DNA from: Candidatus Bathyarchaeia archaeon
Lineage (GTDB): Archaea; Thermoproteota; Bathyarchaeia; Bathyarchaeales; Bathycorpusculaceae
DNA length: 64,000 bases
Assembly: GCA_049512075.1 (NCBI GenBank)
Contig: JBEKXL010000002.1
Location: 165,930 to 229,929, forward strand
Direction: 5' to 3'
The notes beneath the pieces are model-generated. The model worked only from the letters and a program-made list of their open reading frames with translations, made no database searches and was not told the origin of the DNA. The stretch's first letter is position 1. Every line of letters starts with the position of its first letter. Shown here one piece after another: positions 1 through 64,000 of the stretch. The position numbers were made by a program, and so were the translations under genes.

Positions 1-150
1 AAGTCAGAAACACAACAATATGCCACTTTTCAAGCTCGTTTCAATAATCAATACTTAATGCAATATTACGATATCACTGCGTTTTTGTGAGGTCCACCTA
101 CGAAACGCGTATACTATCTATGTGGAGCCCCGTGGACCGGAAAAACTTCC

Positions 151-750
151 GTGTTGCATTCACTTGCTAAAATGTATGCATGTACTCTTATTCCAGAGTT
201 CTTTGTAAACTACCCTGACTATTTCCTTTCTCTGACAGTCACTTCTAAAGAAGGAGTAAAGAGGGCTTCGATAGATTGGGTTCTTGCCCAATATAGAAGA
301 AAAGAATGCTTGATTAGATCGGCTAAGGGCTTAGTTATTTGCGACAGATCGCCCCTTGATCTGATTGTCTATTCGCTAGCATTTGGAAGTAAAATATACG
401 TTGAGACTGTGAAGAAGATGAAGAAAATTGAATGGAGTTCCGGCAGACTAATCCTTTTGCTCGTACCGAAAGCGGACGAATTGCTTAGAAGAATCCGCAC
501 AAGAAACCATTTGGATTCCTTTTCAAGCAACAAAATCCTAAATGGGCTCGTTATGCCGCTTGAGAACGAATATGAAAGATTGTACAATGTAATAAGGTCT
601 ACATGGATATCTACTGATTGTTCCCTTCAATGCGTCGTTAGAAAAATAGCATCTATCCTACAGGAATCGTACACGCCGACTGACCTGAACAAGTGGATAA
701 AAACTCTGCGCCTTAGTTGCTCTGAAGACGACACTATTCAGAAGTGTTAG
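151..750 (+). CDS. P-loop nucleoside/nucleotide monophosphate kinase (dNK/TMPK-like)
   Basis: ICDRS motif and LLRRIRTR lid. An in-frame Walker A (GAPWTGKT) is encoded at 124-147, upstream of the called start, so the true start is uncertain. Confidence 0.6.
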   Translation: MLHSLAKMYACTLIPEFFVNYPDYFLSLTVTSKEGVKRASIDWVLAQYRRKECLIRSAKGLVICDRSPLDLIVYSLAFGSKIYVETVKKMKKIEWSSGRLILLLVPKADELLRRIRTRNHLDSFSSNKILNGLVMPLENEYERLYNVIRSTWISTDCSLQCVVRKIASILQESYTPTDLNKWIKTLRLSCSEDDTIQKC

Positions 751-1102
751 AAAATGTGTTGACGAGGGCTAACGAGCTGGTTTACACGGAAGGCCAAACT
801 AAAAATCCTCCTGTGTGAAAGACTCTTTGAGTAAAGGATTTATCCTCGTCATATGATTGGTCCTTCAACGATCAGCCGTCCAAATATCTCCTGCCTTCTT
901 ACAACTTTTTTCGCTATCATATTCAAAGTCCATAGTCTCTCAATGAATCACTGGGGATTGATAGAGCTGGAATAGACAACCAGAAAACAGAGAAACTCTT
1001 GATGGCGCTGCGCACTCTCGAGCGCGAGGATGCTCAGCGCACCAAAAACGTGCGCGTGTAAAGGCCTGATGGATACGAACCTGTTCGGATCGGAGTCTCT
1101 AG

Positions 1103-1390
1103 GTACTTGTTGCTCAGCTCGCCAAGAAATTTGACACTATCGGCGTTGACGGCGTAGCGCGCGCGATTCAGGAGACTGCGGCCGACCTAGGTGGAACAAT
1201 ATCAGAAGAAGAAATGTTCAAGACGTTTAACATGGGATGGGGCTTCGCCCTGATAGTTAACAAAGAGGACGGCGAGAGGGCAATAGACGTTCTGGAAAAA
1301 ACTGGCACAGAGGCTGAAAAGATAGGTCGCGTGACCTGTGCAGAAGGGGTCAAGATTCTCTACAAGAACAGAAACATTGCTCTGAAGTAA
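1103..1390 (+). pseudogene. purM: AIR synthetase remnant, 5'-truncated with a large internal deletion
   Basis: Frame reads VLVAQLAKKFDTIGVDGVA (PurM N-region) fused directly to IQET..EEEMFKTFNMGWG..IGRV..* (PurM C-terminus). In-frame stop at 1100-1102 and no start codon. Confidence 0.8.
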
Positions 1391-1408
1391 CGTTTGCCTT
1401 GTTAATGT

Positions 1409-1423
1409 GGAAAGCGTTTAAAT
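1409..1423 (+). promoter_or_regulatory. Putative BRE/TATA promoter of purS-purL-purQ (probably leaderless)
   Basis: GGAAAG followed by TTTAAAT about 23-29 nt upstream of the purS ATG. Confidence 0.4.
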
Positions 1424-1445
1424 CTGCTTTTGCCCAGTTTAGCCT

Positions 1446-1697
1446 ATGAAGTACCGCCTCAAAATCGAAATCAGCTTAAAGCCCGGACACAGCGACCCTG
1501 AAGGAGAGACCACCGCGGGCTTGTTGAGGGAGCTGGGCTACAACGTTGAAGCTGTCAACGTCGGCAAAGTCTACAGAGTGATTCTTAATGCTTCCTCCAG
1601 AAAAGAAGCGCAGGCTGAGGCTGTGGAAATGTGCAAGAGGCTCTTGGCAAACCCGACTAAGGACGATTATGGGATACGTTTCGAGGAGACAAGATGA
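1446..1697 (+). CDS. purS: FGAM synthase subunit PurS
   Basis: LKPG..DPEG and MCKRLLANP motifs; overlaps purL. Confidence 0.95.
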   Translation: MKYRLKIEISLKPGHSDPEGETTAGLLRELGYNVEAVNVGKVYRVILNASSRKEAQAEAVEMCKRLLANPTKDDYGIRFEETR

Positions 1698-4075
1698 CGG
1701 CAAGCCTGTTTGTCCGCAGGAAAACCCCCTTTTCCCTCGTTGACGTGATGGTTCTCGGAGCCTCTGACGAGCAGCTTCTGGAAATCAGCCGCGAGCTTGG
1801 CTTGGCCCTTAGCCTGCACGAGATGAAGATGGTAAAAGAGCATTTTAGCAGGAGGGGACGGAACCCGACCGATGCCGAGCTTCAGACCATCGCTCAAACG
1901 TGGTCTGAGCACTGTTTCCACAAGACTTTCAAGGACAGAATCAGGTTTGACGGAAAACTGATTAACGGTCTTTTCAAAACGTACATTGCAAGTGCGACGA
2001 AGAGGATCAGTCCGGACTGGTGCTTCTCTGTTTTCGAGGATAACGCGGGCATCGTGAACTTCGACAAAGGGTACGGCGTGGCCGTCAAGGTTGAAACGCA
2101 CAATCATCCGTCGGCGGTGGAGCCTTTCGGCGGCGCGGCAACGGGGACGGGCGGCGTCATCCGAGACATCTTGGGCGTGTGGGCGGATCCGATAGCGTGT
2201 ACGGATGTGCTGGGTTTTGGGCCCTTGGATTTTGAGTATGAGAAGTTGCCCAGCGGTGTTAAGCATCCGAGGTACGAGTACATAGGTGTCGTGGCGGGGA
2301 TAGGAAGCTACGGCAACAACATGGGAATTCCAACAGTGAACGGAGCGATATACTTCGATGAGAGCTACACGGGCAACGTTGTTGTCTACTGCGGCTGCGT
2401 GGGCCTGCTTCCGTTTGACAGGTTCAGGAGGGATGCGAAAGCCGGTGACGCGATTGTGCTTGCGGGTGGCAAGACTGGTCGGGACGGTGTTCACGGGGTG
2501 ACTTTTGCGTCTGCGGAGCTGACGGAGAAATCTGAGACGGTTTCTCGGCCGGCCGTGCAGATCGCGAACCCTGTTGAGGAGGAGAAATTGAAGAGGGCAA
2601 TCGTTCAGGTCCGAGACATGGGGCTGGCATCAGGCATAACGGATCTGGGCGGTGGAGGCCTATCTTCGGCGGTCGGCGAGACGGCCAACAAGTACGGCTG
2701 CGGAGCAGTGGTTGACCTTGACAAGGTACCATTGAAGTATGCGGGGTTGGCTCCGTGGGAAATCTACGTTTCAGAGTCACAGGAAAGAATGCTGCTGACG
2801 GTGCCGTCTGACAACGTTGAAAAGGTTCTCAGAGTCTTTGGCGGAGAGGATGTTGAGGCGACGGTCATCGGGAGACTGATTTCCGGCGGATTACTGAGGC
2901 TTGATTATATGGGTGAGAGGGTTGGGGAGTTGGGCATTTCCTTCCTTTTCAAGCCGCCGAGAATCACTAGGACGGCGGAGTACCATCCTGCAGGTGATGC
3001 GGAGCCGATGTTTCCGGAGCCTGAGGACTTGAATGAGGTGTTAATGCGGGTTTTGGCTTCGCCTAACGTGGCGAGCAAGGAGAGTGTTGTGAGGAGTTAT
3101 GATCACGAGGTGAAAGGGCACACGGTGCTTAAGCCATTGCAGGGCGAGTTTGGCGGGCCAAACGATGCGGCCGTGTTGAAGCCGCTGGATGATTCTTGGA
3201 GGGGCATAGCGGTTTCGTGCGGCATGAACCCAAGTTACGGAAGGATTGATGCTTACTGGATGGCGGCTTCAGCGATTGATGAGGCCGTCAGGAACAACGT
3301 CGCTGTTGGCGGAAGAAGAATTGCTTTGCTGGACAATTTCACGTGGGGCAATCCCGAAAGACCTGAACGATTGGGCAGCTTGGTACGGGCCTGCGAAGCG
3401 TGTTACGATTTTGCCGTTGCTTTTGGGACGCCGTTCATATCTGGGAAAGACAGCTTGTACAACGAGTCGCCGCTTGGACCCGTGACGCCGACACTTCTGA
3501 TTACGGCTCTAGGGTTCATGCCTAATATTCGTTCAACGGTTTCGATGGATGTTAAGGCTTCGGGCGATTCTATGTACGTTGTGGGCGAAACTTTTCCGGA
3601 GCTGGGCGGCTCAGAATATTACAAGCTGAAGGGATGCTTGGGCAAGTCTGTTCCCAACGTGCGTGGTGCTCAGGCTAGGAAAGGGTTCAAGGCGGTTACT
3701 AGGGCGATTGACCATGGGCTGGTTAAGACGTGCCATGACCTGTCTGAGGGCGGTTTGGCCGTGGCGGCGGCGGAGATGGCTTTTGCCGGAGGTTATGGGT
3801 TGGAGTTGGATTTGGGCAAGGTTCCGGCGAAAGATCTGGGACGTGATGATTTTGTCTTGTTTTCGGAGTCGAACAGCAGGTTTCTTGTGGAGGTCTCTGG
3901 GAAGGCTCGGGACGAGTTTGAGGGTTTGATGAAGGGCGTGGTTTGTGCTGAGGTTGGCAAGGTAACAAAGTCTCCTCGGCTGTGTACCAGCGGTCTGGCT
4001 GGTGGAGTGATTGTGGACGCTTCGTTGGGCGATTTGTTGAAGAGTTGGAAGAGAACCTTGAGCAGTGGGGTGTGA
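1694..4075 (+). CDS. purL: FGAM synthase subunit PurL
   Basis: WSEHCFHK, KVETHNHPS, GAATGTGG, SESQERM, HDLSEGGL. Confidence 0.97.
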   Translation: MTASLFVRRKTPFSLVDVMVLGASDEQLLEISRELGLALSLHEMKMVKEHFSRRGRNPTDAELQTIAQTWSEHCFHKTFKDRIRFDGKLINGLFKTYIASATKRISPDWCFSVFEDNAGIVNFDKGYGVAVKVETHNHPSAVEPFGGAATGTGGVIRDILGVWADPIACTDVLGFGPLDFEYEKLPSGVKHPRYEYIGVVAGIGSYGNNMGIPTVNGAIYFDESYTGNVVVYCGCVGLLPFDRFRRDAKAGDAIVLAGGKTGRDGVHGVTFASAELTEKSETVSRPAVQIANPVEEEKLKRAIVQVRDMGLASGITDLGGGGLSSAVGETANKYGCGAVVDLDKVPLKYAGLAPWEIYVSESQERMLLTVPSDNVEKVLRVFGGEDVEATVIGRLISGGLLRLDYMGERVGELGISFLFKPPRITRTAEYHPAGDAEPMFPEPEDLNEVLMRVLASPNVASKESVVRSYDHEVKGHTVLKPLQGEFGGPNDAAVLKPLDDSWRGIAVSCGMNPSYGRIDAYWMAASAIDEAVRNNVAVGGRRIALLDNFTWGNPERPERLGSLVRACEACYDFAVAFGTPFISGKDSLYNESPLGPVTPTLLITALGFMPNIRSTVSMDVKASGDSMYVVGETFPELGGSEYYKLKGCLGKSVPNVRGAQARKGFKAVTRAIDHGLVKTCHDLSEGGLAVAAAEMAFAGGYGLELDLGKVPAKDLGRDDFVLFSESNSRFLVEVSGKARDEFEGLMKGVVCAEVGKVTKSPRLCTSGLAGGVIVDASLGDLLKSWKRTLSSGV

Positions 4076-4078
4076 GTT

Positions 4079-4894
4079 GTGAAGCGTGGGGACATTAGGG
4101 TTTGTGTTTTGCGTGTGGGTGGAACCAATTGTGATGCGGAGACGAGGCTTTCGTTCGCAGCGTTGGGTGTGCAGGCAGAGGTTGCGCATGTGAATGAGGT
4201 TGTGAAGAGGAATAGTCTTTTGGAGTATGATGTGCTGGTTTTTCCAGGGGGTTTTTCTTATGGGGATTATGTTCGGGCTGGGGCGATTTGGGCGAAGTGG
4301 ATTCTGGCTAAGCTGGGTAAGGAGTTGAAGGCTTTTGTCGATGAGGACCGTCTGATTCTTGGGATTTGTAACGGTTTTCAAGTGCTCGTCGAGACGGGTC
4401 TGCTGCCAGGCTTTGAAGGAATGAGCCCTTATCCTGAGGCGGGGTTGGCCACAAACTTTCCGCCAGGATACAACTGCCGCTGGATAAGCCTAAAGCATGA
4501 AAACAGCGGAAAATGTGCGTTCACCTCGCAAATTCCAAAGGGAAAGGTTCTGCACGTACCAGTCGCGCACAGCGAAGGCAGGTTTCTATTTCAGAAAGAG
4601 AAGGAGAAGCAGTATCTCGAGAAGCTTAGGGAGAATGATCAACTGGTCTTCCGATACTGCAACAAAGACGGCGATTACGCCAAAGGCAGTTTTCCCACGA
4701 ATCCGAACGGTTCTTTCCATGATATAGCAGGCATATGCAACCCAGAGGGAACAGTGTTCGGGCTAATGCCGCACCCTGAAAGAGCATTCTACTGGTGGCA
4801 ACAAGCCGACTGGACAGAGCAACAGAAGATGTCGCAACACGGCGATGGAAAACTGATCTTTGAAAGCTTGATTAATCATTTGGAAAAAATCTAA
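4079..4894 (+). CDS. purQ: FGAM synthase glutaminase subunit PurQ
   Basis: PGGFSYGD, GICNGFQ, MPHPER. Confidence 0.97.
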   Translation: MKRGDIRVCVLRVGGTNCDAETRLSFAALGVQAEVAHVNEVVKRNSLLEYDVLVFPGGFSYGDYVRAGAIWAKWILAKLGKELKAFVDEDRLILGICNGFQVLVETGLLPGFEGMSPYPEAGLATNFPPGYNCRWISLKHENSGKCAFTSQIPKGKVLHVPVAHSEGRFLFQKEKEKQYLEKLRENDQLVFRYCNKDGDYAKGSFPTNPNGSFHDIAGICNPEGTVFGLMPHPERAFYWWQQADWTEQQKMSQHGDGKLIFESLINHLEKI

Positions 4895-5484
4895 GTTGAG
4901 AAACCTTCCAGCACTTATCTATCTCACGAACGAAATTAAGAGAGATTCTGGCAAACACAAGGTTTGTGTGAGACGTCACCACTCGGCACGCATGCGAACA
5001 AAACGTGAGCTTACATATTCTCTTCTTAATAGATTGCGTACGAATGAATTTAAGGTGCGCTATGCCCGAGGTGTTCTACACGGTTTTCCTTTTCACCCAA
5101 AGAAGCCCTATTATCATCCACACACTGAACGGTCTTCTACTATGTGTTCCCAAAACAAACCATGTGTCACATTTTCTCTTTCTCATGCTGTGATAGCACA
5201 TTTCGGTTACTTTCTGTTTTGCTACCTCTGTCTGAAGCGCGCACCTTAAGCAAGGATCGCAACGTTTTAGAAAACTAAAGAAAAAAGTCCATATATACAG
5301 TAGGCGTTTCTACTCTGTCGTTCACAGATGAAATTGTGAAAGAAACACATTTCACAATGGAGTTTGTTCAGAAAACAAAGCAGAATTGCGTGCATACGTT
5401 CAAATGCACTCTAATAAGAGTTAAGTTCCAGCAGAGGTTAGTGATCGGAGTCTAACGCGCACGAATGGCAGAGTTGACTTTGAA

Positions 5485-7455
5485 ATGGCGTCTGATTCTC
5501 AAACTCAGAATCTCATGGAAAGGGTTTTGGGCTTCGAAAAAAAGTTCGTAAATTACATCATTGATCCATTGCATGGCCAAATAGGTCTCACCCCGCTCGA
5601 GGAGAATGTTATCAAGACAAAAGCTTTCAGAAGACTGCGGAATATCCAGCAATTGGGTTTTGCCTCCAACATCTATCCAGGAGCAACTCACAAGCGCTAT
5701 GAGCATTGTATTGGTACTTTGCACGTAACTTGGACAATGTTTAAACAATTCATAAAGAATTATGCTGTCCAAAATCAGTGGACAAACTTTGAATTGATGG
5801 AGTCCTTTTCTGATGAAATGTTGGAATTTCTGAGACTTGCCGCACTTCTTCACGATTTGGGGCATGGTCCATTTTCTCATTCATTTGAAGAGGTGGCGAA
5901 TAGTATGGGCCAGAAAATCGACCATGACAGGATAACAAATTACCTTCTGACTTACGACTTCCCAGATGAAGCTATTGAGGATTTGTGCCCTGATCCAGAC
6001 ACTCTAACGCTAATGAAGAAATCAGAAAAATTGAAAGCCTTCAGGGAAGAACTCAAAGTCATTCCCACAGAAACCAGAGAACCTATCGTTGGAATCTATG
6101 AAAAAGACTACAAAATGCTGTTGTCAAAACCGAAAGGATTTGAATCAATTCGGCTTTTTCTGAATAATATTCTTAAGGGCGATATTGGCTCAGACCGAAT
6201 TGACTATCTGTTGAGAGACACATACTTTTCTGGGCTGGGTCATCGCTTCAACTTTTCTGATCTGATCAGTAATCTGCGAGGAATGTATGATTCCAAATCG
6301 AATAGATTGCTTCTCGCAATTGATTCCAAGGGAAGGAATATAGTTGAGTTCATCATGATGACCAGATACTATCACTACAGACTTATTGCTCATCATCCGC
6401 GCAATGTTCTGGAAGAGACGAAATTCAAGGAACGCGTCAAAAGTCACTTGGAAAGACCTGCAGAATTTACTTTCTTTTCTGCAGCGATGGATGATGATGG
6501 CATTGAAAGAATACTTCCACCTTTTGAGAAAAACATCGAGCTGGCAGGCGCCTGGGATATGAATTCAATCGGATTGGATCATTTTCGCTATTTCTTCTAC
6601 AGGTTGGCAAGTGATTCGCGCCTTAGAGGTGAGTACCTTAGACGAATCAAAAATAACATTGTTAGAGGCGTCTACCAACATACGGGATTAAAGATTCACG
6701 ATGAAGATGTTCTTCTTGCCTTTGTTCTTGAAACTCCCCACCTGCCATTAATCCAGATATATCGAGAGGAATATCAAGTCAAAAAGGACGAGGATATTGA
6801 GAAATATAGTGTTTTGCTTCATGATTATTCGATACTAGCTCAAGGACTGGCAAGGGCTTACCTTGAGGATTCGTCACTTCTGGTTTTTGCCAGAAAAGAA
6901 GATTGTCAGAATATCGGAAAGTACACGCGCTCTACTCACCATTTTTACGTAAACGAGTATCTTTTCTCGACATTGATGTCGAGCGTCCAAACTTTGGACA
7001 AGAATAGGTACGACTTCTTGCTTTTTGCTCTCCATGAAATTACAGATGGAGGGATGAAGGTTTTTTCAGGTATACTCAGCCTTTTCGGCAAGATTCTCGA
7101 AATGCAACGAAAGCTTAACGTCAGCTTTTACGACTTTGATCACAAGTATTTCTATGATCCAGATCGTGGTTCTTTTTGTTATCCTACGGTACTAGGGAAA
7201 GAACAGAGCCTAATTGACGATTTGTTTATGTTTGACGCAGCAGGGCTTATTGAAATAAGAATGCACTTCGTGAACAGAACGTACGCGGGCAAACCCTATC
7301 ATTCATACTCCTACTTCTTCACTCCAACTATAAGGACGCAGGACATCACACAATTGCCAATTTCAGTGATCCCATTGAAAACAGCGCTTAGGCTATATTC
7401 CCCAGACTTCAAAGATAAATATGGATTGACAACAGAACGTTTGCGGTCACCCTAG
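5485..7455 (+). CDS. HD-domain dNTP triphosphohydrolase-like protein (SAMHD1/COG1078-type) with long C-terminal extension
   Basis: IDPLHG, RLRNIQQLG, HKRYEH, LLHDLGHGPFSH, DRIDYLLRD. Confidence 0.85.
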   Translation: MASDSQTQNLMERVLGFEKKFVNYIIDPLHGQIGLTPLEENVIKTKAFRRLRNIQQLGFASNIYPGATHKRYEHCIGTLHVTWTMFKQFIKNYAVQNQWTNFELMESFSDEMLEFLRLAALLHDLGHGPFSHSFEEVANSMGQKIDHDRITNYLLTYDFPDEAIEDLCPDPDTLTLMKKSEKLKAFREELKVIPTETREPIVGIYEKDYKMLLSKPKGFESIRLFLNNILKGDIGSDRIDYLLRDTYFSGLGHRFNFSDLISNLRGMYDSKSNRLLLAIDSKGRNIVEFIMMTRYYHYRLIAHHPRNVLEETKFKERVKSHLERPAEFTFFSAAMDDDGIERILPPFEKNIELAGAWDMNSIGLDHFRYFFYRLASDSRLRGEYLRRIKNNIVRGVYQHTGLKIHDEDVLLAFVLETPHLPLIQIYREEYQVKKDEDIEKYSVLLHDYSILAQGLARAYLEDSSLLVFARKEDCQNIGKYTRSTHHFYVNEYLFSTLMSSVQTLDKNRYDFLLFALHEITDGGMKVFSGILSLFGKILEMQRKLNVSFYDFDHKYFYDPDRGSFCYPTVLGKEQSLIDDLFMFDAAGLIEIRMHFVNRTYAGKPYHSYSYFFTPTIRTQDITQLPISVIPLKTALRLYSPDFKDKYGLTTERLRSP

Positions 7456-7608
7456 AACACATAGAGATGAACATTGGTGACCCGTCATCTCGGGTCTCTC
7501 TTTTCCACAACAGATTTTTCAGTTTTTTGCTTTCAAGCTTCTCTTGTTGTCATTAGAGCTTTGGCTCTTCACAAATATAAACTGCGCTTGACCTGTATAT
7601 AAAAGGTA

Positions 7609-8361
7609 TTGATCAGCTTGGAATCAATCACAGAAAAACGCGAACTCTTCAGACATTACTATTCGAAATCATATCCAGTTAACAGGAATTTGCTGGATCT
7701 CAAATTCAGACATTTCCGTTTCCAGCTTTTTTCCAAAAAGGTCACGTTTCGCAGGATATTGGACATTATCAATTCCCCCGAGCAATTGCGTGACAAATTG
7801 ATAAGTTATGTTCCTTTGAATGCTTATTTCACTCCTGTCAAATGGTTGAGTCCGATTTACGTTGGGCATACCAAGAATGTTCTTGAGGTGATGCTGTCGG
7901 CTCCACTCTACTTTGACATAGACATGCAGGACCTCTTTCCTCCTGTTTTTTCAGAAGTGAAAAGAAACACTTTACTTTTGCTTGAGATTTTGGAAGAAGA
8001 ATATTCCCAACGCCCAGACTTGATTGTCTTCTCTGGAAGGCAAGGTTTTCACATCTACTTTTGGAAGTGGGACATGCCTGAAATCCTGAAACTCAATCCT
8101 GCGAGCAGAGTGATTGAATTCAAGAAGCAGAGATCTATTATTCTAGAAATTGTGAGAAGAAAAAAAGTCGTTGTTGATGAAAGGATCACTGCTGATCCGT
8201 TTAGAATCATGAAAATACCAAACACGCTTCATGGAAAAACTGGTCTCATTGCTAAGCCAGTCAAAGAAGTTGAAAAGTTTGATCCTAAAACGGATGCTCA
8301 GGCATTTGATCGTGAAGTCTATGAGCGCCTTTTTAGGATTGACTGGGGAATTTACGACTAA
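7609..8361 (+). CDS. Compact archaeo-eukaryotic primase (PriS-like) catalytic domain protein
   Basis: FDID, FSGRQGFH and D..ITAD..RIMKIPNTLHGKTGL motifs of PriS. Confidence 0.8.
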   Translation: MISLESITEKRELFRHYYSKSYPVNRNLLDLKFRHFRFQLFSKKVTFRRILDIINSPEQLRDKLISYVPLNAYFTPVKWLSPIYVGHTKNVLEVMLSAPLYFDIDMQDLFPPVFSEVKRNTLLLLEILEEEYSQRPDLIVFSGRQGFHIYFWKWDMPEILKLNPASRVIEFKKQRSIILEIVRRKKVVVDERITADPFRIMKIPNTLHGKTGLIAKPVKEVEKFDPKTDAQAFDREVYERLFRIDWGIYD

Positions 8362-8736
8362 ATTTCCAGAATCCTTGCTGCAAACTCGGTCTTAGACGTC
8401 AAAAATCGTATAACCTCAAAACATGCGTCGGCATTCATCAAGAAAGGAACCCTTGCAACCAACCTATTTGGCTCAGCACTGTAGGCATGACACGTCGTGT
8501 TCACATGAACAGACAAACGGTGACTTGCTAGAGGGTGAACTCGGCTAAAGTGCGATGGAGACATTTCCACTGGCAGTCAAGTTCAAATTCCAAACAGAGC
8601 ACAACCCGAGCAAGTTCTATGCCTCGTTGTTCTTCAAAGCTGGTACCAGCCTTATGCCAGTTCTCGGTTGATTTATATAAAAAAAGGAGGATAGTAATTG
8701 CACTTGAGTTCTGGGCGTCGATGGACTTGAGAGACT

Positions 8737-9393
8737 ATGAGCAAACCAAATAGGAGCGATAGAAAAGCCGAGGTCGGTGGTATTTCCTCAAGCAACTCCA
8801 TTAAGAGATATAGTGCGCTTCTAGAAAATAAGTTGGGTGCTTTTGACGTTAAGGATAACGGAGAATATGTTCTACTGCACAAGCGAATCAGGCTTCCAGC
8901 CAAGAAATTCATTGATGCTATCGTTTACTCTACTGATAGAATATACATTTCGGGTTCGGCATACATAGATAGTGACGAATTTGGACAGAATGCAACGAGA
9001 ATAGTTGAACTAGCTCAACAAGCCATTTCGCCTGTTGAAAATGTGCGACCAATCTCTATCCAGAGTGCCAAAGATATTCTAGATTTTGCCAAGCACCTCA
9101 ACCTAGACAAGGACTATGAACGGATGATAGCGATCATTTTGTCAGACACTTCCAATGAAATTGTTCTTAGAGAAAAAATGAAAGCCTTCCAAATTGCAGG
9201 CGTTGCTCTAGATGACAGCATTCCTGAAAAGATAAGGAGATTAAGGGAAAAAGGTTGCCAATTTGTTGAGGAAGTTGGAATAAAAAACCTTAGAGAAATA
9301 CGAAACAAAATCGTACACTATGGAGAAATACCTCATAAAGGGCAAGCGGAAGAATGTTTGAAACTAGCAGATAGAGTCCTTCGGTCGGTGTGA
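8737..9393 (+). CDS. Hypothetical protein with C-terminal HEPN-like domain
   Basis: R-x4-H motif (RNKIVH) in a helical C-terminal region. Confidence 0.5.
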   Translation: MSKPNRSDRKAEVGGISSSNSIKRYSALLENKLGAFDVKDNGEYVLLHKRIRLPAKKFIDAIVYSTDRIYISGSAYIDSDEFGQNATRIVELAQQAISPVENVRPISIQSAKDILDFAKHLNLDKDYERMIAIILSDTSNEIVLREKMKAFQIAGVALDDSIPEKIRRLREKGCQFVEEVGIKNLREIRNKIVHYGEIPHKGQAEECLKLADRVLRSV

Positions 9394-10049
9394 ACATGGT
9401 TCTTGGAGGTCTGAATGAATACGTTGCATATATTGGTTCAGATGAAGCAGGTAAAGGTGAATGGCTCGGGCCTCTTATTGTGGCCGCTGTTGCTTTATCA
9501 AGGCAACAGCGTTCATATCTTGTCACTCAAGGAGTAATGGATAGTAAAGAACTCAGGCTAGATGTCATAGTTGAACTTGCCAAAGTGATACAGAGGTCTT
9601 GCCTTTCTTATCATGCTATGACAATCTCCCCTCTTTCATTCAATGATCTGATGAAACAGGTGAAAGGCGAAGGACGGAGTCTAAACGACATTTTGGCATG
9701 GGGGCACTCGCAAGCAATCGGCAATGTTTTTGAAGAACTCACCCGAAACGGAATATCAGGCAAGATCAAGCTTTCAATCGATATGTTTGACCAGATAAAA
9801 ACAGAAGCTAGACTGAAGAAAATCATTGATTTAGAGAAATTTGATTTAGATCACCGACCGAAAGCAGAAAGCGAAACTTCTGTAGCAGCAGCAAGCATAG
9901 TTGCTCGCGCTGTAAGGGAACTTTGGATTGATGAAAAATCAAAAGAACTCCGTCTGGATTTGCGAAAGCTCTCAGTTAATGAAGCAATATCGCGATCTGA
10001 TGCGGGCAACTTTGCAAAGGTAAGTTTCTTGAAGCGGAGAAAACTGTAA
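9390..10049 (+). CDS. Ribonuclease HII/HIII family protein
   Basis: IGSDEAGKGEWLGPLIVAAV, GVMDSK, VAAASIVAR. Confidence 0.85.
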   Translation: MNMVLGGLNEYVAYIGSDEAGKGEWLGPLIVAAVALSRQQRSYLVTQGVMDSKELRLDVIVELAKVIQRSCLSYHAMTISPLSFNDLMKQVKGEGRSLNDILAWGHSQAIGNVFEELTRNGISGKIKLSIDMFDQIKTEARLKKIIDLEKFDLDHRPKAESETSVAAASIVARAVRELWIDEKSKELRLDLRKLSVNEAISRSDAGNFAKVSFLKRRKL

Positions 10050-10433
10050 GTTCTTTACTTGTCTTCTGGATAATAAATGATCCATTCTTGTCGAACGTTT
10101 CTAAGCTTCTCTATTCTAAAATCTGTTACTGGCGCCTGTTACGTGCATAATGGTCGAAACCGAATTCTTCAATAAAAAGAGCGTGCCATAATGTGGCATA
10201 GATCCATTATACTAATTGTTGTATGCGACAAGTTGAGGTTCTTAATGCCAGCAAGCGCTTTTATCGCTACAGGTTCGCATGAGCAGATCAACAGAAGCCT
10301 CATTGTACAAGTTGCTCAAGGAATCAACTAACTAACAAGTCTTGAAGCGCGCAGGCGACGCTCCCAGTATAACAATCGCTCATGCGCTGCTAACCTTAAT
10401 GAGAACTATCAATTTCTGTAATTGGCGGGGGTT

Positions 10434-10490
10434 TTAGCCTAACCTGCCCACGGGCTCTCCCCTGATCTTGTTTCTGAACCTGCCTGCGCT
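10434..10490 (-). pseudogene. Diverged 3'-end fragment of a HAD (COG4030-like) gene
   Basis: Translates SAGRFRNKIRGEPVGRLG*, versus [18 protein letters not shown] at the end of 14194..15276. Confidence 0.7.
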
Positions 10491-10665
10491 GCAAAAGAAG
10501 AACAAGATTTAACCGTGAAATGGCCAGATTACGATGCTAGAGCGCGCGCATGACGTGCTGGTACTCATCTGCACCTATCATTGAAGATTGTTCATGGCTG
10601 GCCTCAGAAGGAGAAATATGTTATAGGTCCTGACCAAGAGAAGGGCCTTGCTTTGTTGGGCAAGC

Positions 10666-12036
10666 TTAGGTGGGCGTGATTTTGTATTCTTTTCCTCGTT
10701 TGATGAGTTGAACCTTGTTGCTTATTTTCTTGAATAGGTGCGCGTTTTCTGTGTGCACGGGATAGATTTTCTTGGGTTCTATTTCGTTGATGAGGTTTCC
10801 TATCTGCTCCTTGTTCATGTGTCCGGAAGCGTGCAGCTGGTGAAACTGTATTCCAAAATGTTCAAGCCAGTTGTGCAGGACCTCGTCTTCAATGTCCTCT
10901 TCGCTGAAGGGTTCACTCATGCTGTGTATGAAGCAACTGCCTCGCTCCGGCCTTATGTCTATCAGCTCTGCAAACTGGTAGAAATCCAAGTCCATAATTA
11001 ACTCGTTCTGGTTCTTGTGAACGAACTCGTACGTCACCATCTTGTCCATGAATTCTCTCTCCCACGCATAGTAGTCACTGTCGTCAAAAGTTCCAGACCT
11101 CTTGCGCTTAAAATACACGAGTATGTCTTCATCCTTCAAAGGATCTGGTAGATCAAGACGTTCGTCATCGATGAGCCTGCTCAATAAACACGCTGTCTTA
11201 GGAGAAATAACCATTTTTCTTCCGTTCCTCTTGGCAACGTTGTAGAAGCTTCTGAACCTATCCATGTCTCGGCTGTAATGCGATATAAACACGATTTTGT
11301 GTGTTGAGGAAACAAGCTTATTGCTCAAATGCTCTACCTGCGCCTCTGAATAGTTCTTTCTTTTTTCCTTCAAAGTCATTCTCGTGCCCTCGCAGACAAG
11401 AGCCGTGGCCCCCGATTCTTTCGCCCTGTGCACGAAATCGTCAGTCAAATCCCTCCGTGGACCATGCATCCTCAAGTCGCCCGTGTAAGCAATGGTTCCT
11501 TCAGAAGTGTGTATCAAGAAGCCGTAAGCCGCTGGAATCGAATGGTCCACGTGCACCGGTTCCACTTCAACGTCACCCACTCTGATCTTCTTTCCAGTGC
11601 GGAAAGTCCTGTAATCGTGGTTTCCATAATCGCAGAAGCTGCTCGTCTCTTCCATCGACTCAAGAAACAGCTTGGCCCCAACACCAAGGTACACTGGAAT
11701 TAGAGGGTCTGTGAAGCAGATGTGAGTCACATGGTCAAAGTGAGCGTGCGACAGAAAAATAGCGTCGAACTCCGGCTCCGAGTACGGAACATCGGTGAAA
11801 GCCAGCTTCTCCTTGGCATAGAGCCCCCGAATCTTCGGCAGCAAACCAAACTCGAAATGGTCTCCCAAACCGTTTATCGCACGTGGCGAAAGCCAGCCCG
11901 TAAAGTATCCTGCGCCAAAACTGAAGGACTGGCCAAAATCAAACAACAATTTCGTTTTTCTATCGTGCACAAGAATCTTGTTGCCGCCGATCTCGTCGAC
12001 CCCACCGTAAAAAGTAAGCCCGACCATCCGACTCAC
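10666..12036 (-). CDS. Metallo-beta-lactamase / beta-CASP hydrolase (RNase J-like)
   Basis: GGVDEIGGN, HAHFDH, VDHS, YTGDLR, HASGH, PVHTE. Confidence 0.85.
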   Translation of the reverse strand: MSRMVGLTFYGGVDEIGGNKILVHDRKTKLLFDFGQSFSFGAGYFTGWLSPRAINGLGDHFEFGLLPKIRGLYAKEKLAFTDVPYSEPEFDAIFLSHAHFDHVTHICFTDPLIPVYLGVGAKLFLESMEETSSFCDYGNHDYRTFRTGKKIRVGDVEVEPVHVDHSIPAAYGFLIHTSEGTIAYTGDLRMHGPRRDLTDDFVHRAKESGATALVCEGTRMTLKEKRKNYSEAQVEHLSNKLVSSTHKIVFISHYSRDMDRFRSFYNVAKRNGRKMVISPKTACLLSRLIDDERLDLPDPLKDEDILVYFKRKRSGTFDDSDYYAWEREFMDKMVTYEFVHKNQNELIMDLDFYQFAELIDIRPERGSCFIHSMSEPFSEEDIEDEVLHNWLEHFGIQFHQLHASGHMNKEQIGNLINEIEPKKIYPVHTENAHLFKKISNKVQLIKRGKEYKITPT

Positions 12037-12112
12037 ACAAAAACAAAATGCAGACGCCCCTTTTCTAGTTTAGCTTGCTCGCGCTCACTCAGTTCAGTCA
12101 ATGCGATCTGTT

Positions 12113-12337
12113 GCGCGCGCGGAAGCACTAACTACAGTCCCTGACTCATACATTGAAAATTACATTTGACATTACAAATAAACAGGCCGAGTCCACTCTG
12201 AACAGCAGTCCAGCCTGATTTTCAACATGGTTTGTAACAATACACATTACATCTGACCTTACAAGTGAAAAAAGGAAGCGACTTTGAAAGGATATGATGT
12301 AAAGGTGTTTCAGCATGCCTGGATTAACAGCACGCAC
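12113..12337 (+). repeat. Dispersed non-coding element, copy A
   Basis: Aligns by eye with 57687-57812 (+) and 63855-64000 (-); internal ATTACATYTGACMTTACAA repeat with 87-bp period. Confidence 0.85.
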
Positions 12338-12360
12338 CAATGGTAGATGCTAAATCAGTG

Positions 12361-13281
12361 TCATGCCAATTGGTTCTTTATCAAATCCTTGAGTGTTGGA
12401 AGTCCTAATCTGGCTCCAATTATTGTTGTACATCTGGATGCCGCAAAATTCCCTATCCTTCCACACTCCTCAAGACTCTTATGTTTAATCAAGCCGTAAA
12501 GAAACCCTGCACAAAAAGCGTCCCCGGCACCGGTCGTGTCAACCACACTCACCTTGAACGCTTCCACCTGGCTGCTTTGGTTCCCATCAGTCACATAGCA
12601 CCCTCTGCTGCCCAACTTGACCGCAACAACCTTCACACCCCTCTCGAGCATGGCTTCAGCGCCCTTTCTATACTCGGCTATGCCTGTCAGCAATTCAAGT
12701 TCACCCGCGTTCGGCATGAAAACGAAAGTCCTCTCAACAATCGATCCCAGTGCAGCAAGTCCTTTCCTCGCGTACAATGCACCAGGATCAAAACTTACCC
12801 TGACGTCTTCAGGAATCGCTTCAAGAATCTTCTTTTGTGTCTGAAAAGATTCTTCTCCCACAAAAGAGGTTAAGTGAAGAAACATGGTTTGAGACGCATA
12901 TCCTTTGATTTTTTCATTGAAGTCTACTTGACTGTTTACGCCCGGGTCAATGTACAGCGCACGCTCGCCGTTTTCGTCCACGAAGCCCATGACTGTGCCG
13001 CTTCTGCCCTTCTTTGCGACCGCTACGCCTTTTGCGTCAACGCCTTCTCTCTGGAATTCTTCGAGCAGCATCTTTCCCTCCCTGTCAATGGCAACTTTTC
13101 CGATGAAACCTACTTTGCAGCCGAGCCTTGCCAAGCCTGCAGCAGTGTTTGCCGCTGATCCACCGCAGGTCTCAGCAGAATCGGTTATGAAGCTCTCCTC
13201 TTCCTTCGCGGCTATCTTGTTTACCTTGAAAAGTTTGTCCACGTTAAGCGCGCCGAATCCCACAACGTCAAATCTGCTCAT
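12361..13281 (-). CDS. PfkB/ribokinase-family sugar or nucleoside kinase
   Basis: GGSAANTA and [11 protein letters not shown] signatures. Confidence 0.9.
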
Positions 13282-14192
13282 TTGAACAGCTCACGCAAGT
13301 AAATCTTGTACTCGCCCAATTTTCCTCCGTAGTTTCCAGCCGAGACCCTCACAACGCCGTCAACAGCCAGACTGGCTTCAATCCCAGCTTTCATCGCCTC
13401 TTTCACTGCCTGCATCAAAACGCCGTTAATCACTATTTCAGGAATGTACTTGACCACCTCAGGCACCATCGAATCTCTCCCCAACTTCTCCCTCAGCGAC
13501 GGACAATAAGGATGATTCGTTGTCGGCCCAATCAACGGAAACTTCGTCTCGGTCTTTGAACCGGCTGAACAAACGTTAAACGGTGTTATCACTCCTTCAA
13601 CCCTGCCAATGGCTTCTAACGCAGCCTTCCCCGCTTCCATGACCGCCTCCTTCGTTCCACACATTATCCAGAAGTTACCGCCGGAAACTCCCCGTGCATA
13701 CCCGATATGCCGCTCTATAAGAAAGTCAGGCACCATAAGCGGAACAACAATCATGCGACGGCCGTAAAGCCGTTCCTCCCATTCATGGCCATCGCCGCAG
13801 TGCCCCACTCTTTCCATCATGTCCATTTTCCCTTCAGGCTTTACACGCATAGCCTCAAAAACTGCAGTGAAGGGCTTCACAAGAATGTCCTGCCGAATCC
13901 GGTAAGAAAGCTCCCTCTCAAACCGGTCAACCACGCTCTCCAAAGGCTTCCCCTTCTCCAGACCTTTCCAAAGCTGCAGAACAGCTCCTTTCCGCTTGTC
14001 CGGAGTTTCCTTACCGCTCAACCATCTTTCAATTCCACCCTCGAGCCTACCTATTACTCCCGAAGGCGTAGCAGTAGCGTCTTCCGCCGCCTTCCTCAAT
14101 GTTTCCTCATCATCCGCAGTGACAATGACTCGCACGTACAGCCCGTCAAACGCCTCAGCAAATGTGTCCTCAACCAAATCCTTCTTACCCAT
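13278..14192 (-). CDS. ftr: Formylmethanofuran:H4MPT formyltransferase-like protein (Ftr paralogue)
   Basis: [49 protein letters not shown]. Confidence 0.85.
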
Positions 14193-14193
14193 C

Positions 14194-15276
14194 CTAGCCC
14201 AACCTGCCTGCGGCCTCTCCCCTGACTTTGTTTCTAAACTTGCTGCTTTCTTCTGCTAGGGTTTCCATATTCTGGTCCGTAATTATTTTAGCTTTAGGCA
14301 ACCTGTCCGGATACAACTTGAAAAGCCGATTAAGCAAAGCTTGACTAGCCAAACTCTTTTCCAGAGCTTTTCTGTTCCAGCTTTTCACCAGGTTTAGGGC
14401 TTCTGATTTTCCAAGCCTGAGAAATGCGTCTGCAATGACAGCGGTTACTATGCTGTTTTCAGACAGAACTGCAACCTCTGCGTTTCTTACAGCGTATCGG
14501 TTGCCGTTGAAAGACACGGTTAAGCCGCCCTTCCTCTCTACAAGCTTGAAGGCCTCGTCATCCGTTATGCTGTCACCCACGTACATGACATCTGCCACCG
14601 CAACGCCTAGCCCGTGAACTATGTCCTTTATCGCCTCAGCCTTTTCGCCGCCGCCCACCGGGTGGACTTCACAGTAAATTCTGCCGATCTCCATCTCAGC
14701 GATTTTCTTCCAGAAAATCTCATCGAGCCATCTCACTGTTTTCTGATGTTCTCTCGGCAGATCGTCCAGTGACTCGGCATCCGATGGGATCTCAAACATT
14801 GGCATCCTCGCGATTTCCTTTGCAATCTGCTTCAATTTCTCTTTCTCTTCTTCTCGAATGCCGTAATTGTCCATGCAGACTCTCGTACAGTACGCATTCT
14901 CGAAAGGAAACTCCAATACCTCGCACAAGGCTCTCAAATAGTGCTCGTAACTCACACTGACAATAAACGCAGGAGCCAGGTCTCGAACGTGTTGGAGCGT
15001 GTCCTTTATGCCCGGAATGCACACCAGGTTTTCAGCCGAGAATTCTCGCATTTTCCCGTCTGTAACGCCGTAAGCCTTGAGAAAGGGCAGAATAAGCTTG
15101 AGCGTGTCGCCAGCTTCATAGCCCGGTTTTCTCATAACCTCTGCGAGCACATCATCATACCTGCTCACAATCGTGAACAGTCTATCCCCATCAGGAACGA
15201 AGCGTGACGTTAACTCGAAGGCGTTGTCATTCTTTGAAATCGGGCCCTCACAGTCTGAAACGAAGACTCTCTTCAC
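14194..15276 (-). CDS. HAD-superfamily phosphohydrolase (COG4030 / EhaR-like)
   Basis: N-terminal [31 protein letters not shown]. Confidence 0.75.
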
Positions 15277-16688
15277 CGTTTGCGCCTCAACTCCTCCATA
15301 TGCTTCACGCTTTTTTCAATGTACCTCTTAGAAGCGATGTCGGTTCTGCTCCACAGTGCTCCGCCCTTGACAGCGTCTATGCCTTCGAGAGAAACCTTTC
15401 TCGCCGTCTCCAAATCGTCACCGACGCCCACAACGCACACGGCTCGCGACTTCAGAGCATAGGTTTCGCCGTCCCGCTGCTCCATCGCCCCTGGATAAAC
15501 ACGAACATTGTCACCGTACTTCCCGCTCAGCTCGTATGCTCCTGACAAGTCAACAGGCTTGCCGACTTCGCCTTTTTTCACAAGATTGGGGAAAGCTTCT
15601 GCGTATCCGCCGTAGCTGGGCGGAACCTTATAGGTCACAACAGTCGCGGACTTTTCCAACTCAATACGGGTCAAATTCCCCTCCAAAATCTTAAAACACA
15701 CATCAACAAAATCGTCCTTCAAGACTGGCAAAACGTTTATTATTTCTGGATCTCCAGGCCGGCTGTTGTTTTCAAGAATCTTCAACCCCTTACCAGTGTG
15801 CATGAAAGCCACGTACAACGGCACACCCCTCAAGGCTGAAGCATCCTTTGCCATCGACTTCAACCTTCCAAAAATCTTCTCCACGACCTCCAGCTCTCTC
15901 TGCCGATCCGCCTTGGACAGGAAGGGCAACACGTCGCCCTTGTCCTTGTAGGATCCCATTCCACCCGTGTTCGGCCCCAAATCATCGTCGAACGCGCGTT
16001 TGTGGTCTCTCGTGTCGGGAAGGGGCACGAGCCGTTTGCCGTCGCAGAAAGCCTGAAAACTCGATTCTTCCCCCTCAACCTTTTCTTCAATGATAACGGT
16101 GCCATGCTGATAGTTGGAGAGGAAGTGATCAAACAGTTCTTCCCGCGTGGTGAAGTGATCTCCCCAGACACCCACTCCTTTTCCAGCTGTAGGCTTGTCG
16201 GGCTTCACGACCGCTTGGTTTTGCAGTTCGTCAACCCAACTTTCGACAGCCCTCTTCACTTCCGTCGTGCCCTTGTAATCCTTCGGATCAAAAACCTTGA
16301 AGCGCGGATTAACTTCCGGCACGATTTCCTGAAACAAAAGCCTCTGCTGCACCTTGCTTTCCTCTATGGCGTACTCCTTCGTCGGACAGATCAGGGGTAT
16401 GCCCATCTGCTTTTCCACAAGGTCGCGCACGCCCTCGATGATAGGTTTCTCCGGGCCGATTATGCCGAAGTCGATGTTGTCCTTATTGGCTTGAGCGAAT
16501 TTGCAGATTTCGCAGATGTTCAAGTCTGGTATGACAACGTGCTTGGCAGCTCTCTGAACGTTGAACGGGTTCCGCTGCTTGTCAGCAATGTAAAGCTCCA
16601 CCTTGTAATTCCGGCTTCTGGCAAAAGCGTCAACCATCGCCGCTTCTCTTGAACCGTAGGAAACAACGAGCACGCCCACGTTCTCCAT
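15273..16688 (-). CDS. purD: Phosphoribosylamine-glycine ligase
   Basis: GSREAA, GPE, GKGV, DHKRAFDDDLGPNTGGMGSY, ENNSRPGDPE, RTDIA. Confidence 0.95.
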   Translation of the reverse strand: MENVGVLVVSYGSREAAMVDAFARSRNYKVELYIADKQRNPFNVQRAAKHVVIPDLNICEICKFAQANKDNIDFGIIGPEKPIIEGVRDLVEKQMGIPLICPTKEYAIEESKVQQRLLFQEIVPEVNPRFKVFDPKDYKGTTEVKRAVESWVDELQNQAVVKPDKPTAGKGVGVWGDHFTTREELFDHFLSNYQHGTVIIEEKVEGEESSFQAFCDGKRLVPLPDTRDHKRAFDDDLGPNTGGMGSYKDKGDVLPFLSKADRQRELEVVEKIFGRLKSMAKDASALRGVPLYVAFMHTGKGLKILENNSRPGDPEIINVLPVLKDDFVDVCFKILEGNLTRIELEKSATVVTYKVPPSYGGYAEAFPNLVKKGEVGKPVDLSGAYELSGKYGDNVRVYPGAMEQRDGETYALKSRAVCVVGVGDDLETARKVSLEGIDAVKGGALWSRTDIASKRYIEKSVKHMEELRRKR

Positions 16689-16743
16689 AAGCTAACCCTC
16701 TTAGGTCACGGAATGACTTTGAAACGCCTGATTTGGTTTGCCG

Positions 16744-18249
16744 CTATGTCGTTTGGGCGGCTTCTTCTATCTCGTACAGCCTTCCCGTTTCCTCGTAGCC
16801 TTCCAAGAACCGTTTCTTCATCACATCAGCTATCTTCTGAGCCAGTGGCGTAGGATACTTGCCCGTTAAACACGCCATGCACAGCTCATCCTGCTTGAAA
16901 CCCGTCGCCTTCACAAGCCCTTCCAGAGACTGGTAGCAAACTGCGTCCGCATCGATTATCTTTGCAATCTCCTCCGTACTGTGCCGTGAACCTATCAGCT
17001 GGCCGTATGTTGCCATGTCGATTCCATAAAGACACGGCCCGACTATGCGTGGAAAAGTCACGAATACGTACACTTTCTTGGCGCCCATTCTCCGCATCTT
17101 CTCCACAATGACTCTTGTCGTGTCGCTCCTGACGATGCTGTCCTCCGTGACTATGATCCTTTTTCCTTTAACCTTCGACGCCAAAATGTTGATTTTCCTG
17201 TCTATCGTCGAAGTGCGATCCTTGCTCAGCAACAGAAAAGCCCTTTCAGTCACATACCGGTGCCTCCGCGAAGCCCTCTCCCACCTTATCCCAGAAGCCT
17301 CGTGAACGCCCAAAGCCGAGTCATCACCCGTCTCAGGCACAGAAAGAATCATATCCGCATCCTTGACCACGCTGGGATTCTCTTTAACAAGGTTCCTGCC
17401 AAATTCCTCCCGAACCTCATAAACATACTTATCATCGAACCGCGAATCCGGCCTCGCAAAATACGCAAATTCAAAAGCGCAAAACGCTTTTCGATAATCT
17501 TTCACAAGCCTTTGCCTTTCAAAACCATCCTTCGAAACCGTCACAAGCTCTCCAGGTTCCAGTTCAAAGTCCCTTTCAAAACCGTTTATGTCCAAACTCG
17601 CGGTTTCTGAAGAAAACACATAGGTATTCCCGTCTGGACTGTGACCGGCGCACAGCGGCCTTATGCCGTGCGGATCTTTGAAAGCGAAGAAATCGCCTTT
17701 CTCTGTTATGCCAGCCACGGAAAAGGCTCCCTCAATCTCCTGCATGCACGCCCTGACCGCAGACGCCAAATCCTTGCGTTTCACAAGCTCGATCAAAAGC
17801 TTGTAACAGATCAAATCCGAATCGCATTCGTAGGAAAAACCCCTGAACTCCTTCTCTATTTCCTTCCTAAGCTGAAACGTGTTCACAACATTACCGTTGA
17901 ACGAAATAGCTACTTTTGAACCGTTTTTCGAAGCCGTAACCGGCTGCGTGCCCTTAATCAACGACGTCTCATCACATTTTCCAGAAGTCGTGTACCTCAC
18001 GTTTCCAATACCGATGCTCCCGGGCAACCGCCCGAACCATTCCTGAATCGCGCTCGTCTTGATCTTCGGCACAAGATCCAAGCTTCTGTGAACATGAAAC
18101 TTCCCATCCTGATACGTGAGAAATCCGTGCGACTGGTGACCTCTGTGGTTCTGTGCCCTCAGACCCCAGTAAATGTGCGAGAACACTGGTCGGTTCTCTA
18201 GATTCTTTGCCGCGAACACTCCACACGCTATCTTAAGCTCGTCTTGCAT
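16744..18249 (-). CDS. purF: Amidophosphoribosyltransferase
   Basis: Short propeptide then CGVF, HRG, VRYTTSG, CAFEFAYFARPDS, EDSIVRSDT, Fe-S cysteines (PCLYGID, CMAC). Confidence 0.95.
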   Translation of the reverse strand: MQDELKIACGVFAAKNLENRPVFSHIYWGLRAQNHRGHQSHGFLTYQDGKFHVHRSLDLVPKIKTSAIQEWFGRLPGSIGIGNVRYTTSGKCDETSLIKGTQPVTASKNGSKVAISFNGNVVNTFQLRKEIEKEFRGFSYECDSDLICYKLLIELVKRKDLASAVRACMQEIEGAFSVAGITEKGDFFAFKDPHGIRPLCAGHSPDGNTYVFSSETASLDINGFERDFELEPGELVTVSKDGFERQRLVKDYRKAFCAFEFAYFARPDSRFDDKYVYEVREEFGRNLVKENPSVVKDADMILSVPETGDDSALGVHEASGIRWERASRRHRYVTERAFLLLSKDRTSTIDRKINILASKVKGKRIIVTEDSIVRSDTTRVIVEKMRRMGAKKVYVFVTFPRIVGPCLYGIDMATYGQLIGSRHSTEEIAKIIDADAVCYQSLEGLVKATGFKQDELCMACLTGKYPTPLAQKIADVMKKRFLEGYEETGRLYEIEEAAQTT

Positions 18250-18454
18250 GCTGCGCAGTAAACAGAAGGGGGATTAATCAGTTTTTAGGACATTTTTAGC
18301 TAAAAACCATGTTGATCTTTACAAGAACAGTGCTATACGTATCGCTGAAGGTCAACGTGCTGTCCGCGTTCATAAACTCGGTGTCAGATGCCCGCTTGAA
18401 AAGATGGTTTTCACGCGTTCATTGCTCTCGGTCTGCCTGACCGCAAAGCTGTTC

Positions 18455-19783
18455 TTATGGTGTGAGTCTGAACTTGTCTCTTGGGTAAAGTGTAGCTTCT
18501 CTTATGTTCTTCTTGCCTGTCAACACCATAGTTAATCTTTCCAGACCTATGGCCCAACCTGCGTGCGGCGGCATTCCATAGTCAAACGCTTGCAGATGAT
18601 GCTTGAACGATTCGGGATTCAAGCCTTTCTCTCTCAGCCGTTTTGTCAGAAGTTCTTTGGAGGCTATTCTTGTTCCGCCTGAAACCAGTTCTATCCACCT
18701 CCACATCAGGTCGAAGCCTTCAGATATTTCGGGCTTGTCGTCGCGTGGTTTTATGTAGAAGGCTTTCGCTTCTGTTGGCCAGTCAACTATGAAGTAAAAG
18801 TTTGGGTGGAGTTTGCCTACGGTCCTGAAAGCGGGTGTAGGTATGTCTTCGCCCCATTTGATGTCTATTCCTTCGCGTTTCAGTTCTTCCAGAATCTCTG
18901 AGTAGGTGATCCGCCTAAAGGGAACTTCGGGCACCTTCAAGTTGTACTTGAGCGTCGCCAACTCCTTTTGGCATTTTTCAACGACACTCCTGCAAGTGTG
19001 CTGCATCAGCTGCTCAAGTATCTTCATCACGTCTTCAGCATCCGCAAAAGCCTCCTCAATGTCTATCGACACAAATTCGCTCAAGTGGCGGCGTGTGTGT
19101 GACATTTCAGCCCTGAAAAACGGGCCGATCTCAAACACTTTTTCAAGGCTCATCACAAGCTCTTCTTTGTACAATTGTGGGCTTTGGGCGAGGAATGCTT
19201 TTCTGCCGAAGAAGTCTACGGAAAAAAGTGCTGCACCGCCCTCGGTGGCAGAGGCGATTATGCGAGGCGTGTGCACTTCTAGAAAGCCTCTTTCGAAGAG
19301 AAAGCTTCGAATAGCTTCCGTTGCTACATGTTGAATCTTGAAGATTGCGATGTTTTTTTCTTGGCAAAGGTCCAGCGCCCGCGCGTCCAAACAGACTTCC
19401 AAGTTTGCAGGGGTTCTTCCGCATACGTCTATCGGCAACTGTTCAGCAGAGTTGAAAATTCTAATTTCGTTCGGTAGCACTTCGACGCCTCTCGGGGTCA
19501 TCTCGGTCTTTTTCACCGTTCCCTTTACGCCTATGCTGAACCGCTTCTGCAAAGCGTTCGCCTTCGACAAGACTTCGGAGCTTGCTTTTTTACGCAAGAC
19601 CGTGATTTGAATCGTGCCCTCTCTGTCTTGCAATATTATGAATCGGATTGCCCCCAGGTCTCTGATTTCTTGAACCCATCCGAAAAGTGTGACCTCTTCG
19701 CCGTCCATGCCAGGTTTAACGTCGACAGAATAGTGTGTTCTACGCCAGTCATCGATTGAGTCCATTTCCATCGGAGTCGTCAC
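18455..19783 (-). CDS. aspS: Aspartyl-tRNA synthetase (archaeal type)
   Basis: RTHYS, OB domain, TEGGA, LAQSPQLYK, FRAE, YGMPPHAG, GLERL, PRD. Confidence 0.95.
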   Translation of the reverse strand: MTTPMEMDSIDDWRRTHYSVDVKPGMDGEEVTLFGWVQEIRDLGAIRFIILQDREGTIQITVLRKKASSEVLSKANALQKRFSIGVKGTVKKTEMTPRGVEVLPNEIRIFNSAEQLPIDVCGRTPANLEVCLDARALDLCQEKNIAIFKIQHVATEAIRSFLFERGFLEVHTPRIIASATEGGAALFSVDFFGRKAFLAQSPQLYKEELVMSLEKVFEIGPFFRAEMSHTRRHLSEFVSIDIEEAFADAEDVMKILEQLMQHTCRSVVEKCQKELATLKYNLKVPEVPFRRITYSEILEELKREGIDIKWGEDIPTPAFRTVGKLHPNFYFIVDWPTEAKAFYIKPRDDKPEISEGFDLMWRWIELVSGGTRIASKELLTKRLREKGLNPESFKHHLQAFDYGMPPHAGWAIGLERLTMVLTGKKNIREATLYPRDKFRLTP

Positions 19784-19791
19784 CGTCTAGC

Positions 19792-20301
19792 CTAATCTGC
19801 ATACTCCACTCGCAACGTTATGTTGCGAACTTTACTGGCAATCTCCTTTAAAGCGTTTACATCAAGGGAAGAATGCGCCCCACGCTTCCTTCCCAGTATG
19901 ACCCTAGTCTCTGTAGTTCCGTCAGGCAGCCATATCGTATTTATCGTCATGATGCTCAATGGAGCAAACAGGTCTTCTAGGAACTTTCTATTGTCAACCC
20001 CGTTCTCCAAAATACGAATACTCTTGCCCGTTTCTTCACTCAAAGTCTTAACGATTTTTCCTCCGTATCCCAGAAGACGAGGAACATCCCCCGGACCGAC
20101 TACTATCGCTAACGTTCTGCTCGTTTCAATGGTTTTATGAAAATAGACGTTCTGAAGCGAGGGGAACTTTTCTTCTAGAGACAGGAGCAAACGGGCCACT
20201 CTCAAGTCTGTTTCACTCACTTCTCCAGACTTTAGTTTAGCTAAACACTTTTGGCACAGTATACCGCTCTTTAGGCAGAAACTGCAAAGACTCATCTTCA
20301 A
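19792..20301 (-). CDS. Archaeal NusA-like KH-domain protein with N-terminal Cys cluster
   Basis: CSFC..GILCQKC plus KH loop LLGYGGK. Confidence 0.7.
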   Translation of the reverse strand: MKMSLCSFCLKSGILCQKCLAKLKSGEVSETDLRVARLLLSLEEKFPSLQNVYFHKTIETSRTLAIVVGPGDVPRLLGYGGKIVKTLSEETGKSIRILENGVDNRKFLEDLFAPLSIMTINTIWLPDGTTETRVILGRKRGAHSSLDVNALKEIASKVRNITLRVEYAD

Positions 20302-20368
20302 CTATGGGATGGCCCTCCACAAACAAAGGAGGGGGCGGCGGAGCATTGCTTTCTGTACTAACAGTGTT

Positions 20369-20647
20369 CTATCGTTCAAGCGAAATCTCGATTGTGCTGA
20401 CGTTTGAAGGCGAGCCACCCTCTTCTCTGGGTGCCATCTGCTGTGTTCCAATGCTAATTCTTTTGATCTTCACGTCTGGCAAGAATCGGCGTCTGACAAC
20501 CTCGACGATGTCAACCGCTCGACTTATGGATCTCCCTCGCGCCTTAACATTTACTTCTTTTGCTCCGCCGTGAAAGAGGGTTATGCATGCCAGTACATAG
20601 TTCATTACTGGCTTGTTTCCGATTAACACTGCGTTGCTTTCTGACAT
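20369..20647 (-). CDS. albA: DNA/RNA-binding protein Alba
   Basis: [31 protein letters not shown]. Confidence 0.95.
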
Positions 20648-20858
20648 TCTTTACCGCCTCGCTCCTAGTTTCCCTTTTTTTTGTAGGCTTCTTAACCTTC
20701 TTTGTCGGCAAATAAATACATTACGGTTTAAATCTTCAGTTGACAAAAGCCTGATTTTGAAAAGAATCTGTTTTGTTTCAGTTTCTTGCTAAACATTTAA
20801 ATAAACGGTACCATTGTAAACACCAATCTTCACAAAATACAATGATCGGGGAGACAGT

Positions 20859-21317
20859 TTGGAGGCTCTTACAAGACGTTCGAGGCAACTCTTGCGGTTG
20901 CTCTGCGACAAGGGCAAGTCGACGAACACGCACACTTTACACTTGAAGCAGGATGAATTGGCGAGACAGTTGGGCATAAGCAGACAAGCTTTAAACGTTC
21001 ACTTGCGAAAGCTCAGAGACCTGAACTACATAAGGACTGGAAGAGGCTTCATAGACGTGACTGAAGAGGGGCTAAGCGCGCTCGGGATTTCCGCGACTCC
21101 TGCCTTCATATTCATCAAGGTTTCGCCTCTCAAGAGAAGCTATGTCTATGACAAGATCAAGGAGCTTGCTGTTCAAAAGGCCTTCAGAATCGCGGGCGAT
21201 GTGGATGCTCTGGTGATGACGGAAAGGGAAAATCTTGACGAAATTTTAAAGAGGCTATCCTCTATCGACGGTATACAGGACACCAAGTCGTACATTGCGA
21301 TAGAAACGATAAGATAA
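20859..21317 (+). CDS. Lrp/AsnC-type transcriptional regulator
   Basis: N-terminal HTH (QDELARQLGISRQ) and C-terminal RAM-like domain (IAGDVD, IDGIQDTKS). Confidence 0.8.
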   Translation: MEALTRRSRQLLRLLCDKGKSTNTHTLHLKQDELARQLGISRQALNVHLRKLRDLNYIRTGRGFIDVTEEGLSALGISATPAFIFIKVSPLKRSYVYDKIKELAVQKAFRIAGDVDALVMTERENLDEILKRLSSIDGIQDTKSYIAIETIR

Positions 21318-21330
21318 GGAGAGTGTCTGA

Positions 21331-22479
21331 TTGAAACTGTTTGAGTATGAAGCGAAAAATATACTTACGAAATACGGCGTTCCAGTGCCTCAAGGCGGAC
21401 TGGCGTCAGATCCTCATCAATCACGTGAAGTTGCGGCAAGGCTGAAAATGCCGGTTGCAGTTAAAGCACAGGTTTTGGTCGCGGGAAGAGGCAAGGCAGG
21501 CGGCATTCTGTTCGCCAGCTCTGTTGAAGAGACTGAGAGAACCGCGGAAAAACTGTTGAACATGCAGATAAAGGGTATACCCGTCAAAAACGTGTGGGTC
21601 GAAGAGAAAATTCAGGTGAAAAGAGAACTGTACTTCGGCCTAACCATTGACAGGTTCAGACAGCAATACGTCGCCATTGCTTCAGGCGTCGGGGGAATGG
21701 ATATAGAGGAAGTAGCCTCCAAAACCCCTGAGAGAGTGATAGCAACTCCGATAAACCCTGACTTCGGTTTTCATCCTTTTCAGGCGCGGCAGATTGCGAA
21801 AAGAATGGGGTATTCTGGCACCCAAATCTCAGAACTCGGGAGAATTATCGAAAAGCTCTACCTGGTCGGCATGGACTACGATACAGAACTGATCGAGATG
21901 AACCCGCTGGTGGAAACCTCTGACGGAAAATTCTTGGCGGCAGACGCGCGCATGATAATCGACGACAATGCCCTGTTCCGTCATCAGGAATACAGGAAGA
22001 AGCTTCTTGAAGGAGAGAGTGAACTCAGTCCGCAGGAGGTTGAAGCCGTCAAGAACGATTTAGCATACGTGAAGCTCGAAGGAAACATCGGCGTCATAGG
22101 CAACGGAGCAGGCTTGGTGATGGCGACATTGGACACTATTCAGTACTACGGCGGAAAACCAGCGAACTTTCTGGACGTTGGAGGAGGGGCGCCCTCAGAA
22201 AAAACGGCGCTTGCCCTCAAGATAGTGCTTTCAGACGCGAAGGTCAGAGTGCTTTTCATAAACATTTTGGGGGGAATCACCCGTTGCGACGAGGTTGCAA
22301 AAGGAATCTTGGAGGCTAAGGAGAAGGTCGGAGTAACGAAACCATTGGTAATCCGGCTGATGGGCACAAACGAGGAGGAGGGAAAACGGATACTGACGGA
22401 GGCTGGCATTGACGTGTTGGAAAGCATGGAAGAGGCCGCTCAGCGAACTGTTGAAATCTCCAAGACGGGGGGCGCATAA
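21331..22479 (+). CDS. sucC: Succinyl-CoA synthetase beta subunit
   Basis: MKLFEYEAK, GRGKAGG, GNGAGLVMAT, NFLDVGGG, GGITRCD. Confidence 0.95.
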   Translation: MKLFEYEAKNILTKYGVPVPQGGLASDPHQSREVAARLKMPVAVKAQVLVAGRGKAGGILFASSVEETERTAEKLLNMQIKGIPVKNVWVEEKIQVKRELYFGLTIDRFRQQYVAIASGVGGMDIEEVASKTPERVIATPINPDFGFHPFQARQIAKRMGYSGTQISELGRIIEKLYLVGMDYDTELIEMNPLVETSDGKFLAADARMIIDDNALFRHQEYRKKLLEGESELSPQEVEAVKNDLAYVKLEGNIGVIGNGAGLVMATLDTIQYYGGKPANFLDVGGGAPSEKTALALKIVLSDAKVRVLFINILGGITRCDEVAKGILEAKEKVGVTKPLVIRLMGTNEEEGKRILTEAGIDVLESMEEAAQRTVEISKTGGA

Positions 22480-22481
22480 GC

Positions 22482-23357
22482 TTGGGAATAATAATTGGCA
22501 AAGACACGCGTGCAATCGTTTGGGGAATAACTGGGACTCAGGGAAGTTTCCATACCAGGCTGATGCTAGAATACGGGACAAAAATAGTTGCGGGCGTGAC
22601 GCCGGGAAAAGGAGGAACTCGGGTTGAAGACGTGGCAGTCTACGACGCGGGTGAGGAGGCACAAGAGAAGCATCATGCTGACGCTTCAATAATCTTTGTG
22701 CCCGCTCCATTCGCTGCAGATGCAGCTCTGGAGGCCCTGGAAAACGGGATAAAAACCCTTGTGATAATAACTGAACACATTCCCATCAAAGACGCGATCA
22801 ACGTGATGGCCTATGCCAAACAGGCTAACGCAACGGTAATCGGACCTAACACTCCTGGCATAATATCGCCTGAGGCGTGTAAACTGGGCATTATGCCCTC
22901 GCACATCTTCAAGTCAGGCAGCGTGGGCATGGTTTCGCGCAGCGGAACGCTCACGTACGAAATAGCCGCGGGATTGACTCGAAAGCGGTTGGGGCAGTCT
23001 ACATGTCTCGGTTTGGGAGGAGACCCAATAACGGGACTGAATTTCATAGACGCCCTGAAGATGTTTGAAACTGATTCTCAGACGAAAGCTGTTGTCCTAA
23101 TAGGAGAGATTGGAGGCAACCTTGAAGAGTTGGCGGCAAAATACATTTCAGAGGAAGCGTATCCAAAACCCGTTGTGGCCTTCATAGCTGGACGTTCGGC
23201 TCCGCCTGGAAAACGCATGGGGCATGCGGGTGCAATCGTGATGGGCAAAGCAGGGACAGCTGAAAACAAGATTGACGCCTTAAGAAATGCTGGGGTGAAA
23301 GTGGCTGAAAAACCTAGCGATGTGGCAGAGCTTTTGGCCAAGCTGATTACAGCTTGA
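22482..23357 (+). CDS. sucD: Succinyl-CoA synthetase alpha subunit
   Basis: [29 protein letters not shown]. Confidence 0.95.
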
Positions 23358-23445
23358 AAGCGCCATGTGTTGCGGAGAGAGCTGGCAAAAAGTATATTTG
23401 ACACTGGAGTGTTTCACTCTTAGCTACATAAGAGAGAATGGACAA

Positions 23446-23607
23446 ATGCCGATACTTGATCCTCTGAAGAAGACTCTTGCTCAAGAACACCGGCTTCACA
23501 TGAAGATATGCCGAAAGTGCGGTGCAAGAAACGCTGCGACTGCGGTGAAATGCAGGAAATGTCACAGCAAGAACTTACGATGGAAGAAACGCGAAATCGT
23601 GAAGTAG
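23446..23607 (+). CDS. rpl40e: 50S ribosomal protein L40e
   Basis: KICRKCGARN..A.KCRKC.SKNLR.K; ATG at 23446. Confidence 0.92.
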   Translation: MPILDPLKKTLAQEHRLHMKICRKCGARNAATAVKCRKCHSKNLRWKKREIVK

Positions 23608-23626
23608 CTTCCAGTTTCTTTTTTCC

Positions 23627-24241
23627 TCAAAGGATTTTTGAAAGGTTTTCGATGTTGAAAGTTGTGTTTGCGCAGCCATTTTTTATTAACGGAACAGTTT
23701 GGCCGCTTATGTTCATAGCTTTCAGTGTTTCCCCTCCGGTTCTTACCTCTTCACCACAGGCTACTCCGATGATGCCTTCATAGTGTTTCGCGTTCAAAAT
23801 CTTTGGAATGCAAGAGCCGCCGGGCAAAATGTAAACGTCATAGCCTTTTTCCTTGGCTAACAGTTCAGCTTTTCCAACTTGACAATCCGGAGAACAGTGA
23901 GCGCAGACGTAAGATGGAAGAGACGGGTCGAAGGTTGCTTTGCATCGGCTGTCCATGAATTTTCTGGAGCAGTGAGGCAGAAGCAACGCTCTTCTCTTCG
24001 TTTGAATGAATCTTTCCCGTTCCACGAGGTTTCTGGCCTGCACATCTATGAGGTCTTCAAGGAGGGTTACGGCGTCAGACAAGTTGAGGCCTGTTGCCTC
24101 TTGAATCTTGAACTTCCTTATCATTTCTTGAACGGTTTTGCCGACCTTTCTATGCATGTCCCTTTGGTAAGCAGCCGTGGCAACTTCAGTGAAGAAGAAA
24201 CGCGATATCCTCGAAAGGTCGAACGTAAACCTGTATGGCAT
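23627..24241 (-). CDS. DUF116-like Cys-rich protein
   Basis: LLLPHC, CAHCSPDC, ILPGGS, GVAC, GCANT. Confidence 0.75.
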   Translation of the reverse strand: MPYRFTFDLSRISRFFFTEVATAAYQRDMHRKVGKTVQEMIRKFKIQEATGLNLSDAVTLLEDLIDVQARNLVERERFIQTKRRALLLPHCSRKFMDSRCKATFDPSLPSYVCAHCSPDCQVGKAELLAKEKGYDVYILPGGSCIPKILNAKHYEGIIGVACGEEVRTGGETLKAMNISGQTVPLIKNGCANTTFNIENLSKIL

Positions 24242-24321
24242 ACGCTCCTAATGGAAGAACAAACCTTTAAGATTACCTATTATTATAGTAGGGTTAAATC
24301 CAGAATATTTACGAGAAGGAG

Positions 24322-24723
24322 ATGCTTCAATTGGCAAAAACGTCTGAAAAAGGAAAAGAGAAAAGCAAAGCGAGCGCGGTAACAGCAACAAATTTGACAA
24401 CACTCGAACAAGTTTGCGGAAGCGACAAGGAGACATATCAAACCCTGTCCTACATGTTCCTTGATCCTAGGAAAATCGATGTTTCCACGAAACAGGCTGT
24501 TGACAATGCCAAAAAAGCTGAGAAGGAAAAAGACATTACAAGTGCCAGAATGTGGTATGAAGTTGCTGGCGGACTAGCAATTTACGAGGGCGACACGAAA
24601 AAAGTAGTGGAGTACTACGGTGGGGCAGAAAGGGTTACTGGTGAAAAATATCTAATCGTGAACAATCCGGATAAAGCCGTGGCCAAGGCGCAGGAATACT
24701 ATAAGCAATATTTGCACTCCTAA
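24322..24723 (+). CDS. Hypothetical helical protein
   Basis: Clean ORF with plausible composition, no recognised motif. Confidence 0.6.
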   Translation: MLQLAKTSEKGKEKSKASAVTATNLTTLEQVCGSDKETYQTLSYMFLDPRKIDVSTKQAVDNAKKAEKEKDITSARMWYEVAGGLAIYEGDTKKVVEYYGGAERVTGEKYLIVNNPDKAVAKAQEYYKQYLHS

Positions 24724-24779
24724 TGCGTGGCGAGGCGAAAAACCAAAACAGTTGCAAGCAAGGCTGTCAGACAGCGTCT

Positions 24780-25208
24780 CTATTGCTTTTCTTCTTCTTT
24801 ATACCCCAAAAGGGCCCTCAGAGATTTTGCTTCGCTTCGCAGCATGCTCACCTCGTTCTCAAGAGCGTCGACTCTTGATTCTGCAACTTTTCTCAAATTC
24901 TCAATTTCAACCATTAGACTTCCACGTTCAGTTTCTAGGGTGTTTATTTTTTCGCGAAGATTCATCAGCGTCTGCATAAGCTCCCCTTTTATGCCTTTAA
25001 TTCTTCCAACCATGTTCTTAATGTTTGCTGTCTCTCCGAGTCCAGTTTCAGTCTCCACAGCAGATCTAAACCTGGCCTTGCAGTTCGGACATTCATATAT
25101 GCCAACATGCCGGGGTTGCTCACCCTCTTTCAAAGGTTCTCTTGAAGGAATAGCCCAAGTCTTGACTGGCGTCTTGACATTATTCCCGCACTTTGGGCAA
25201 TTAACCAA
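24780..25208 (-). CDS. Cren7-like zinc-ribbon domain fused to a coiled coil
   Basis: TTG start after GGAGG; CPKC..PVKTW..VGIYECPNCKARFR followed by heptad-rich tail. Confidence 0.6.
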   Translation of the reverse strand: MVNCPKCGNNVKTPVKTWAIPSREPLKEGEQPRHVGIYECPNCKARFRSAVETETGLGETANIKNMVGRIKGIKGELMQTLMNLREKINTLETERGSLMVEIENLRKVAESRVDALENEVSMLRSEAKSLRALLGYKEEEKQ

Positions 25209-25399
25209 ATTGCTCTCCTCCTCCCCCCGGTAAACATCACACGTTTGGTCTAAAATGCGTTTTGCAATGAAAACCAAATCGAATCTGCAAGGCCAAGCTG
25301 TTGCCCGCAAACTGAAAGCTATGCCTGGCTCTTAACGAAAGGGTTCCGAGCCTTGGGCTGGAATGACGACGTTTAGCACTAAGAAAAAGGGAAGAGGGT

Positions 25400-26374
25400 T
25401 TAGAGCGTCATTTGAAATGTCAATCGTTCAACAAGCTCTTTGTAACGGTTTCGGATGGTGACCTCAGTCACTTGAGCTATCTCGGCTATCTCTCTTTGTG
25501 TTTTTCTTTCTCCGGTCAGAACTGAGGCGATATAACTTGCTGCGGCTGCGATGCCGGTTGGGCCTCGACCTGAAGTCAGCTTCAGTATTTTTGCGGCTGC
25601 CAAGATTTTGTGGGCGATTTCTTCAACTTTTCCCTGCATTGTCAGCTGGTTTGAGAACTTAGTTATGTACTGGCTTGGTTTGAGTGGTGGAATAACATAG
25701 TTGAGCTCCTTGATTAGGAAGCGGTAACTGCGGCCTACTTCCTTCTTGTTAACGCTTGACGCTTGCGCTATCTCTTCCAGTGTTCTTGCCAGCCCGCATT
25801 GTCTGCAAGCCAGATAGATGGCTGCTGCCGTTACGCCTTGAATCGATCTTCCTCGTATCAGTCGTTCTTTGACGGCTTTTCGGTAAATCACTGACGCTGT
25901 TTCAAGAATGCTTTTTGGAAGGTTCAGGTTGTTAGCGATTTTTGTAATTTCGGACAATGCAAAGGCGAGGTTCCGTTCTGTTGCGTCTGAGACTCTTATT
26001 CGACGCTGCCATTTTCGGAGACGATATACCTGCGCCTTTTGTCCGGGTGACAGGCTCTTGCCGTAAATGTCTCTGTCATGCCAGTCAATCATCGTCGATA
26101 AGCCTTTATCATGAATTGTGTACGTTAACGGCGCGCCAACCCTTGTCCTCTTGGTCCTCTGTTCATCGTCGAAAGCTCTCCATTCCGGTCCTCTGTCGGT
26201 TATCTTGGCGGCCAGCACGAAACCACAGTTCATGCAGACGAGTTCGGCACATTCGTAATCACGCATAATTCTAGTACTGCCGCACTCTGGACAGCTTTGC
26301 ACCTTCACGTGTTCAGGGCTTTGGGTTGGGGTTGCAGAAGCTGAATCTGTGCGTACTTCTTCACTATCGTCCAT
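25400..26374 (-). CDS. tfb: Transcription initiation factor IIB
   Basis: CPECG zinc ribbon, GPEWRAF, two cyclin repeats, [13 protein letters not shown]. Confidence 0.97.
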
Positions 26375-26624
26375 ACCTGTTTTTCTCCTTTCTCCTCTTT
26401 GAGGGGAGTATGTACACCGTCCTGTTAGCGAGTCTCTCAGGGTCCCGAATCGTGGGAGCTATCGTTGCGTAAGGCGAAGACACTGGACCAAGTATGTCAA
26501 AAACCTTTCCAACAGGCTTCAGATTCTCATCCACGACTGTTTCACCGATTCTGGGTACGTTTTCAATCTTTGCTATTACGTTACGGGATGGGGTTACATG
26601 GAGGATTAGGCCTAGTCTCTGCAA
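26364..26624 (-). CDS. gar1: H/ACA RNP subunit Gar1
   Basis: [15 protein letters not shown]; conserved position upstream of tfb. Confidence 0.88.
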
Positions 26625-27402
26625 ACTTTTGAGATCCCCTCATGAAAAGCAAAGTGGTTCAACCACGCAGCCTATTTAAACCTTTCTACGTTCAGACGTT
26701 CACTATGCAGGGTTCAGACCTCCAGAATAGCTCGGGTTGGGTCTTGAGCCTGATTCTCATTGATTTGACGCTTGAAGCTTGGGAACTTTCCAAGGTAAAT
26801 CAACAGAGCAAATGAACAGGTAAGATGGGACAAAAGTGCTACCGCGGCAACTGGATCTGTTGGTGACAATTCACAGCGACAAACAGCGCATACGTGTCTC
26901 TAGATTCGGTGTTTGAGTGTGATGAGGCTGAACAGGGTTCTTATTTCGTGTGGTGTGTGTGCGTGCAACGGATGTAGGCCCGTCTATTTGGAGCCAAATA
27001 TGACTTGTCTGTCTTGGGTGTGCGGTGACGCGGGTGTTTGTTCCTTACTCCTTGTTTGAGGGGGTAAATTTTGGCCGCTTTGAGGGATGGCATATCGTGG
27101 GAGCTTAGGCAGAGCCTGCAGGAAGTGGGGTTTTCCCAAACCCAATCCCCCCTGAGAAAATGAATACCATTTTTGACCATTTTAGGAACACGCATGCGCG
27201 CTGAAGAAATGGTTGTTGTTGCAAACTGCGAGTTGATGAGAACGTCCTCAACGTTATTTCTATTGTCTCTTCTGAAAAACTCGGGAAAAATGATTGCCAT
27301 AGCATTGTTACACTGAATCGTTACTTTTCGATAGACTCAACCCTGCTTTCTCACTTGGCGCGCACATTGCGCCATTTCCACGGAAGCAACGCATTCAAAC
27401 GC

Positions 27403-28640
27403 TCATTTTTTTCTTCTTTTGAGCAGTACGATGCCTGATGTCGCGATGATTGATGTTGTTAAGATAACGACGATTGCGATGCTTATGTAGAGGGGTGATA
27501 GTTGCTGGAACACTTTTCCAATGTCTGGATACTTTGTTGGATCTGCGTATTGTAGCGGTAAGGTAGCTAGGACGGCGGCGGCTAAGCCTCGGGTCAGCAG
27601 GATGCTCATTGTTGTTCGTTCTGGGGCTAGTTCACTGCGAACCGTGGCGAGACGGACGGCTCCGAATCTTACGAGTAGCATGGTGGCAGAAAGTAATATG
27701 CCTATAATGATTATCGTGGTGTTCGCCATCGTTGCTATCACTCCTAGGTAGACGAAGAAGAATGTTCTCAGGAGAAAGGCCATTTCAGACTCAAACCTTT
27801 TCATTCCTGCGTCAACTGCTTGGGTTGCGGGCTTTCTGATCTTGAGTATTCCATAGATTTCCTTTTCGTTTCCCAGAATGATTCCGAAAAGCAGGGCGGA
27901 CAGCGCGCCGCTTCCACCCAAGAATTCTGAGAGAGCATACGCTAAGAGTACGACCCCTAACGTCAGCATATAGGAGTAGCCTGCTTTTGCTACGCGTTTC
28001 AGTACGCTCAGCCATCCTATGCCAATGATTGCGCCGAGCACGGCGCCTATCGAGAGTCTACTGGCAACTGACTTGGCTACAGTTGGAAGGTCAACGTTCG
28101 CTCTCAGCACTATCGTTTCTATGAGCACTAGGGAAATGACAATACACAAAATATCGCTCATCACGGATTCTATGCCGAGAATTGATGAGCCTTTTTTGCT
28201 CATCTCGGTCTTGGAGATCAGGGAAACCACGATGGTGCTGCTGCTGCCTCCGAGAATCGTCCCGAACAGGATGGAATACAAAGGCGAAAAGCTTGGGATC
28301 ACGGCAAAGGCCATGATTAAGCTGGTCGCTACAACGCTTGCGGTGAATCCTGTTACGGCTAGAATGATGGCCCTTGGGCTTTCTGAAAAAACACGGTAAA
28401 TGTTCAGGGCCATTCCACCGTCGAAGAGTATGAAAACTAGGGATAGAACGGCAGGTAGGGGGCGAAACTCGTCAGGGACGTCCCATCCACCAAGCGGGTC
28501 ACTGGTCCCATGAGCAGGCCTAGGATTATGAGGAACAGCATGTCGGGCAGGCCTGTGCGTTTAAACAGGTAGTTGCCCAGGAAGCCTATCACGATTATTC
28601 CGCCTGCAAGGATCAGGGCAAAGGATACGGGATCGTACAA
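27403..28640 (-). pseudogene. CPA1/NhaP-type cation:proton antiporter split by a 1-nt frameshift near 28453
   Basis: N-terminal ORF 28437..28640 continues in another frame as AVLSLVFILFDGGM; FFFVYLG and RGLAAAVLA motifs. Confidence 0.75.
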
Positions 28641-28721
28641 GCTAGAACACGATTCCTAGTAGGGTATGAAGACAATTTAAGAGTTTTTAAGAATCCGCCC
28701 GACGTTTTGGGCAGCTGGTTC

Positions 28722-29306
28722 TTACCAGATCTTGTCAACTTTCAAGTGGGCGAGAAAGCCTGCTGTGCCGCAGAAAGCGAAGAAAAGCATATTGGTTAAT
28801 TCTTCTATGCGCATGGGGTATCCCGCAAAAGCTAGGAAACCTACTATGAGGAGGAATGCTCCGTATACGGCTGCAGAGGCGAAGTTGTGGTATGTTTCTT
28901 CCGTCTTCCAGTTTAGTCTTGTTCCAGAAAACAGGAGCCAGATCAGCAAGGGAGCAAATAGTAGGATGGTGTATTTCTTATACCGCGACAGATCTTCGAT
29001 GCCTGTTTCGGACTCTTTCTTTCTTTGAATGGAGGGGAGATCTGGGAGGAAATTGCTGTAGAAGTAGATGAGGATGCTCCAGAGCATGGGGCCAAACGCG
29101 TTTTCTGTGAAGAAAGCCAGTTGTCCGAAAACGTAGACGAAACTCAGGGGGAGGATCAGCCATGCGAACACTTTGAATGATTGGCCGACGTGTTCTGTTG
29201 TCTCTTCTTTCATGCGCCATACTGGGAATTTGGATTTGATTCTTCGGTTTATGTTTTTGAAGGAGTAGAGGACAAGCCTGTAGAGGGCATCGTGCAACTC
29301 CTTCAA
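28722..29306 (-). CDS. Membrane protein, possibly YdjM-like metal-dependent hydrolase
   Basis: Multiple TM segments; LPDL, TYHN and AHLKVD motifs. Confidence 0.5.
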   Translation of the reverse strand: MKELHDALYRLVLYSFKNINRRIKSKFPVWRMKEETTEHVGQSFKVFAWLILPLSFVYVFGQLAFFTENAFGPMLWSILIYFYSNFLPDLPSIQRKKESETGIEDLSRYKKYTILLFAPLLIWLLFSGTRLNWKTEETYHNFASAAVYGAFLLIVGFLAFAGYPMRIEELTNMLFFAFCGTAGFLAHLKVDKIW

Positions 29307-29439
29307 AGCATTGCGGATTGCTCTGGAGATTCCTTTTCCCTTGGATTTTGCCGCAATCGACCACCTAACATCTACTTGGTAGATTACCGCTTTTCTTTAA
29401 CTCTTTGGAAGAAAGTGCTGCTGCGCGTGCTGGAGCGCT

Positions 29440-29835
29440 TCACGGTGGTGCATGCTGTTCTTCAGTTTTGTTCGTTTTTTCTGGTATGAATTTCAATGAG
29501 ATTGAATTCATGCAATGTCTAGTGTCCTTGGAAGTGAATCCTTCACCGGCAAAAACATGGCCTAGATGCGCGCCACATCTTGCACATTGAATTTCTGTCC
29601 TAACGCCGTCAGGGTCAGGTATTCTTTTAACTGCTCCCTTCATTTCATCGTCAAAGCTGGGCCACCCACACCCGGCATCGAACTTGCTTTTTGATTGATA
29701 GAGAGGTTCGCCGCACCTTCTACAAACGTAGGTTCCAGCAGCGAAGAGGCTCTCATATTCTCCGCTGAATGGCTTCTCTGTTCCCTTGCGGACGATGACC
29801 TTCTCTTCCTCTGGGGTCAATTCATTCAGTTTCAT
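29440..29835 (-). CDS. msrB: Methionine-R-sulfoxide reductase
   Basis: GTEKPF, GCGWPSF, HLGHVF, RHCMNS. Confidence 0.95.
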   Translation of the reverse strand: MKLNELTPEEEKVIVRKGTEKPFSGEYESLFAAGTYVCRRCGEPLYQSKSKFDAGCGWPSFDDEMKGAVKRIPDPDGVRTEIQCARCGAHLGHVFAGEGFTSKDTRHCMNSISLKFIPEKTNKTEEQHAPP

Positions 29836-29868
29836 GCTTTCACTCCTCTGACAGCGCGCGAGTGTGTC

Positions 29869-30207
29869 TTACTCGAGTTTCTCTCCGCATTTTGTGCAGA
29901 ACACAGCGTTGGGTGGGCTTTTTTCTCCGCAGCTTTTGCAAGTGATTGGTTGCCCTCTTCTATACTCTCTATAGTCTTCTCTCACATTTTTGACGGCTTT
30001 CTGTATCTCTTTGGCAGCTGTTTGGAACGCCTTTTCCAATTCTACACCCATTTTTGAAAACGCCTCTCTCAGGTCTTCCGTGGGAACGGAAACGCCTGCT
30101 TCTACACTATGTTTAGTCCTGAAACCACATTTGGTGCAGAAATTCGCGTCATCAGGAAGCTTTTCACCACAATTGGAACAGAAAACCATGAACATCGCCC
30201 ATGCCAA
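29869..30207 (-). CDS. Double zinc-ribbon protein
   Basis: CSNCG..FCTKCG and CKSCG..FCTKCG flanking a helical linker. Confidence 0.8.
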   Translation of the reverse strand: MAWAMFMVFCSNCGEKLPDDANFCTKCGFRTKHSVEAGVSVPTEDLREAFSKMGVELEKAFQTAAKEIQKAVKNVREDYREYRRGQPITCKSCGEKSPPNAVFCTKCGEKLE

Positions 30208-30514
30208 ACATTTGAAAAGAACAATTTAAGCATTGCTACACCATGATCGCGCGCGCTAAGGGGAAGAAACACCATTGGTGCAGAAAAGTTATAGCTGAAC
30301 CAGCTTATGTTTGTGCATTTGTGATCAGAATTGCTTGAAGGAAAGAATGTGAACCTTAGAATAATGGAAAGAGAAGACCTATAGCGCGCGCGCTAAAGCG
30401 TGGAACAGAAGAACTCTGAATTGGTGATTCTTCATTCTGCCACGATTATGATTTCAATTGAAGGTTCTATCACATGTCACAAGCTTTAAGGGAAAGTTTG
30501 GCAGACTATTCATC

Positions 30515-32203
30515 ATGAAAGGTAGATTGTTTCTTGTGCTGTTCCTACTCTTGTCGGTGTCCTGCCTGTCATATGCAAGATTCAGCCAAGCTGAAACAAG
30601 AGCATCGAGTAGTAGTCAACCTGTTCACAATCTTAACACACACTTAAACTACATAACAATCCAAGAAGCAATAGATGCCAATGAAACATTGAATGGACAG
30701 ACAATCCTTGTTGGAGAGGGAACGTACTCTGAGAATGTGGTGGTTAACAAGGCATTATCGCTCGTTGGAGAAAACAGAAACACCACGATTGTCGATGGTG
30801 GAAATCTGGACACTGTTGTGAAGATTGCTGTGGACGGAGTAAATCTTTCTGAGCTTACGATTCAGAATAGTGGTTCACAATGGACGCATGATTTCGGAGT
30901 AGACTTGACTTCAAGGAAAAATTCCAGAATTGACAACTGCATCATCAGAAATCATGGCTACTCGGTCTACGCTGCGTATGCACAGAACAACACTATAGCT
31001 AACAACATCATAACCAATGCCTATTCATATCCGCTCATGATTCAAAGCAGCGCACGAAACAACATTGTCATCAACAACACTATAAGTGGTAGTTCCGAAG
31101 GAGTACACATCGAAGATTCCTCGGACAATAACCTCGTGGCATACAACAGCATATCATCCATTGGCTCCGAAGGAATCTACGTTCTCGCATCGAATTCGAA
31201 CACCATAGTCAACAATGAGATTTCATTAAGCGGACACTATGTCCCAGGCTTGACTTATCCAGGAATCACCATCAGGGACTCTAGCAATAACACGGTAGCC
31301 AATAACATCATACTAAACTGTACAGGCGGAGTCATGGCTCACTCCATACACAACGACGCTCGATCCATGTATGATGTTATCGAGAACAACACCATTAGGA
31401 ACTGTGATTACGCAATAATATTGTGGCATGAAGAAGGCTCAATCGCCACCTACCATCAAGTCATCGGAAACACACTGGAGAATAATGGCTACGGCCTCTA
31501 CCTCATCGGAGTGAAAAACAACACAGTCACCCACAACAACTTCATCAAAAACTCCAAAGGACAAGTTGTCGCAGAAAACTCTACTAACACTTGGGACGAT
31601 GGTTATCCTTCAGGCGGAAACTACTGGAGCGATTACAAGGGCGTGGACATGAGCACTGGCATTTACCAGAACGAGACGGGCAGTGACGGAATAGGCGACA
31701 CACCCTGCACCATAGATACAAATAACACTGATGATTATCCATTGATGGGAACCTTCTACAGCTTCACAATAATCACTTTTCCCCCGCCTAGCAATCAATC
31801 CTTGACCATCATCAGCAATTCTAGCGTCACCAGTGTCTCTTACCTTTTGGCACGCCCTCCATTGTGGGGCCTCGGACCTGACCTACCACTCATCATCGTT
31901 TCAGTCGCTGGAGGAAGCGGGGCCGACTACTTCTGCAGATTGATACTGCCCAGGACAATCTTCTTGAACAGCTCCACCTACGCGGTTTTTGTGGATTCAC
32001 AACCCGTAAACGCTAGCGTACTATTGCCAATATCGAACAGCACTCAAGTCTACCTATACATCACATACGCCAATTCTGCGCTCCAAATAGCAGTGACAAT
32101 CCCGGAGTTTCTCTCATTCCAAATCCTGATCATATTCATGACAGCAACGATACTGGCAGCAATCGTCTACAAAAGAAAACACACTCTAGACTTAAGGCCA
32201 TAA
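30515..32203 (+). CDS. Secreted NosD/CASH beta-helix surface protein with PEF-CTERM-like anchor
   Basis: Signal peptide, TIQEAID, Asn-rich beta-helix repeats, GNYWSDY..DGIGD.P..D.YPL, C-terminal IPEF + TM + KRK. Confidence 0.85.
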   Translation: MKGRLFLVLFLLLSVSCLSYARFSQAETRASSSSQPVHNLNTHLNYITIQEAIDANETLNGQTILVGEGTYSENVVVNKALSLVGENRNTTIVDGGNLDTVVKIAVDGVNLSELTIQNSGSQWTHDFGVDLTSRKNSRIDNCIIRNHGYSVYAAYAQNNTIANNIITNAYSYPLMIQSSARNNIVINNTISGSSEGVHIEDSSDNNLVAYNSISSIGSEGIYVLASNSNTIVNNEISLSGHYVPGLTYPGITIRDSSNNTVANNIILNCTGGVMAHSIHNDARSMYDVIENNTIRNCDYAIILWHEEGSIATYHQVIGNTLENNGYGLYLIGVKNNTVTHNNFIKNSKGQVVAENSTNTWDDGYPSGGNYWSDYKGVDMSTGIYQNETGSDGIGDTPCTIDTNNTDDYPLMGTFYSFTIITFPPPSNQSLTIISNSSVTSVSYLLARPPLWGLGPDLPLIIVSVAGGSGADYFCRLILPRTIFLNSSTYAVFVDSQPVNASVLLPISNSTQVYLYITYANSALQIAVTIPEFLSFQILIIFMTATILAAIVYKRKHTLDLRP

Positions 32204-32335
32204 CTCGGCGCACATGGCTCTTGGATGACTGCGTGCCTTTTGATTCGACAGTCGTTGCCTGCAGGGCATGAATCAACTCGGTGGCGCCTTAAAAGAGGGA
32301 ATTTAGGAACACGCTAGCGCGCCAAAAGTTACCCA

Positions 32336-33508
32336 TCAACAATGCGCGTGCAAGGCTGCAACTCGAGCGCGTGCGTTAATTTTACGAACCTTGGTTTTAC
32401 GTTTCATCCGTTTCGCCAGCAAAAAAGGGAGAACTAGAGTGACCCCCAGCGCGGTTAGTACTATTGGCAGAAAGCGTCGGGCAAGCATTGTCAAGTCTTG
32501 GCTTTCGAATGCGAAGTGCTCGACAGTGCTGGTATTGATGCTTGAAAAATCCCATAACACTTTTCCAGAAGCCAACGTGTTGTTGTTGTAGTAAAAGATG
32601 AGTTCGTAGGGGTTTTGCAGAGGATGCTCATAATATTGTGCATCTACGCCGGGATAGGTTGCACCTCCCCACATTAAGTCGTGGTCAAGGTAGGAGTGGT
32701 CGCCTTGAAGTGACCAGGCTTTATCCACTAGTGCCCAGCCTGTTTGTCTAAGCATCTTGGGTTCTTTCAAGTCGACATGCCAATGAGAATCGGTTATGGG
32801 CTGATTGCTTATAATACCGAACTGAAAGTAGTTGATGTATCGGCTGAACGGAAATGGATCGATGACCACGTTTCCAGCGTAGAACTTCGTTATTATGTTC
32901 TGGCAGTTGGGCATGTTGGTCACGTTCACTGCGGTGAGTGTGCCCGTTCTTCCAGAAAAGGAGAGTGAATAGTCCACGAAGCCGTCGCTGTCCCAGCTCT
33001 GGAGCAGAGTGATCGGCGTTGATGCGTCGATTCCTGAGATTTGCCAAGTGTAGCTGTAGACGAGAGAGGACATGGGGTTTTGAAGTGGAAGCGTCCCTTC
33101 CTCTGTTTGATGAAGCCCCAAATCTACGAAGAGCCTGCCTGAGGCGTCAAGCACGAGCATCATGTAAAAACCATAATCCACGTTTCGAAACACATGATCT
33201 TGACCTTGGACGAACATCCCGCCACCGAGCCAACAGCCAGGTGGGAAAAGCTCTGGCTGGGTTGAGGGGAAGCTGACGGCTACCTCGGTGGCATTAACGT
33301 TTTCCCGAAGACTCAGGTCATCAGCTATCACTTGAAAACCCGCAGCATAAGGTAGATTGGAATTAAGCGCGGCTACGTGGTGTTCGGAAGTGGGCGTTAT
33401 TTGGAACGAATTGGAGTCCTTTGCTGGGGAAATAGGCAACGCGCATAAAATGAGAAGCAAGAAGGGCAGAGTGAAGCTGCACAGTTTCAGCAACGTGACC
33501 ACTGACAC
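32336..33508 (-). CDS. Secreted, membrane-anchored hypothetical protein
   Basis: N-terminal signal peptide, C-terminal TM and basic tail. Confidence 0.65.
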   Translation of the reverse strand: MSVVTLLKLCSFTLPFLLLILCALPISPAKDSNSFQITPTSEHHVAALNSNLPYAAGFQVIADDLSLRENVNATEVAVSFPSTQPELFPPGCWLGGGMFVQGQDHVFRNVDYGFYMMLVLDASGRLFVDLGLHQTEEGTLPLQNPMSSLVYSYTWQISGIDASTPITLLQSWDSDGFVDYSLSFSGRTGTLTAVNVTNMPNCQNIITKFYAGNVVIDPFPFSRYINYFQFGIISNQPITDSHWHVDLKEPKMLRQTGWALVDKAWSLQGDHSYLDHDLMWGGATYPGVDAQYYEHPLQNPYELIFYYNNNTLASGKVLWDFSSINTSTVEHFAFESQDLTMLARRFLPIVLTALGVTLVLPFLLAKRMKRKTKVRKINARARVAALHAHC

Positions 33509-33577
33509 GGAGAATTCAGAGTCGCTTTCTATAAGACTTGCGCAAGTCTTAACTTCAACTGGAACTGACTTGTTTCC

Positions 33578-34069
33578 ATGATTCCACGGCGTCTGAGACG
33601 CGGCAAACCTATGTCATATAGGATAGTCAACGACGGGTTTCATGGAGACAGGCTTGATTCTGAAAGAAGAATTGTGTACGTGACAGTTGCGGGAATGATG
33701 ATGGTGGTGGCGACGTTGGGTTCACTAGTTGTCTTCATTCTTTCAGTGGTAGCCCTGCTTGGCGTGTATGGATGGTATCCTTCATTCGTTGCTCAGCAAT
33801 GGTTTATTTACGATGAGTTTTTCGCAGTTTTTTCCTTCTTTGGAATGGTGTTTGGAGCTTTCGCAACTTCGTTTTTGCTCTCCAAGAAAAGCTGTTGGGG
33901 AGTGGTGGCGTCTGGGACAGCTTGCACCGTTTCAGGCGCGGGTGTTTTTGTCGTGTCGTTGATCCAGCCTTTGGCACTTTTATGGCAGGCTATAACCTAT
34001 TATTTTCTACCACTATTCATGGCTCCATTGATTGGAACTCTCATAATCTATGTGAGAAAAAATGAATAG
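33578..34069 (+). CDS. Small multi-pass membrane protein
   Basis: About four hydrophobic segments; start may be ATG 33611. Confidence 0.6.
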   Translation: MIPRRLRRGKPMSYRIVNDGFHGDRLDSERRIVYVTVAGMMMVVATLGSLVVFILSVVALLGVYGWYPSFVAQQWFIYDEFFAVFSFFGMVFGAFATSFLLSKKSCWGVVASGTACTVSGAGVFVVSLIQPLALLWQAITYYFLPLFMAPLIGTLIIYVRKNE

Positions 34070-34567
34070 AACAGAATTTGAACAGGGTTAGTGTGCCTAA
34101 TCCAAGTGTCCTGCGGCTTCGAATCTATCAAATCGCAGCGTGCCTCTGCGTTTAGCGCGCATGCTTGTTCCTAAATTGGTGTAAAATGGTTTTTATTCTT
34201 CTTTTGGGACTTGGGTTGCTCTGCCTTGTCCCTTTATTAGGTGTTGAAGTATGGTGGTGAGACACTTCATTCACACTCACTCCGTGTGCGTGTGCGTTGT
34301 ATATGGGTAGGTAGGTATGGGTAGGTAGGTGTAGGAGTAGGAGTTGGTAGTGGCAGTGACTGAGTTTGAGTGATTGAGTGATTTGTAGAGTGAGTGACCG
34401 TGGCAGTGGTTGGCAGAGAAATTGGTTGGTTGGATAAGACTTTACCCCAAAACCCAAAACCCCAACACATACGCTTAGGTGCTCACACTAGGACCTGTTC
34501 TGATGTCATTTTACTTCTTTCTGAGGAGGCTTATAGATTAAATAGTTCTGGAGTGTTTTAGATTCTG

Positions 34568-35641
34568 GTGTTTTGTTTGGATTCGAGAATTCAGCATTTC
34601 GTTGGGGTTAGTAAGCAGGTAATCTCGGATTGTGCATTGGAAAATGGTGCTATCGTTGCGGCGAATTGCTTCAAGGAATACTTCCCAAAAGAAGCCAAGG
34701 ATTACATGTATGTGTGGCCCAGAGATGCATCTTTTACATGCGTAAGCGCCGATATTCTGCAAATTGAGAACATGCAGGAACGTTTTTTTGATTGGTGCGT
34801 TAACCGGGCAGAAGGTTTCGGGGATGGGGGGTGTCTCTGCCAGAACTATTCTGTTAACGGTCCTAAAGCCTCAGCGAATTTTCAACCTGATCAGACTGGT
34901 TCTCTCTTGTGGGCAATCTGGCACCATTTTAAAGGAAAACCGAGAAGAGCGTTGAAATACGAGAGGCTTGTCAGGCAGGCGGCTGATGGCTTGTGCAACA
35001 GGTGGAAAGAGGACCACTTCGACGATGTCACGAATGATTTGTGGGAGGAGAGGTTCACTTTCCCCGATTTGGAGGACAATTTTACATATTCCCTTGCAGC
35101 CTGCGTCAAAGGTCTGAGGTGTGCAAATGAAGTTTTTCCAAACAAGAAATGGGTGGACGTTGCTGAGAGGATGTTTCAGAGGCTGGAAGAACACTGTAGA
35201 GGCTTCTTTATCAGAAGCTACGGAAGACTGAGCGATGAAAGAATTGACGGTTCAGCACTTGGGCTTGTCTATCCGTTTGACCTTTTTCGGGCCGATGATC
35301 CGCGAATATCGGCCACGGTGGAGCAAATCGAAAAGAAGCTGGTTATCAGCGGTGGAGTGCACAGGTACGAGAGCGATGAATACGACGGGTGGATGCGTGG
35401 AGGCCTGCAGCGAAAGAAAGGGGCGGGCGCTTGGCCTATCCTCAACTTTTGGATGAGCATATACTACGCGAAAATTGGTGACAAAGAAAAGGCTCTTCAA
35501 TATTACAACTGGCCGCTGGAAAGAGTTCAGGAATTCCTGCCTGAACAGATATTTGAGAACAATCTTCAAGTTTCTGTGAAACCGCTATGCTGGAGTCATG
35601 CGATGCACATCATCGCTTCGAAAGAGCTCGGTTTCATATAG
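34568..35641 (+). CDS. GH15 glucoamylase-like glycoside hydrolase
   Basis: YVWPRD, QPDQ, DLWEE, HRYESDEY, LPEQ, PLCWSHA. Confidence 0.9.
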   Translation: MFCLDSRIQHFVGVSKQVISDCALENGAIVAANCFKEYFPKEAKDYMYVWPRDASFTCVSADILQIENMQERFFDWCVNRAEGFGDGGCLCQNYSVNGPKASANFQPDQTGSLLWAIWHHFKGKPRRALKYERLVRQAADGLCNRWKEDHFDDVTNDLWEERFTFPDLEDNFTYSLAACVKGLRCANEVFPNKKWVDVAERMFQRLEEHCRGFFIRSYGRLSDERIDGSALGLVYPFDLFRADDPRISATVEQIEKKLVISGGVHRYESDEYDGWMRGGLQRKKGAGAWPILNFWMSIYYAKIGDKEKALQYYNWPLERVQEFLPEQIFENNLQVSVKPLCWSHAMHIIASKELGFI

Positions 35642-35737
35642 CGGCTTCGCCCAGGATTGAAGGAAGATCAAATCACCGAAACCGCAAAGCTTAAGCGAAT
35701 TCTTCACGTTTTGTCCTACTCGGCTTGGTGTTGAAGA

Positions 35738-37270
35738 TTGGTTGACCTGCTTTTTATTTTCAAAGTCCATCAACCTTACCGGCTTAGGGAGAATTTTTTC
35801 TGGGAAAGAAACATGTTCAGAAAAAAAACCAGGGAGGAACTGTTTGACTTCTATTTCGACAACTCAAAGAACAAGGAGATTTTCGACCGTGCGGCCAAGA
35901 AATGTTATTTTCCAGCAAACGGCATTCTGCTTGACCTAATCGACAGGTTCAAGAAAGAAAGAAAGAAAGTTAAAGTCTCATTCAGCATTTCAGGCGTCTT
36001 TCTTGAGCAATGCGAAAGTTTCAACCCTGACCTCTTGGAATCGTTTAAACAGTTAAGTGACACGGGTTGCGTCGAATTTCTAGACCAGCCCCACTATCAT
36101 TCCCTAGCGGGGTTGTATCCGGTGAGAGACGAATTCATAGAACAAGTCCGGATGCACCGCCAACTGATGAAAGACTTGTTTCACTCTGAACCCGTCGCCT
36201 TTGAGAATACGGAATTGATTTACAACAATGCCATCGCAAAAGTCGTGGACAAAATGGGGTTCAGCGTCATGTTTACGGAGGGAGTCGACAGGATCTTGAA
36301 GGGGAGGTCGCCGAATTATGTTTACAGGGCTAAAGGCTGCGAGAGACTCAAGGTTCTTCTCAGAAACTTCAAATTGACCGATGATATTGCGTTCCGGTTT
36401 TCCGTAAGATCGTGGAGTGACTGGCCGCTCACAGCCGATAAATACGCAGGCTGGTTGGCAGCGACTCAGGGGCAATGCGTCACAATCTTTCCAGATTATG
36501 AAACTTTTGGAGAACACCATTGGCCCGAGACCGGCATACACGAATTTCTCAAAAATCTACCCTTGGAAATTTTCAAGCATGAACACCTCTTCATGTCAAC
36601 TCCCTCTGAAGTGTTGAGTAAACACAAGGGCGAGGGAGAAATTGACGTTGGTGAACTCGGCGGAACCATCTCCTGGGCTGACATTAACAGGGACACGAGC
36701 GGCTGGCTGGGAAACACTATGCAATGGGCCTATTACACGACAAGCAAGGAGCTTGAACCCCTGGCTAAAGAATCAGATGACAGTGAACTCCTTAGGCTGT
36801 GGCGGTATCTTCTGACGAGCGACCACTTGTATTACATGTTCTCCGCGGGAGGAGCATCTGGCGAAGTGCACACGTACTTCAGTCCCTACAAATCGGCGAC
36901 AGACGCCTTCGTGAATGCGCAAGGAGTTCTGCTCGACTTCGAATCAAAACTGCGGGACTTTGTGTGCGCCGCGAACGAGCCATTCCTGTTTTATAAAGGC
37001 TCAGGAGAAGAGAATTTCACAGGGATCAAGGCGTGGAGCCTTGTCGGCTTTCTCCATGCAATTCAAAGAATCGACACAACGCTCATCGAATTTCACAACA
37101 GGAAAGGAGATATCGAAAAGTGGGCAACCCTGTCACTGCGCGACGAAGAACTGGGAAGACGACTGGAGCGAATTCGAACCTCGAAGGTTCAAGGTGAAGA
37201 ACTTCGGAGAAAGTTGATAACTGCGGTGCAAACACGATTGAACGAGTTCAAGAAGCCTGTTCTTCAATGA
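35738..37270 (+). CDS. GH57 alpha-amylase-like enzyme with C-terminal DUF5752-like domain
   Basis: VHQPYR, FENTELIY, DYETFGEH, TSDHLYYM; tail PFLFY..SL..F..IEFH..GDIEKW. Confidence 0.88.
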   Translation: MVDLLFIFKVHQPYRLRENFFWERNMFRKKTREELFDFYFDNSKNKEIFDRAAKKCYFPANGILLDLIDRFKKERKKVKVSFSISGVFLEQCESFNPDLLESFKQLSDTGCVEFLDQPHYHSLAGLYPVRDEFIEQVRMHRQLMKDLFHSEPVAFENTELIYNNAIAKVVDKMGFSVMFTEGVDRILKGRSPNYVYRAKGCERLKVLLRNFKLTDDIAFRFSVRSWSDWPLTADKYAGWLAATQGQCVTIFPDYETFGEHHWPETGIHEFLKNLPLEIFKHEHLFMSTPSEVLSKHKGEGEIDVGELGGTISWADINRDTSGWLGNTMQWAYYTTSKELEPLAKESDDSELLRLWRYLLTSDHLYYMFSAGGASGEVHTYFSPYKSATDAFVNAQGVLLDFESKLRDFVCAANEPFLFYKGSGEENFTGIKAWSLVGFLHAIQRIDTTLIEFHNRKGDIEKWATLSLRDEELGRRLERIRTSKVQGEELRRKLITAVQTRLNEFKKPVLQ

Positions 37271-37287
37271 GGAACGGAGCTTCAAAC

Positions 37288-38769
37288 TCAGGAAAAAGCA
37301 GACAGCACTTTGACTATACCAAGTTTGGTGAGGTAATACCGCAGCCGCCGGAGATTGTCCCTGAAAGACACGATGTAACCGGAATCCAGAAGTTTCTGAA
37401 GCAGACCATGCAGCGTTCTGACATCTATCCCCATCATGTCCGATAACTCTGCTGGTCGCTTGGCATTTTCGTCGTCGAGGGCCCCAAGAATATGCATCAA
37501 AACAAGAATTCTCATTTCCGCAGGATACTCTTCGAACACGAACAAGGGAAATTTTATGCGAATCGCTTCGGGCCTGGACGTCGCCACCAATGCACTGTTA
37601 TAGACTTTCATCGTTCTTTCAGCGATTGCGTTCCAATCATACTCTCTGAGAACTTTCTGGTACCCGTTTTCACGAATCCTTTTTGCAACATCAGGGTTTT
37701 TTAGCACTCTCAGGATTCCCCAGGCCAACGAATCCGAGTTGTCCACGGAGACCTTAATGCCCGTCTTTTCATGTTCCACTATTTCGGCTAGCCCTCCTGT
37801 GTCCGTCACGATGACCGGCGTCTTCGCTGCCATGGCTTCCAGGACAGTGATACCGAAGGGTTCGTAAAGCGAGGGAAAAACAGCAGCGTCACTCGCTCTG
37901 TAAATCGAAATCAGCATTTTTTCATCAACAAAACCTGCGAAAAAAACGTGATCAGCGACGCCGAAATCCCAAGCTTCCTTCGATAAGTAGTCTTTCATTC
38001 CCCCTTCTCCGACGATTACAAAGTTAACTTTAGGCATTGTCGTCAACACTTTTGGCACTGCGCCGACGAGGACGTGCACTCCCTTCTCATGCACAAGCCG
38101 TCCAATGAAGGACACTATCTTCTCTCCGTTCTTTGCGTACAGCTGCTTAACTGGCATCGTGCTCACTTTGCCGCTGAACTTGGCAGCGTTCACGCCGTTT
38201 GGAATCACGTGAAGTCTGTCACACTGCATGTTAAAGGCAGACGAAACCTGATCAGCCATGTAATTGCTGCAGCAGATTACCTCGGAACTCTGATTGACGA
38301 GGTGTCGTTCCACCTCGTTTATGGTTCTCTGATAATCGTTATGGATTCCGCCCCTTCTTCCCATCTCAGTTGCATGAATCGTCGAAACTAAAGGTTTCGA
38401 AAAAGCGTGTCCGACCTTGACGGCTGCTTCCGTAACTAGCCAGTCATGAGCATGAATGACGTCTATTTCTTCGTCGTTATCGTTGATAACGTCGATGGCC
38501 CTTTCAGCCATGGCCTGATTCATCGAAAAAATCCATCCTAGGAAGCTCGGAGACGGTATCTTCGAGTTGAAACGATGCACCGTCACTCCGTCTAATTGCT
38601 CGTATTCTGGGGCTCCTGGAAAGTCACAGGTGACTACGTGAACCGTCACGTTTCTTCGGGTCAAAGCCATCGAGAGATCATGTACATGCGAGGAGATTCC
38701 ACCTATGATCCTGGGAGGGAATTCCCAGCTGAGCATTAGAACACTGAGACGGGCGGGGGTCATCAACAA
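37288..38769 (-). CDS. GT4 glycosyltransferase fused to a C-terminal wHTH domain
   Basis: WEFPP, HAHDW, GRLVHEKG, EPFGITVLEAM; tail homologous to the wHTHs at 38853 and 60538. Confidence 0.88.
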   Translation of the reverse strand: MLMTPARLSVLMLSWEFPPRIIGGISSHVHDLSMALTRRNVTVHVVTCDFPGAPEYEQLDGVTVHRFNSKIPSPSFLGWIFSMNQAMAERAIDVINDNDEEIDVIHAHDWLVTEAAVKVGHAFSKPLVSTIHATEMGRRGGIHNDYQRTINEVERHLVNQSSEVICCSNYMADQVSSAFNMQCDRLHVIPNGVNAAKFSGKVSTMPVKQLYAKNGEKIVSFIGRLVHEKGVHVLVGAVPKVLTTMPKVNFVIVGEGGMKDYLSKEAWDFGVADHVFFAGFVDEKMLISIYRASDAAVFPSLYEPFGITVLEAMAAKTPVIVTDTGGLAEIVEHEKTGIKVSVDNSDSLAWGILRVLKNPDVAKRIRENGYQKVLREYDWNAIAERTMKVYNSALVATSRPEAIRIKFPLFVFEEYPAEMRILVLMHILGALDDENAKRPAELSDMMGIDVRTLHGLLQKLLDSGYIVSFRDNLRRLRYYLTKLGIVKVLSAFS

Positions 38770-38852
38770 TCACATTGACATGCGCTGACATGTATTAAAG
38801 GTCTCTTGCACAAAAGTTATTTGGTCAGTCACCTTCTTGAAAGAAACAGAGA

Positions 38853-39116
38853 TTGATTAAGTTGAACGAGTATGAGGCTTCCTTGTCAGAGCGGCTTCTA
38901 ATCAGCCTGCACAATCTGTGTGCCACCAGCGGTGAAATGGCGAGGAGAAGCGAGGATTTAGCTCAGATTCTTCAGGCAGATATGAACACGGTCCACCAGA
39001 ACTTGGACAAGCACATTTCCGACGGATACGTGGACGCTTACTATGGCAATGAGGGAAACAGAAGATTCTACCTGACAAGTAGAGGAATAATAAGAGTCTG
39101 TTCGCTTTTCAGCTGA
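38853..39116 (+). CDS. Small winged-helix protein
   Basis: LHNLCATS..ARRSEDL..RFYLTSRG; paralogue at 60538. Confidence 0.75.
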   Translation: MIKLNEYEASLSERLLISLHNLCATSGEMARRSEDLAQILQADMNTVHQNLDKHISDGYVDAYYGNEGNRRFYLTSRGIIRVCSLFS

Positions 39117-39131
39117 GGAAGTGCGCGTTTC

Positions 39132-39755
39132 TTGCGCGTGGTAATCTTCACGTGGGAATTTCCTCCAAGAGTTGTCGGTCAACTTGCGTATTACGTGAAC
39201 AGGCTTGCAGCCGAATTGATAAAGAAAAACGTGGATGTGTACGTTGTCACGTACAACAATTCTTGGACTGGCTTTCATCAAGGCGCAGACGGCATAAAAG
39301 CGTACAGAATCTCGGACAAGGTTCAACCGCAGATAAACGTTCTAACGTGGATGCTCAGCCTGAATCAGGAAGCTGAACGTGTCGCGGCAGACATCTACTA
39401 CTCGATGAAACACGAACTGAATCTCCTCGACGTACACGATTGGCACTTCATTCCCGCCGCGGTGACGCTGAAAAGGGCGCTGAAGATTCCTTTTGTTTTT
39501 TCAGTAGACAGCATCGAGCCTCACAGATCTCGGAACAGTGGCGCACCCCTAAGCTCGTCCATAAGAAGCATGGAGTCTCTGGGAATGTCTGAAGCCGCGG
39601 GGGTTCTAGTCAAATCAGAATGGATGAAGCAGGAATTGAAGGCCTACTACAACACTTCAGATAATAAGGTAGAGGTAGTTTCGCCCGATGCTGAATCATG
39701 GATAGACGGGATACTCGCGACGTATCAGAAGCGATTGGAGGTAACAGTCAGCTGA
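39132..39755 (+). CDS. GT4 N-terminal-domain-only protein
   Basis: WEFPP and HDW present; GRL..EKG and EPFG..E donor-binding domain absent. Confidence 0.8.
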   Translation: MRVVIFTWEFPPRVVGQLAYYVNRLAAELIKKNVDVYVVTYNNSWTGFHQGADGIKAYRISDKVQPQINVLTWMLSLNQEAERVAADIYYSMKHELNLLDVHDWHFIPAAVTLKRALKIPFVFSVDSIEPHRSRNSGAPLSSSIRSMESLGMSEAAGVLVKSEWMKQELKAYYNTSDNKVEVVSPDAESWIDGILATYQKRLEVTVS

Positions 39756-40960
39756 GCAGAGAGCTTCGAGTCGTAATGCTCTCGTGGGAGTTTCCGCCAA
39801 AAACCATAGGCGGAATCTCCCCTCATCTGTTCAATCTGTCGCGAGAACTTGTGAAACTTGGTGTAGATACCCACATCGTAACATGCGACTTTCCTGGAGC
39901 GCCAGAACGCGAGGTAGTGAACGGCGCACACGTATTAAGGGCGGATTCCTACAAAACCCCTTCTCCAGACTTTGCAACCTGGGATTCCTTGATGAATGTC
40001 AACATGCAAAAAGAAACGGCGTCTCTCATAACCAGTCTAAGCCGCCAAGTCGATATCATACACGCCCATGATTGGCTGGTCGCCAACGCAGCTCTGGGCC
40101 TCAAACACGTTTTCCGAATTCCACTGGCCGCCACGATACACTCCACCGAGATCGGCAGGAGGAACGGTCTTCACACAGACTACGAAAGGATGATCCACCA
40201 AACCGAAAACTGGCTTGCTCATGAATCTTGGCGAGTTATATGCTGTAGTCACTACATGTCAGGGCAGGTGAGATGGGCCTACGGTCTTCCACAGGACAGG
40301 GTGACGACTATTCCAAACGGCGTCGATGTCAGTGTGTATGAGAAGGAGTTTGACAGGGCCGAGTTCAGAAAGAGGTTCGCGCTGCCTGAAGAGAAGATCG
40401 TACTCTTTGTCGGCCGCTTAGTCTATGAAAAGGGTGTGCAGACTTTAATGAGCGCTATCCCGAAAATCCTGTCCAGAGTGAATGCGAAATTCGTGGTGGT
40501 GGGTGACGGGGGCATGAGGGATTCTCTGATGCGGCAAGTGGTAAGCATGCGCCTTACGCACAGGATTGTGTTCACAGGTTTTCTCGACGAGGACAGTCTC
40601 AGAAAGCTGTATCAAGTCGCTGATGTCTGCGTCGTGCCCTCTCTGTATGAACCATTCGGCATCACCGCCTTGGAAGCGATGGCCGCAAAGACTCCACTGG
40701 TCGCATCAAACACGGGAGGTCTCTCCGAAATCGTTGAGCACGACAATACAGGAACCAAAGTTTCCCCCGGGAGCGCAGATTCGGTCGCTTGGGGAGTAAC
40801 AAGAGTGCTGCTGGACCCGGGATACGCAAACTGGATCAAGCTCAACGCCTACCAGAAGGCATTACAAGTCTACGATTGGGCCAAGATAGCGAAACAGACA
40901 AAGGAATTTTATGAACAGATACTCAAAGAATACGATGGGGGTTCCTGGAAACCTACATGA
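39752..40960 (+). CDS. GT4 glycosyltransferase (probable CTG start)
   Basis: Full GT-B motifs; N-terminus SRELRVVML aligns with NKELRIMML of the 61414 paralogue. Confidence 0.88.
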   Translation: MSRELRVVMLSWEFPPKTIGGISPHLFNLSRELVKLGVDTHIVTCDFPGAPEREVVNGAHVLRADSYKTPSPDFATWDSLMNVNMQKETASLITSLSRQVDIIHAHDWLVANAALGLKHVFRIPLAATIHSTEIGRRNGLHTDYERMIHQTENWLAHESWRVICCSHYMSGQVRWAYGLPQDRVTTIPNGVDVSVYEKEFDRAEFRKRFALPEEKIVLFVGRLVYEKGVQTLMSAIPKILSRVNAKFVVVGDGGMRDSLMRQVVSMRLTHRIVFTGFLDEDSLRKLYQVADVCVVPSLYEPFGITALEAMAAKTPLVASNTGGLSEIVEHDNTGTKVSPGSADSVAWGVTRVLLDPGYANWIKLNAYQKALQVYDWAKIAKQTKEFYEQILKEYDGGSWKPT

Positions 40961-42170
40961 ATCCGCAAAGCCTTGACACTTCATTGATTTTTTCCCTAGC
41001 TTTGAGGGAGCAGACGACCGATCGATCAAGCCAGTCTTTGCTACCCCACCAGAAATCATCGCTTGCCTCGGCCATGAGCAGCCAACGCCAAGCCTGATCT
41101 AACGCGTCATTCGCCTCTGGCGGACAGTTCACCCTCCCGGCTGCTATCTTTTCTTCCGCTTCACGAAGCAATCCGCTGGCCTCGAGAATGCGCGCCCAGG
41201 TCCTTTGCCTCTCTTCACCTCCTGTCCACTTTAGGAACCTGCCGTCATCAGACGTGTCGGGGACATTCCAGCTTCCATCCTCAACGCTCACGGTGTCTTT
41301 TGGCGGATGCTCAGCGAGATATTCGGTTATAGTTGTCAATTTGATGAATTGGAAGTCAGGATCTTTTTTCAGAAGATAGAGAAGAGGTTCAAAGAACCAT
41401 CCCCAGAACCCCGCGTTCTCTCCGGAGTGGCGGAACCATCCGTTTTCACCGTCCGTAGCTACAGTCAACAAGAACTCTCCATCGTTGTTTGCTTCGATTC
41501 CTCTTTCAATTTCGTGTCTGAGCCAAACGGGGTTGTAGCCGCTTTGTTGAGCGATGCTGATCATTCTGTCTCGGGGGATGACGATTATGCGTTGCCCATC
41601 ATACTCCGCAAAGTGGGGTTTGTACAGGAGCTGATACGAGTTCTCGTTCTTGTTAGCGTTGACGATGTGAGGGCCGTCAACTATCGTCCATTTTACACCG
41701 TTCTTCGCCAGCACGGGAATTACCTTGGGGCTGAACGCGAGTTCTGGAAGCCAGAATCCCTCAGGTCTCGTTCCGAAAGTTCGCTCAAAGAGACTCAGAT
41801 GTTTTTCAACTTGTTTCAGCTGGTCGGCCTCCGGTATGAGCGGGAATATAGGATGAAAATAGCCGCAACCCGTAAACTCTGCTCTCCCGAGCGTGCGCGT
41901 CTCCTTGTATCTGTCCCATAATCCGTTCAACCTTGAATCGAACCCGACGCTTGCGAGCTCGTTCATTTGTTCAATCAAGCTGCCTGTAAAGTTCAGAGTA
42001 ATCCTCGCATTCTCGTCTTTTCTCAGCACTTCTGCGGGATACGTGTAAGGATGAAGAGTCTGGTTAAAAACGTCGCGAGCCATATCCGACTCGTACGTTG
42101 GGCCGTTCAAGTTGTAACGCGGCTGATGCATGTGCAAAACCAAGGCAAAATGTAAAGGTTGCTTTTCCAT
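40953..42170 (-). CDS. GH57 family glycoside hydrolase
   Basis: HMHQP, FHPIFPLI, GFWLPE, ATDGEN, AEASD. Confidence 0.88.
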   Translation of the reverse strand: MEKQPLHFALVLHMHQPRYNLNGPTYESDMARDVFNQTLHPYTYPAEVLRKDENARITLNFTGSLIEQMNELASVGFDSRLNGLWDRYKETRTLGRAEFTGCGYFHPIFPLIPEADQLKQVEKHLSLFERTFGTRPEGFWLPELAFSPKVIPVLAKNGVKWTIVDGPHIVNANKNENSYQLLYKPHFAEYDGQRIIVIPRDRMISIAQQSGYNPVWLRHEIERGIEANNDGEFLLTVATDGENGWFRHSGENAGFWGWFFEPLLYLLKKDPDFQFIKLTTITEYLAEHPPKDTVSVEDGSWNVPDTSDDGRFLKWTGGEERQRTWARILEASGLLREAEEKIAAGRVNCPPEANDALDQAWRWLLMAEASDDFWWGSKDWLDRSVVCSLKAREKINEVSRLCGFM

Positions 42171-42255
42171 TCTACTGGCACCCAAACTCAATTGCGAGTT
42201 GGAAGATAAAGTTATTATGGTAGATGCCCACTATCTGAGGGTCGAGGTGCTTTCT

Positions 42256-42819
42256 GTGTCTGAATTCTCGAAAGATGAGATTGTTGTATTAAAAAAGATT
42301 AACGTGTTAGGGAAAGCAACGCCTGACAGTCTTGCGCGGGGACTGGGTTCACCGTACACGGCTCAGGACCTTTCTGCCTACCTGAAATTGTTGGAACAGA
42401 AAATGCTTCTGAACAAGACGCAAGAAGATCCCTCAGCTTACAAACTGACTCCATTCGGACTTATAGCGATAGGAGTGCTGCCCGAAAGTGCAAAGAAGGT
42501 TTACTCGGCACTGCCTCAGGAAAAATGCTTCCACTTCTACACGGGAGTCGGACCGGACAAGTTCACGAAAATGTCGGCTTGCAGCCTTTCAGATTTCAAG
42601 GAAAAGGCAAACAGGGTTGACCCTAAATCGTTGGAATTTCACGTTCAGAGAGGCGACATTGCAAAATGGTGCAAGGACGTTCTGGGTGATGCAGAGCTGG
42701 CCAAAGAGTTTGAGCGCTTAAGAACATCAAACCTCCACGGTGAAGTGCTCAGGACCAGTATAACAGGGCTGGTAGACGCTCGCATCGAAAAACTGACTTA
42801 CGGCAGAACCCGCATCTGA
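42256..42819 (+). CDS. wHTH + DUF5752-like fusion protein
   Basis: GTG after GAGGTG; wHTH-like N-half (YKLTPFG); C-half FHFYTG..SL..F..SLEFH..GDIAKW matches the GH57 tails. Confidence 0.75.
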   Translation: MSEFSKDEIVVLKKINVLGKATPDSLARGLGSPYTAQDLSAYLKLLEQKMLLNKTQEDPSAYKLTPFGLIAIGVLPESAKKVYSALPQEKCFHFYTGVGPDKFTKMSACSLSDFKEKANRVDPKSLEFHVQRGDIAKWCKDVLGDAELAKEFERLRTSNLHGEVLRTSITGLVDARIEKLTYGRTRI

Positions 42820-42852
42820 TCTTGTAAATCCAGCCATGCCAGTGGCTCGCCA

Positions 42853-43479
42853 ATGCGTATTCTGCTGCTTAGCTGGGAGTATCCGCCCAAACGCCTGGGA
42901 AACATCGCTGACCACGTGAGCACCCTGGCCCATGAGCTTGTCAGTCGAGGAAACGAGGTTGAACTCTTAGTTCTAGACGATTTGAAGCAAGGGGTCGAAG
43001 ATGTTTCCGGCGTCCATGTCCACAGGGTTGCTAACCCCATCAAGACTCACCCGATGGCAAGCATACTCAGTTATGATGTTACAGCTTCGTTGCAGATGGA
43101 AGCTGAATCCTCAAACATCATTTATTTCTATAAACAACTGGGGAAACGTATTGATCTTGTCCATGTTCACGAGTGGCTTACGGCATATCCTGCCATCGTT
43201 CTCAAACACGCTTTTCACATCCCTTTCGTGATGACCTTTCATTCAATCGAAGGGCATAGGTGTCATGACCATTTCAGTGCTGCCAGCTTGGCAATCAAAG
43301 AGATTGAAGACATGGGGATATGGGAATCTAAAACGGTGATCGCCAACACTGACTGGCTGAAAAAGGAGTTATTAAGATATTATGGTGAAGGCCATAACGA
43401 GAAAATAAGGGTAATCTGGCCTATTGGCTCGAACTGGGTTGATGAAGTCATTTCTGTGTACAACAGGGCTGTAGCATGA
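42853..43479 (+). CDS. GT4 N-terminal-domain-only protein
   Basis: WEYPP, HEW, HSIE; no donor-binding domain. Confidence 0.8.
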   Translation: MRILLLSWEYPPKRLGNIADHVSTLAHELVSRGNEVELLVLDDLKQGVEDVSGVHVHRVANPIKTHPMASILSYDVTASLQMEAESSNIIYFYKQLGKRIDLVHVHEWLTAYPAIVLKHAFHIPFVMTFHSIEGHRCHDHFSAASLAIKEIEDMGIWESKTVIANTDWLKKELLRYYGEGHNEKIRVIWPIGSNWVDEVISVYNRAVA

Positions 43480-44685
43480 GTGATGTGGATGCGAGTGCTT
43501 CATCTGTCATGGGAATTTCCTCCCCGAATAATAGGAGGCATAGCAGCACACGTCTTTGATCTATCTAGGGCACTCGCTCGCAGGGGCTTAGAAGTAAATG
43601 TTATGACATGCAACTTTCCTGGTGCGAAGAAGTTCGAGAATATCGACGGGGTTAACGTCAACAGGTTTGAAGCGTATGCCACTGGAGACTCTTTCTTGGG
43701 CTGGGCCCTTCGGATGCAGAAGAACATGGAGATCAGCAGTAGCGACCTGATCACCGGAACTGGAGGATTTGACATAATCCATGCGCACGATTGGCTTTCC
43801 GGCGTCGCCGGCATCGGACTAAAGTACCTGTACAGGAAACCCTTGATTACGACGATGCACAGCACAGAATATGGTAGAAGGACTGGAATTCACAATGATC
43901 TTCAAGCTTCGATTCATGAAATTGAGGGCTGGATCACCTCTGAATCTTGGCGGGTGATCACCTGTTCCTATTACATGCGCAGCCACGTCGCTTGGTGTTT
44001 TCACTTGCCAGAAGGCAAAATATGCGTTATACCCAACGGGGTAGACGTTACAAAATTCAGCTTTACCTTCAATTATTGGGATGTCAGGAATCGATTTGCG
44101 CAAGGATCCGAGAAGGTCTTGCTGTTCGTAGGGAGACTCGTTCCAGAAAAGGGCTTGGACACTCTCATCAACGCGTTACCTATGATCCTTGCTGGAGGTG
44201 TGAATGTCAAACTAGTCGTGGTTGGAGAGGGACCTCAAAAAGAAATGTATCAGGGGATGGCCAGCGATTACGGTCTGCGCGAAAAAGTATTGTTTGCAGG
44301 ATACATTGACGATTGGACTTTGAGAGCCCTGTACCGCGTGGCAGATGTGACTGTGGTTCCATCGAAATTCGAGCCTTTCGGCATAGTGGCGCTGGAAGCC
44401 ATGGCTGCTCATTGTCCCCTGGTGACGACTTCTACCGGTGGACTGAGTGAAATCGTAGATGACGGCGGCACAGGCTTGAAGGTTCCAATAGATGATCCTC
44501 CTGCCTTGGCAAGGGCAATTCTCAGGATTGTGAGGGACGTTGGGTTCAGAAACTATGTAGTTGAGAACGCCTATCAGAAGTGCTTGTGGAACTACAACTG
44601 GGACAAGATCGCGGAATGGACAAGTGGTGTTTACGCTGCAGTTCTGAACGAGTACACTAACGGCGCGTGGAAACCATCTGGCTGA
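43480..44685 (+). CDS. GT4 glycosyltransferase
   Basis: WEFPP, HAHDW, GRLVPEKG, EPFGIVALEAM. Confidence 0.9.
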   Translation: MMWMRVLHLSWEFPPRIIGGIAAHVFDLSRALARRGLEVNVMTCNFPGAKKFENIDGVNVNRFEAYATGDSFLGWALRMQKNMEISSSDLITGTGGFDIIHAHDWLSGVAGIGLKYLYRKPLITTMHSTEYGRRTGIHNDLQASIHEIEGWITSESWRVITCSYYMRSHVAWCFHLPEGKICVIPNGVDVTKFSFTFNYWDVRNRFAQGSEKVLLFVGRLVPEKGLDTLINALPMILAGGVNVKLVVVGEGPQKEMYQGMASDYGLREKVLFAGYIDDWTLRALYRVADVTVVPSKFEPFGIVALEAMAAHCPLVTTSTGGLSEIVDDGGTGLKVPIDDPPALARAILRIVRDVGFRNYVVENAYQKCLWNYNWDKIAEWTSGVYAAVLNEYTNGAWKPSG

Positions 44686-44708
44686 ACGTACAACGCGTCA
44701 GGTCTCCC

Positions 44709-45932
44709 TCAACATTTCTCTTCCATTTTTTGATATGCGAACTTTATCATTCTTTCTCCTTGGTCGAACCAGAAGCTGCTGTTCCAGTACACGTAGCAAC
44801 TAGTCTCAGCCATGAGAAGTGCTTTCAGCGCCTCCTCGCTTCTTGAGGCTTTTGCTTGCGGGTCATGAAATCTGCTACTTAGCTCTTCTATCTTCCTCTT
44901 CATCTCCAACTGTTTGTCTCCACCGTCCCAGTGTGAATGGCTCCCTAACCATGAGCCTCCAATGCCTTGCAGCTCGATCTCATTGTCCGGAGGATATTCT
45001 TTGAGGTACTGAGTAATGGTCATTGAGGAAACTTCGCTGTTCAGTTTTTCATTGAAGAATGGAATGAACGTGTCGGAAAAGAAATGGTTCATCATGACGT
45101 TTCCGTTCTCGCCGTCAGATGCTGGAACGATTAGCGCGGGACACTTTCTACCGGATTTTTCTGAAATGCGTGCGGCTTCGAGGCATTTGTTGTATACTCC
45201 GTTTGCATCGCATCCTGCCTGTTGATCAATAAAATTGTACTTCGGCCTGAAAATCACGGTCATCTCTCCGTCCTCGGTCCTAAGAACGTGGGGCTGGCAG
45301 AAGGTCTCAACGTGTTTTTCGTATGACAAGGTTCTCTCAGCCTTCACAGCTTCGATTGGCAGGATCAGCCAGTCATACCCCCTGCTTTTCAACAACTTCA
45401 CTAGTCTACTCAGTCCTTCAGCAGCTGGAACACCCATCTCCGGTAGCCAGAATCCTTTGACCCTCTTGATCGGTTCGGGACCAAAAAGCGAACAGAATGT
45501 CTTTCTCCAGAAATCGATCTGGTGTTCCCAGTCTTCTTCTGGAGTGACGGGGAAATAACAGTGAGCGTACGCTGTTCCCGAAAACTCCATAGAACTAGGA
45601 AATTCATGAAGGACCTGCGTCCAAAGCTCGATTATGTCTCCTATTACGTTGCCATCCACGTCCATTTGAGAATAGAGCTTCTTCGTTTTCTCGAGATTTT
45701 CAAGGAGAACCCCGGAGAAATCGACTGCAACCCTCGGATGTTTTCCTTCGTCCTCAAGATTTCTGACCCAGAAAGCAGGGTTTCTGTACGCCAATGCCAT
45801 GAGTCTCCCATCCCACTGATCCCTCGAGTCATCAGACCTGAACATTTTTTCCAGATTGCCTATAATCTCATTATCCTCAGCGAACACCATCGGCTGATGC
45901 ATGTGCAACCAGGGCAGGTATACGGCCTTCAT
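44709..45932 (-). CDS. GH57 family glycoside hydrolase
   Basis: HMHQP, GFWLPEM, SDGENG, AETSC. Confidence 0.85.
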   Translation of the reverse strand: MKAVYLPWLHMHQPMVFAEDNEIIGNLEKMFRSDDSRDQWDGRLMALAYRNPAFWVRNLEDEGKHPRVAVDFSGVLLENLEKTKKLYSQMDVDGNVIGDIIELWTQVLHEFPSSMEFSGTAYAHCYFPVTPEEDWEHQIDFWRKTFCSLFGPEPIKRVKGFWLPEMGVPAAEGLSRLVKLLKSRGYDWLILPIEAVKAERTLSYEKHVETFCQPHVLRTEDGEMTVIFRPKYNFIDQQAGCDANGVYNKCLEAARISEKSGRKCPALIVPASDGENGNVMMNHFFSDTFIPFFNEKLNSEVSSMTITQYLKEYPPDNEIELQGIGGSWLGSHSHWDGGDKQLEMKRKIEELSSRFHDPQAKASRSEEALKALLMAETSCYVYWNSSFWFDQGERMIKFAYQKMEEKC

Positions 45933-46088
45933 ATCTAAGCCCAGCTAAGTTAAGAATCCAAAATATAATGCTTTAGAAACAAATCCAGCAAACTCTGCAT
46001 CAGAAACAGAAAAAGAAGGAATGTGCGGAAGTAGTCACGAATAGAAGTGGAGATAGTCAATGTTGTTGCGATGGCCGCTCTCAATCAA

Positions 46089-46234
46089 AGCGCGCGCGGA
46101 ACATGGTGCACTATATGAAAAATTCATCTGATGAAGGCCTGAATCTGGGTTTCGCTGTAAAGAATTCTTCACAAAAGCGCGCGCGATTTTCTCAGTTGTC
46201 CTTGCCATTGCCTTGCTAACAACCAGCGCGCGCG
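46089..46234 (+). repeat. Three AGCGCGCGCG 10-mers separated by unique 77- and 39-nt segments
   Basis: Copies at 46089-46098, 46176-46185 and 46225-46234. Confidence 0.8.
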
Positions 46235-46258
46235 ACATTCGGGAAATTTTAGGAGGAT

Positions 46259-47029
46259 TCATTTTGTGCTGTTTTCAATCCGTGATTTTGAATCCGTACG
46301 AGGTTTTATGCTTCCTTTCAATACGTAAATAACCCAAGGGGCAATCTTTGTTTCATTGATCCATTCATACGGCTCATCCTCTTTGGCTAACGGTTTGTAA
46401 GTCTCGACTAATTCTAGTCCAGCCCTCTTGAAAGTCTCTTGGTAATATTCATCGGTCCAAACAATATCTTCTACGGGCCTCTTGTCCTCTATGTCTTTTT
46501 GAATTATCCTCACTTTGTCTCCGCTTCTAGCACGTCTATTCTCAGGGTAGTCCTTGGTAGAAAATGATGTCCATTCATGGACGTATATTTCTGGTGAAGA
46601 GACTACGTTTACTAACCTTCCTTCGTTGTTCAGTAGCCTTCTGATTTCTGTGAAATTCTTGACTTTCTTTTCTATCGTTGGTATATTGTCAAACGTGAAT
46701 ACGGAGAGTGCAAGATCGTAGGCGTTATTTTTGAACTGGCTGAAGTCGCCTTCTTCAATGAGACGATAATCTCCTTTGGGATCTATTTCTCTTGCCTTTT
46801 TTATCATGTCCTGTGATATGTCTACGCCGACGGCACTGAACCCGAGTTTTTGCAGAAACCTTGTGGAACGTCCCGCGCCGCACCCGAAGTCTATCGCCTT
46901 TCTTGCCTTAACGTGTTTAAATATGATTTCAGGTAAATCCCTGTATGCCAAGTAATACGTGCCGGGAAACTCCAGTTTGGCGTAGGCTTCTGCACGCTTA
47001 GGATCCTCGTAAGAATTGGAGAATTCCAT
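46259..47029 (-). CDS. Class I SAM-dependent methyltransferase
   Basis: IDFGCGAG, GVDIS. Confidence 0.88.
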   Translation of the reverse strand: MEFSNSYEDPKRAEAYAKLEFPGTYYLAYRDLPEIIFKHVKARKAIDFGCGAGRSTRFLQKLGFSAVGVDISQDMIKKAREIDPKGDYRLIEEGDFSQFKNNAYDLALSVFTFDNIPTIEKKVKNFTEIRRLLNNEGRLVNVVSSPEIYVHEWTSFSTKDYPENRRARSGDKVRIIQKDIEDKRPVEDIVWTDEYYQETFKRAGLELVETYKPLAKEDEPYEWINETKIAPWVIYVLKGSIKPRTDSKSRIENSTK

Positions 47030-47261
47030 GATTCTATTCTTTTTTCTCGCTATTTATTCCTTCATGCTTGAATGCCAGCCAGTCAGAGCACGGCGCGTTT
47101 TCCTTTTTGTGCTATTTTCAGTGCTGATAAGCTAGCGCGCGATCCAACAGCACCATGGCCCACGGAATCTGCAGAACGCTTGAAAGCATTTGCTTCTGCG
47201 AACAGTTAATCTTAAACGTTGCAGTATGAAACAATAACTGCATTACTTAAGGTGAACGAAC

Positions 47262-47672
47262 ATGGTGAAAGTAGATGGATACGAAGTGCCTGAAGGATTA
47301 TACTACACAAAAGAGTTCGAATGGCTAAAAATCGAGGGCGACAAAGTCAGGGTGGGCGTAACAGACTACGCTCAGAAACAATTGCGAGAAATCGTCTACG
47401 CGGAACTACCCGCTCCGGGAGGAACAATAAAACAGAATGACCCCTACGGCACGGTGGAATCTGTCAAAGCCGTATCAGACCTCGTAGCACCGATAAGCGG
47501 AACCATAGAGCAGGTGAACGCAGAAGTCCAGTCAAAACCCGAGCTGCTGAACGAAGACCCCTACAACAAGGGATGGCTGCTGATCGTGAAGCCTTCAAAC
47601 CTCCAAGCAGAACTTCCCAATCTTATGGACTTCAACAAAGCAGTTGAATGGCACAAAGCTCTTAAAAAGTGA
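47262..47672 (+). CDS. gcvH: Glycine cleavage H-protein / lipoyl carrier
   Basis: GVTDYAQ, VESVKAVSD (lipoyl Lys), LNEDPY..GW. Confidence 0.93.
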   Translation: MVKVDGYEVPEGLYYTKEFEWLKIEGDKVRVGVTDYAQKQLREIVYAELPAPGGTIKQNDPYGTVESVKAVSDLVAPISGTIEQVNAEVQSKPELLNEDPYNKGWLLIVKPSNLQAELPNLMDFNKAVEWHKALKK

Positions 47673-49030
47673 AGGAAGAGCAAATGCCTAAACGCATAGT
47701 AATCATCGGCGCACACGCAGCTGGTGTTGATGCAGCCTCTGCAGCCAGAAAGACGGATCGCACTGCAGAGATCACGCTTTTGACTGAAGAAAAATATCCA
47801 GGCTACTCGCGTTGCGGTCTTCCTTTCGTAATTGGCGGTCAGATACCAAACTTTAAAGATCTAATCGTTTTTCCGCAAGGCTTCTTCCAGATGATGAAGC
47901 TGGACCTCAGAACCGAAACCAAGGCTACAGCTTTAAGCACTCAGAACAAAACAGTCGAAACCATGGACAAGAACGGCAAAGCCGAAACCGTACCGTACGA
48001 CAGCCTCATCATATCCACGGGAGCAACCTCTTTCATACCGCCCATAAAGGGGAAAGAAAAACAGGGCATATGTTCACTTCGAACACTTGACGACGGCGAA
48101 AGAATAGCCAACGCAGTCAAGAACGGGGCAAAAACCGCGATAATCATGGGAGCCGGCCTGATAGGCCTTGAAACAGGCATCGCCCTCCACGAGAAAGGGT
48201 TGAAAGTAACAGTTGTCGAGATGTTGCCCCAAGTCCTACCGCAGGCCCTTGATGTTGAAATGGCAAAAATGATCCAGGAAAAGCTTGAACAAAAAGGAAT
48301 AACCATCCTAACAGGTAAGACGGTGGAAGAATTTGTTGGAACCGACACCGTGACGGGCATCCTTGCTGGAGGCGAACAGATCAACGCAGACCTGTTCGTG
48401 AGCGCGTTCGGAGTGAGAGCAAACACTCAACTCGCCGCTAACGCTGGAATAACCTTGGGAGAGACAAAAGCCATAAAGACCAACGCGCGGATGGAAACAA
48501 GTGCCAAAGACGTTTACGCAATAGGTGACTGCGCAGAAACGATAAACATAGCAACTCAGAGACCGTGCCTACCGCAGCTGGGCACAGTGGCCGTGAGACA
48601 GGGAAAAGTTGCGGGAACCAATGCAGCAGGCGGTTACTCGCTCTTCACAGGAGCACTAGGCTCCGCCGTTTCAAGATTGTTTGACACCGATTGCGGCTGG
48701 ACGGGGCTTACTGAGGTTGCAGCCCAGAGGGCCAGACTTGAAACCGTAGCGGGTACGATTACTTCAAAGACGAGAGCTGATTATTATCCGGGGGCTCTGC
48801 CAATAAAAGTCAAGCTCGTGGTCGAGAAGGAGTCTCAGCGGATAATTGGGGCTCAAATAATCGGCGGAGAAGAAGTGACTCAGAGGATCAACGCTATATC
48901 GTTGGCCATACAGAGACAAATGACTGCGAGAGATCTTGTGAAGGCAGACACTGCTTATGCGCCTCCGCTTTGCGAGACTTGGGAACCGATAGTCTTGGCG
49001 GCTGAAATGGTTCTGATGAAGCTCCGCTGA
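47669..49030 (+). CDS. CoA-disulfide reductase / NADH oxidase family flavoprotein
   Basis: IIGAHAAG, single-Cys YSRCGLP, GAGLIGLE, YAIGDC, YAPP. Confidence 0.85.
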   Translation: MKEEQMPKRIVIIGAHAAGVDAASAARKTDRTAEITLLTEEKYPGYSRCGLPFVIGGQIPNFKDLIVFPQGFFQMMKLDLRTETKATALSTQNKTVETMDKNGKAETVPYDSLIISTGATSFIPPIKGKEKQGICSLRTLDDGERIANAVKNGAKTAIIMGAGLIGLETGIALHEKGLKVTVVEMLPQVLPQALDVEMAKMIQEKLEQKGITILTGKTVEEFVGTDTVTGILAGGEQINADLFVSAFGVRANTQLAANAGITLGETKAIKTNARMETSAKDVYAIGDCAETINIATQRPCLPQLGTVAVRQGKVAGTNAAGGYSLFTGALGSAVSRLFDTDCGWTGLTEVAAQRARLETVAGTITSKTRADYYPGALPIKVKLVVEKESQRIIGAQIIGGEEVTQRINAISLAIQRQMTARDLVKADTAYAPPLCETWEPIVLAAEMVLMKLR

Positions 49031-49123
49031 GAACCACCCATTTCTTAATAAAAAAAAGCGGCTATGTAAAGCCTTGGATTGATGGAGTTCGTGTTAAGCA
49101 TTTGCGCGACTCGGGCAAATTGA

Positions 49124-50233
<1,110 letters not shown>

Positions 50234-50302
50234 CCCGAACATAAAGAGTGAAACCAAAAAACACTCATCGCCATTTTTCTGTATTGTTAGGAGTAGGATA
50301 AC

Positions 50303-51532
50303 ATGCCGAAGTTCCTTACGCTGGATGATGTGAAAGTCAAGGACAAGGTCGTGCTGGTAAGAGTTGACTTCAACTCGGCAATTGACCCGAAAACCCACAA
50401 GATCTTGGAAGACGCGAGAATTCGCGCCCACGCTGAAACGACGATAAAAGAGCTTTCTGAGAAGGGTGCAAAAGTCGTTATCCTGGCGCATCAGGGACGC
50501 AAGGGAGACCCAGACTTTATCCCCTTGAAGCAACACGCTGAACTCCTGGGCAAAATCCTGAAGAAACCAGTCAGGTATGTTGACGATCTTTACGGAGAAA
50601 AAGCCAAGAACGCAATTAACAGCTTGAAGAGCGGTGAAATCCTCGTCCTGGAGAACGTGAGGACGTTTGCGGGTGAAACCAAGGACGGGACTCCGGAAGA
50701 ACATGCCAAAACAGAGCTTGTTAAGAACCTTGCTCCGTTGGCGGATGTTTTCGTGAACGATGCTTTCGCAGCCGCGCACAGGGCACACGTGTCAATGGTA
50801 GGCTTTACGGCGGTGTTGCCGAGTGTTGCGGGACGTATAATGGAGCGGGAACTGAAGTCGCTAGGCAAGGTGTTGGAAAACCCGGAGAAACCATGCATAT
50901 TCATACTTGGAGGCGCCAAGGCAGACGACTCCCTTGAAATATCAAAATACGTGCTGGACAAGGAAATAGCGAACTACGTGCTCACAGGAGGAGTCGTAGG
51001 TCAAGTGTTCTTGGCGGCAAAAGGCGTGGACCTGGGCAAACCAAACATGGACTACCTTGAGAAGAAAGAGCTCATGAGTTTCTTGCCCGGCATAAAGGCA
51101 CTCATCCAAAAGTATCCAGACAGGATCAAGACTCCGTTGGACATGGCCGTTGAAGTGAAGGGCAAAAGGAAAGAGATATCCGTCGACGAACTGCCGACAG
51201 AATACCCAACATATGACATCGGAGCAAAAACAGTTGACGACTACGCCAAGATCATAAGAAAAGCGAAATCAATCGTCATCAGCGGGCCAATGGGAGTCTA
51301 TGAAAACAAGGAATTCAGCTTTGGAACAAAGAAAATCCTTGAAGAAATTGCGAATTCAAAGGCATTCTCTCTGGCTGGAGGAGGACACACGATATCAGCT
51401 ATAGAAGAATTCGGATTGACAAAGAAAATCTCATACATCAGCACAGCCGGCGGAGCATTGATAGAGTTTCTGATGGGCAAAAAGCTTCCAGGCGTCGTCG
51501 CACTGGAAAAAGCCGCGGCCAGAACAGCTTGA
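50303..51532 (+). CDS. pgk: Phosphoglycerate kinase
   Basis: RVDFNS, AHQGR, LENVR, NDAFAAAHR, GGAK, STAGGA. Confidence 0.95.
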   Translation: MPKFLTLDDVKVKDKVVLVRVDFNSAIDPKTHKILEDARIRAHAETTIKELSEKGAKVVILAHQGRKGDPDFIPLKQHAELLGKILKKPVRYVDDLYGEKAKNAINSLKSGEILVLENVRTFAGETKDGTPEEHAKTELVKNLAPLADVFVNDAFAAAHRAHVSMVGFTAVLPSVAGRIMERELKSLGKVLENPEKPCIFILGGAKADDSLEISKYVLDKEIANYVLTGGVVGQVFLAAKGVDLGKPNMDYLEKKELMSFLPGIKALIQKYPDRIKTPLDMAVEVKGKRKEISVDELPTEYPTYDIGAKTVDDYAKIIRKAKSIVISGPMGVYENKEFSFGTKKILEEIANSKAFSLAGGGHTISAIEEFGLTKKISYISTAGGALIEFLMGKKLPGVVALEKAAARTA

Positions 51533-51688
51533 CGTCACGTACCGTTTCCAACTAGCGGGCAGTGCTCCAAAGCCCAATCTTCGAGGATTACGCCGAAAAT
51601 ACCGACCAGTATCGGAGCTCCGATGAGATTCTCAACCGAAACAAACTGCAAAAGAACCCTCCGCGCGCGCTAAAGACTGCGTGGCGCT

Positions 51689-53620
51689 CTAGCTGTCTTC
51701 CAAGAATCCTGTTAGGAACACGGCGTATTCGCAGGGGTGCTCGTTCTTCAGTAGAGACTTGATGATTTTTATTTTGGCTTTCTTTCCGTGTGAAACTCTG
51801 GAGATGATGTAGTCCAAGGTTTTCTTTCGGACACTGCAGAGCCATGTTTTCTGGCCTGACTTGACGAGTGTGTAGTAGGGGCATGTTTTGTACTTGAGTG
51901 TGAAGCCTCCTTCAAAGTATTCAACTTCGACCTCAACGTCGAGTTCCCTGTACATATCGATTATCCTATCGCCAACTTCTCTAATTGTCCATGGATAGTC
52001 TTCGGGGAAGGTTTCATCAATGGGTTCCTTTATCATTTCGAAAGCTTCATCAGCACAGCTTGCCGACATTTCATCTATCAAGGCCTTCATCATTTTTTTG
52101 CGAGGTACGGATTCAAGAACCGGTTTTTCCAGCTGCTTAAGCTTGAAGCTTAGAAGGTTTTGGAAGACCGTTGTGGAGATGTCGTAGCCGAGCTCCTTGA
52201 ACATGGACTCGATGAGTGCGCGTTGACTGTTCATTGCGAGCAGGTCGATCTTCTTGAAGATTATCGTGAAATGTTCGCTGTCGACAAATCGGATTTCTGC
52301 TTCAGGCTGGGCGAACGCTGCGTTCTTGGAGATGTAGGTTTGTGCCAGTTTTCTCATTTTTTCCGTGTCGTCTCTTGCCATCATCCGTATAGCATTTGCT
52401 ACGCGAACACCCATCGTGTGGTAAATCTCGTTGAATTTCTCCTTGTTGCTGTCGTACACCTTGGAAGCGAACGAGTTGAAGAGTTCGCGCGGGACTGGGA
52501 TGGCGTCCAGGAACTGCTTGCCGATTGTTTGATACAGGCTGACCTCGACTATCTGGTCCATTAGGCTGGAGTCTCCTGAGCCCACGTACTGTATCGAGAT
52601 GTTGGCCGTGGTTTGTTCTGCTGAAAATTTGACCAGTTTCCAGCCTCGGGTTGCGAGGAGAACGGAGAGCATGACGACGGAGAGTTTCGTCACCGATGGG
52701 GTGGTGGATTGAAACGAGACCTCCAGGGTGTTGTCAGTCTCTTGCAGTATCTTTGCTTGCTTGAACCAATTCATATTAATGAAGCCGAACAACAGACTTT
52801 TCACGAATTCTTTTGGTTCTTTCGGGAGTTCTCCCAAGTCTGTGGCGACTCTGACGTCTTCAAGGAATGCGCCGAAATCGGATATTGGTTCCTCAAGGTG
52901 TTTTTCAGCCCAGTTCATGAAAGCAGGTCCGACCAGCATAAGCGTGTTTCTGAAAAGCCCTGGAGTGGAGTTAAGCAGCCGCTTTTCGATTTGTTCGCTC
53001 AGGGATTCTCTGAAGTCTCTCTTCTTAATGAGGTAAAGGTCTTCTCTGGTCATTTTGATCACGATGTCTTCTCCCATGACCCGCATGTCGAATGGAATTT
53101 GCAAGCCTTCAAGGACGGTTGCTATCTGGAAGGCGGCGACCTCTGGCAGCCGCTTGAAAACTCTTGTTCTCAAGATTATGGTGTTGTCTAATTCATTGAA
53201 TGATGCAATGTCGATGAGTCTGGTGAGATTCTTTATCTCTTCCAGAATAATCATGAATTCTTTGAAGCTTGAGGGCTTTCGCCAAGCAACAGAGCCTTTC
53301 AGGATTTCGACAGTGTTCTTTGCTTCTGCTTTCTGCCCAGCGACGAAGTCTTTCATCGTCTTGTTGCCGATTGCTACTTCCAAAAGACTGTCGATGGTAC
53401 GCTTGTCAATAGACATGAGGTCCAGCGCTTCTCTGAGATTTGTCTGCTCTTTCATCTTTGTCCTCACTGCACAATCGTCGCAGGAACCGACTTTTTCCAC
53501 TCTTAGCAGCGTCTCTATCGCTTGTTCAAGAACGTGGCTTTTGGTACCGTAAGTCTTTGCCAGTTCTTCGAGCATTTCGTCTGTCTTTCTTGTTATCGTG
53601 GTGTGGAGATGAACCGACAT
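51689..53620 (-). CDS. Large putative regulator: N-terminal ribbon-helix-helix plus V4R/HNOB-like domains
   Basis: HLHTTIT..LEELAK..KSHVLEQAI (RHH pattern), CDDC, C-terminal CPY..LC..PCEY. Confidence 0.55.
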   Translation of the reverse strand: MSVHLHTTITRKTDEMLEELAKTYGTKSHVLEQAIETLLRVEKVGSCDDCAVRTKMKEQTNLREALDLMSIDKRTIDSLLEVAIGNKTMKDFVAGQKAEAKNTVEILKGSVAWRKPSSFKEFMIILEEIKNLTRLIDIASFNELDNTIILRTRVFKRLPEVAAFQIATVLEGLQIPFDMRVMGEDIVIKMTREDLYLIKKRDFRESLSEQIEKRLLNSTPGLFRNTLMLVGPAFMNWAEKHLEEPISDFGAFLEDVRVATDLGELPKEPKEFVKSLLFGFINMNWFKQAKILQETDNTLEVSFQSTTPSVTKLSVVMLSVLLATRGWKLVKFSAEQTTANISIQYVGSGDSSLMDQIVEVSLYQTIGKQFLDAIPVPRELFNSFASKVYDSNKEKFNEIYHTMGVRVANAIRMMARDDTEKMRKLAQTYISKNAAFAQPEAEIRFVDSEHFTIIFKKIDLLAMNSQRALIESMFKELGYDISTTVFQNLLSFKLKQLEKPVLESVPRKKMMKALIDEMSASCADEAFEMIKEPIDETFPEDYPWTIREVGDRIIDMYRELDVEVEVEYFEGGFTLKYKTCPYYTLVKSGQKTWLCSVRKKTLDYIISRVSHGKKAKIKIIKSLLKNEHPCEYAVFLTGFLEDS

Positions 53621-53661
53621 TCTCTCACAGTTCTATGCTCTGCGCTTGTCTCTTTTAAGTC

Positions 53662-53692
53662 ATGTTCAACAAGAAGCAGGATATGTACATAG
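53662..53692. promoter_or_regulatory. Bipartite operator candidate upstream of the RHH gene
   Basis: ATGTTCAA-N12-TATGTACATAG; same motif and spacing at 55545. Confidence 0.55.
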
Positions 53693-53721
53693 GAACCAAA
53701 AAAAGAAACAGGGGAATGAGG

Positions 53722-55515
53722 TTATTTGACTGCGACGTTATGTGCCTCGGCGACTGGAACAAAGGTTTTCCGATTGCGGAATGACATTGCATCGGCAAGT
53801 CTCTTCACAGCGTTCATGTAGGCTGCTATTCGCATGTTCACCTTGTACTGTTCGGACACTGCGAAAACATCTTTGAACGCGTTGACTATCGTGTTCTCCA
53901 GCTTGCTCCGCACTTCCTCCTCGGTCCAATAATAGTTCATTTGGTTCTGTACTTGTTCAAAGTAGCTGACTATGACGCCGCCTGAGTTGGCTAAGATGTC
54001 AGGGATGACGAACACTCCGTTTCTGTGCAGTGTTTCGTCCGCGTCTGGCGTGGTTGGTCCGTTTGCGCCTTCAGCCACGATTTTCGCCTTGATTTTGCCT
54101 GCATTTGCCATGGTTATCTGGTTTTCCATGGCTGATGGGACAAGGATGTCACATTCCAACTCCAGCAATTCTTTGTTCGAAAGCGCTCTGCAATTCTTGT
54201 AGCCTGTAACGGAGCCCGTCTTGTTCTTGTGCTCTAGGACTTTTGCGGGGTTTAACCCATCAGGATCAAGTATCGCACCTCTGGAGTCTGAGACTGCAAC
54301 TATCTTGCAACCGAGTTCACGGAGCAGCTTGGCTGAGTGAAAGCCCACGTTCCCGAATCCTTGAACCGCAACTGTTGCCCCTTGAAGCTCTATGCCTAAG
54401 TGCTTTGCCGCCTCGATTATGGTGTACATCACGCCTCGAGATGTTGCTTCGTTTCTTCCGAGTGAACCTCCTACGTCCACTGGCTTTCCCGTCACGACTC
54501 CGAAGGCGTTGTATCCCACTATCTGGCTGTATTCGTCCATTATCCATGCCATTGTTTGAGAGTCCGTGTAAACATCAGGTGCGGGTACGTCTGAGCGTGG
54601 TCCTATGAATCTAGCCAATGCCCGTGTGTAGCCTCGGGTTAATCTTTCCAGTTCTCCGGGGGACATTTCTTTTGGGTTGCAACGTATTCCACCTTTGCCG
54701 CCCCCAAGAGGAAGCCCTGTTACGGCGGTTTTCAGCGTCATCCATGCGGCCAGCGCGATGACATCGTCCAACGTCAGGTCGGGGTGATATCTTGTACCGC
54801 CTTTTGTCGGACCTAAGACATCGTTGTATTGTACACGATAGCCCGTGAAGACTCTTATGCTTCCGTCGTCCATCGTGGTTGGAACATTAACGATGATGGT
54901 TCGCATGGGGCGCTTTAGGACTTCATGCACTCCTGGGTCTAGCTTCAACTTCTCTCCGGCGATTTGCAGGAGCTTGAGGACGGCTTCGTAAGGGTTTGGC
55001 GTTGCAACAACCGGGGCCAGCGTTTCCAGCTTGACCGACAGTGCCGTTTGCGTTTTCTCCATAAGGTTTCTGTAGCTCTCCCTAGCATACTCGCCGTTGC
55101 CCTCTGTGGTTCCGAAGAACCATTTGTAGGTCTCTATGATTGATTCTGTTCTGGTCGCGGCAAAGGCGCTTTCGGGGCTCATCTTGGGGTTTGCTGAGAA
55201 GTAGTCGGTCAAGACGCGTATCATGTTTATTTCTTCTTTGGACAGACCGTACCACTTCTTCAAGGGATATGGTGCCTCAACGTGTATGTATTCTGCCTCG
55301 TTGATCTTCCTCTCAACCTCCTCAAAGACCTTCCAAGCGTCTTCTACAGGGACACCGAAGTTCTCTGAGTATGTCGTCATCAGTGCATAGTGGGCCGTTG
55401 TGTAGCTCTCGATTTTTGCTGCTAGCTCTGGTTTTTCAGCGAAGAAGTCAGCCATTAGCTTTATCATTCCGAGTTCTCGGCCTGAAAGCTCTACTGAAGT
55501 CAACATTCTTTTCAT
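53722..55515 (-). CDS. gdhA: Glu/Leu/Phe/Val dehydrogenase (glutamate dehydrogenase) with ~170-aa N-terminal extension
   Basis: GPTKGG, GGGKGG, VPAPDV, QGFGNVG, EGANGP, PDILAN; start ATG 55515 or 55506. Confidence 0.9.
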   Translation of the reverse strand: MKRMLTSVELSGRELGMIKLMADFFAEKPELAAKIESYTTAHYALMTTYSENFGVPVEDAWKVFEEVERKINEAEYIHVEAPYPLKKWYGLSKEEINMIRVLTDYFSANPKMSPESAFAATRTESIIETYKWFFGTTEGNGEYARESYRNLMEKTQTALSVKLETLAPVVATPNPYEAVLKLLQIAGEKLKLDPGVHEVLKRPMRTIIVNVPTTMDDGSIRVFTGYRVQYNDVLGPTKGGTRYHPDLTLDDVIALAAWMTLKTAVTGLPLGGGKGGIRCNPKEMSPGELERLTRGYTRALARFIGPRSDVPAPDVYTDSQTMAWIMDEYSQIVGYNAFGVVTGKPVDVGGSLGRNEATSRGVMYTIIEAAKHLGIELQGATVAVQGFGNVGFHSAKLLRELGCKIVAVSDSRGAILDPDGLNPAKVLEHKNKTGSVTGYKNCRALSNKELLELECDILVPSAMENQITMANAGKIKAKIVAEGANGPTTPDADETLHRNGVFVIPDILANSGGVIVSYFEQVQNQMNYYWTEEEVRSKLENTIVNAFKDVFAVSEQYKVNMRIAAYMNAVKRLADAMSFRNRKTFVPVAEAHNVAVK

Positions 55516-55544
55516 GCCTCCATTCTGTAGAATACACCAAGGCA

Positions 55545-55575
55545 ATGTTCAAATATACAAGGGTTATGTGCATAG
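55545..55575. promoter_or_regulatory. Bipartite operator candidate upstream of gdh, in the divergent gdh/KaiC-like intergenic region
   Basis: ATGTTCAA-N12-TATGTGCATAG. Confidence 0.55.
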
Positions 55576-55659
55576 TGTACACACATGAACACCGCGGAAC
55601 ATACCTAAACATTATTATCGGTGAATATTCAAAGCAAAGGCTGGGAATGACGGTTAAAA

Positions 55660-56445
55660 ATGGAAAACACTGGCACGTTCTCCACAGGCATCAAAACTCT
55701 AGACAAGCTCTTGGACGGGGGCCTCTACATCGGCGAGAACGTTGTGTTTGAGGTAGAATCGGGAACGTTTGCAAGAGAATTCCTCTACACCTTCATGAAG
55801 CAAGGAGTCGTGGACAAGAACCAAATCATATACCTTGACTTCATGTATCCTCCTCAAGCCCTCATGCTCCAATTGACTCCTCTCGTCAAAACGTTCCCAC
55901 CGGGCTGGGAGGACAGATTCCTTGTGTTGGACTGCTTTTCTGAATCTTCAGGTCAGGGTGAATTGATATTCAATGATTTCTACGATACGGCGCCCTCTTG
56001 GATGCGAAAAGTTCCAACCTCAAAAGATCCAGAACAATTCCACAAATTCTTCGGTAGAATCGAAAGAGAATTCGTAACACCCAGTGCAAGGCTCGTTTTC
56101 AACAGTTTATCGATGATGCAACACATTTGGGGAAGTGACGCGGTTAAAGGATTCTTTGGGCACGTCTGCCCAGCACTGTACGCATACAAGACGTTAGCCT
56201 ATTGGACGATAGTTAGAGATGCACACCCCAAAGAGTTCTGTGCAATAATCGAGCACATAACGCAGGTTGTTGTGAACTTATCGAGGGAAGGCGGAAAAAG
56301 ATTCGTAGAAGTCAAAAAAGCTGGGTGGCGGTACAACCCACAGAGCTATCAACGTTACGAGTACTCGGTTCAAGGGTTTGACATCAAGATCTTCCCGAAA
56401 ACGCGCTCCGAAACCGATAACGCAGTTGCCAAGCGCGCACGCTAA
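55660..56445 (+). CDS. KaiC/RAD55-like RecA-fold protein with degenerate Walker motifs
   Basis: STGIKTLDKLLDGGL start; Walker A position reads VESGTFAR (no GKT/S), Walker B position reads LVFNSLS. Confidence 0.75.
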   Translation: MENTGTFSTGIKTLDKLLDGGLYIGENVVFEVESGTFAREFLYTFMKQGVVDKNQIIYLDFMYPPQALMLQLTPLVKTFPPGWEDRFLVLDCFSESSGQGELIFNDFYDTAPSWMRKVPTSKDPEQFHKFFGRIEREFVTPSARLVFNSLSMMQHIWGSDAVKGFFGHVCPALYAYKTLAYWTIVRDAHPKEFCAIIEHITQVVVNLSREGGKRFVEVKKAGWRYNPQSYQRYEYSVQGFDIKIFPKTRSETDNAVAKRAR

Positions 56446-56462
56446 ATAGCTTTGACCAATGA

Positions 56463-56798
56463 TTAGCTGACTAATTGTTTCACCAGTTCCGCGAAGAATT
56501 GACCAATTCGTCTCTTTCCTTGTGCAAAATCAATTATGCCCGTAATCATAGTAACCGGTGTCTCTGCTGCAACTGAAACTCTCGTCGTGTTCTCATTTAC
56601 AGGCATCACGTTGATTAGAAGTATTGAACTAAATGACCAGGGGCCTGCCTTCGTCTTTGCCTTAACACGATGCGCTGCTTCATCAATCTGCTCAGTACTC
56701 CATTCCAGACTGGTAAGCACCTTTTGAATACCAATCCAAACCTTGCTCAAGGAGTAATCTATCTCCACCGTCTCTTCCTCTTTCCGTAAATATGCCAT
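56463..56798 (-). CDS. Hypothetical small alpha/beta protein
   Basis: ORF with TATA-like TTTAAATA about 30 nt upstream. Confidence 0.6.
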   Translation of the reverse strand: MAYLRKEEETVEIDYSLSKVWIGIQKVLTSLEWSTEQIDEAAHRVKAKTKAGPWSFSSILLINVMPVNENTTRVSVAAETPVTMITGIIDFAQGKRRIGQFFAELVKQLVS

Positions 56799-56966
56799 GC
56801 TCTCAACGGAATCCATTGGACGACCGTATTTATTTAAAGATTCGCGCGCGCAGGGTCCCTGTGAGAACTCAAGAAAAAACCGCAAGCGGAAACGAGTGTA
56901 GTCCTCCTTTAGTATGAAAGTTATTTAAGTGAAAAAGTACATCAATCGATATCGCGGCGTGACGTT

Positions 56967-57401
56967 GTGGCTTCAAACAGACAGACTCAAACAGTTGTTG
57001 GTCATGTTGGAATCGAAGTTTCCAATCTGAGCCGTTCCAAAAAGTTTTACAAGACCTTGCTAGGAGGACTAGGTTTCGCTATAATGATGGACACTGAAGA
57101 TGGAGCAGGGTTCTCCAATCAAAACTTTCAGATATGGCTAGGCGCGTCGCAGAAACCAAGAGTCAAACGTGACGCCCCAACCGGAGAAGAGTTCGTCGTA
57201 GCCGATCACCTGGCCATACTCGTTCCAGACAAAGAAACCGTTGATGCTGCTGAGAAAGCAATGAAGAAGAACGGGTTCAAAGCCCTATTCCCCTGCGACG
57301 AACATCCCCAATTCGAGCCAGGATACTACGCTGTGTCATTTTGCGACCCCGACAACTACGTAATCGAAATCTACACCAGACCAAAACCAAAACGATTCTA
57401 G
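56967..57401 (+). CDS. VOC/glyoxalase family protein
   Basis: HVGIEVS..S..FY, HLA, YYAVSFCDPDNYVIE. Confidence 0.88.
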   Translation: MASNRQTQTVVGHVGIEVSNLSRSKKFYKTLLGGLGFAIMMDTEDGAGFSNQNFQIWLGASQKPRVKRDAPTGEEFVVADHLAILVPDKETVDAAEKAMKKNGFKALFPCDEHPQFEPGYYAVSFCDPDNYVIEIYTRPKPKRF

Positions 57402-57686
57402 CCAAACCCCAACCTCTAAACGACAAACCGTCCTCTTCCAAACGCGTCATCATTACAAATTCAGCCTCAAGCGCTCCGCGCACACTGATCGCACTGCAGC
57501 ATCAACTAAGCGTAGCCCGCGCGGAACTGAAAGACCAGCAGGCCACGCCGACGCAGAGCCCAGCTTGGCTTCAACACTTCTCAGAAATGCGCGCCCATCT
57601 GCACGCCCACCTGCTTCAACCTTGTCACACGCACAGGAACATCACAACGGACGTGTGTAAAAAAACGTAGAGGATCAACAAAGAAA

Positions 57687-57812
57687 TGTTACAATCCACA
57701 TTACATCTGACATTACAAATAAACCGAACTTATCAGCTCTGAACGGCGTTCCAGGCCTGTTTTCTTCATGGTTTGTTACAATCCACATTACTTCTGACAT
57801 TACAAACAAAAA
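57687..57812 (+). repeat. Dispersed non-coding element, copy B
   Basis: 33-bp TGTTACAATCCACATTACWTCTGACATTACAAA at 57687 and 57774 (one mismatch); spacer similar to copies A and C. Confidence 0.85.
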
Positions 57813-57992
57813 TAGGGGGGGTCAAAAACACATCATCGCGATCTTGTAATCCAACATGATGTTAGACCTAAGCAAAAAAGGCGGGGGGCTTTCCCGTGCT
57901 TCTCTTGAAGGACAGCATCACACTCTCAGACTGCCCTGCGTTAGCTAATTGTTTAAATTCTCACAGAAGAATAAGTAGAAAAGCGCGAAGGC

Positions 57993-58781
57993 TTGGATGC
58001 AATGTCGTACGTTTTCAACATTCCGTTCCGAGACAATCAGAAGCTGAAGCATGTCATTGAAGAAGTCAAGAAGGACGCGAAACTGCAGACTCTGTGGAGA
58101 TGCGCAAACGTGATGGCCATCGACCGCATGGGCTACACGGATCACGGGCCCACCCACGTTAAAATCGTCTCCAACATTGCACTCAAAATCCTCAGAATCC
58201 TGGTTGACAAAAAAGTCGTGCCCAGCATCGTCAAGAACTACAACATGAAAAACGACGACGCCGAAGTAGTCGTCGTACTAGGCTCAATATTCCACGATCT
58301 GGGCATGACCGTCATAAGAGAAGGACACGCATTCTACGGCGCACTCATAGCCTCACAGCTCATCGAAAAATACCTCCAATCAGTCTACTCTGAGGAGGAA
58401 CGCACCATCATCCTGTCCGAAGTCATGCACTGCATAGTCTCCCATGAAGACCCAATCAAACCCCTAACCGTGGAAGCAGGCATCGTACGCATCTCCGACG
58501 CTCTGGATATGGAAGAGGGAAGAGCCCGCATCCCGTTCCAAGCAGGAAAAATCGACATCCACTCCGTCTCTGCACTGGCAATCGAAAAAGTAAGCATCCA
58601 AGAAGGCGAACCGAAACCCGTGACAATAAGAATAACAATGTCAAACTCTGCAGGAGTCTTCCAAATAGACGAACTCCTCAAACCCAGAATCGAAAACTCC
58701 GGACTCCAAACCTACATCCACGTCATCGCCGAAATAACCGGAGAAAGAGAGAGAAAGATAATAGACAAATTCGAAATATGA
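57993..58781 (+). CDS. HD-domain phosphohydrolase (COG3294-like)
   Basis: GYTDHGPTH, FHDLG, SDALDMEEGRAR, IHSVSA. Confidence 0.85.
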   Translation: MDAMSYVFNIPFRDNQKLKHVIEEVKKDAKLQTLWRCANVMAIDRMGYTDHGPTHVKIVSNIALKILRILVDKKVVPSIVKNYNMKNDDAEVVVVLGSIFHDLGMTVIREGHAFYGALIASQLIEKYLQSVYSEEERTIILSEVMHCIVSHEDPIKPLTVEAGIVRISDALDMEEGRARIPFQAGKIDIHSVSALAIEKVSIQEGEPKPVTIRITMSNSAGVFQIDELLKPRIENSGLQTYIHVIAEITGERERKIIDKFEI

Positions 58782-58850
58782 CTCCCACCCCCAGCGTCAA
58801 ACCACACCCGCTCCTCCAACAGCAAACAAGAAATAAACAAACAGCCCATA

Positions 58851-58910
58851 AAGGAACAGCAGAGGAAGGAACAGCAGAGGAAGGAACAGCAGAGGAAGGA
58901 ACAGCAGAGG
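58851..58910 (+). repeat. Perfect tandem repeat, 4 x AAGGAACAGCAGAGG
   Basis: Units start at 58851, 58866, 58881 and 58896. Confidence 0.95.
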
Positions 58911-58918
58911 ACAAAGGT

Positions 58919-60466
58919 TTGACAGACATTGTTCTTGTTTTCGAGGTCCATCAACCTCACAGAATAAAAAGAAGCTTCTTCTGGGAAAGCAAAATGTTCG
59001 AACGCGTTGACAAAAAAGAGTACTTTGACTACTACTTTGACAACGCAGTGAATAGACAGGTTTTTGAAAGGACAAGCAGAAAATGCTATTTCCCCTCGAA
59101 CAGCATACTGCTCGAACTCATCGACAGGTACAAGGGAGAAAAGAAAAAGCCCAAATTCTCATTCAGTCTCTCAGGCGTTTTCTTGGAACAGTGCGAAATG
59201 TTCAACAAGGACCTTCTAGAAACATTCAAACAGCTCGCAGAATCTGGGCAAGTGGAGTTTCTGAGCCAAACCTACTATCACTCCTTGGCAAGCCTCTACC
59301 CTGAAAGAGAAGAATTCATCAAACAGGTAAAGATGCATCAGCGGGTAATGAGAGACCTGCTGGACTACACGTCAACGGTTTTCGAGAACACGGAACTGCT
59401 CTACAACAACGCCGTTGCAAGAACCGTTGAAAAGCTTGGTTACAAAGGAATTTTCACCGAAGGCGTGGAAAGAATACTTCATGGAAAGTCGCCGAACCAC
59501 CTTTACTCACCGAAGGACTTGAAAAAAATCAAGATACTCTTACGAAACTACAAGCTGACAGACGACATAGGCTTCAGGTTCTCGGCAAGATGGTGGAACG
59601 AGTGGCCATTGACCGCGGACAAATACGCAAGCTGGCTGGCAGCAACGCCAGGTGACTGCATCAACATCTTCCCAGACTACGAAACCTTCGGAGAACACCA
59701 CTGGCCCGAAACCGGCATCCACGACTTTCTGAGACACTTGCCGCCTGAGATTCTGAAGTGGTGGAACCTGCACATGGCCACGCCTTCCGAAGTGGCACAA
59801 AGGTACACGCCCGCCGGAGAGATCGACGTCCCAGAGCTCGGAGGAACAGTCTCCTGGGCTGACTTGGAGAGAGACGCGAGCTGCTGGCTTGGAAACACCA
59901 TGCAATGGGCCTTCTACACGACTCTGAGACGGTTGGAACCACTAGTCAAGGAAACCGAAGACAAAGAATTCCTGAAAACATGGAGATACTTCCAGACGAG
60001 CGACCACCTCTACTACATGTTCACCGCAGGCGGTTCACCAGGCGAAGTTCACTCCTACTTCAGCCCATACAACACGCCCATGGACGCCTTCGTAACCGCG
60101 CAAGCGGCAATACTGGACTTTGAGAACAGAGTGAGACTCGCCGCGATAGTCGCAGACGAACCCTTCCTATTCTACACGGGCATAGGAGAAAAATACTTCA
60201 CGGGAACAATGGCGTGGAGCCTAAAAGGCTTCACAAAAGCCATTCACAACGTGAGCACGAAATCCGTGGAATTTCACAACAACCGAGGAGACTTCGAACA
60301 ATGGGCTCAGAAGTCACTTCACAACGCAGCATTGGCTGAACAACTGAAGAAAGAGAGGCTCTCGAAACTGACCGGCGAACCTCTCAGACAAGCAATAAAC
60401 AAAGACGCGAACAAAGCATCAGTCAAACTGACAGCCGAAATGCGCTCCGCAACCAAGTACTTCTAA
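58919..60466 (+). CDS. GH57 alpha-amylase-like enzyme with DUF5752-like tail (paralogue of 35738)
   Basis: TTG start aligns with the paralogue start; shared FPDYETFGEHHWPETGIH and TSDHLYYMF. Confidence 0.88.
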   Translation: MTDIVLVFEVHQPHRIKRSFFWESKMFERVDKKEYFDYYFDNAVNRQVFERTSRKCYFPSNSILLELIDRYKGEKKKPKFSFSLSGVFLEQCEMFNKDLLETFKQLAESGQVEFLSQTYYHSLASLYPEREEFIKQVKMHQRVMRDLLDYTSTVFENTELLYNNAVARTVEKLGYKGIFTEGVERILHGKSPNHLYSPKDLKKIKILLRNYKLTDDIGFRFSARWWNEWPLTADKYASWLAATPGDCINIFPDYETFGEHHWPETGIHDFLRHLPPEILKWWNLHMATPSEVAQRYTPAGEIDVPELGGTVSWADLERDASCWLGNTMQWAFYTTLRRLEPLVKETEDKEFLKTWRYFQTSDHLYYMFTAGGSPGEVHSYFSPYNTPMDAFVTAQAAILDFENRVRLAAIVADEPFLFYTGIGEKYFTGTMAWSLKGFTKAIHNVSTKSVEFHNNRGDFEQWAQKSLHNAALAEQLKKERLSKLTGEPLRQAINKDANKASVKLTAEMRSATKYF

Positions 60467-60537
60467 CTCGGATACGCGTATGCCTTTATAAGAAAAACTC
60501 GCCAACAATATGCTTCAGGTATAATTGAGGTGATTGG

Positions 60538-60789
60538 ATGAGTGAAGTGCTTCCGCTTCCAGAGAAGATTCTGCAAACGTTGCATAATCTCTGCGCGACA
60601 TCGCCTGATCTGGCCAGACGAAGTGAAGAACTGTCGCAGGTCATGCAAGTTGACTTACACGAGTTGGAAAGAATTCTGGATGATTACAAGCGCCAAGGCT
60701 TTGCAGAAAGCTTCACGGACAATGAAGGGAAGAAGAGGTACTACCTCACAGGAAGCGGAATAATAAAGATCTGTGCAATCTTCACGTAG
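60538..60789 (+). CDS. Small winged-helix protein (paralogue of 38853)
   Basis: LHNLCATS..ARRSEEL..RYYLTGSG. Confidence 0.75.
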   Translation: MSEVLPLPEKILQTLHNLCATSPDLARRSEELSQVMQVDLHELERILDDYKRQGFAESFTDNEGKKRYYLTGSGIIKICAIFT

Positions 60790-60799
60790 TGAAACCTCA

Positions 60800-61417
60800 A
60801 TGCACGTCGTGATCTTCTCGTGGGAATACCCACCCAGGATCGTCGGGGAACTCGCAAACTACGTGAAAAAACTTGCCACAGAGCTTGTTAAGAACAACGA
60901 GAAAGCGTGGGTAGTCACCTATCACGACTTTCTGACTGGAGAGTATGAGGAGCCTGAGGGTGTCAAGACTTTCAGGGTGACGAACCCCGTTCACACTCAC
61001 ATCGGCGTCCTCACATGGGTTCTCACTTTGAACCAAGAAGTCGAAAGAGTCGCCGCAAACATCTACTACGCGTCAGATAAACAAGTTGACCTGATTGATG
61101 TGTATGACTGGCACTTCATACCCGCTGCTGTCACGTTGAAGAAGGCGCTGGCCATCCCATTCGTCTATTCCGTGGAGAGCGTGGAAGAACACCGTTCTCA
61201 CGGTGCCAATTCACCGTTCAACATGTCGATAAAGAGCATCGAATGGCTTGGAACGTATGAAGCTGAAAAACTGCTCGTCAAGTCCGAATGGATGAGAGAA
61301 GAGATAATCAGGATATACAAAGCCCCAACAGCCAAGATCAAGGTGATCTCGCCCAAATCTGCGAACTGGATAAAAGACATCCTGGAGACCTACAGAAACT
61401 CGGGGGCATCAACATGA
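60800..61417 (+). CDS. GT4 N-terminal-domain-only protein (paralogue of 39132)
   Basis: WEYPP, DWHFIPAAVTLK; no donor-binding domain. Confidence 0.8.
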   Translation: MHVVIFSWEYPPRIVGELANYVKKLATELVKNNEKAWVVTYHDFLTGEYEEPEGVKTFRVTNPVHTHIGVLTWVLTLNQEVERVAANIYYASDKQVDLIDVYDWHFIPAAVTLKKALAIPFVYSVESVEEHRSHGANSPFNMSIKSIEWLGTYEAEKLLVKSEWMREEIIRIYKAPTAKIKVISPKSANWIKDILETYRNSGAST

Positions 61418-62631
61418 ACAAAGAATTGCGCATCATGATGCTCACTTGGGAATTCCCACCCAGAATCATCGGAGGAATTTCCCCGCACATTTACAACCTT
61501 TCCAGAAACTTGGCAAAGTACGGCGTAAAAGTTTACGTGGTGACCTGCGATTTTCCCGGGGCTCCTCAGCATGAGACCATAGACGGTGTTGAGGTCTACC
61601 GCGTCGACTCGTACAAGAACCCCGCGCCGGACTTTGCAACGTGGATTTACCTCATGAACGTAAACATGCAGAAAGAGGCCGCCGCGCTTGTCCGTAGCCT
61701 CGGCGGAAACATAGACATATTCCACGCTCACGATTGGCTTGTTGCGACGGCCGGAATCGGGTTGAAGCACGTTTTCAGAAAACCGTTCTTTGCCACGATG
61801 CACTCCACAGAAATCGGCCGCAGAAACGGCATCCACACTGATTATGAAAGGATGATACATGAAACGGAGGCGTGGCTAACCTACGAAGCCTGGAAGGTCA
61901 TATGCTGCAGCGACTACATGATATCCCACGTACGATGGGCCTTCGGACTTCCACCTGACAAACTGGTCATGGTGCCAAACGGCGTCAACTTCAAAGCCTA
62001 CGCGAGAAAAGAAAATGAAGATATGAGCCAATTCAGAAACAGATTCGCTTTGCCGCAGGAAAAAATCGTGCTTTTCGTGGGAAGACTAGTGCATGAAAAG
62101 GGAGCCCATGTGCTCGTGAGCGCAGTTCCAAAAGTGCTGGACAAAATAGACGCAAAGTTCGTCTTCGTCGGGAACGGATACATGAGAGACCAGCTCTCAG
62201 ACCTCGCTGAACAGATGGGAATAGCCCACAAAGTCATGTTCACTGGCTTCGTGGATGACGAAACCCTGCGAAACCTGCAGAAGTGTGCCGACGTCTCCGT
62301 CGTGCCCTCCCTTTTCGAACCCTTCGGGATAGTAGCCCTCGAAGCCATGGCTGCAGGAAGCCCAGTCGTAGTCTCAGACGCCGGCGGCCTGTCAGAAATA
62401 GTCAACCATGAAGTAGACGGAGTCAAAGTGTACAGCGGCAACCCCGATTCACTAGCCTGGGGAATAACAAAGGTGCTGACAGACGAAGGCTTTGCAAACC
62501 GCTTGAGAGCTAACGCGCACAGAAAAGTTCAACAGAAATACAACTGGGGCATGATAGCACAACAAACGAAAAACGTGTACGAAGCGGTGCTAAGCGAGTA
62601 TTCAAAGAGCTTCTGGGCACAGAAAAGTTGA
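61414..62631 (+). CDS. GT4 glycosyltransferase (paralogue of 39752)
   Basis: ATGA overlap with the upstream gene; full GT-B motifs. Confidence 0.9.
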   Translation: MNKELRIMMLTWEFPPRIIGGISPHIYNLSRNLAKYGVKVYVVTCDFPGAPQHETIDGVEVYRVDSYKNPAPDFATWIYLMNVNMQKEAAALVRSLGGNIDIFHAHDWLVATAGIGLKHVFRKPFFATMHSTEIGRRNGIHTDYERMIHETEAWLTYEAWKVICCSDYMISHVRWAFGLPPDKLVMVPNGVNFKAYARKENEDMSQFRNRFALPQEKIVLFVGRLVHEKGAHVLVSAVPKVLDKIDAKFVFVGNGYMRDQLSDLAEQMGIAHKVMFTGFVDDETLRNLQKCADVSVVPSLFEPFGIVALEAMAAGSPVVVSDAGGLSEIVNHEVDGVKVYSGNPDSLAWGITKVLTDEGFANRLRANAHRKVQQKYNWGMIAQQTKNVYEAVLSEYSKSFWAQKS

Positions 62632-62652
62632 AAGAAAGCGTCACAACGAAAA

Positions 62653-63609
62653 CTAGGGGTACGTCAGCTTAATGGCCTTGTGTCCGCAAGCGTCGGCGCA
62701 CTTCATGCAGTAAATGCACTCCGGATGGCTGAATTTTTCCCAAGGCAAGTCCAGTATGGGAACACGCGTAGGACAGACCTGAACACAGAGGCCGCATCCA
62801 CTTTTCTCGCATTTGGTAGGTTCTCTCCTCAAGCCAATGAAGCTGAAGTTGTTCATGATAGCCATGATGGCCCCGTGAGGGCAGAAGTACCTGCACCAGC
62901 TTCGAGGCACGTAGGCAACGAAGGCCAGAACCAAAACCATGATTACAAGTTGAGCCCAGAAAAGCGCGGACAAGCTCGAAATGCTGCCTAATACGTCTAC
63001 GCCTTGGCTTGAAAACACGTTAACAGAAAAATTGTGCACCATCGTCGGCAAGGTTGCGAACAAGGTTTCCGATGGACTCACGGCCGTGAAAGGCGCGTTG
63101 GCAAAGATGCCGAGAGCACTCTGATATCCCGCACTGATACCCACAATCTCTGAGGCTGAAAAAGTAACGACGATGAATAGCGTAATTGCCAGAACAAAAT
63201 ACTTCACGTACACCATGGTTTCATGGGTTCTCAATGACAAATCCGTCTGCTTACGTCCGAAAAAACCGACTATGTCTTGGATGAAACCGAAGGGACAGAC
63301 CCATCCGCACATCGATTTGCCAATAAGTATGCCCACGATCAGGAAAGAAGCTATTCCGACCCAGGGAAAAAGGATGCCGGCGTTCCATCCAGTAAACATT
63401 AACTGAATGGCTGTGAAAGCGTCGCCCGCGCTGTTCATCTTCAGCCCCCACGTCCAAAGAACAGGAAACAACAGTGGTAGCGCACCGAGACTGAAAACTA
63501 TTGAACTGAATAAGATGAAAGACAGAAACTGGACTACTCTGCGTGGCGTGTTGTACTTGAGCAGTCTCTGTCTCAGTGTCTGTGCGCTCAAACGTTTCGC
63601 CTTCTCCAT
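62653..63609 (-). CDS. Membrane 4Fe-4S-binding protein (NapH/MauN-like)
   Basis: CGWVCPFG, WCRYFCPHG, two C-terminal ferredoxin motifs, TM helices. Confidence 0.85.
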   Translation of the reverse strand: MEKAKRLSAQTLRQRLLKYNTPRRVVQFLSFILFSSIVFSLGALPLLFPVLWTWGLKMNSAGDAFTAIQLMFTGWNAGILFPWVGIASFLIVGILIGKSMCGWVCPFGFIQDIVGFFGRKQTDLSLRTHETMVYVKYFVLAITLFIVVTFSASEIVGISAGYQSALGIFANAPFTAVSPSETLFATLPTMVHNFSVNVFSSQGVDVLGSISSLSALFWAQLVIMVLVLAFVAYVPRSWCRYFCPHGAIMAIMNNFSFIGLRREPTKCEKSGCGLCVQVCPTRVPILDLPWEKFSHPECIYCMKCADACGHKAIKLTYP

Positions 63610-63632
63610 GCTCTAATGAGGGACTGAGTTAT

Positions 63633-63856
63633 TTATTTTCCTATGACTTTAACATTTTCTACCAGGATCCATGGTGCGACGAGATTGCCCGATTTTCCTC
63701 TCGTTGTTAGCCAAGCCGGAAACATTCGCTAACAAGTGAAAGATGTCTCCGGCCAGCATCGCTCCCTTAACGGGATAGGCAATCTCGCCATTCTTGATGT
63801 TCCAGCTGGGAGTTGCAACGACACTGAATTCTCCGTTCGCTGGATTACTTGTATGC
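63633..63856 (-). pseudogene. 3' remnant of a TldD/PmbA-family gene
   Basis: AHTSNPANGEFSV..IKNGEIAYPVKGAMLAG.. then a +1 frameshift near 63688 into LVAPWILVENVKVIGK*; 5' end lost at GCGCGCGC. Confidence 0.75.
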
Positions 63857-64000
63857 GCGCGCTGCCAATCAAGTATGTTGAAACACCTTTTGCATCATAG
63901 CCCGGCAAAGTCGCTCCCCTTTTTCACTTGTAATGTCAGATGTAATGTGTATTGTTACAAACCATGAAGAAAAACAGGCTGAACTACTGTTCAGAGTTGA
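63855..64000 (-). repeat. Dispersed non-coding element, copy C (runs off the window)
   Basis: Reverse complement aligns nearly colinearly with 12193-12337. Confidence 0.85.

What the first reader, a model, noticed from the sequence alone, without database searches (positions are those of the whole stretch)
12361..18249. purF-purD-HAD-Ftr-PfkB operon: candidate PurN/PurT-independent route from GAR to FGAR
Seen: five co-oriented genes, with 4-nt overlaps (purD/HAD, ftr/pfkB) and a 1-nt gap (HAD/ftr). purSLQ lies just across the island and no purN or purT is in the window. Established: PurF and PurD make GAR, PurSLQ consume FGAR, Ftr enzymes transfer formyl groups between methanofuran and H4MPT, and some H4MPT-using archaea lack a recognisable GAR transformylase. 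From memory (needs checking), a similar HAD / Ftr-paralogue / ribokinase trio ends the Methanothermobacter eha operon as ehaR-S-T with no assigned function. Inference: the trio sits exactly where step 3 of purine synthesis belongs. One scheme is that HAD dephosphorylates GAR, the Ftr paralogue formylates the glycinamide amine from formyl-H4MPT or formyl-methanofuran, and PfkB rephosphorylates it to FGAR. Alternatively Ftr acts on GAR directly and the other two handle salvage.
Basis: partly seen in the sequence, partly recalled or inferred. Interest (0 to 1): 0.88.

Follow-up and report, generated by a model that had tools for sequence, protein, structure and literature searches.

The report
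Candidate missing archaeal purine formylation module
A three-gene set (phosphatase-like, formyltransferase paralogue, ribokinase-like) wedged into the purine operon of this archaeon is very probably the long-sought replacement for the missing third step of purine synthesis in archaea that lack both known enzymes for it.

Summary
The five co-oriented genes are real, with the stated overlaps. The genome is a Bathyarchaeia MAG, 99.76% complete. It has single-copy purF and purD, plus purSLQ, purM and purP, but no PurN (PF00551) or PurT match.

The HAD-like, Ftr and PfkB genes are orthologues of EhaR, EhaS and EhaT of Methanobacteria. The Ftr belongs to a clade (Ftr2) separate from all characterised Ftr. 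The genome also holds a canonical Ftr and a third copy.

Ftr2 and PurN/PurT are nearly mutually exclusive.
- In one euryarchaeal phylum sample, 57 of 58 Ftr2-positive genomes lack both enzymes, against 4 of 83 Ftr2-negative genomes.
- In the Methanobacteria sample, 111 of 111 carry EhaR and 0 of 111 carry PurN or PurT.

In Bathyarchaeia the slot after purF-purD holds one of three things: EhaR-Ftr2-PfkB, PurT or a PurN-like gene. That is gene displacement in place.

Most likely Ftr2 formylates the glycinamide amine from formyl-H4MPT or formyl-methanofuran. Whether it acts on GAR itself or on its riboside, between the phosphatase and the kinase, is open. There is no biochemistry yet. My literature searches found no paper stating this assignment.

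The parts
16744..18249 (-). purF, amidophosphoribosyltransferase (step 1). It is the only full-length copy in the genome.
   Evidence: TIGR01134 at 322.6 bits, below the 350 cut-off. The other own-genome matches are partial or weak.
15273..16688 (-). purD, GAR synthetase (step 2). Single copy. Overlaps the next gene by 4 nt.
   Evidence: GARS_N, GARS_A and GARS_C domains. TIGR00877 at 260.5 bits, below the 288 cut-off. One match in the genome.
14194..15276 (-). EhaR-type HAD-superfamily protein, a putative phosphatase.
   Evidence: Weak HAD models only. JGI names homologues EhaR. A profile of 48 orthologues hits PDB 1Y8A 'hypothetical protein AF1437' at 247.5 bits. Invariant residues in 48 sequences: D8, E10 (DCEGP), S107, K212, G234-D235-S236 and D239.
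13278..14192 (-). Ftr2 (EhaS-type), a paralogue of formylmethanofuran:H4MPT formyltransferase. Proposed formyl-transfer enzyme for step 3.
   Evidence: PF01913 plus PF02741. 192.5 bits to A. fulgidus Ftr 1M5H, against about 290-320 bits for canonical representatives. Lies in the Ftr2 clade. E252 is invariant in 38 sequences. 25 clade-specific conserved positions.
12361..13281 (-). EhaT-type PfkB kinase, ribokinase-like. Overlaps Ftr2 by 4 nt.
   Evidence: PF00294 at 181.2 bits. Ribokinase TIGR02152 at 168.7 bits, below the 299.65 cut-off. The GG-S-A-x-N and T-x-A-G-D motifs are invariant in 40 orthologues. The nearest solved structures are ribokinases, YdjH and MJ0406.
1446..4894 (+). purS-purL-purQ, FGAR amidotransferase (step 4), which consumes the proposed product.
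   Evidence: FGAR-AT_linker, AIRS and AIRS_C domains for purL and GATase_5 for purQ. The ORFs are listed. In 11 relatives this block lies convergent next to pfkB.

Best explanation
The EhaR-Ftr2-PfkB trio is the step-3 module (GAR to FGAR) of de novo purine synthesis in H4MPT-using archaea that have neither PurN nor PurT.

Ftr2 is the catalyst of formyl transfer. It keeps the Ftr fold and the catalytic glutamate, but its substrate-side residues are remodelled. It moves a formyl group from N5-formyl-H4MPT or formyl-methanofuran on to the primary amine of the glycinamide moiety. That amine is a chemical mimic of the aminomethyl group of methanofuran.

The route I favour slightly is the one that uses all three activities. 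EhaR (a HAD phosphatase) removes the 5'-phosphate of GAR, Ftr2 formylates the riboside, and the ribokinase-like PfkB restores the phosphate with ATP to give FGAR. The ATP then makes a near-thermoneutral transamidation irreversible, at the same ATP cost as PurT.

Shown:
- gene content and gene order
- clade membership of the Ftr
- intact catalytic motifs in all three proteins
- complementary distribution with PurN/PurT
- displacement in place by PurT or a PurN-like gene

Inferred:
- the reaction itself
- the formyl donor
- the substrates of EhaR and PfkB

I put the core claim (Ftr2 supplies the step-3 formylation) at about 0.7. The three-step route is about 0.37 and direct action on GAR about 0.33. 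The confidence given below is for the core claim.
For: 1. The pathway has a gap at step 3 only.
- purF and purD are single copy.
- purSLQ is in the window.
- purM lies at C2:162134-163129.
- purP is present.
- No PF00551 and no purT match in a 99.76%-complete genome.

2. Both possible formyl donors are available.
- Canonical Ftr on C22.
- Two MCH genes.
- FwdA at 814 bits.

3. Operon context in Bathyarchaeia, from 24 loci.
- purD abuts EhaR in 22.
- Ftr2 abuts EhaR in 20.
- All five genes are contiguous in 13.
- purSLQ lies next to PfkB in 11.

4. Displacement in place.
- In G500 the order is purQ-purL-purF-purF-like-purD-PurT-purE, with PurT (NF006766) at 469.5 bits, above the 339 cut-off.
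- In G068 the order is purF-purD-PurN-like, with TIGR00639 at 76.6 bits.

5. Complementary distribution.
- Phylum of the Archaeoglobaceae genome G201, 141 genomes: Ftr2 (at least 440 bits to profile A4) in 58, of which 1 has PF00551 and 0 have PurT. Of the 83 without Ftr2, 79 have PurN or PurT.
- Phylum of the Methanobacteriaceae genome G202: EhaR in 111 of 111, PF00551 in 0 of 111, purT in 0 of 111.
- Bathyarchaeia class sample, 201 genomes: Ftr2 in 78, PurT-like in 11, overlap 1.
- Within family f6: 2 of 10 have Ftr2 and 6 others have a PurT-like gene.
- EhaR was not found in 5 of 5 PurT/PurN-bearing genomes tested.

6. Phylogeny. All Ftr genes next to EhaR form one group of 50 rows (SH-aLRT 88). 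It stands apart from a 34-row clade (SH-aLRT 99) that holds the named canonical Ftr of Archaeoglobaceae, Methanobacteriaceae, ANME-1, Methanosarcinales, Asgard archaea and bacteria.

7. The catalytic Glu is invariant in 38 Ftr2 sequences. Its role in FhcD/Ftr is taken from PMC6926001, passages read.

8. Literature.
- Brown 2011 (PMC3261824, section 8 read) reports the step-3 gap in Archaeoglobi, Methanobacteriales (printed there as Methanomicrobiales) and M. kandleri.
- Chadwick 2022 (PMC9012536, passages read) reports Ftr2 in ANME-1, ANME-2a/b, Archaeoglobales, M. kandleri and M. marburgensis, and no PurN/PurT in ANME-1. It does not connect the two facts.

Evidence for the three-step route in particular.
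- The phosphatase and kinase motifs are invariant across three phyla.
- The gene order EhaR-Ftr2-PfkB equals the proposed reaction order in Bathyarchaeia and in 15 of 16 Methanobacteriota loci.
- All 58 Ftr2-positive genomes have an EhaR-like gene: 53 are clear, 4 are very divergent ORFs of about 360 aa, and 1 is cut by a contig end.
Against: - There is no enzymatic, genetic or labelling evidence.
- Outside Bathyarchaeia no pur genes were found beside the trio. In 16 of 16 Methanobacteriota loci and 20 Halobacteriota-type loci, my own-protein queries found none. A Pfam census of 114 neighbouring ORFs showed no pur family among the top 25.
- There are exceptions to complementarity. G277 has both Ftr2 and PF00551. 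G212, G223 and G234 have an intermediate Ftr2-like gene (355-358 bits) plus PF00551. G455 has Ftr2 plus a weak PurT-like match (175 bits). G276, G284, G342 and G319 have none of the three.
- EhaR and PfkB persist without Ftr2 where a PF00551 protein is present. This holds for G222, G244, G253 and G261 and for Bathyarchaeia f7 (G036, G068). So the pair is not strictly tied to Ftr2.
- Much of the correlation is phylogenetically clustered. Methanobacteriota count as a single event.
- In the Bathyarchaeia class sample, 113 genomes lack both Ftr2 and PurT-like. Only 5 of them were tested for PF00551: 1 strong match, 2 weak, 2 none. Families f48 (46 genomes) and f59 (36 genomes) are therefore largely unresolved.
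- Brown 2011 cites the view that formyl-H4MPT is not a formyl donor for purines, and notes that labelling data in Methanobacteriales are inconsistent.
Confidence: 0.68

Rival explanations
1. Ftr2 formylates GAR itself in one step. EhaR and PfkB are accessory enzymes, a phosphatase/kinase pair acting on some other ribosyl compound. Possible roles are salvage of purine ribosides, supply of ribose 5-phosphate or PRPP, or repair. They are not on the main path. This shares the core claim with the best explanation and differs only in the route.
For: - PurL's ATP-driven step can pull a slightly endergonic formyl transfer without extra ATP. The figure of +4.4 kJ/mol for formyl-H4MPT to the furan amine is quoted in PMC6926001.
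- EhaR and PfkB exist without Ftr2 in PF00551-bearing genomes: G222, G244, G253, G261, G036 and G068.
- In G068, PfkB is co-oriented with FolD and overlaps it, next to a PurH-type AICARFT gene. This shows a purine/C1 role that does not depend on the formyl carrier.
- Ftr2 predicts absence of PurN/PurT better (57 of 58) than EhaR does (55 of 63).
- In 7 of 20 Halobacteriota-type loci, EhaR stands without either partner nearby.
Against: - It gives no reason why a phosphatase and a ribokinase-like kinase are translationally coupled to Ftr2 in two phyla.
- It gives no reason why EhaR is lost together with Ftr2 in the PurT or true-PurN lineages: 0 of 5, plus G002 and G114.
- Every Ftr2-positive genome tested has an EhaR-like ORF.
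Confidence: 0.33
2. The trio serves purine or C1 metabolism in another way, and Ftr2 is not the GAR formyltransferase. Three examples follow.
- It releases formate from formyl-H4MPT/MFR, as the Fhc complex does, for PurP and for an unrecognised formate-dependent GAR ligase.
- It formylates glycine, so that a divergent PurD ligates N-formylglycine to phosphoribosylamine.
- It acts at the AICAR step.
For: - FhcD, an Ftr homologue, works in a formate-yielding complex (PMC6926001).
- PurP, which needs formate, is present.
- purD and purF of the trio-bearing lineages score below NCBIfam equivalog cut-offs: 260.5 against 288 and 322.6 against 350. purD of the PurT lineage scores 344.6. A changed PurD specificity is therefore conceivable.
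Against: - The gene that replaces the trio in its slot is PurT or a PurN-like gene, both step-3 enzymes.
- No PurT-like ATP-grasp protein is found at E <= 1e-20 in the 26 EhaR-bearing Bathyarchaeia or in the 111 Methanobacteriota. A formate-dependent ligase would therefore have to be of an unknown family.
- Only one purP-type match exists in the genome.
- These schemes leave EhaR and PfkB unexplained.
Confidence: 0.17
3. The three genes are what earlier annotation made of them. On this view they are subunits of the Eha hydrogenase, or a second catabolic Ftr isoenzyme with an unrelated sugar kinase and phosphatase, and their position next to purF-purD is chance.
For: - They are co-transcribed with ehaA-R in Methanothermobacter (Kaster 2011).
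- In L212 they follow the hydrogenase large subunit and polyferredoxins.
- NCBIfam subfamily model NF002554 names the protein an Ftr, at 348.6 bits against a 297 cut-off.
Against: - In 22 of 24 Bathyarchaeia loci the trio is fused to purD, not to hydrogenase genes.
- The window operon holds no hydrogenase gene.
- The genome already has a canonical Ftr.
- The fhcD equivalog model TIGR03119 is not met: 244 bits against 292.6.
- Chance does not explain the near-exclusive distribution with PurN/PurT, nor the slot replacement.
Confidence: 0.04

Closest known systems
PurN (10-formyl-tetrahydrofolate GAR transformylase, PF00551) and PurT (formate/ATP-dependent GAR transformylase, ATP-grasp)
   Same: The proposed net reaction is the same, GAR to FGAR. 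The operon slot after purF-purD is the same in Bathyarchaeia. If the three-step route holds, the ATP cost equals that of PurT.
   Different: There is no sequence or fold relation. The donor would be a methanogenic C1 carrier (formyl-H4MPT or formyl-methanofuran), not formyl-folate or free formate. Three proteins do the work instead of one.
Canonical Ftr (formylmethanofuran:H4MPT formyltransferase; PDB 1FTR, 1M5H, 1M5S) and bacterial FhcD (6S6Y)
   Same: The two-lobe Ftr fold domains are shared. The catalytic Glu in the P-E-I-V-I-N-G motif is conserved. The chemistry is the same: formyl transfer between an amide and a primary amine.
   Different: It forms a separate clade. It scores about 190 bits to solved Ftr, against about 290-320 bits for canonical representatives. 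25 positions are at least 90% conserved in Ftr2 but at most 10% shared with 71 canonical sequences. Examples are G100R, T105V, F131H, F132C, G178C, S210A, G215E and A223P, written as canonical residue, position, Ftr2 residue. It always occurs in addition to a canonical copy in the genomes inspected.
EhaR/EhaS/EhaT of Methanothermobacter (last three genes of the eha operon) and AF1437 of Archaeoglobus fulgidus (PDB 1Y8A)
   Same: They are orthologous. The window Ftr2 lies in a 33-row clade (SH-aLRT 99) with the Methanobacteriota copies. The trio order is the same in 15 of 16 Methanobacteriota loci. The EhaR profile matches 1Y8A at 247.5 bits.
   Different: Here the trio is in a purine operon with no hydrogenase genes. 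In print these proteins have no assigned function (Kaster 2011; the 1Y8A title is 'hypothetical protein').
Dephosphorylate-then-rephosphorylate steps in vitamin pathways. Examples are a HAD phosphatase before lumazine synthase followed by riboflavin kinase, and thiamin monophosphate phosphatase followed by pyrophosphokinase.
   Same: The logic matches the favoured route: a HAD phosphatase removes a phosphate so that a middle enzyme can act, and a kinase restores it.
   Different: The pathway and the families differ. No such detour is known in purine synthesis.

Membership tests
Ftr family (Pfam FTR + FTR_C) | Both lobes of the Ftr fold are present over the full length. | tested here: met
   PF01913 covers residues 7-152 (146.8 bits) and PF02741 covers 155-302 (192.7 bits).
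Ftr family (Pfam FTR + FTR_C) | The catalytic, oxyanion-stabilising glutamate (Glu252 in FhcD according to PMC6926001). | tested here: met
   E252 (window numbering), in the P-E-I-V-I-N-G motif, is invariant in 38 Ftr2 sequences. It aligns with the conserved E of 71 canonical sequences and of 1M5H and 1M5S. The equivalence to FhcD Glu252 rests on that motif alignment, not on a structure.
Canonical formylmethanofuran:H4MPT formyltransferase (orthologue of characterised Ftr/FhcD) | Groups with characterised-type Ftr in a tree and reaches the equivalog score. | tested here: not met
   It lies outside the 34-row canonical clade (SH-aLRT 99). TIGR03119 scores 244 bits, below the 292.6 cut-off. The genome has its own canonical copy on C22.
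Canonical formylmethanofuran:H4MPT formyltransferase (orthologue of characterised Ftr/FhcD) | Catalyses formyl-MFR + H4MPT = MFR + formyl-H4MPT. | not testable with these tools
   This needs an enzyme assay.
Ftr2 / EhaS clade | Clusters with Ftr copies encoded beside EhaR and EhaT, including those of Methanobacteriota. | tested here: met
   A 50-row group (SH-aLRT 88) holds all EhaR-adjacent Ftr. A 33-row clade (SH-aLRT 99) joins the Bathyarchaeia and Methanobacteriota copies. The window gene scores 517.9 bits to profile A4, against at most 285 bits for canonical copies.
GAR formyltransferase (functional class, EC 2.1.2.2-like) | Converts GAR to FGAR. | not testable with these tools
The inference rests on context only.
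GAR formyltransferase (functional class, EC 2.1.2.2-like) | Encoded with other de novo purine genes, and mutually exclusive with the known isofunctional enzymes. | tested here: met
   Slot replacement by PurT or a PurN-like gene comes. The exceptions are listed in the Against line.
PurN (PF00551) / PurT (TIGR01142) | Sequence membership of any protein of this genome. | tested here: not met
   There are 0 matches for either family in G000, while 12 and 14 of the 14 control genomes gave matches.
HAD superfamily phosphatase (for the 360-aa protein) | Motifs I-IV: nucleophile Asp, Ser/Thr, Lys and an acidic pair. | tested here: met
   D8, S107, K212, D235 and D239 are invariant in 48 orthologues. 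Motif I reads D-x-E rather than D-x-D. The Pfam and NCBIfam HAD models score at or below their cut-offs.
Ribokinase (PfkB family) | PfkB fold with the GG and catalytic-Asp motifs, plus the equivalog score for ribokinase. | tested here: inconclusive
   PF00294 scores 181.2 bits and the motifs are invariant. TIGR02152 scores 168.7 bits, below the 299.65 cut-off. It is therefore a PfkB kinase of ribokinase type whose substrate is not assigned.
Subunits of energy-converting hydrogenase Eha | Encoded in, and assembled with, the Eha membrane hydrogenase. | tested here: not met
   In this window and in 22 of 24 Bathyarchaeia loci the neighbours are pur genes, not hydrogenase genes. The eha context is seen only in Methanobacteriota. 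Physical association is not testable here.

The most novel reading that the evidence does not exclude
Purine C8 in a large part of the archaeal domain (Methanobacteria, Archaeoglobi, ANME-1, Methanopyrus, many Bathyarchaeia) is taken straight from the CO2-reduction pathway. A three-enzyme detour does this: EhaR dephosphorylates GAR, the Ftr paralogue formylates the riboside from formyl-H4MPT or formyl-methanofuran, and EhaT rephosphorylates it to FGAR.

This would be a third, non-homologous solution for step 3, and the first known biosynthetic use of Ftr chemistry. It would also explain why ehaRST ride on the operon of the anaplerotic hydrogenase Eha, since the drain on the C1 cycle and its refill would be co-expressed. 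It may represent a pre-folate state of purine synthesis.
Probability: 0.35. Interest if true: 0.92.

Novelty: new variant of a known kind. Interest (0 to 1): 0.82.

Why it matters
The identity of the GAR formyltransferase in Methanobacteriales, Archaeoglobi, Methanopyrus and ANME-1 has been an acknowledged gap since at least 2011. Brown et al. state it, and Chadwick et al. restated it in 2022.

The data here give a specific candidate with orthologues in cultivable, genetically tractable methanogens, so it can be tested directly. If confirmed, four things follow.
- Purine pathway reconstruction would be complete for hundreds of archaeal species, including the gut Methanobrevibacter.
- Three widely mis-annotated genes ('Ftr', 'ribokinase', 'Eha subunit R') would be re-annotated.
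- A biosynthetic exit from the methanogenic C1 pathway would be revealed, which matters for carbon and energy budgets and for isotope models.
- A methanogen-specific essential enzyme would become available as a possible inhibitor target.

Tried and rejected
- Shared regulatory motif. I compared the regions upstream of purF, purS and purM for common words of 9-12 nt and found none. No claim of co-regulation is made.
- Pur linkage outside Bathyarchaeia. My own-protein phmmer queries on 36 loci and a Pfam census of 114 neighbouring ORFs found no pur families there. The census reports only the 25 commonest families, so rare pur neighbours could be missed.
- Naming clades from cluster members. This gave Thermoproteota, Aenigmarchaeota, Asgard and Planctomycetota names but no euryarchaeal anchor. 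The anchors came instead.
- Mapping the Ftr2-specific residues on to the MFR or H4MPT site. I abandoned this because the tools give no coordinates and the paper on the Ftr-coenzyme complex is not in the library. The formyl donor is therefore undecided.
- Old labelling papers. White 1997 (PMC179124) and Maden 2000 (PMC1221290) are not held. What I say about labelling comes only from Brown 2011.
- Supplementary files of Brown 2011 and Chadwick 2022 were not seen. They may list per-genome gene calls that bear on the counts.
- Prior publication. I used search terms, among them 'Ftr2'+'purine', 'glycinamide ribonucleotide'+'tetrahydromethanopterin' and 'formylmethanofuran'+'FGAR'. No paper was found that assigns Ftr2/EhaS to GAR formylation. 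Only the held library was searched.
- Complex prediction (EhaR with Ftr2 and PfkB) could not be run, so nothing can be said about physical binding.
- Rejected ideas. General cofactor (MFR/H4MPT) biosynthesis is rejected because the trio is absent from most genomes that have only canonical Ftr. A role at the AICAR step is rejected because purP is present and the displacing genes are step-3 enzymes.

Full report
**What is in the window**

- purF, 16744-18249
- purD, 15273-16688
- a 360-aa HAD-like gene, 14194-15276
- an Ftr homologue, 13278-14192
- a PfkB kinase, 12361-13281

The junctions are 4-nt overlaps at purD/HAD and Ftr/PfkB and a 1-nt gap at HAD/Ftr. Pfam and NCBIfam support the names. 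purF (322.6 bits against 350) and purD (260.5 against 288) fall just below the equivalog cut-offs. The HAD-like protein matches HAD models only weakly. purS, purL and purQ lie at 1446-4894 on the other strand.

Near-identical database proteins carry Bathyarchaeia names, so the organism is a Bathyarchaeon and not a methanogen.

**The gap in the pathway**

The assembly is 2.73 Mb in 86 contigs and 99.76% complete.
- No PF00551 match and no TIGR01142 match, while the control genomes gave matches.
- purD is single copy.
- purF is the only full-length copy.
- purM lies 2.8 kb before the window, at C2:162134-163129.
- purP is present.

Step 3 is therefore the one step without a gene.

The genome has three Ftr-family genes.
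- The C22 copy is the orthologue of canonical Ftr. It is the best query for all 80 named Ftr loci.
- The C5 copy is flanked by two methenyl-H4MPT cyclohydrolase genes.
- The third copy is the one in the window.

FwdA is present at 814 bits. Both formyl-methanofuran and formyl-H4MPT should therefore be available.

**Identity of the trio**

JGI names close homologues of the HAD-like protein 'energy-converting hydrogenase A subunit R'. Kaster et al. 2011 (PMC3087415, passages read) state that EhaS and EhaT of Methanothermobacter had been annotated as Ftr and ribokinase, and that they are co-transcribed with ehaA-R. The authors considered those functions very unlikely and offered no other.

I fetched 16 loci from the phylum of a named Methanobacteriaceae genome. 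EhaR, Ftr and PfkB are adjacent in all 16. In L212 they follow a [NiFe]-hydrogenase large subunit and two polyferredoxins. A profile of 48 EhaR orthologues matches one solved structure strongly: 1Y8A, 'hypothetical protein AF1437' of A. fulgidus.

**Phylogeny**

I built two quick IQ-TREE trees.
- The first had 58 cluster representatives.
- The second had 89 rows. These were 29 hand-picked named canonical Ftr out of 80, 18 representatives, the three own copies, and all Ftr ORFs of at least 250 aa found beside EhaR.

Both trees separate two groups.
- A canonical clade of 34 rows (SH-aLRT 99). It holds the named Archaeoglobaceae, Methanobacteriaceae, ANME-1, Methanosarcinales, Bathyarchaeota, Asgard and bacterial sequences.
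- A group of 50 rows (SH-aLRT 88) that contains every EhaR-adjacent Ftr.

The window protein sits in a 33-row clade (SH-aLRT 99) that joins the Bathyarchaeia and Methanobacteriota copies. Against solved Ftr structures it scores 192.5 bits, where canonical representatives score about 290-320.

The catalytic glutamate is invariant in 38 Ftr2 sequences. Its role is taken from PMC6926001. 25 positions are conserved in Ftr2 but differ from 71 canonical sequences. Among them are an H-C-G-D-G motif in place of F-F-G-D-G and a rebuilt S-A-G-S-K-P-E-T...I-G-P-T-T segment. This is what one expects of an active formyltransferase with a changed substrate.

**Context in relatives**

I examined 24 Bathyarchaeia loci.
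- purD abuts EhaR in 22.
- Ftr2 abuts EhaR in 20.
- All five genes are contiguous in 13. Several of the others are cut by contig ends.
- purS-purL-purQ lies convergent beside PfkB in 11, and within about 530 nt in 8.

The 7.4-kb stretch between purQ and pfkB in this window is therefore a local insertion into an otherwise compact purine supercluster. It is of lower GC and encodes an HD-domain protein, a primase-like protein, RNase HII and an RNase J-like protein.

**Displacement in place**

Two Bathyarchaeia families lack Ftr2.
- G500 (family f47) has the order purQ-purL-purF-purF-like-purD-PurT-purE, with PurT (NF006766) at 469.5 bits against a 339 cut-off.
- G068 (family f7) has the order purF-purD-PurN-like, with TIGR00639 at 76.6 bits, below its cut-off.

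The slot directly after purF-purD is thus filled by the trio, by PurT or by a PurN-type gene. This is the strongest single argument that the trio does what PurT and PurN do.

**Distribution**

(a) Own phylum, 201 genomes at least 85% complete. EhaR is found in 25 of 28 other Bathyarchaeia and in 0 of 172 outside the class. Among the 29 Bathyarchaeia:
- PF00551 appears only as weak partial matches in the two f7 genomes.
- A PurT-like gene (239-245 bits; best NCBIfam model is PurT at 258.6, against PurK at 84) appears only in two of the three EhaR-negative genomes.

(b) Bathyarchaeia class sample, 201 genomes.
- Ftr2 in 78, PurT-like in 11, both in 1, and that one has the weakest PurT-like score.
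- Family f6 is a mosaic, with 2 genomes carrying Ftr2 and 6 carrying a PurT-like gene.
- EhaR was not found in 5 of 5 PurT/PurN-bearing genomes.
- 113 genomes have neither Ftr2 nor PurT-like. Only 5 of these were tested for PF00551: 1 true PurN, 2 weak matches, 2 none.

(c) Phylum of a named Archaeoglobaceae genome, 141 genomes. Scores against the Ftr2 profile are bimodal: 58 genomes at 440 bits or more, 3 at 355-358, and canonical copies at 285 or less.
- Of the 58 Ftr2-positive genomes, 1 has PF00551 and none has PurT.
- Of the 83 others, 79 have PF00551 and/or PurT.

(d) Phylum of the Methanobacteriaceae genome. EhaR in 111 of 111, PF00551 in 0 of 111, PurT in 0 of 111.

These counts are not phylogenetically independent. 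The independent events I can point to are the two slot replacements, the f6 mosaic and the separate phyla.

**Literature**

Brown et al. 2011 (section 8 read) could not find PurN or PurT in two Archaeoglobi, four Methanobacteriales (printed there as Methanomicrobiales) and M. kandleri.

Chadwick et al. 2022 (passages read) make two statements in separate sections. First, a divergent Ftr2 occurs in ANME-1, ANME-2a/b, Archaeoglobales, M. kandleri and M. marburgensis. Second, ANME-1, Archaeoglobales and Methanobacteriales lack PurN and PurT, so an unidentified enzyme must exist. The two observations are not linked there.

None of my ten searches found a paper that links them. Searches are the most direct.

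**Mechanism**

The core inference is that Ftr2 is the formyl-transferring enzyme of step 3. I put this at about 0.7.

The glycinamide amine of GAR is a primary -CH2-NH2, like the formyl-accepting group of methanofuran. The simplest chemistry is therefore the known reverse Ftr reaction with GAR in place of methanofuran. The quoted value for the natural acceptor is +4.4 kJ/mol. A reaction with formyl-methanofuran as donor and GAR in place of H4MPT is equally possible. I could not decide between them.

The roles of EhaR and PfkB are open.
- Both keep their catalytic motifs across three phyla. For EhaR these are D8-x-E10, S107, K212 and G-D-S-x-x-D. For PfkB they are the ribokinase-type N-terminal ribose motif, G-G-S-A-x-N, and the T-x-A-G-D catalytic Asp.
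- A phosphatase and a kinase that are co-translated make sense if their substrates differ by the formyl group.
- In favour: the gene order equals the proposed reaction order. Every Ftr2-positive genome tested has an EhaR-like ORF. EhaR disappears together with Ftr2 where PurT or true PurN took over.
- Against: EhaR-PfkB persists with a PF00551 protein and without Ftr2 in four genomes of the Archaeoglobaceae phylum and in Bathyarchaeia f7. In f7, PfkB is co-oriented with FolD and overlaps it, beside a PurH-type gene. Either those PurN-like enzymes also work on the riboside, or the pair has a purine-linked role of its own.

I therefore give the shunt 0.37 and direct formylation of GAR 0.33.

The link to eha in Methanobacteria fits either version. 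A formyl withdrawal for purines would be such a drain.

**Limits**

- There is no biochemistry.
- The trio has no pur neighbours outside Bathyarchaeia.
- A handful of genomes hold both systems or neither.
- The trees are quick searches with SH-aLRT support only.
- The PurN status of two large Bathyarchaeia families is untested.
- Supplements and several older papers could not be read.

Noticed in passing
window 5485-12036: About 7.4 kb of lower-GC sequence (0.40-0.42, against 0.49-0.50 in the operon) lies between purQ and pfkB. It encodes an HD-domain protein, a primase small-subunit-like protein, an unassigned ORF, RNase HII and an RNase J-like beta-CASP protein. In 8 relatives purQ lies within about 530 nt of pfkB, so this looks like an insertion into the purine supercluster.
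   Followed up: partly
window about 1193-1336 (G000:C2:167122-167265): A short stretch just upstream of purS matches only the last 48 positions of the purM model (42 bits, in a 95-aa open frame). The intact purM lies on the opposite strand at C2:162134-163129, outside the window. It may be a remnant of a former purM-purS-purL-purQ arrangement.
   Followed up: no
G000:C5:61316-64771 (L003): The third, most divergent Ftr-family gene of this genome (PF01913 at 74.6 bits) is flanked on both sides by methenyl-H4MPT cyclohydrolase (MCH) genes. It forms its own subclade with representatives P0206, P0214 and P0176 inside the canonical clade. Its role is unknown.
   Followed up: partly
window 13278-14192 (Ftr2), residues C132, C178, C208, C230: Four cysteines are invariant in 38 Ftr2 sequences. 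C132 and C178 replace an invariant Phe and a mostly-Gly position of canonical Ftr. Whether they bind a metal, form disulfides or line the new substrate site is unknown.
   Followed up: no
window 15273-18249; L238 4494-9198; L239 6638-9523: purD scores below the NCBIfam equivalog cut-off of 288 in the trio-bearing genome (260.5 bits) and in the f7 genome with EhaR/PfkB (248.5 bits). It scores above the cut-off (344.6 bits) in the PurT-bearing f47 genome, which also carries two purF-type genes in tandem. This may be lineage drift or co-adaptation of PurD with the step-3 system.
   Followed up: no
L194 3308-6292 (G068): In a Bathyarchaeia lineage without Ftr2, the EhaT-type PfkB gene overlaps a FolD gene on the same strand. 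Next to them lies a PurH-type AICAR formyltransferase gene. This is a folate-type C1/purine cluster inside a class that mostly uses H4MPT-type genes.
   Followed up: partly
L209 4951-6063, and four more loci of the Archaeoglobaceae-phylum sample: An amidohydrolase/adenosine-deaminase-like gene recurs within 2.5 kb of EhaR-PfkB, in 5 of 114 neighbouring ORFs scanned. This may hint at a nucleoside-level role for the pair.
   Followed up: no
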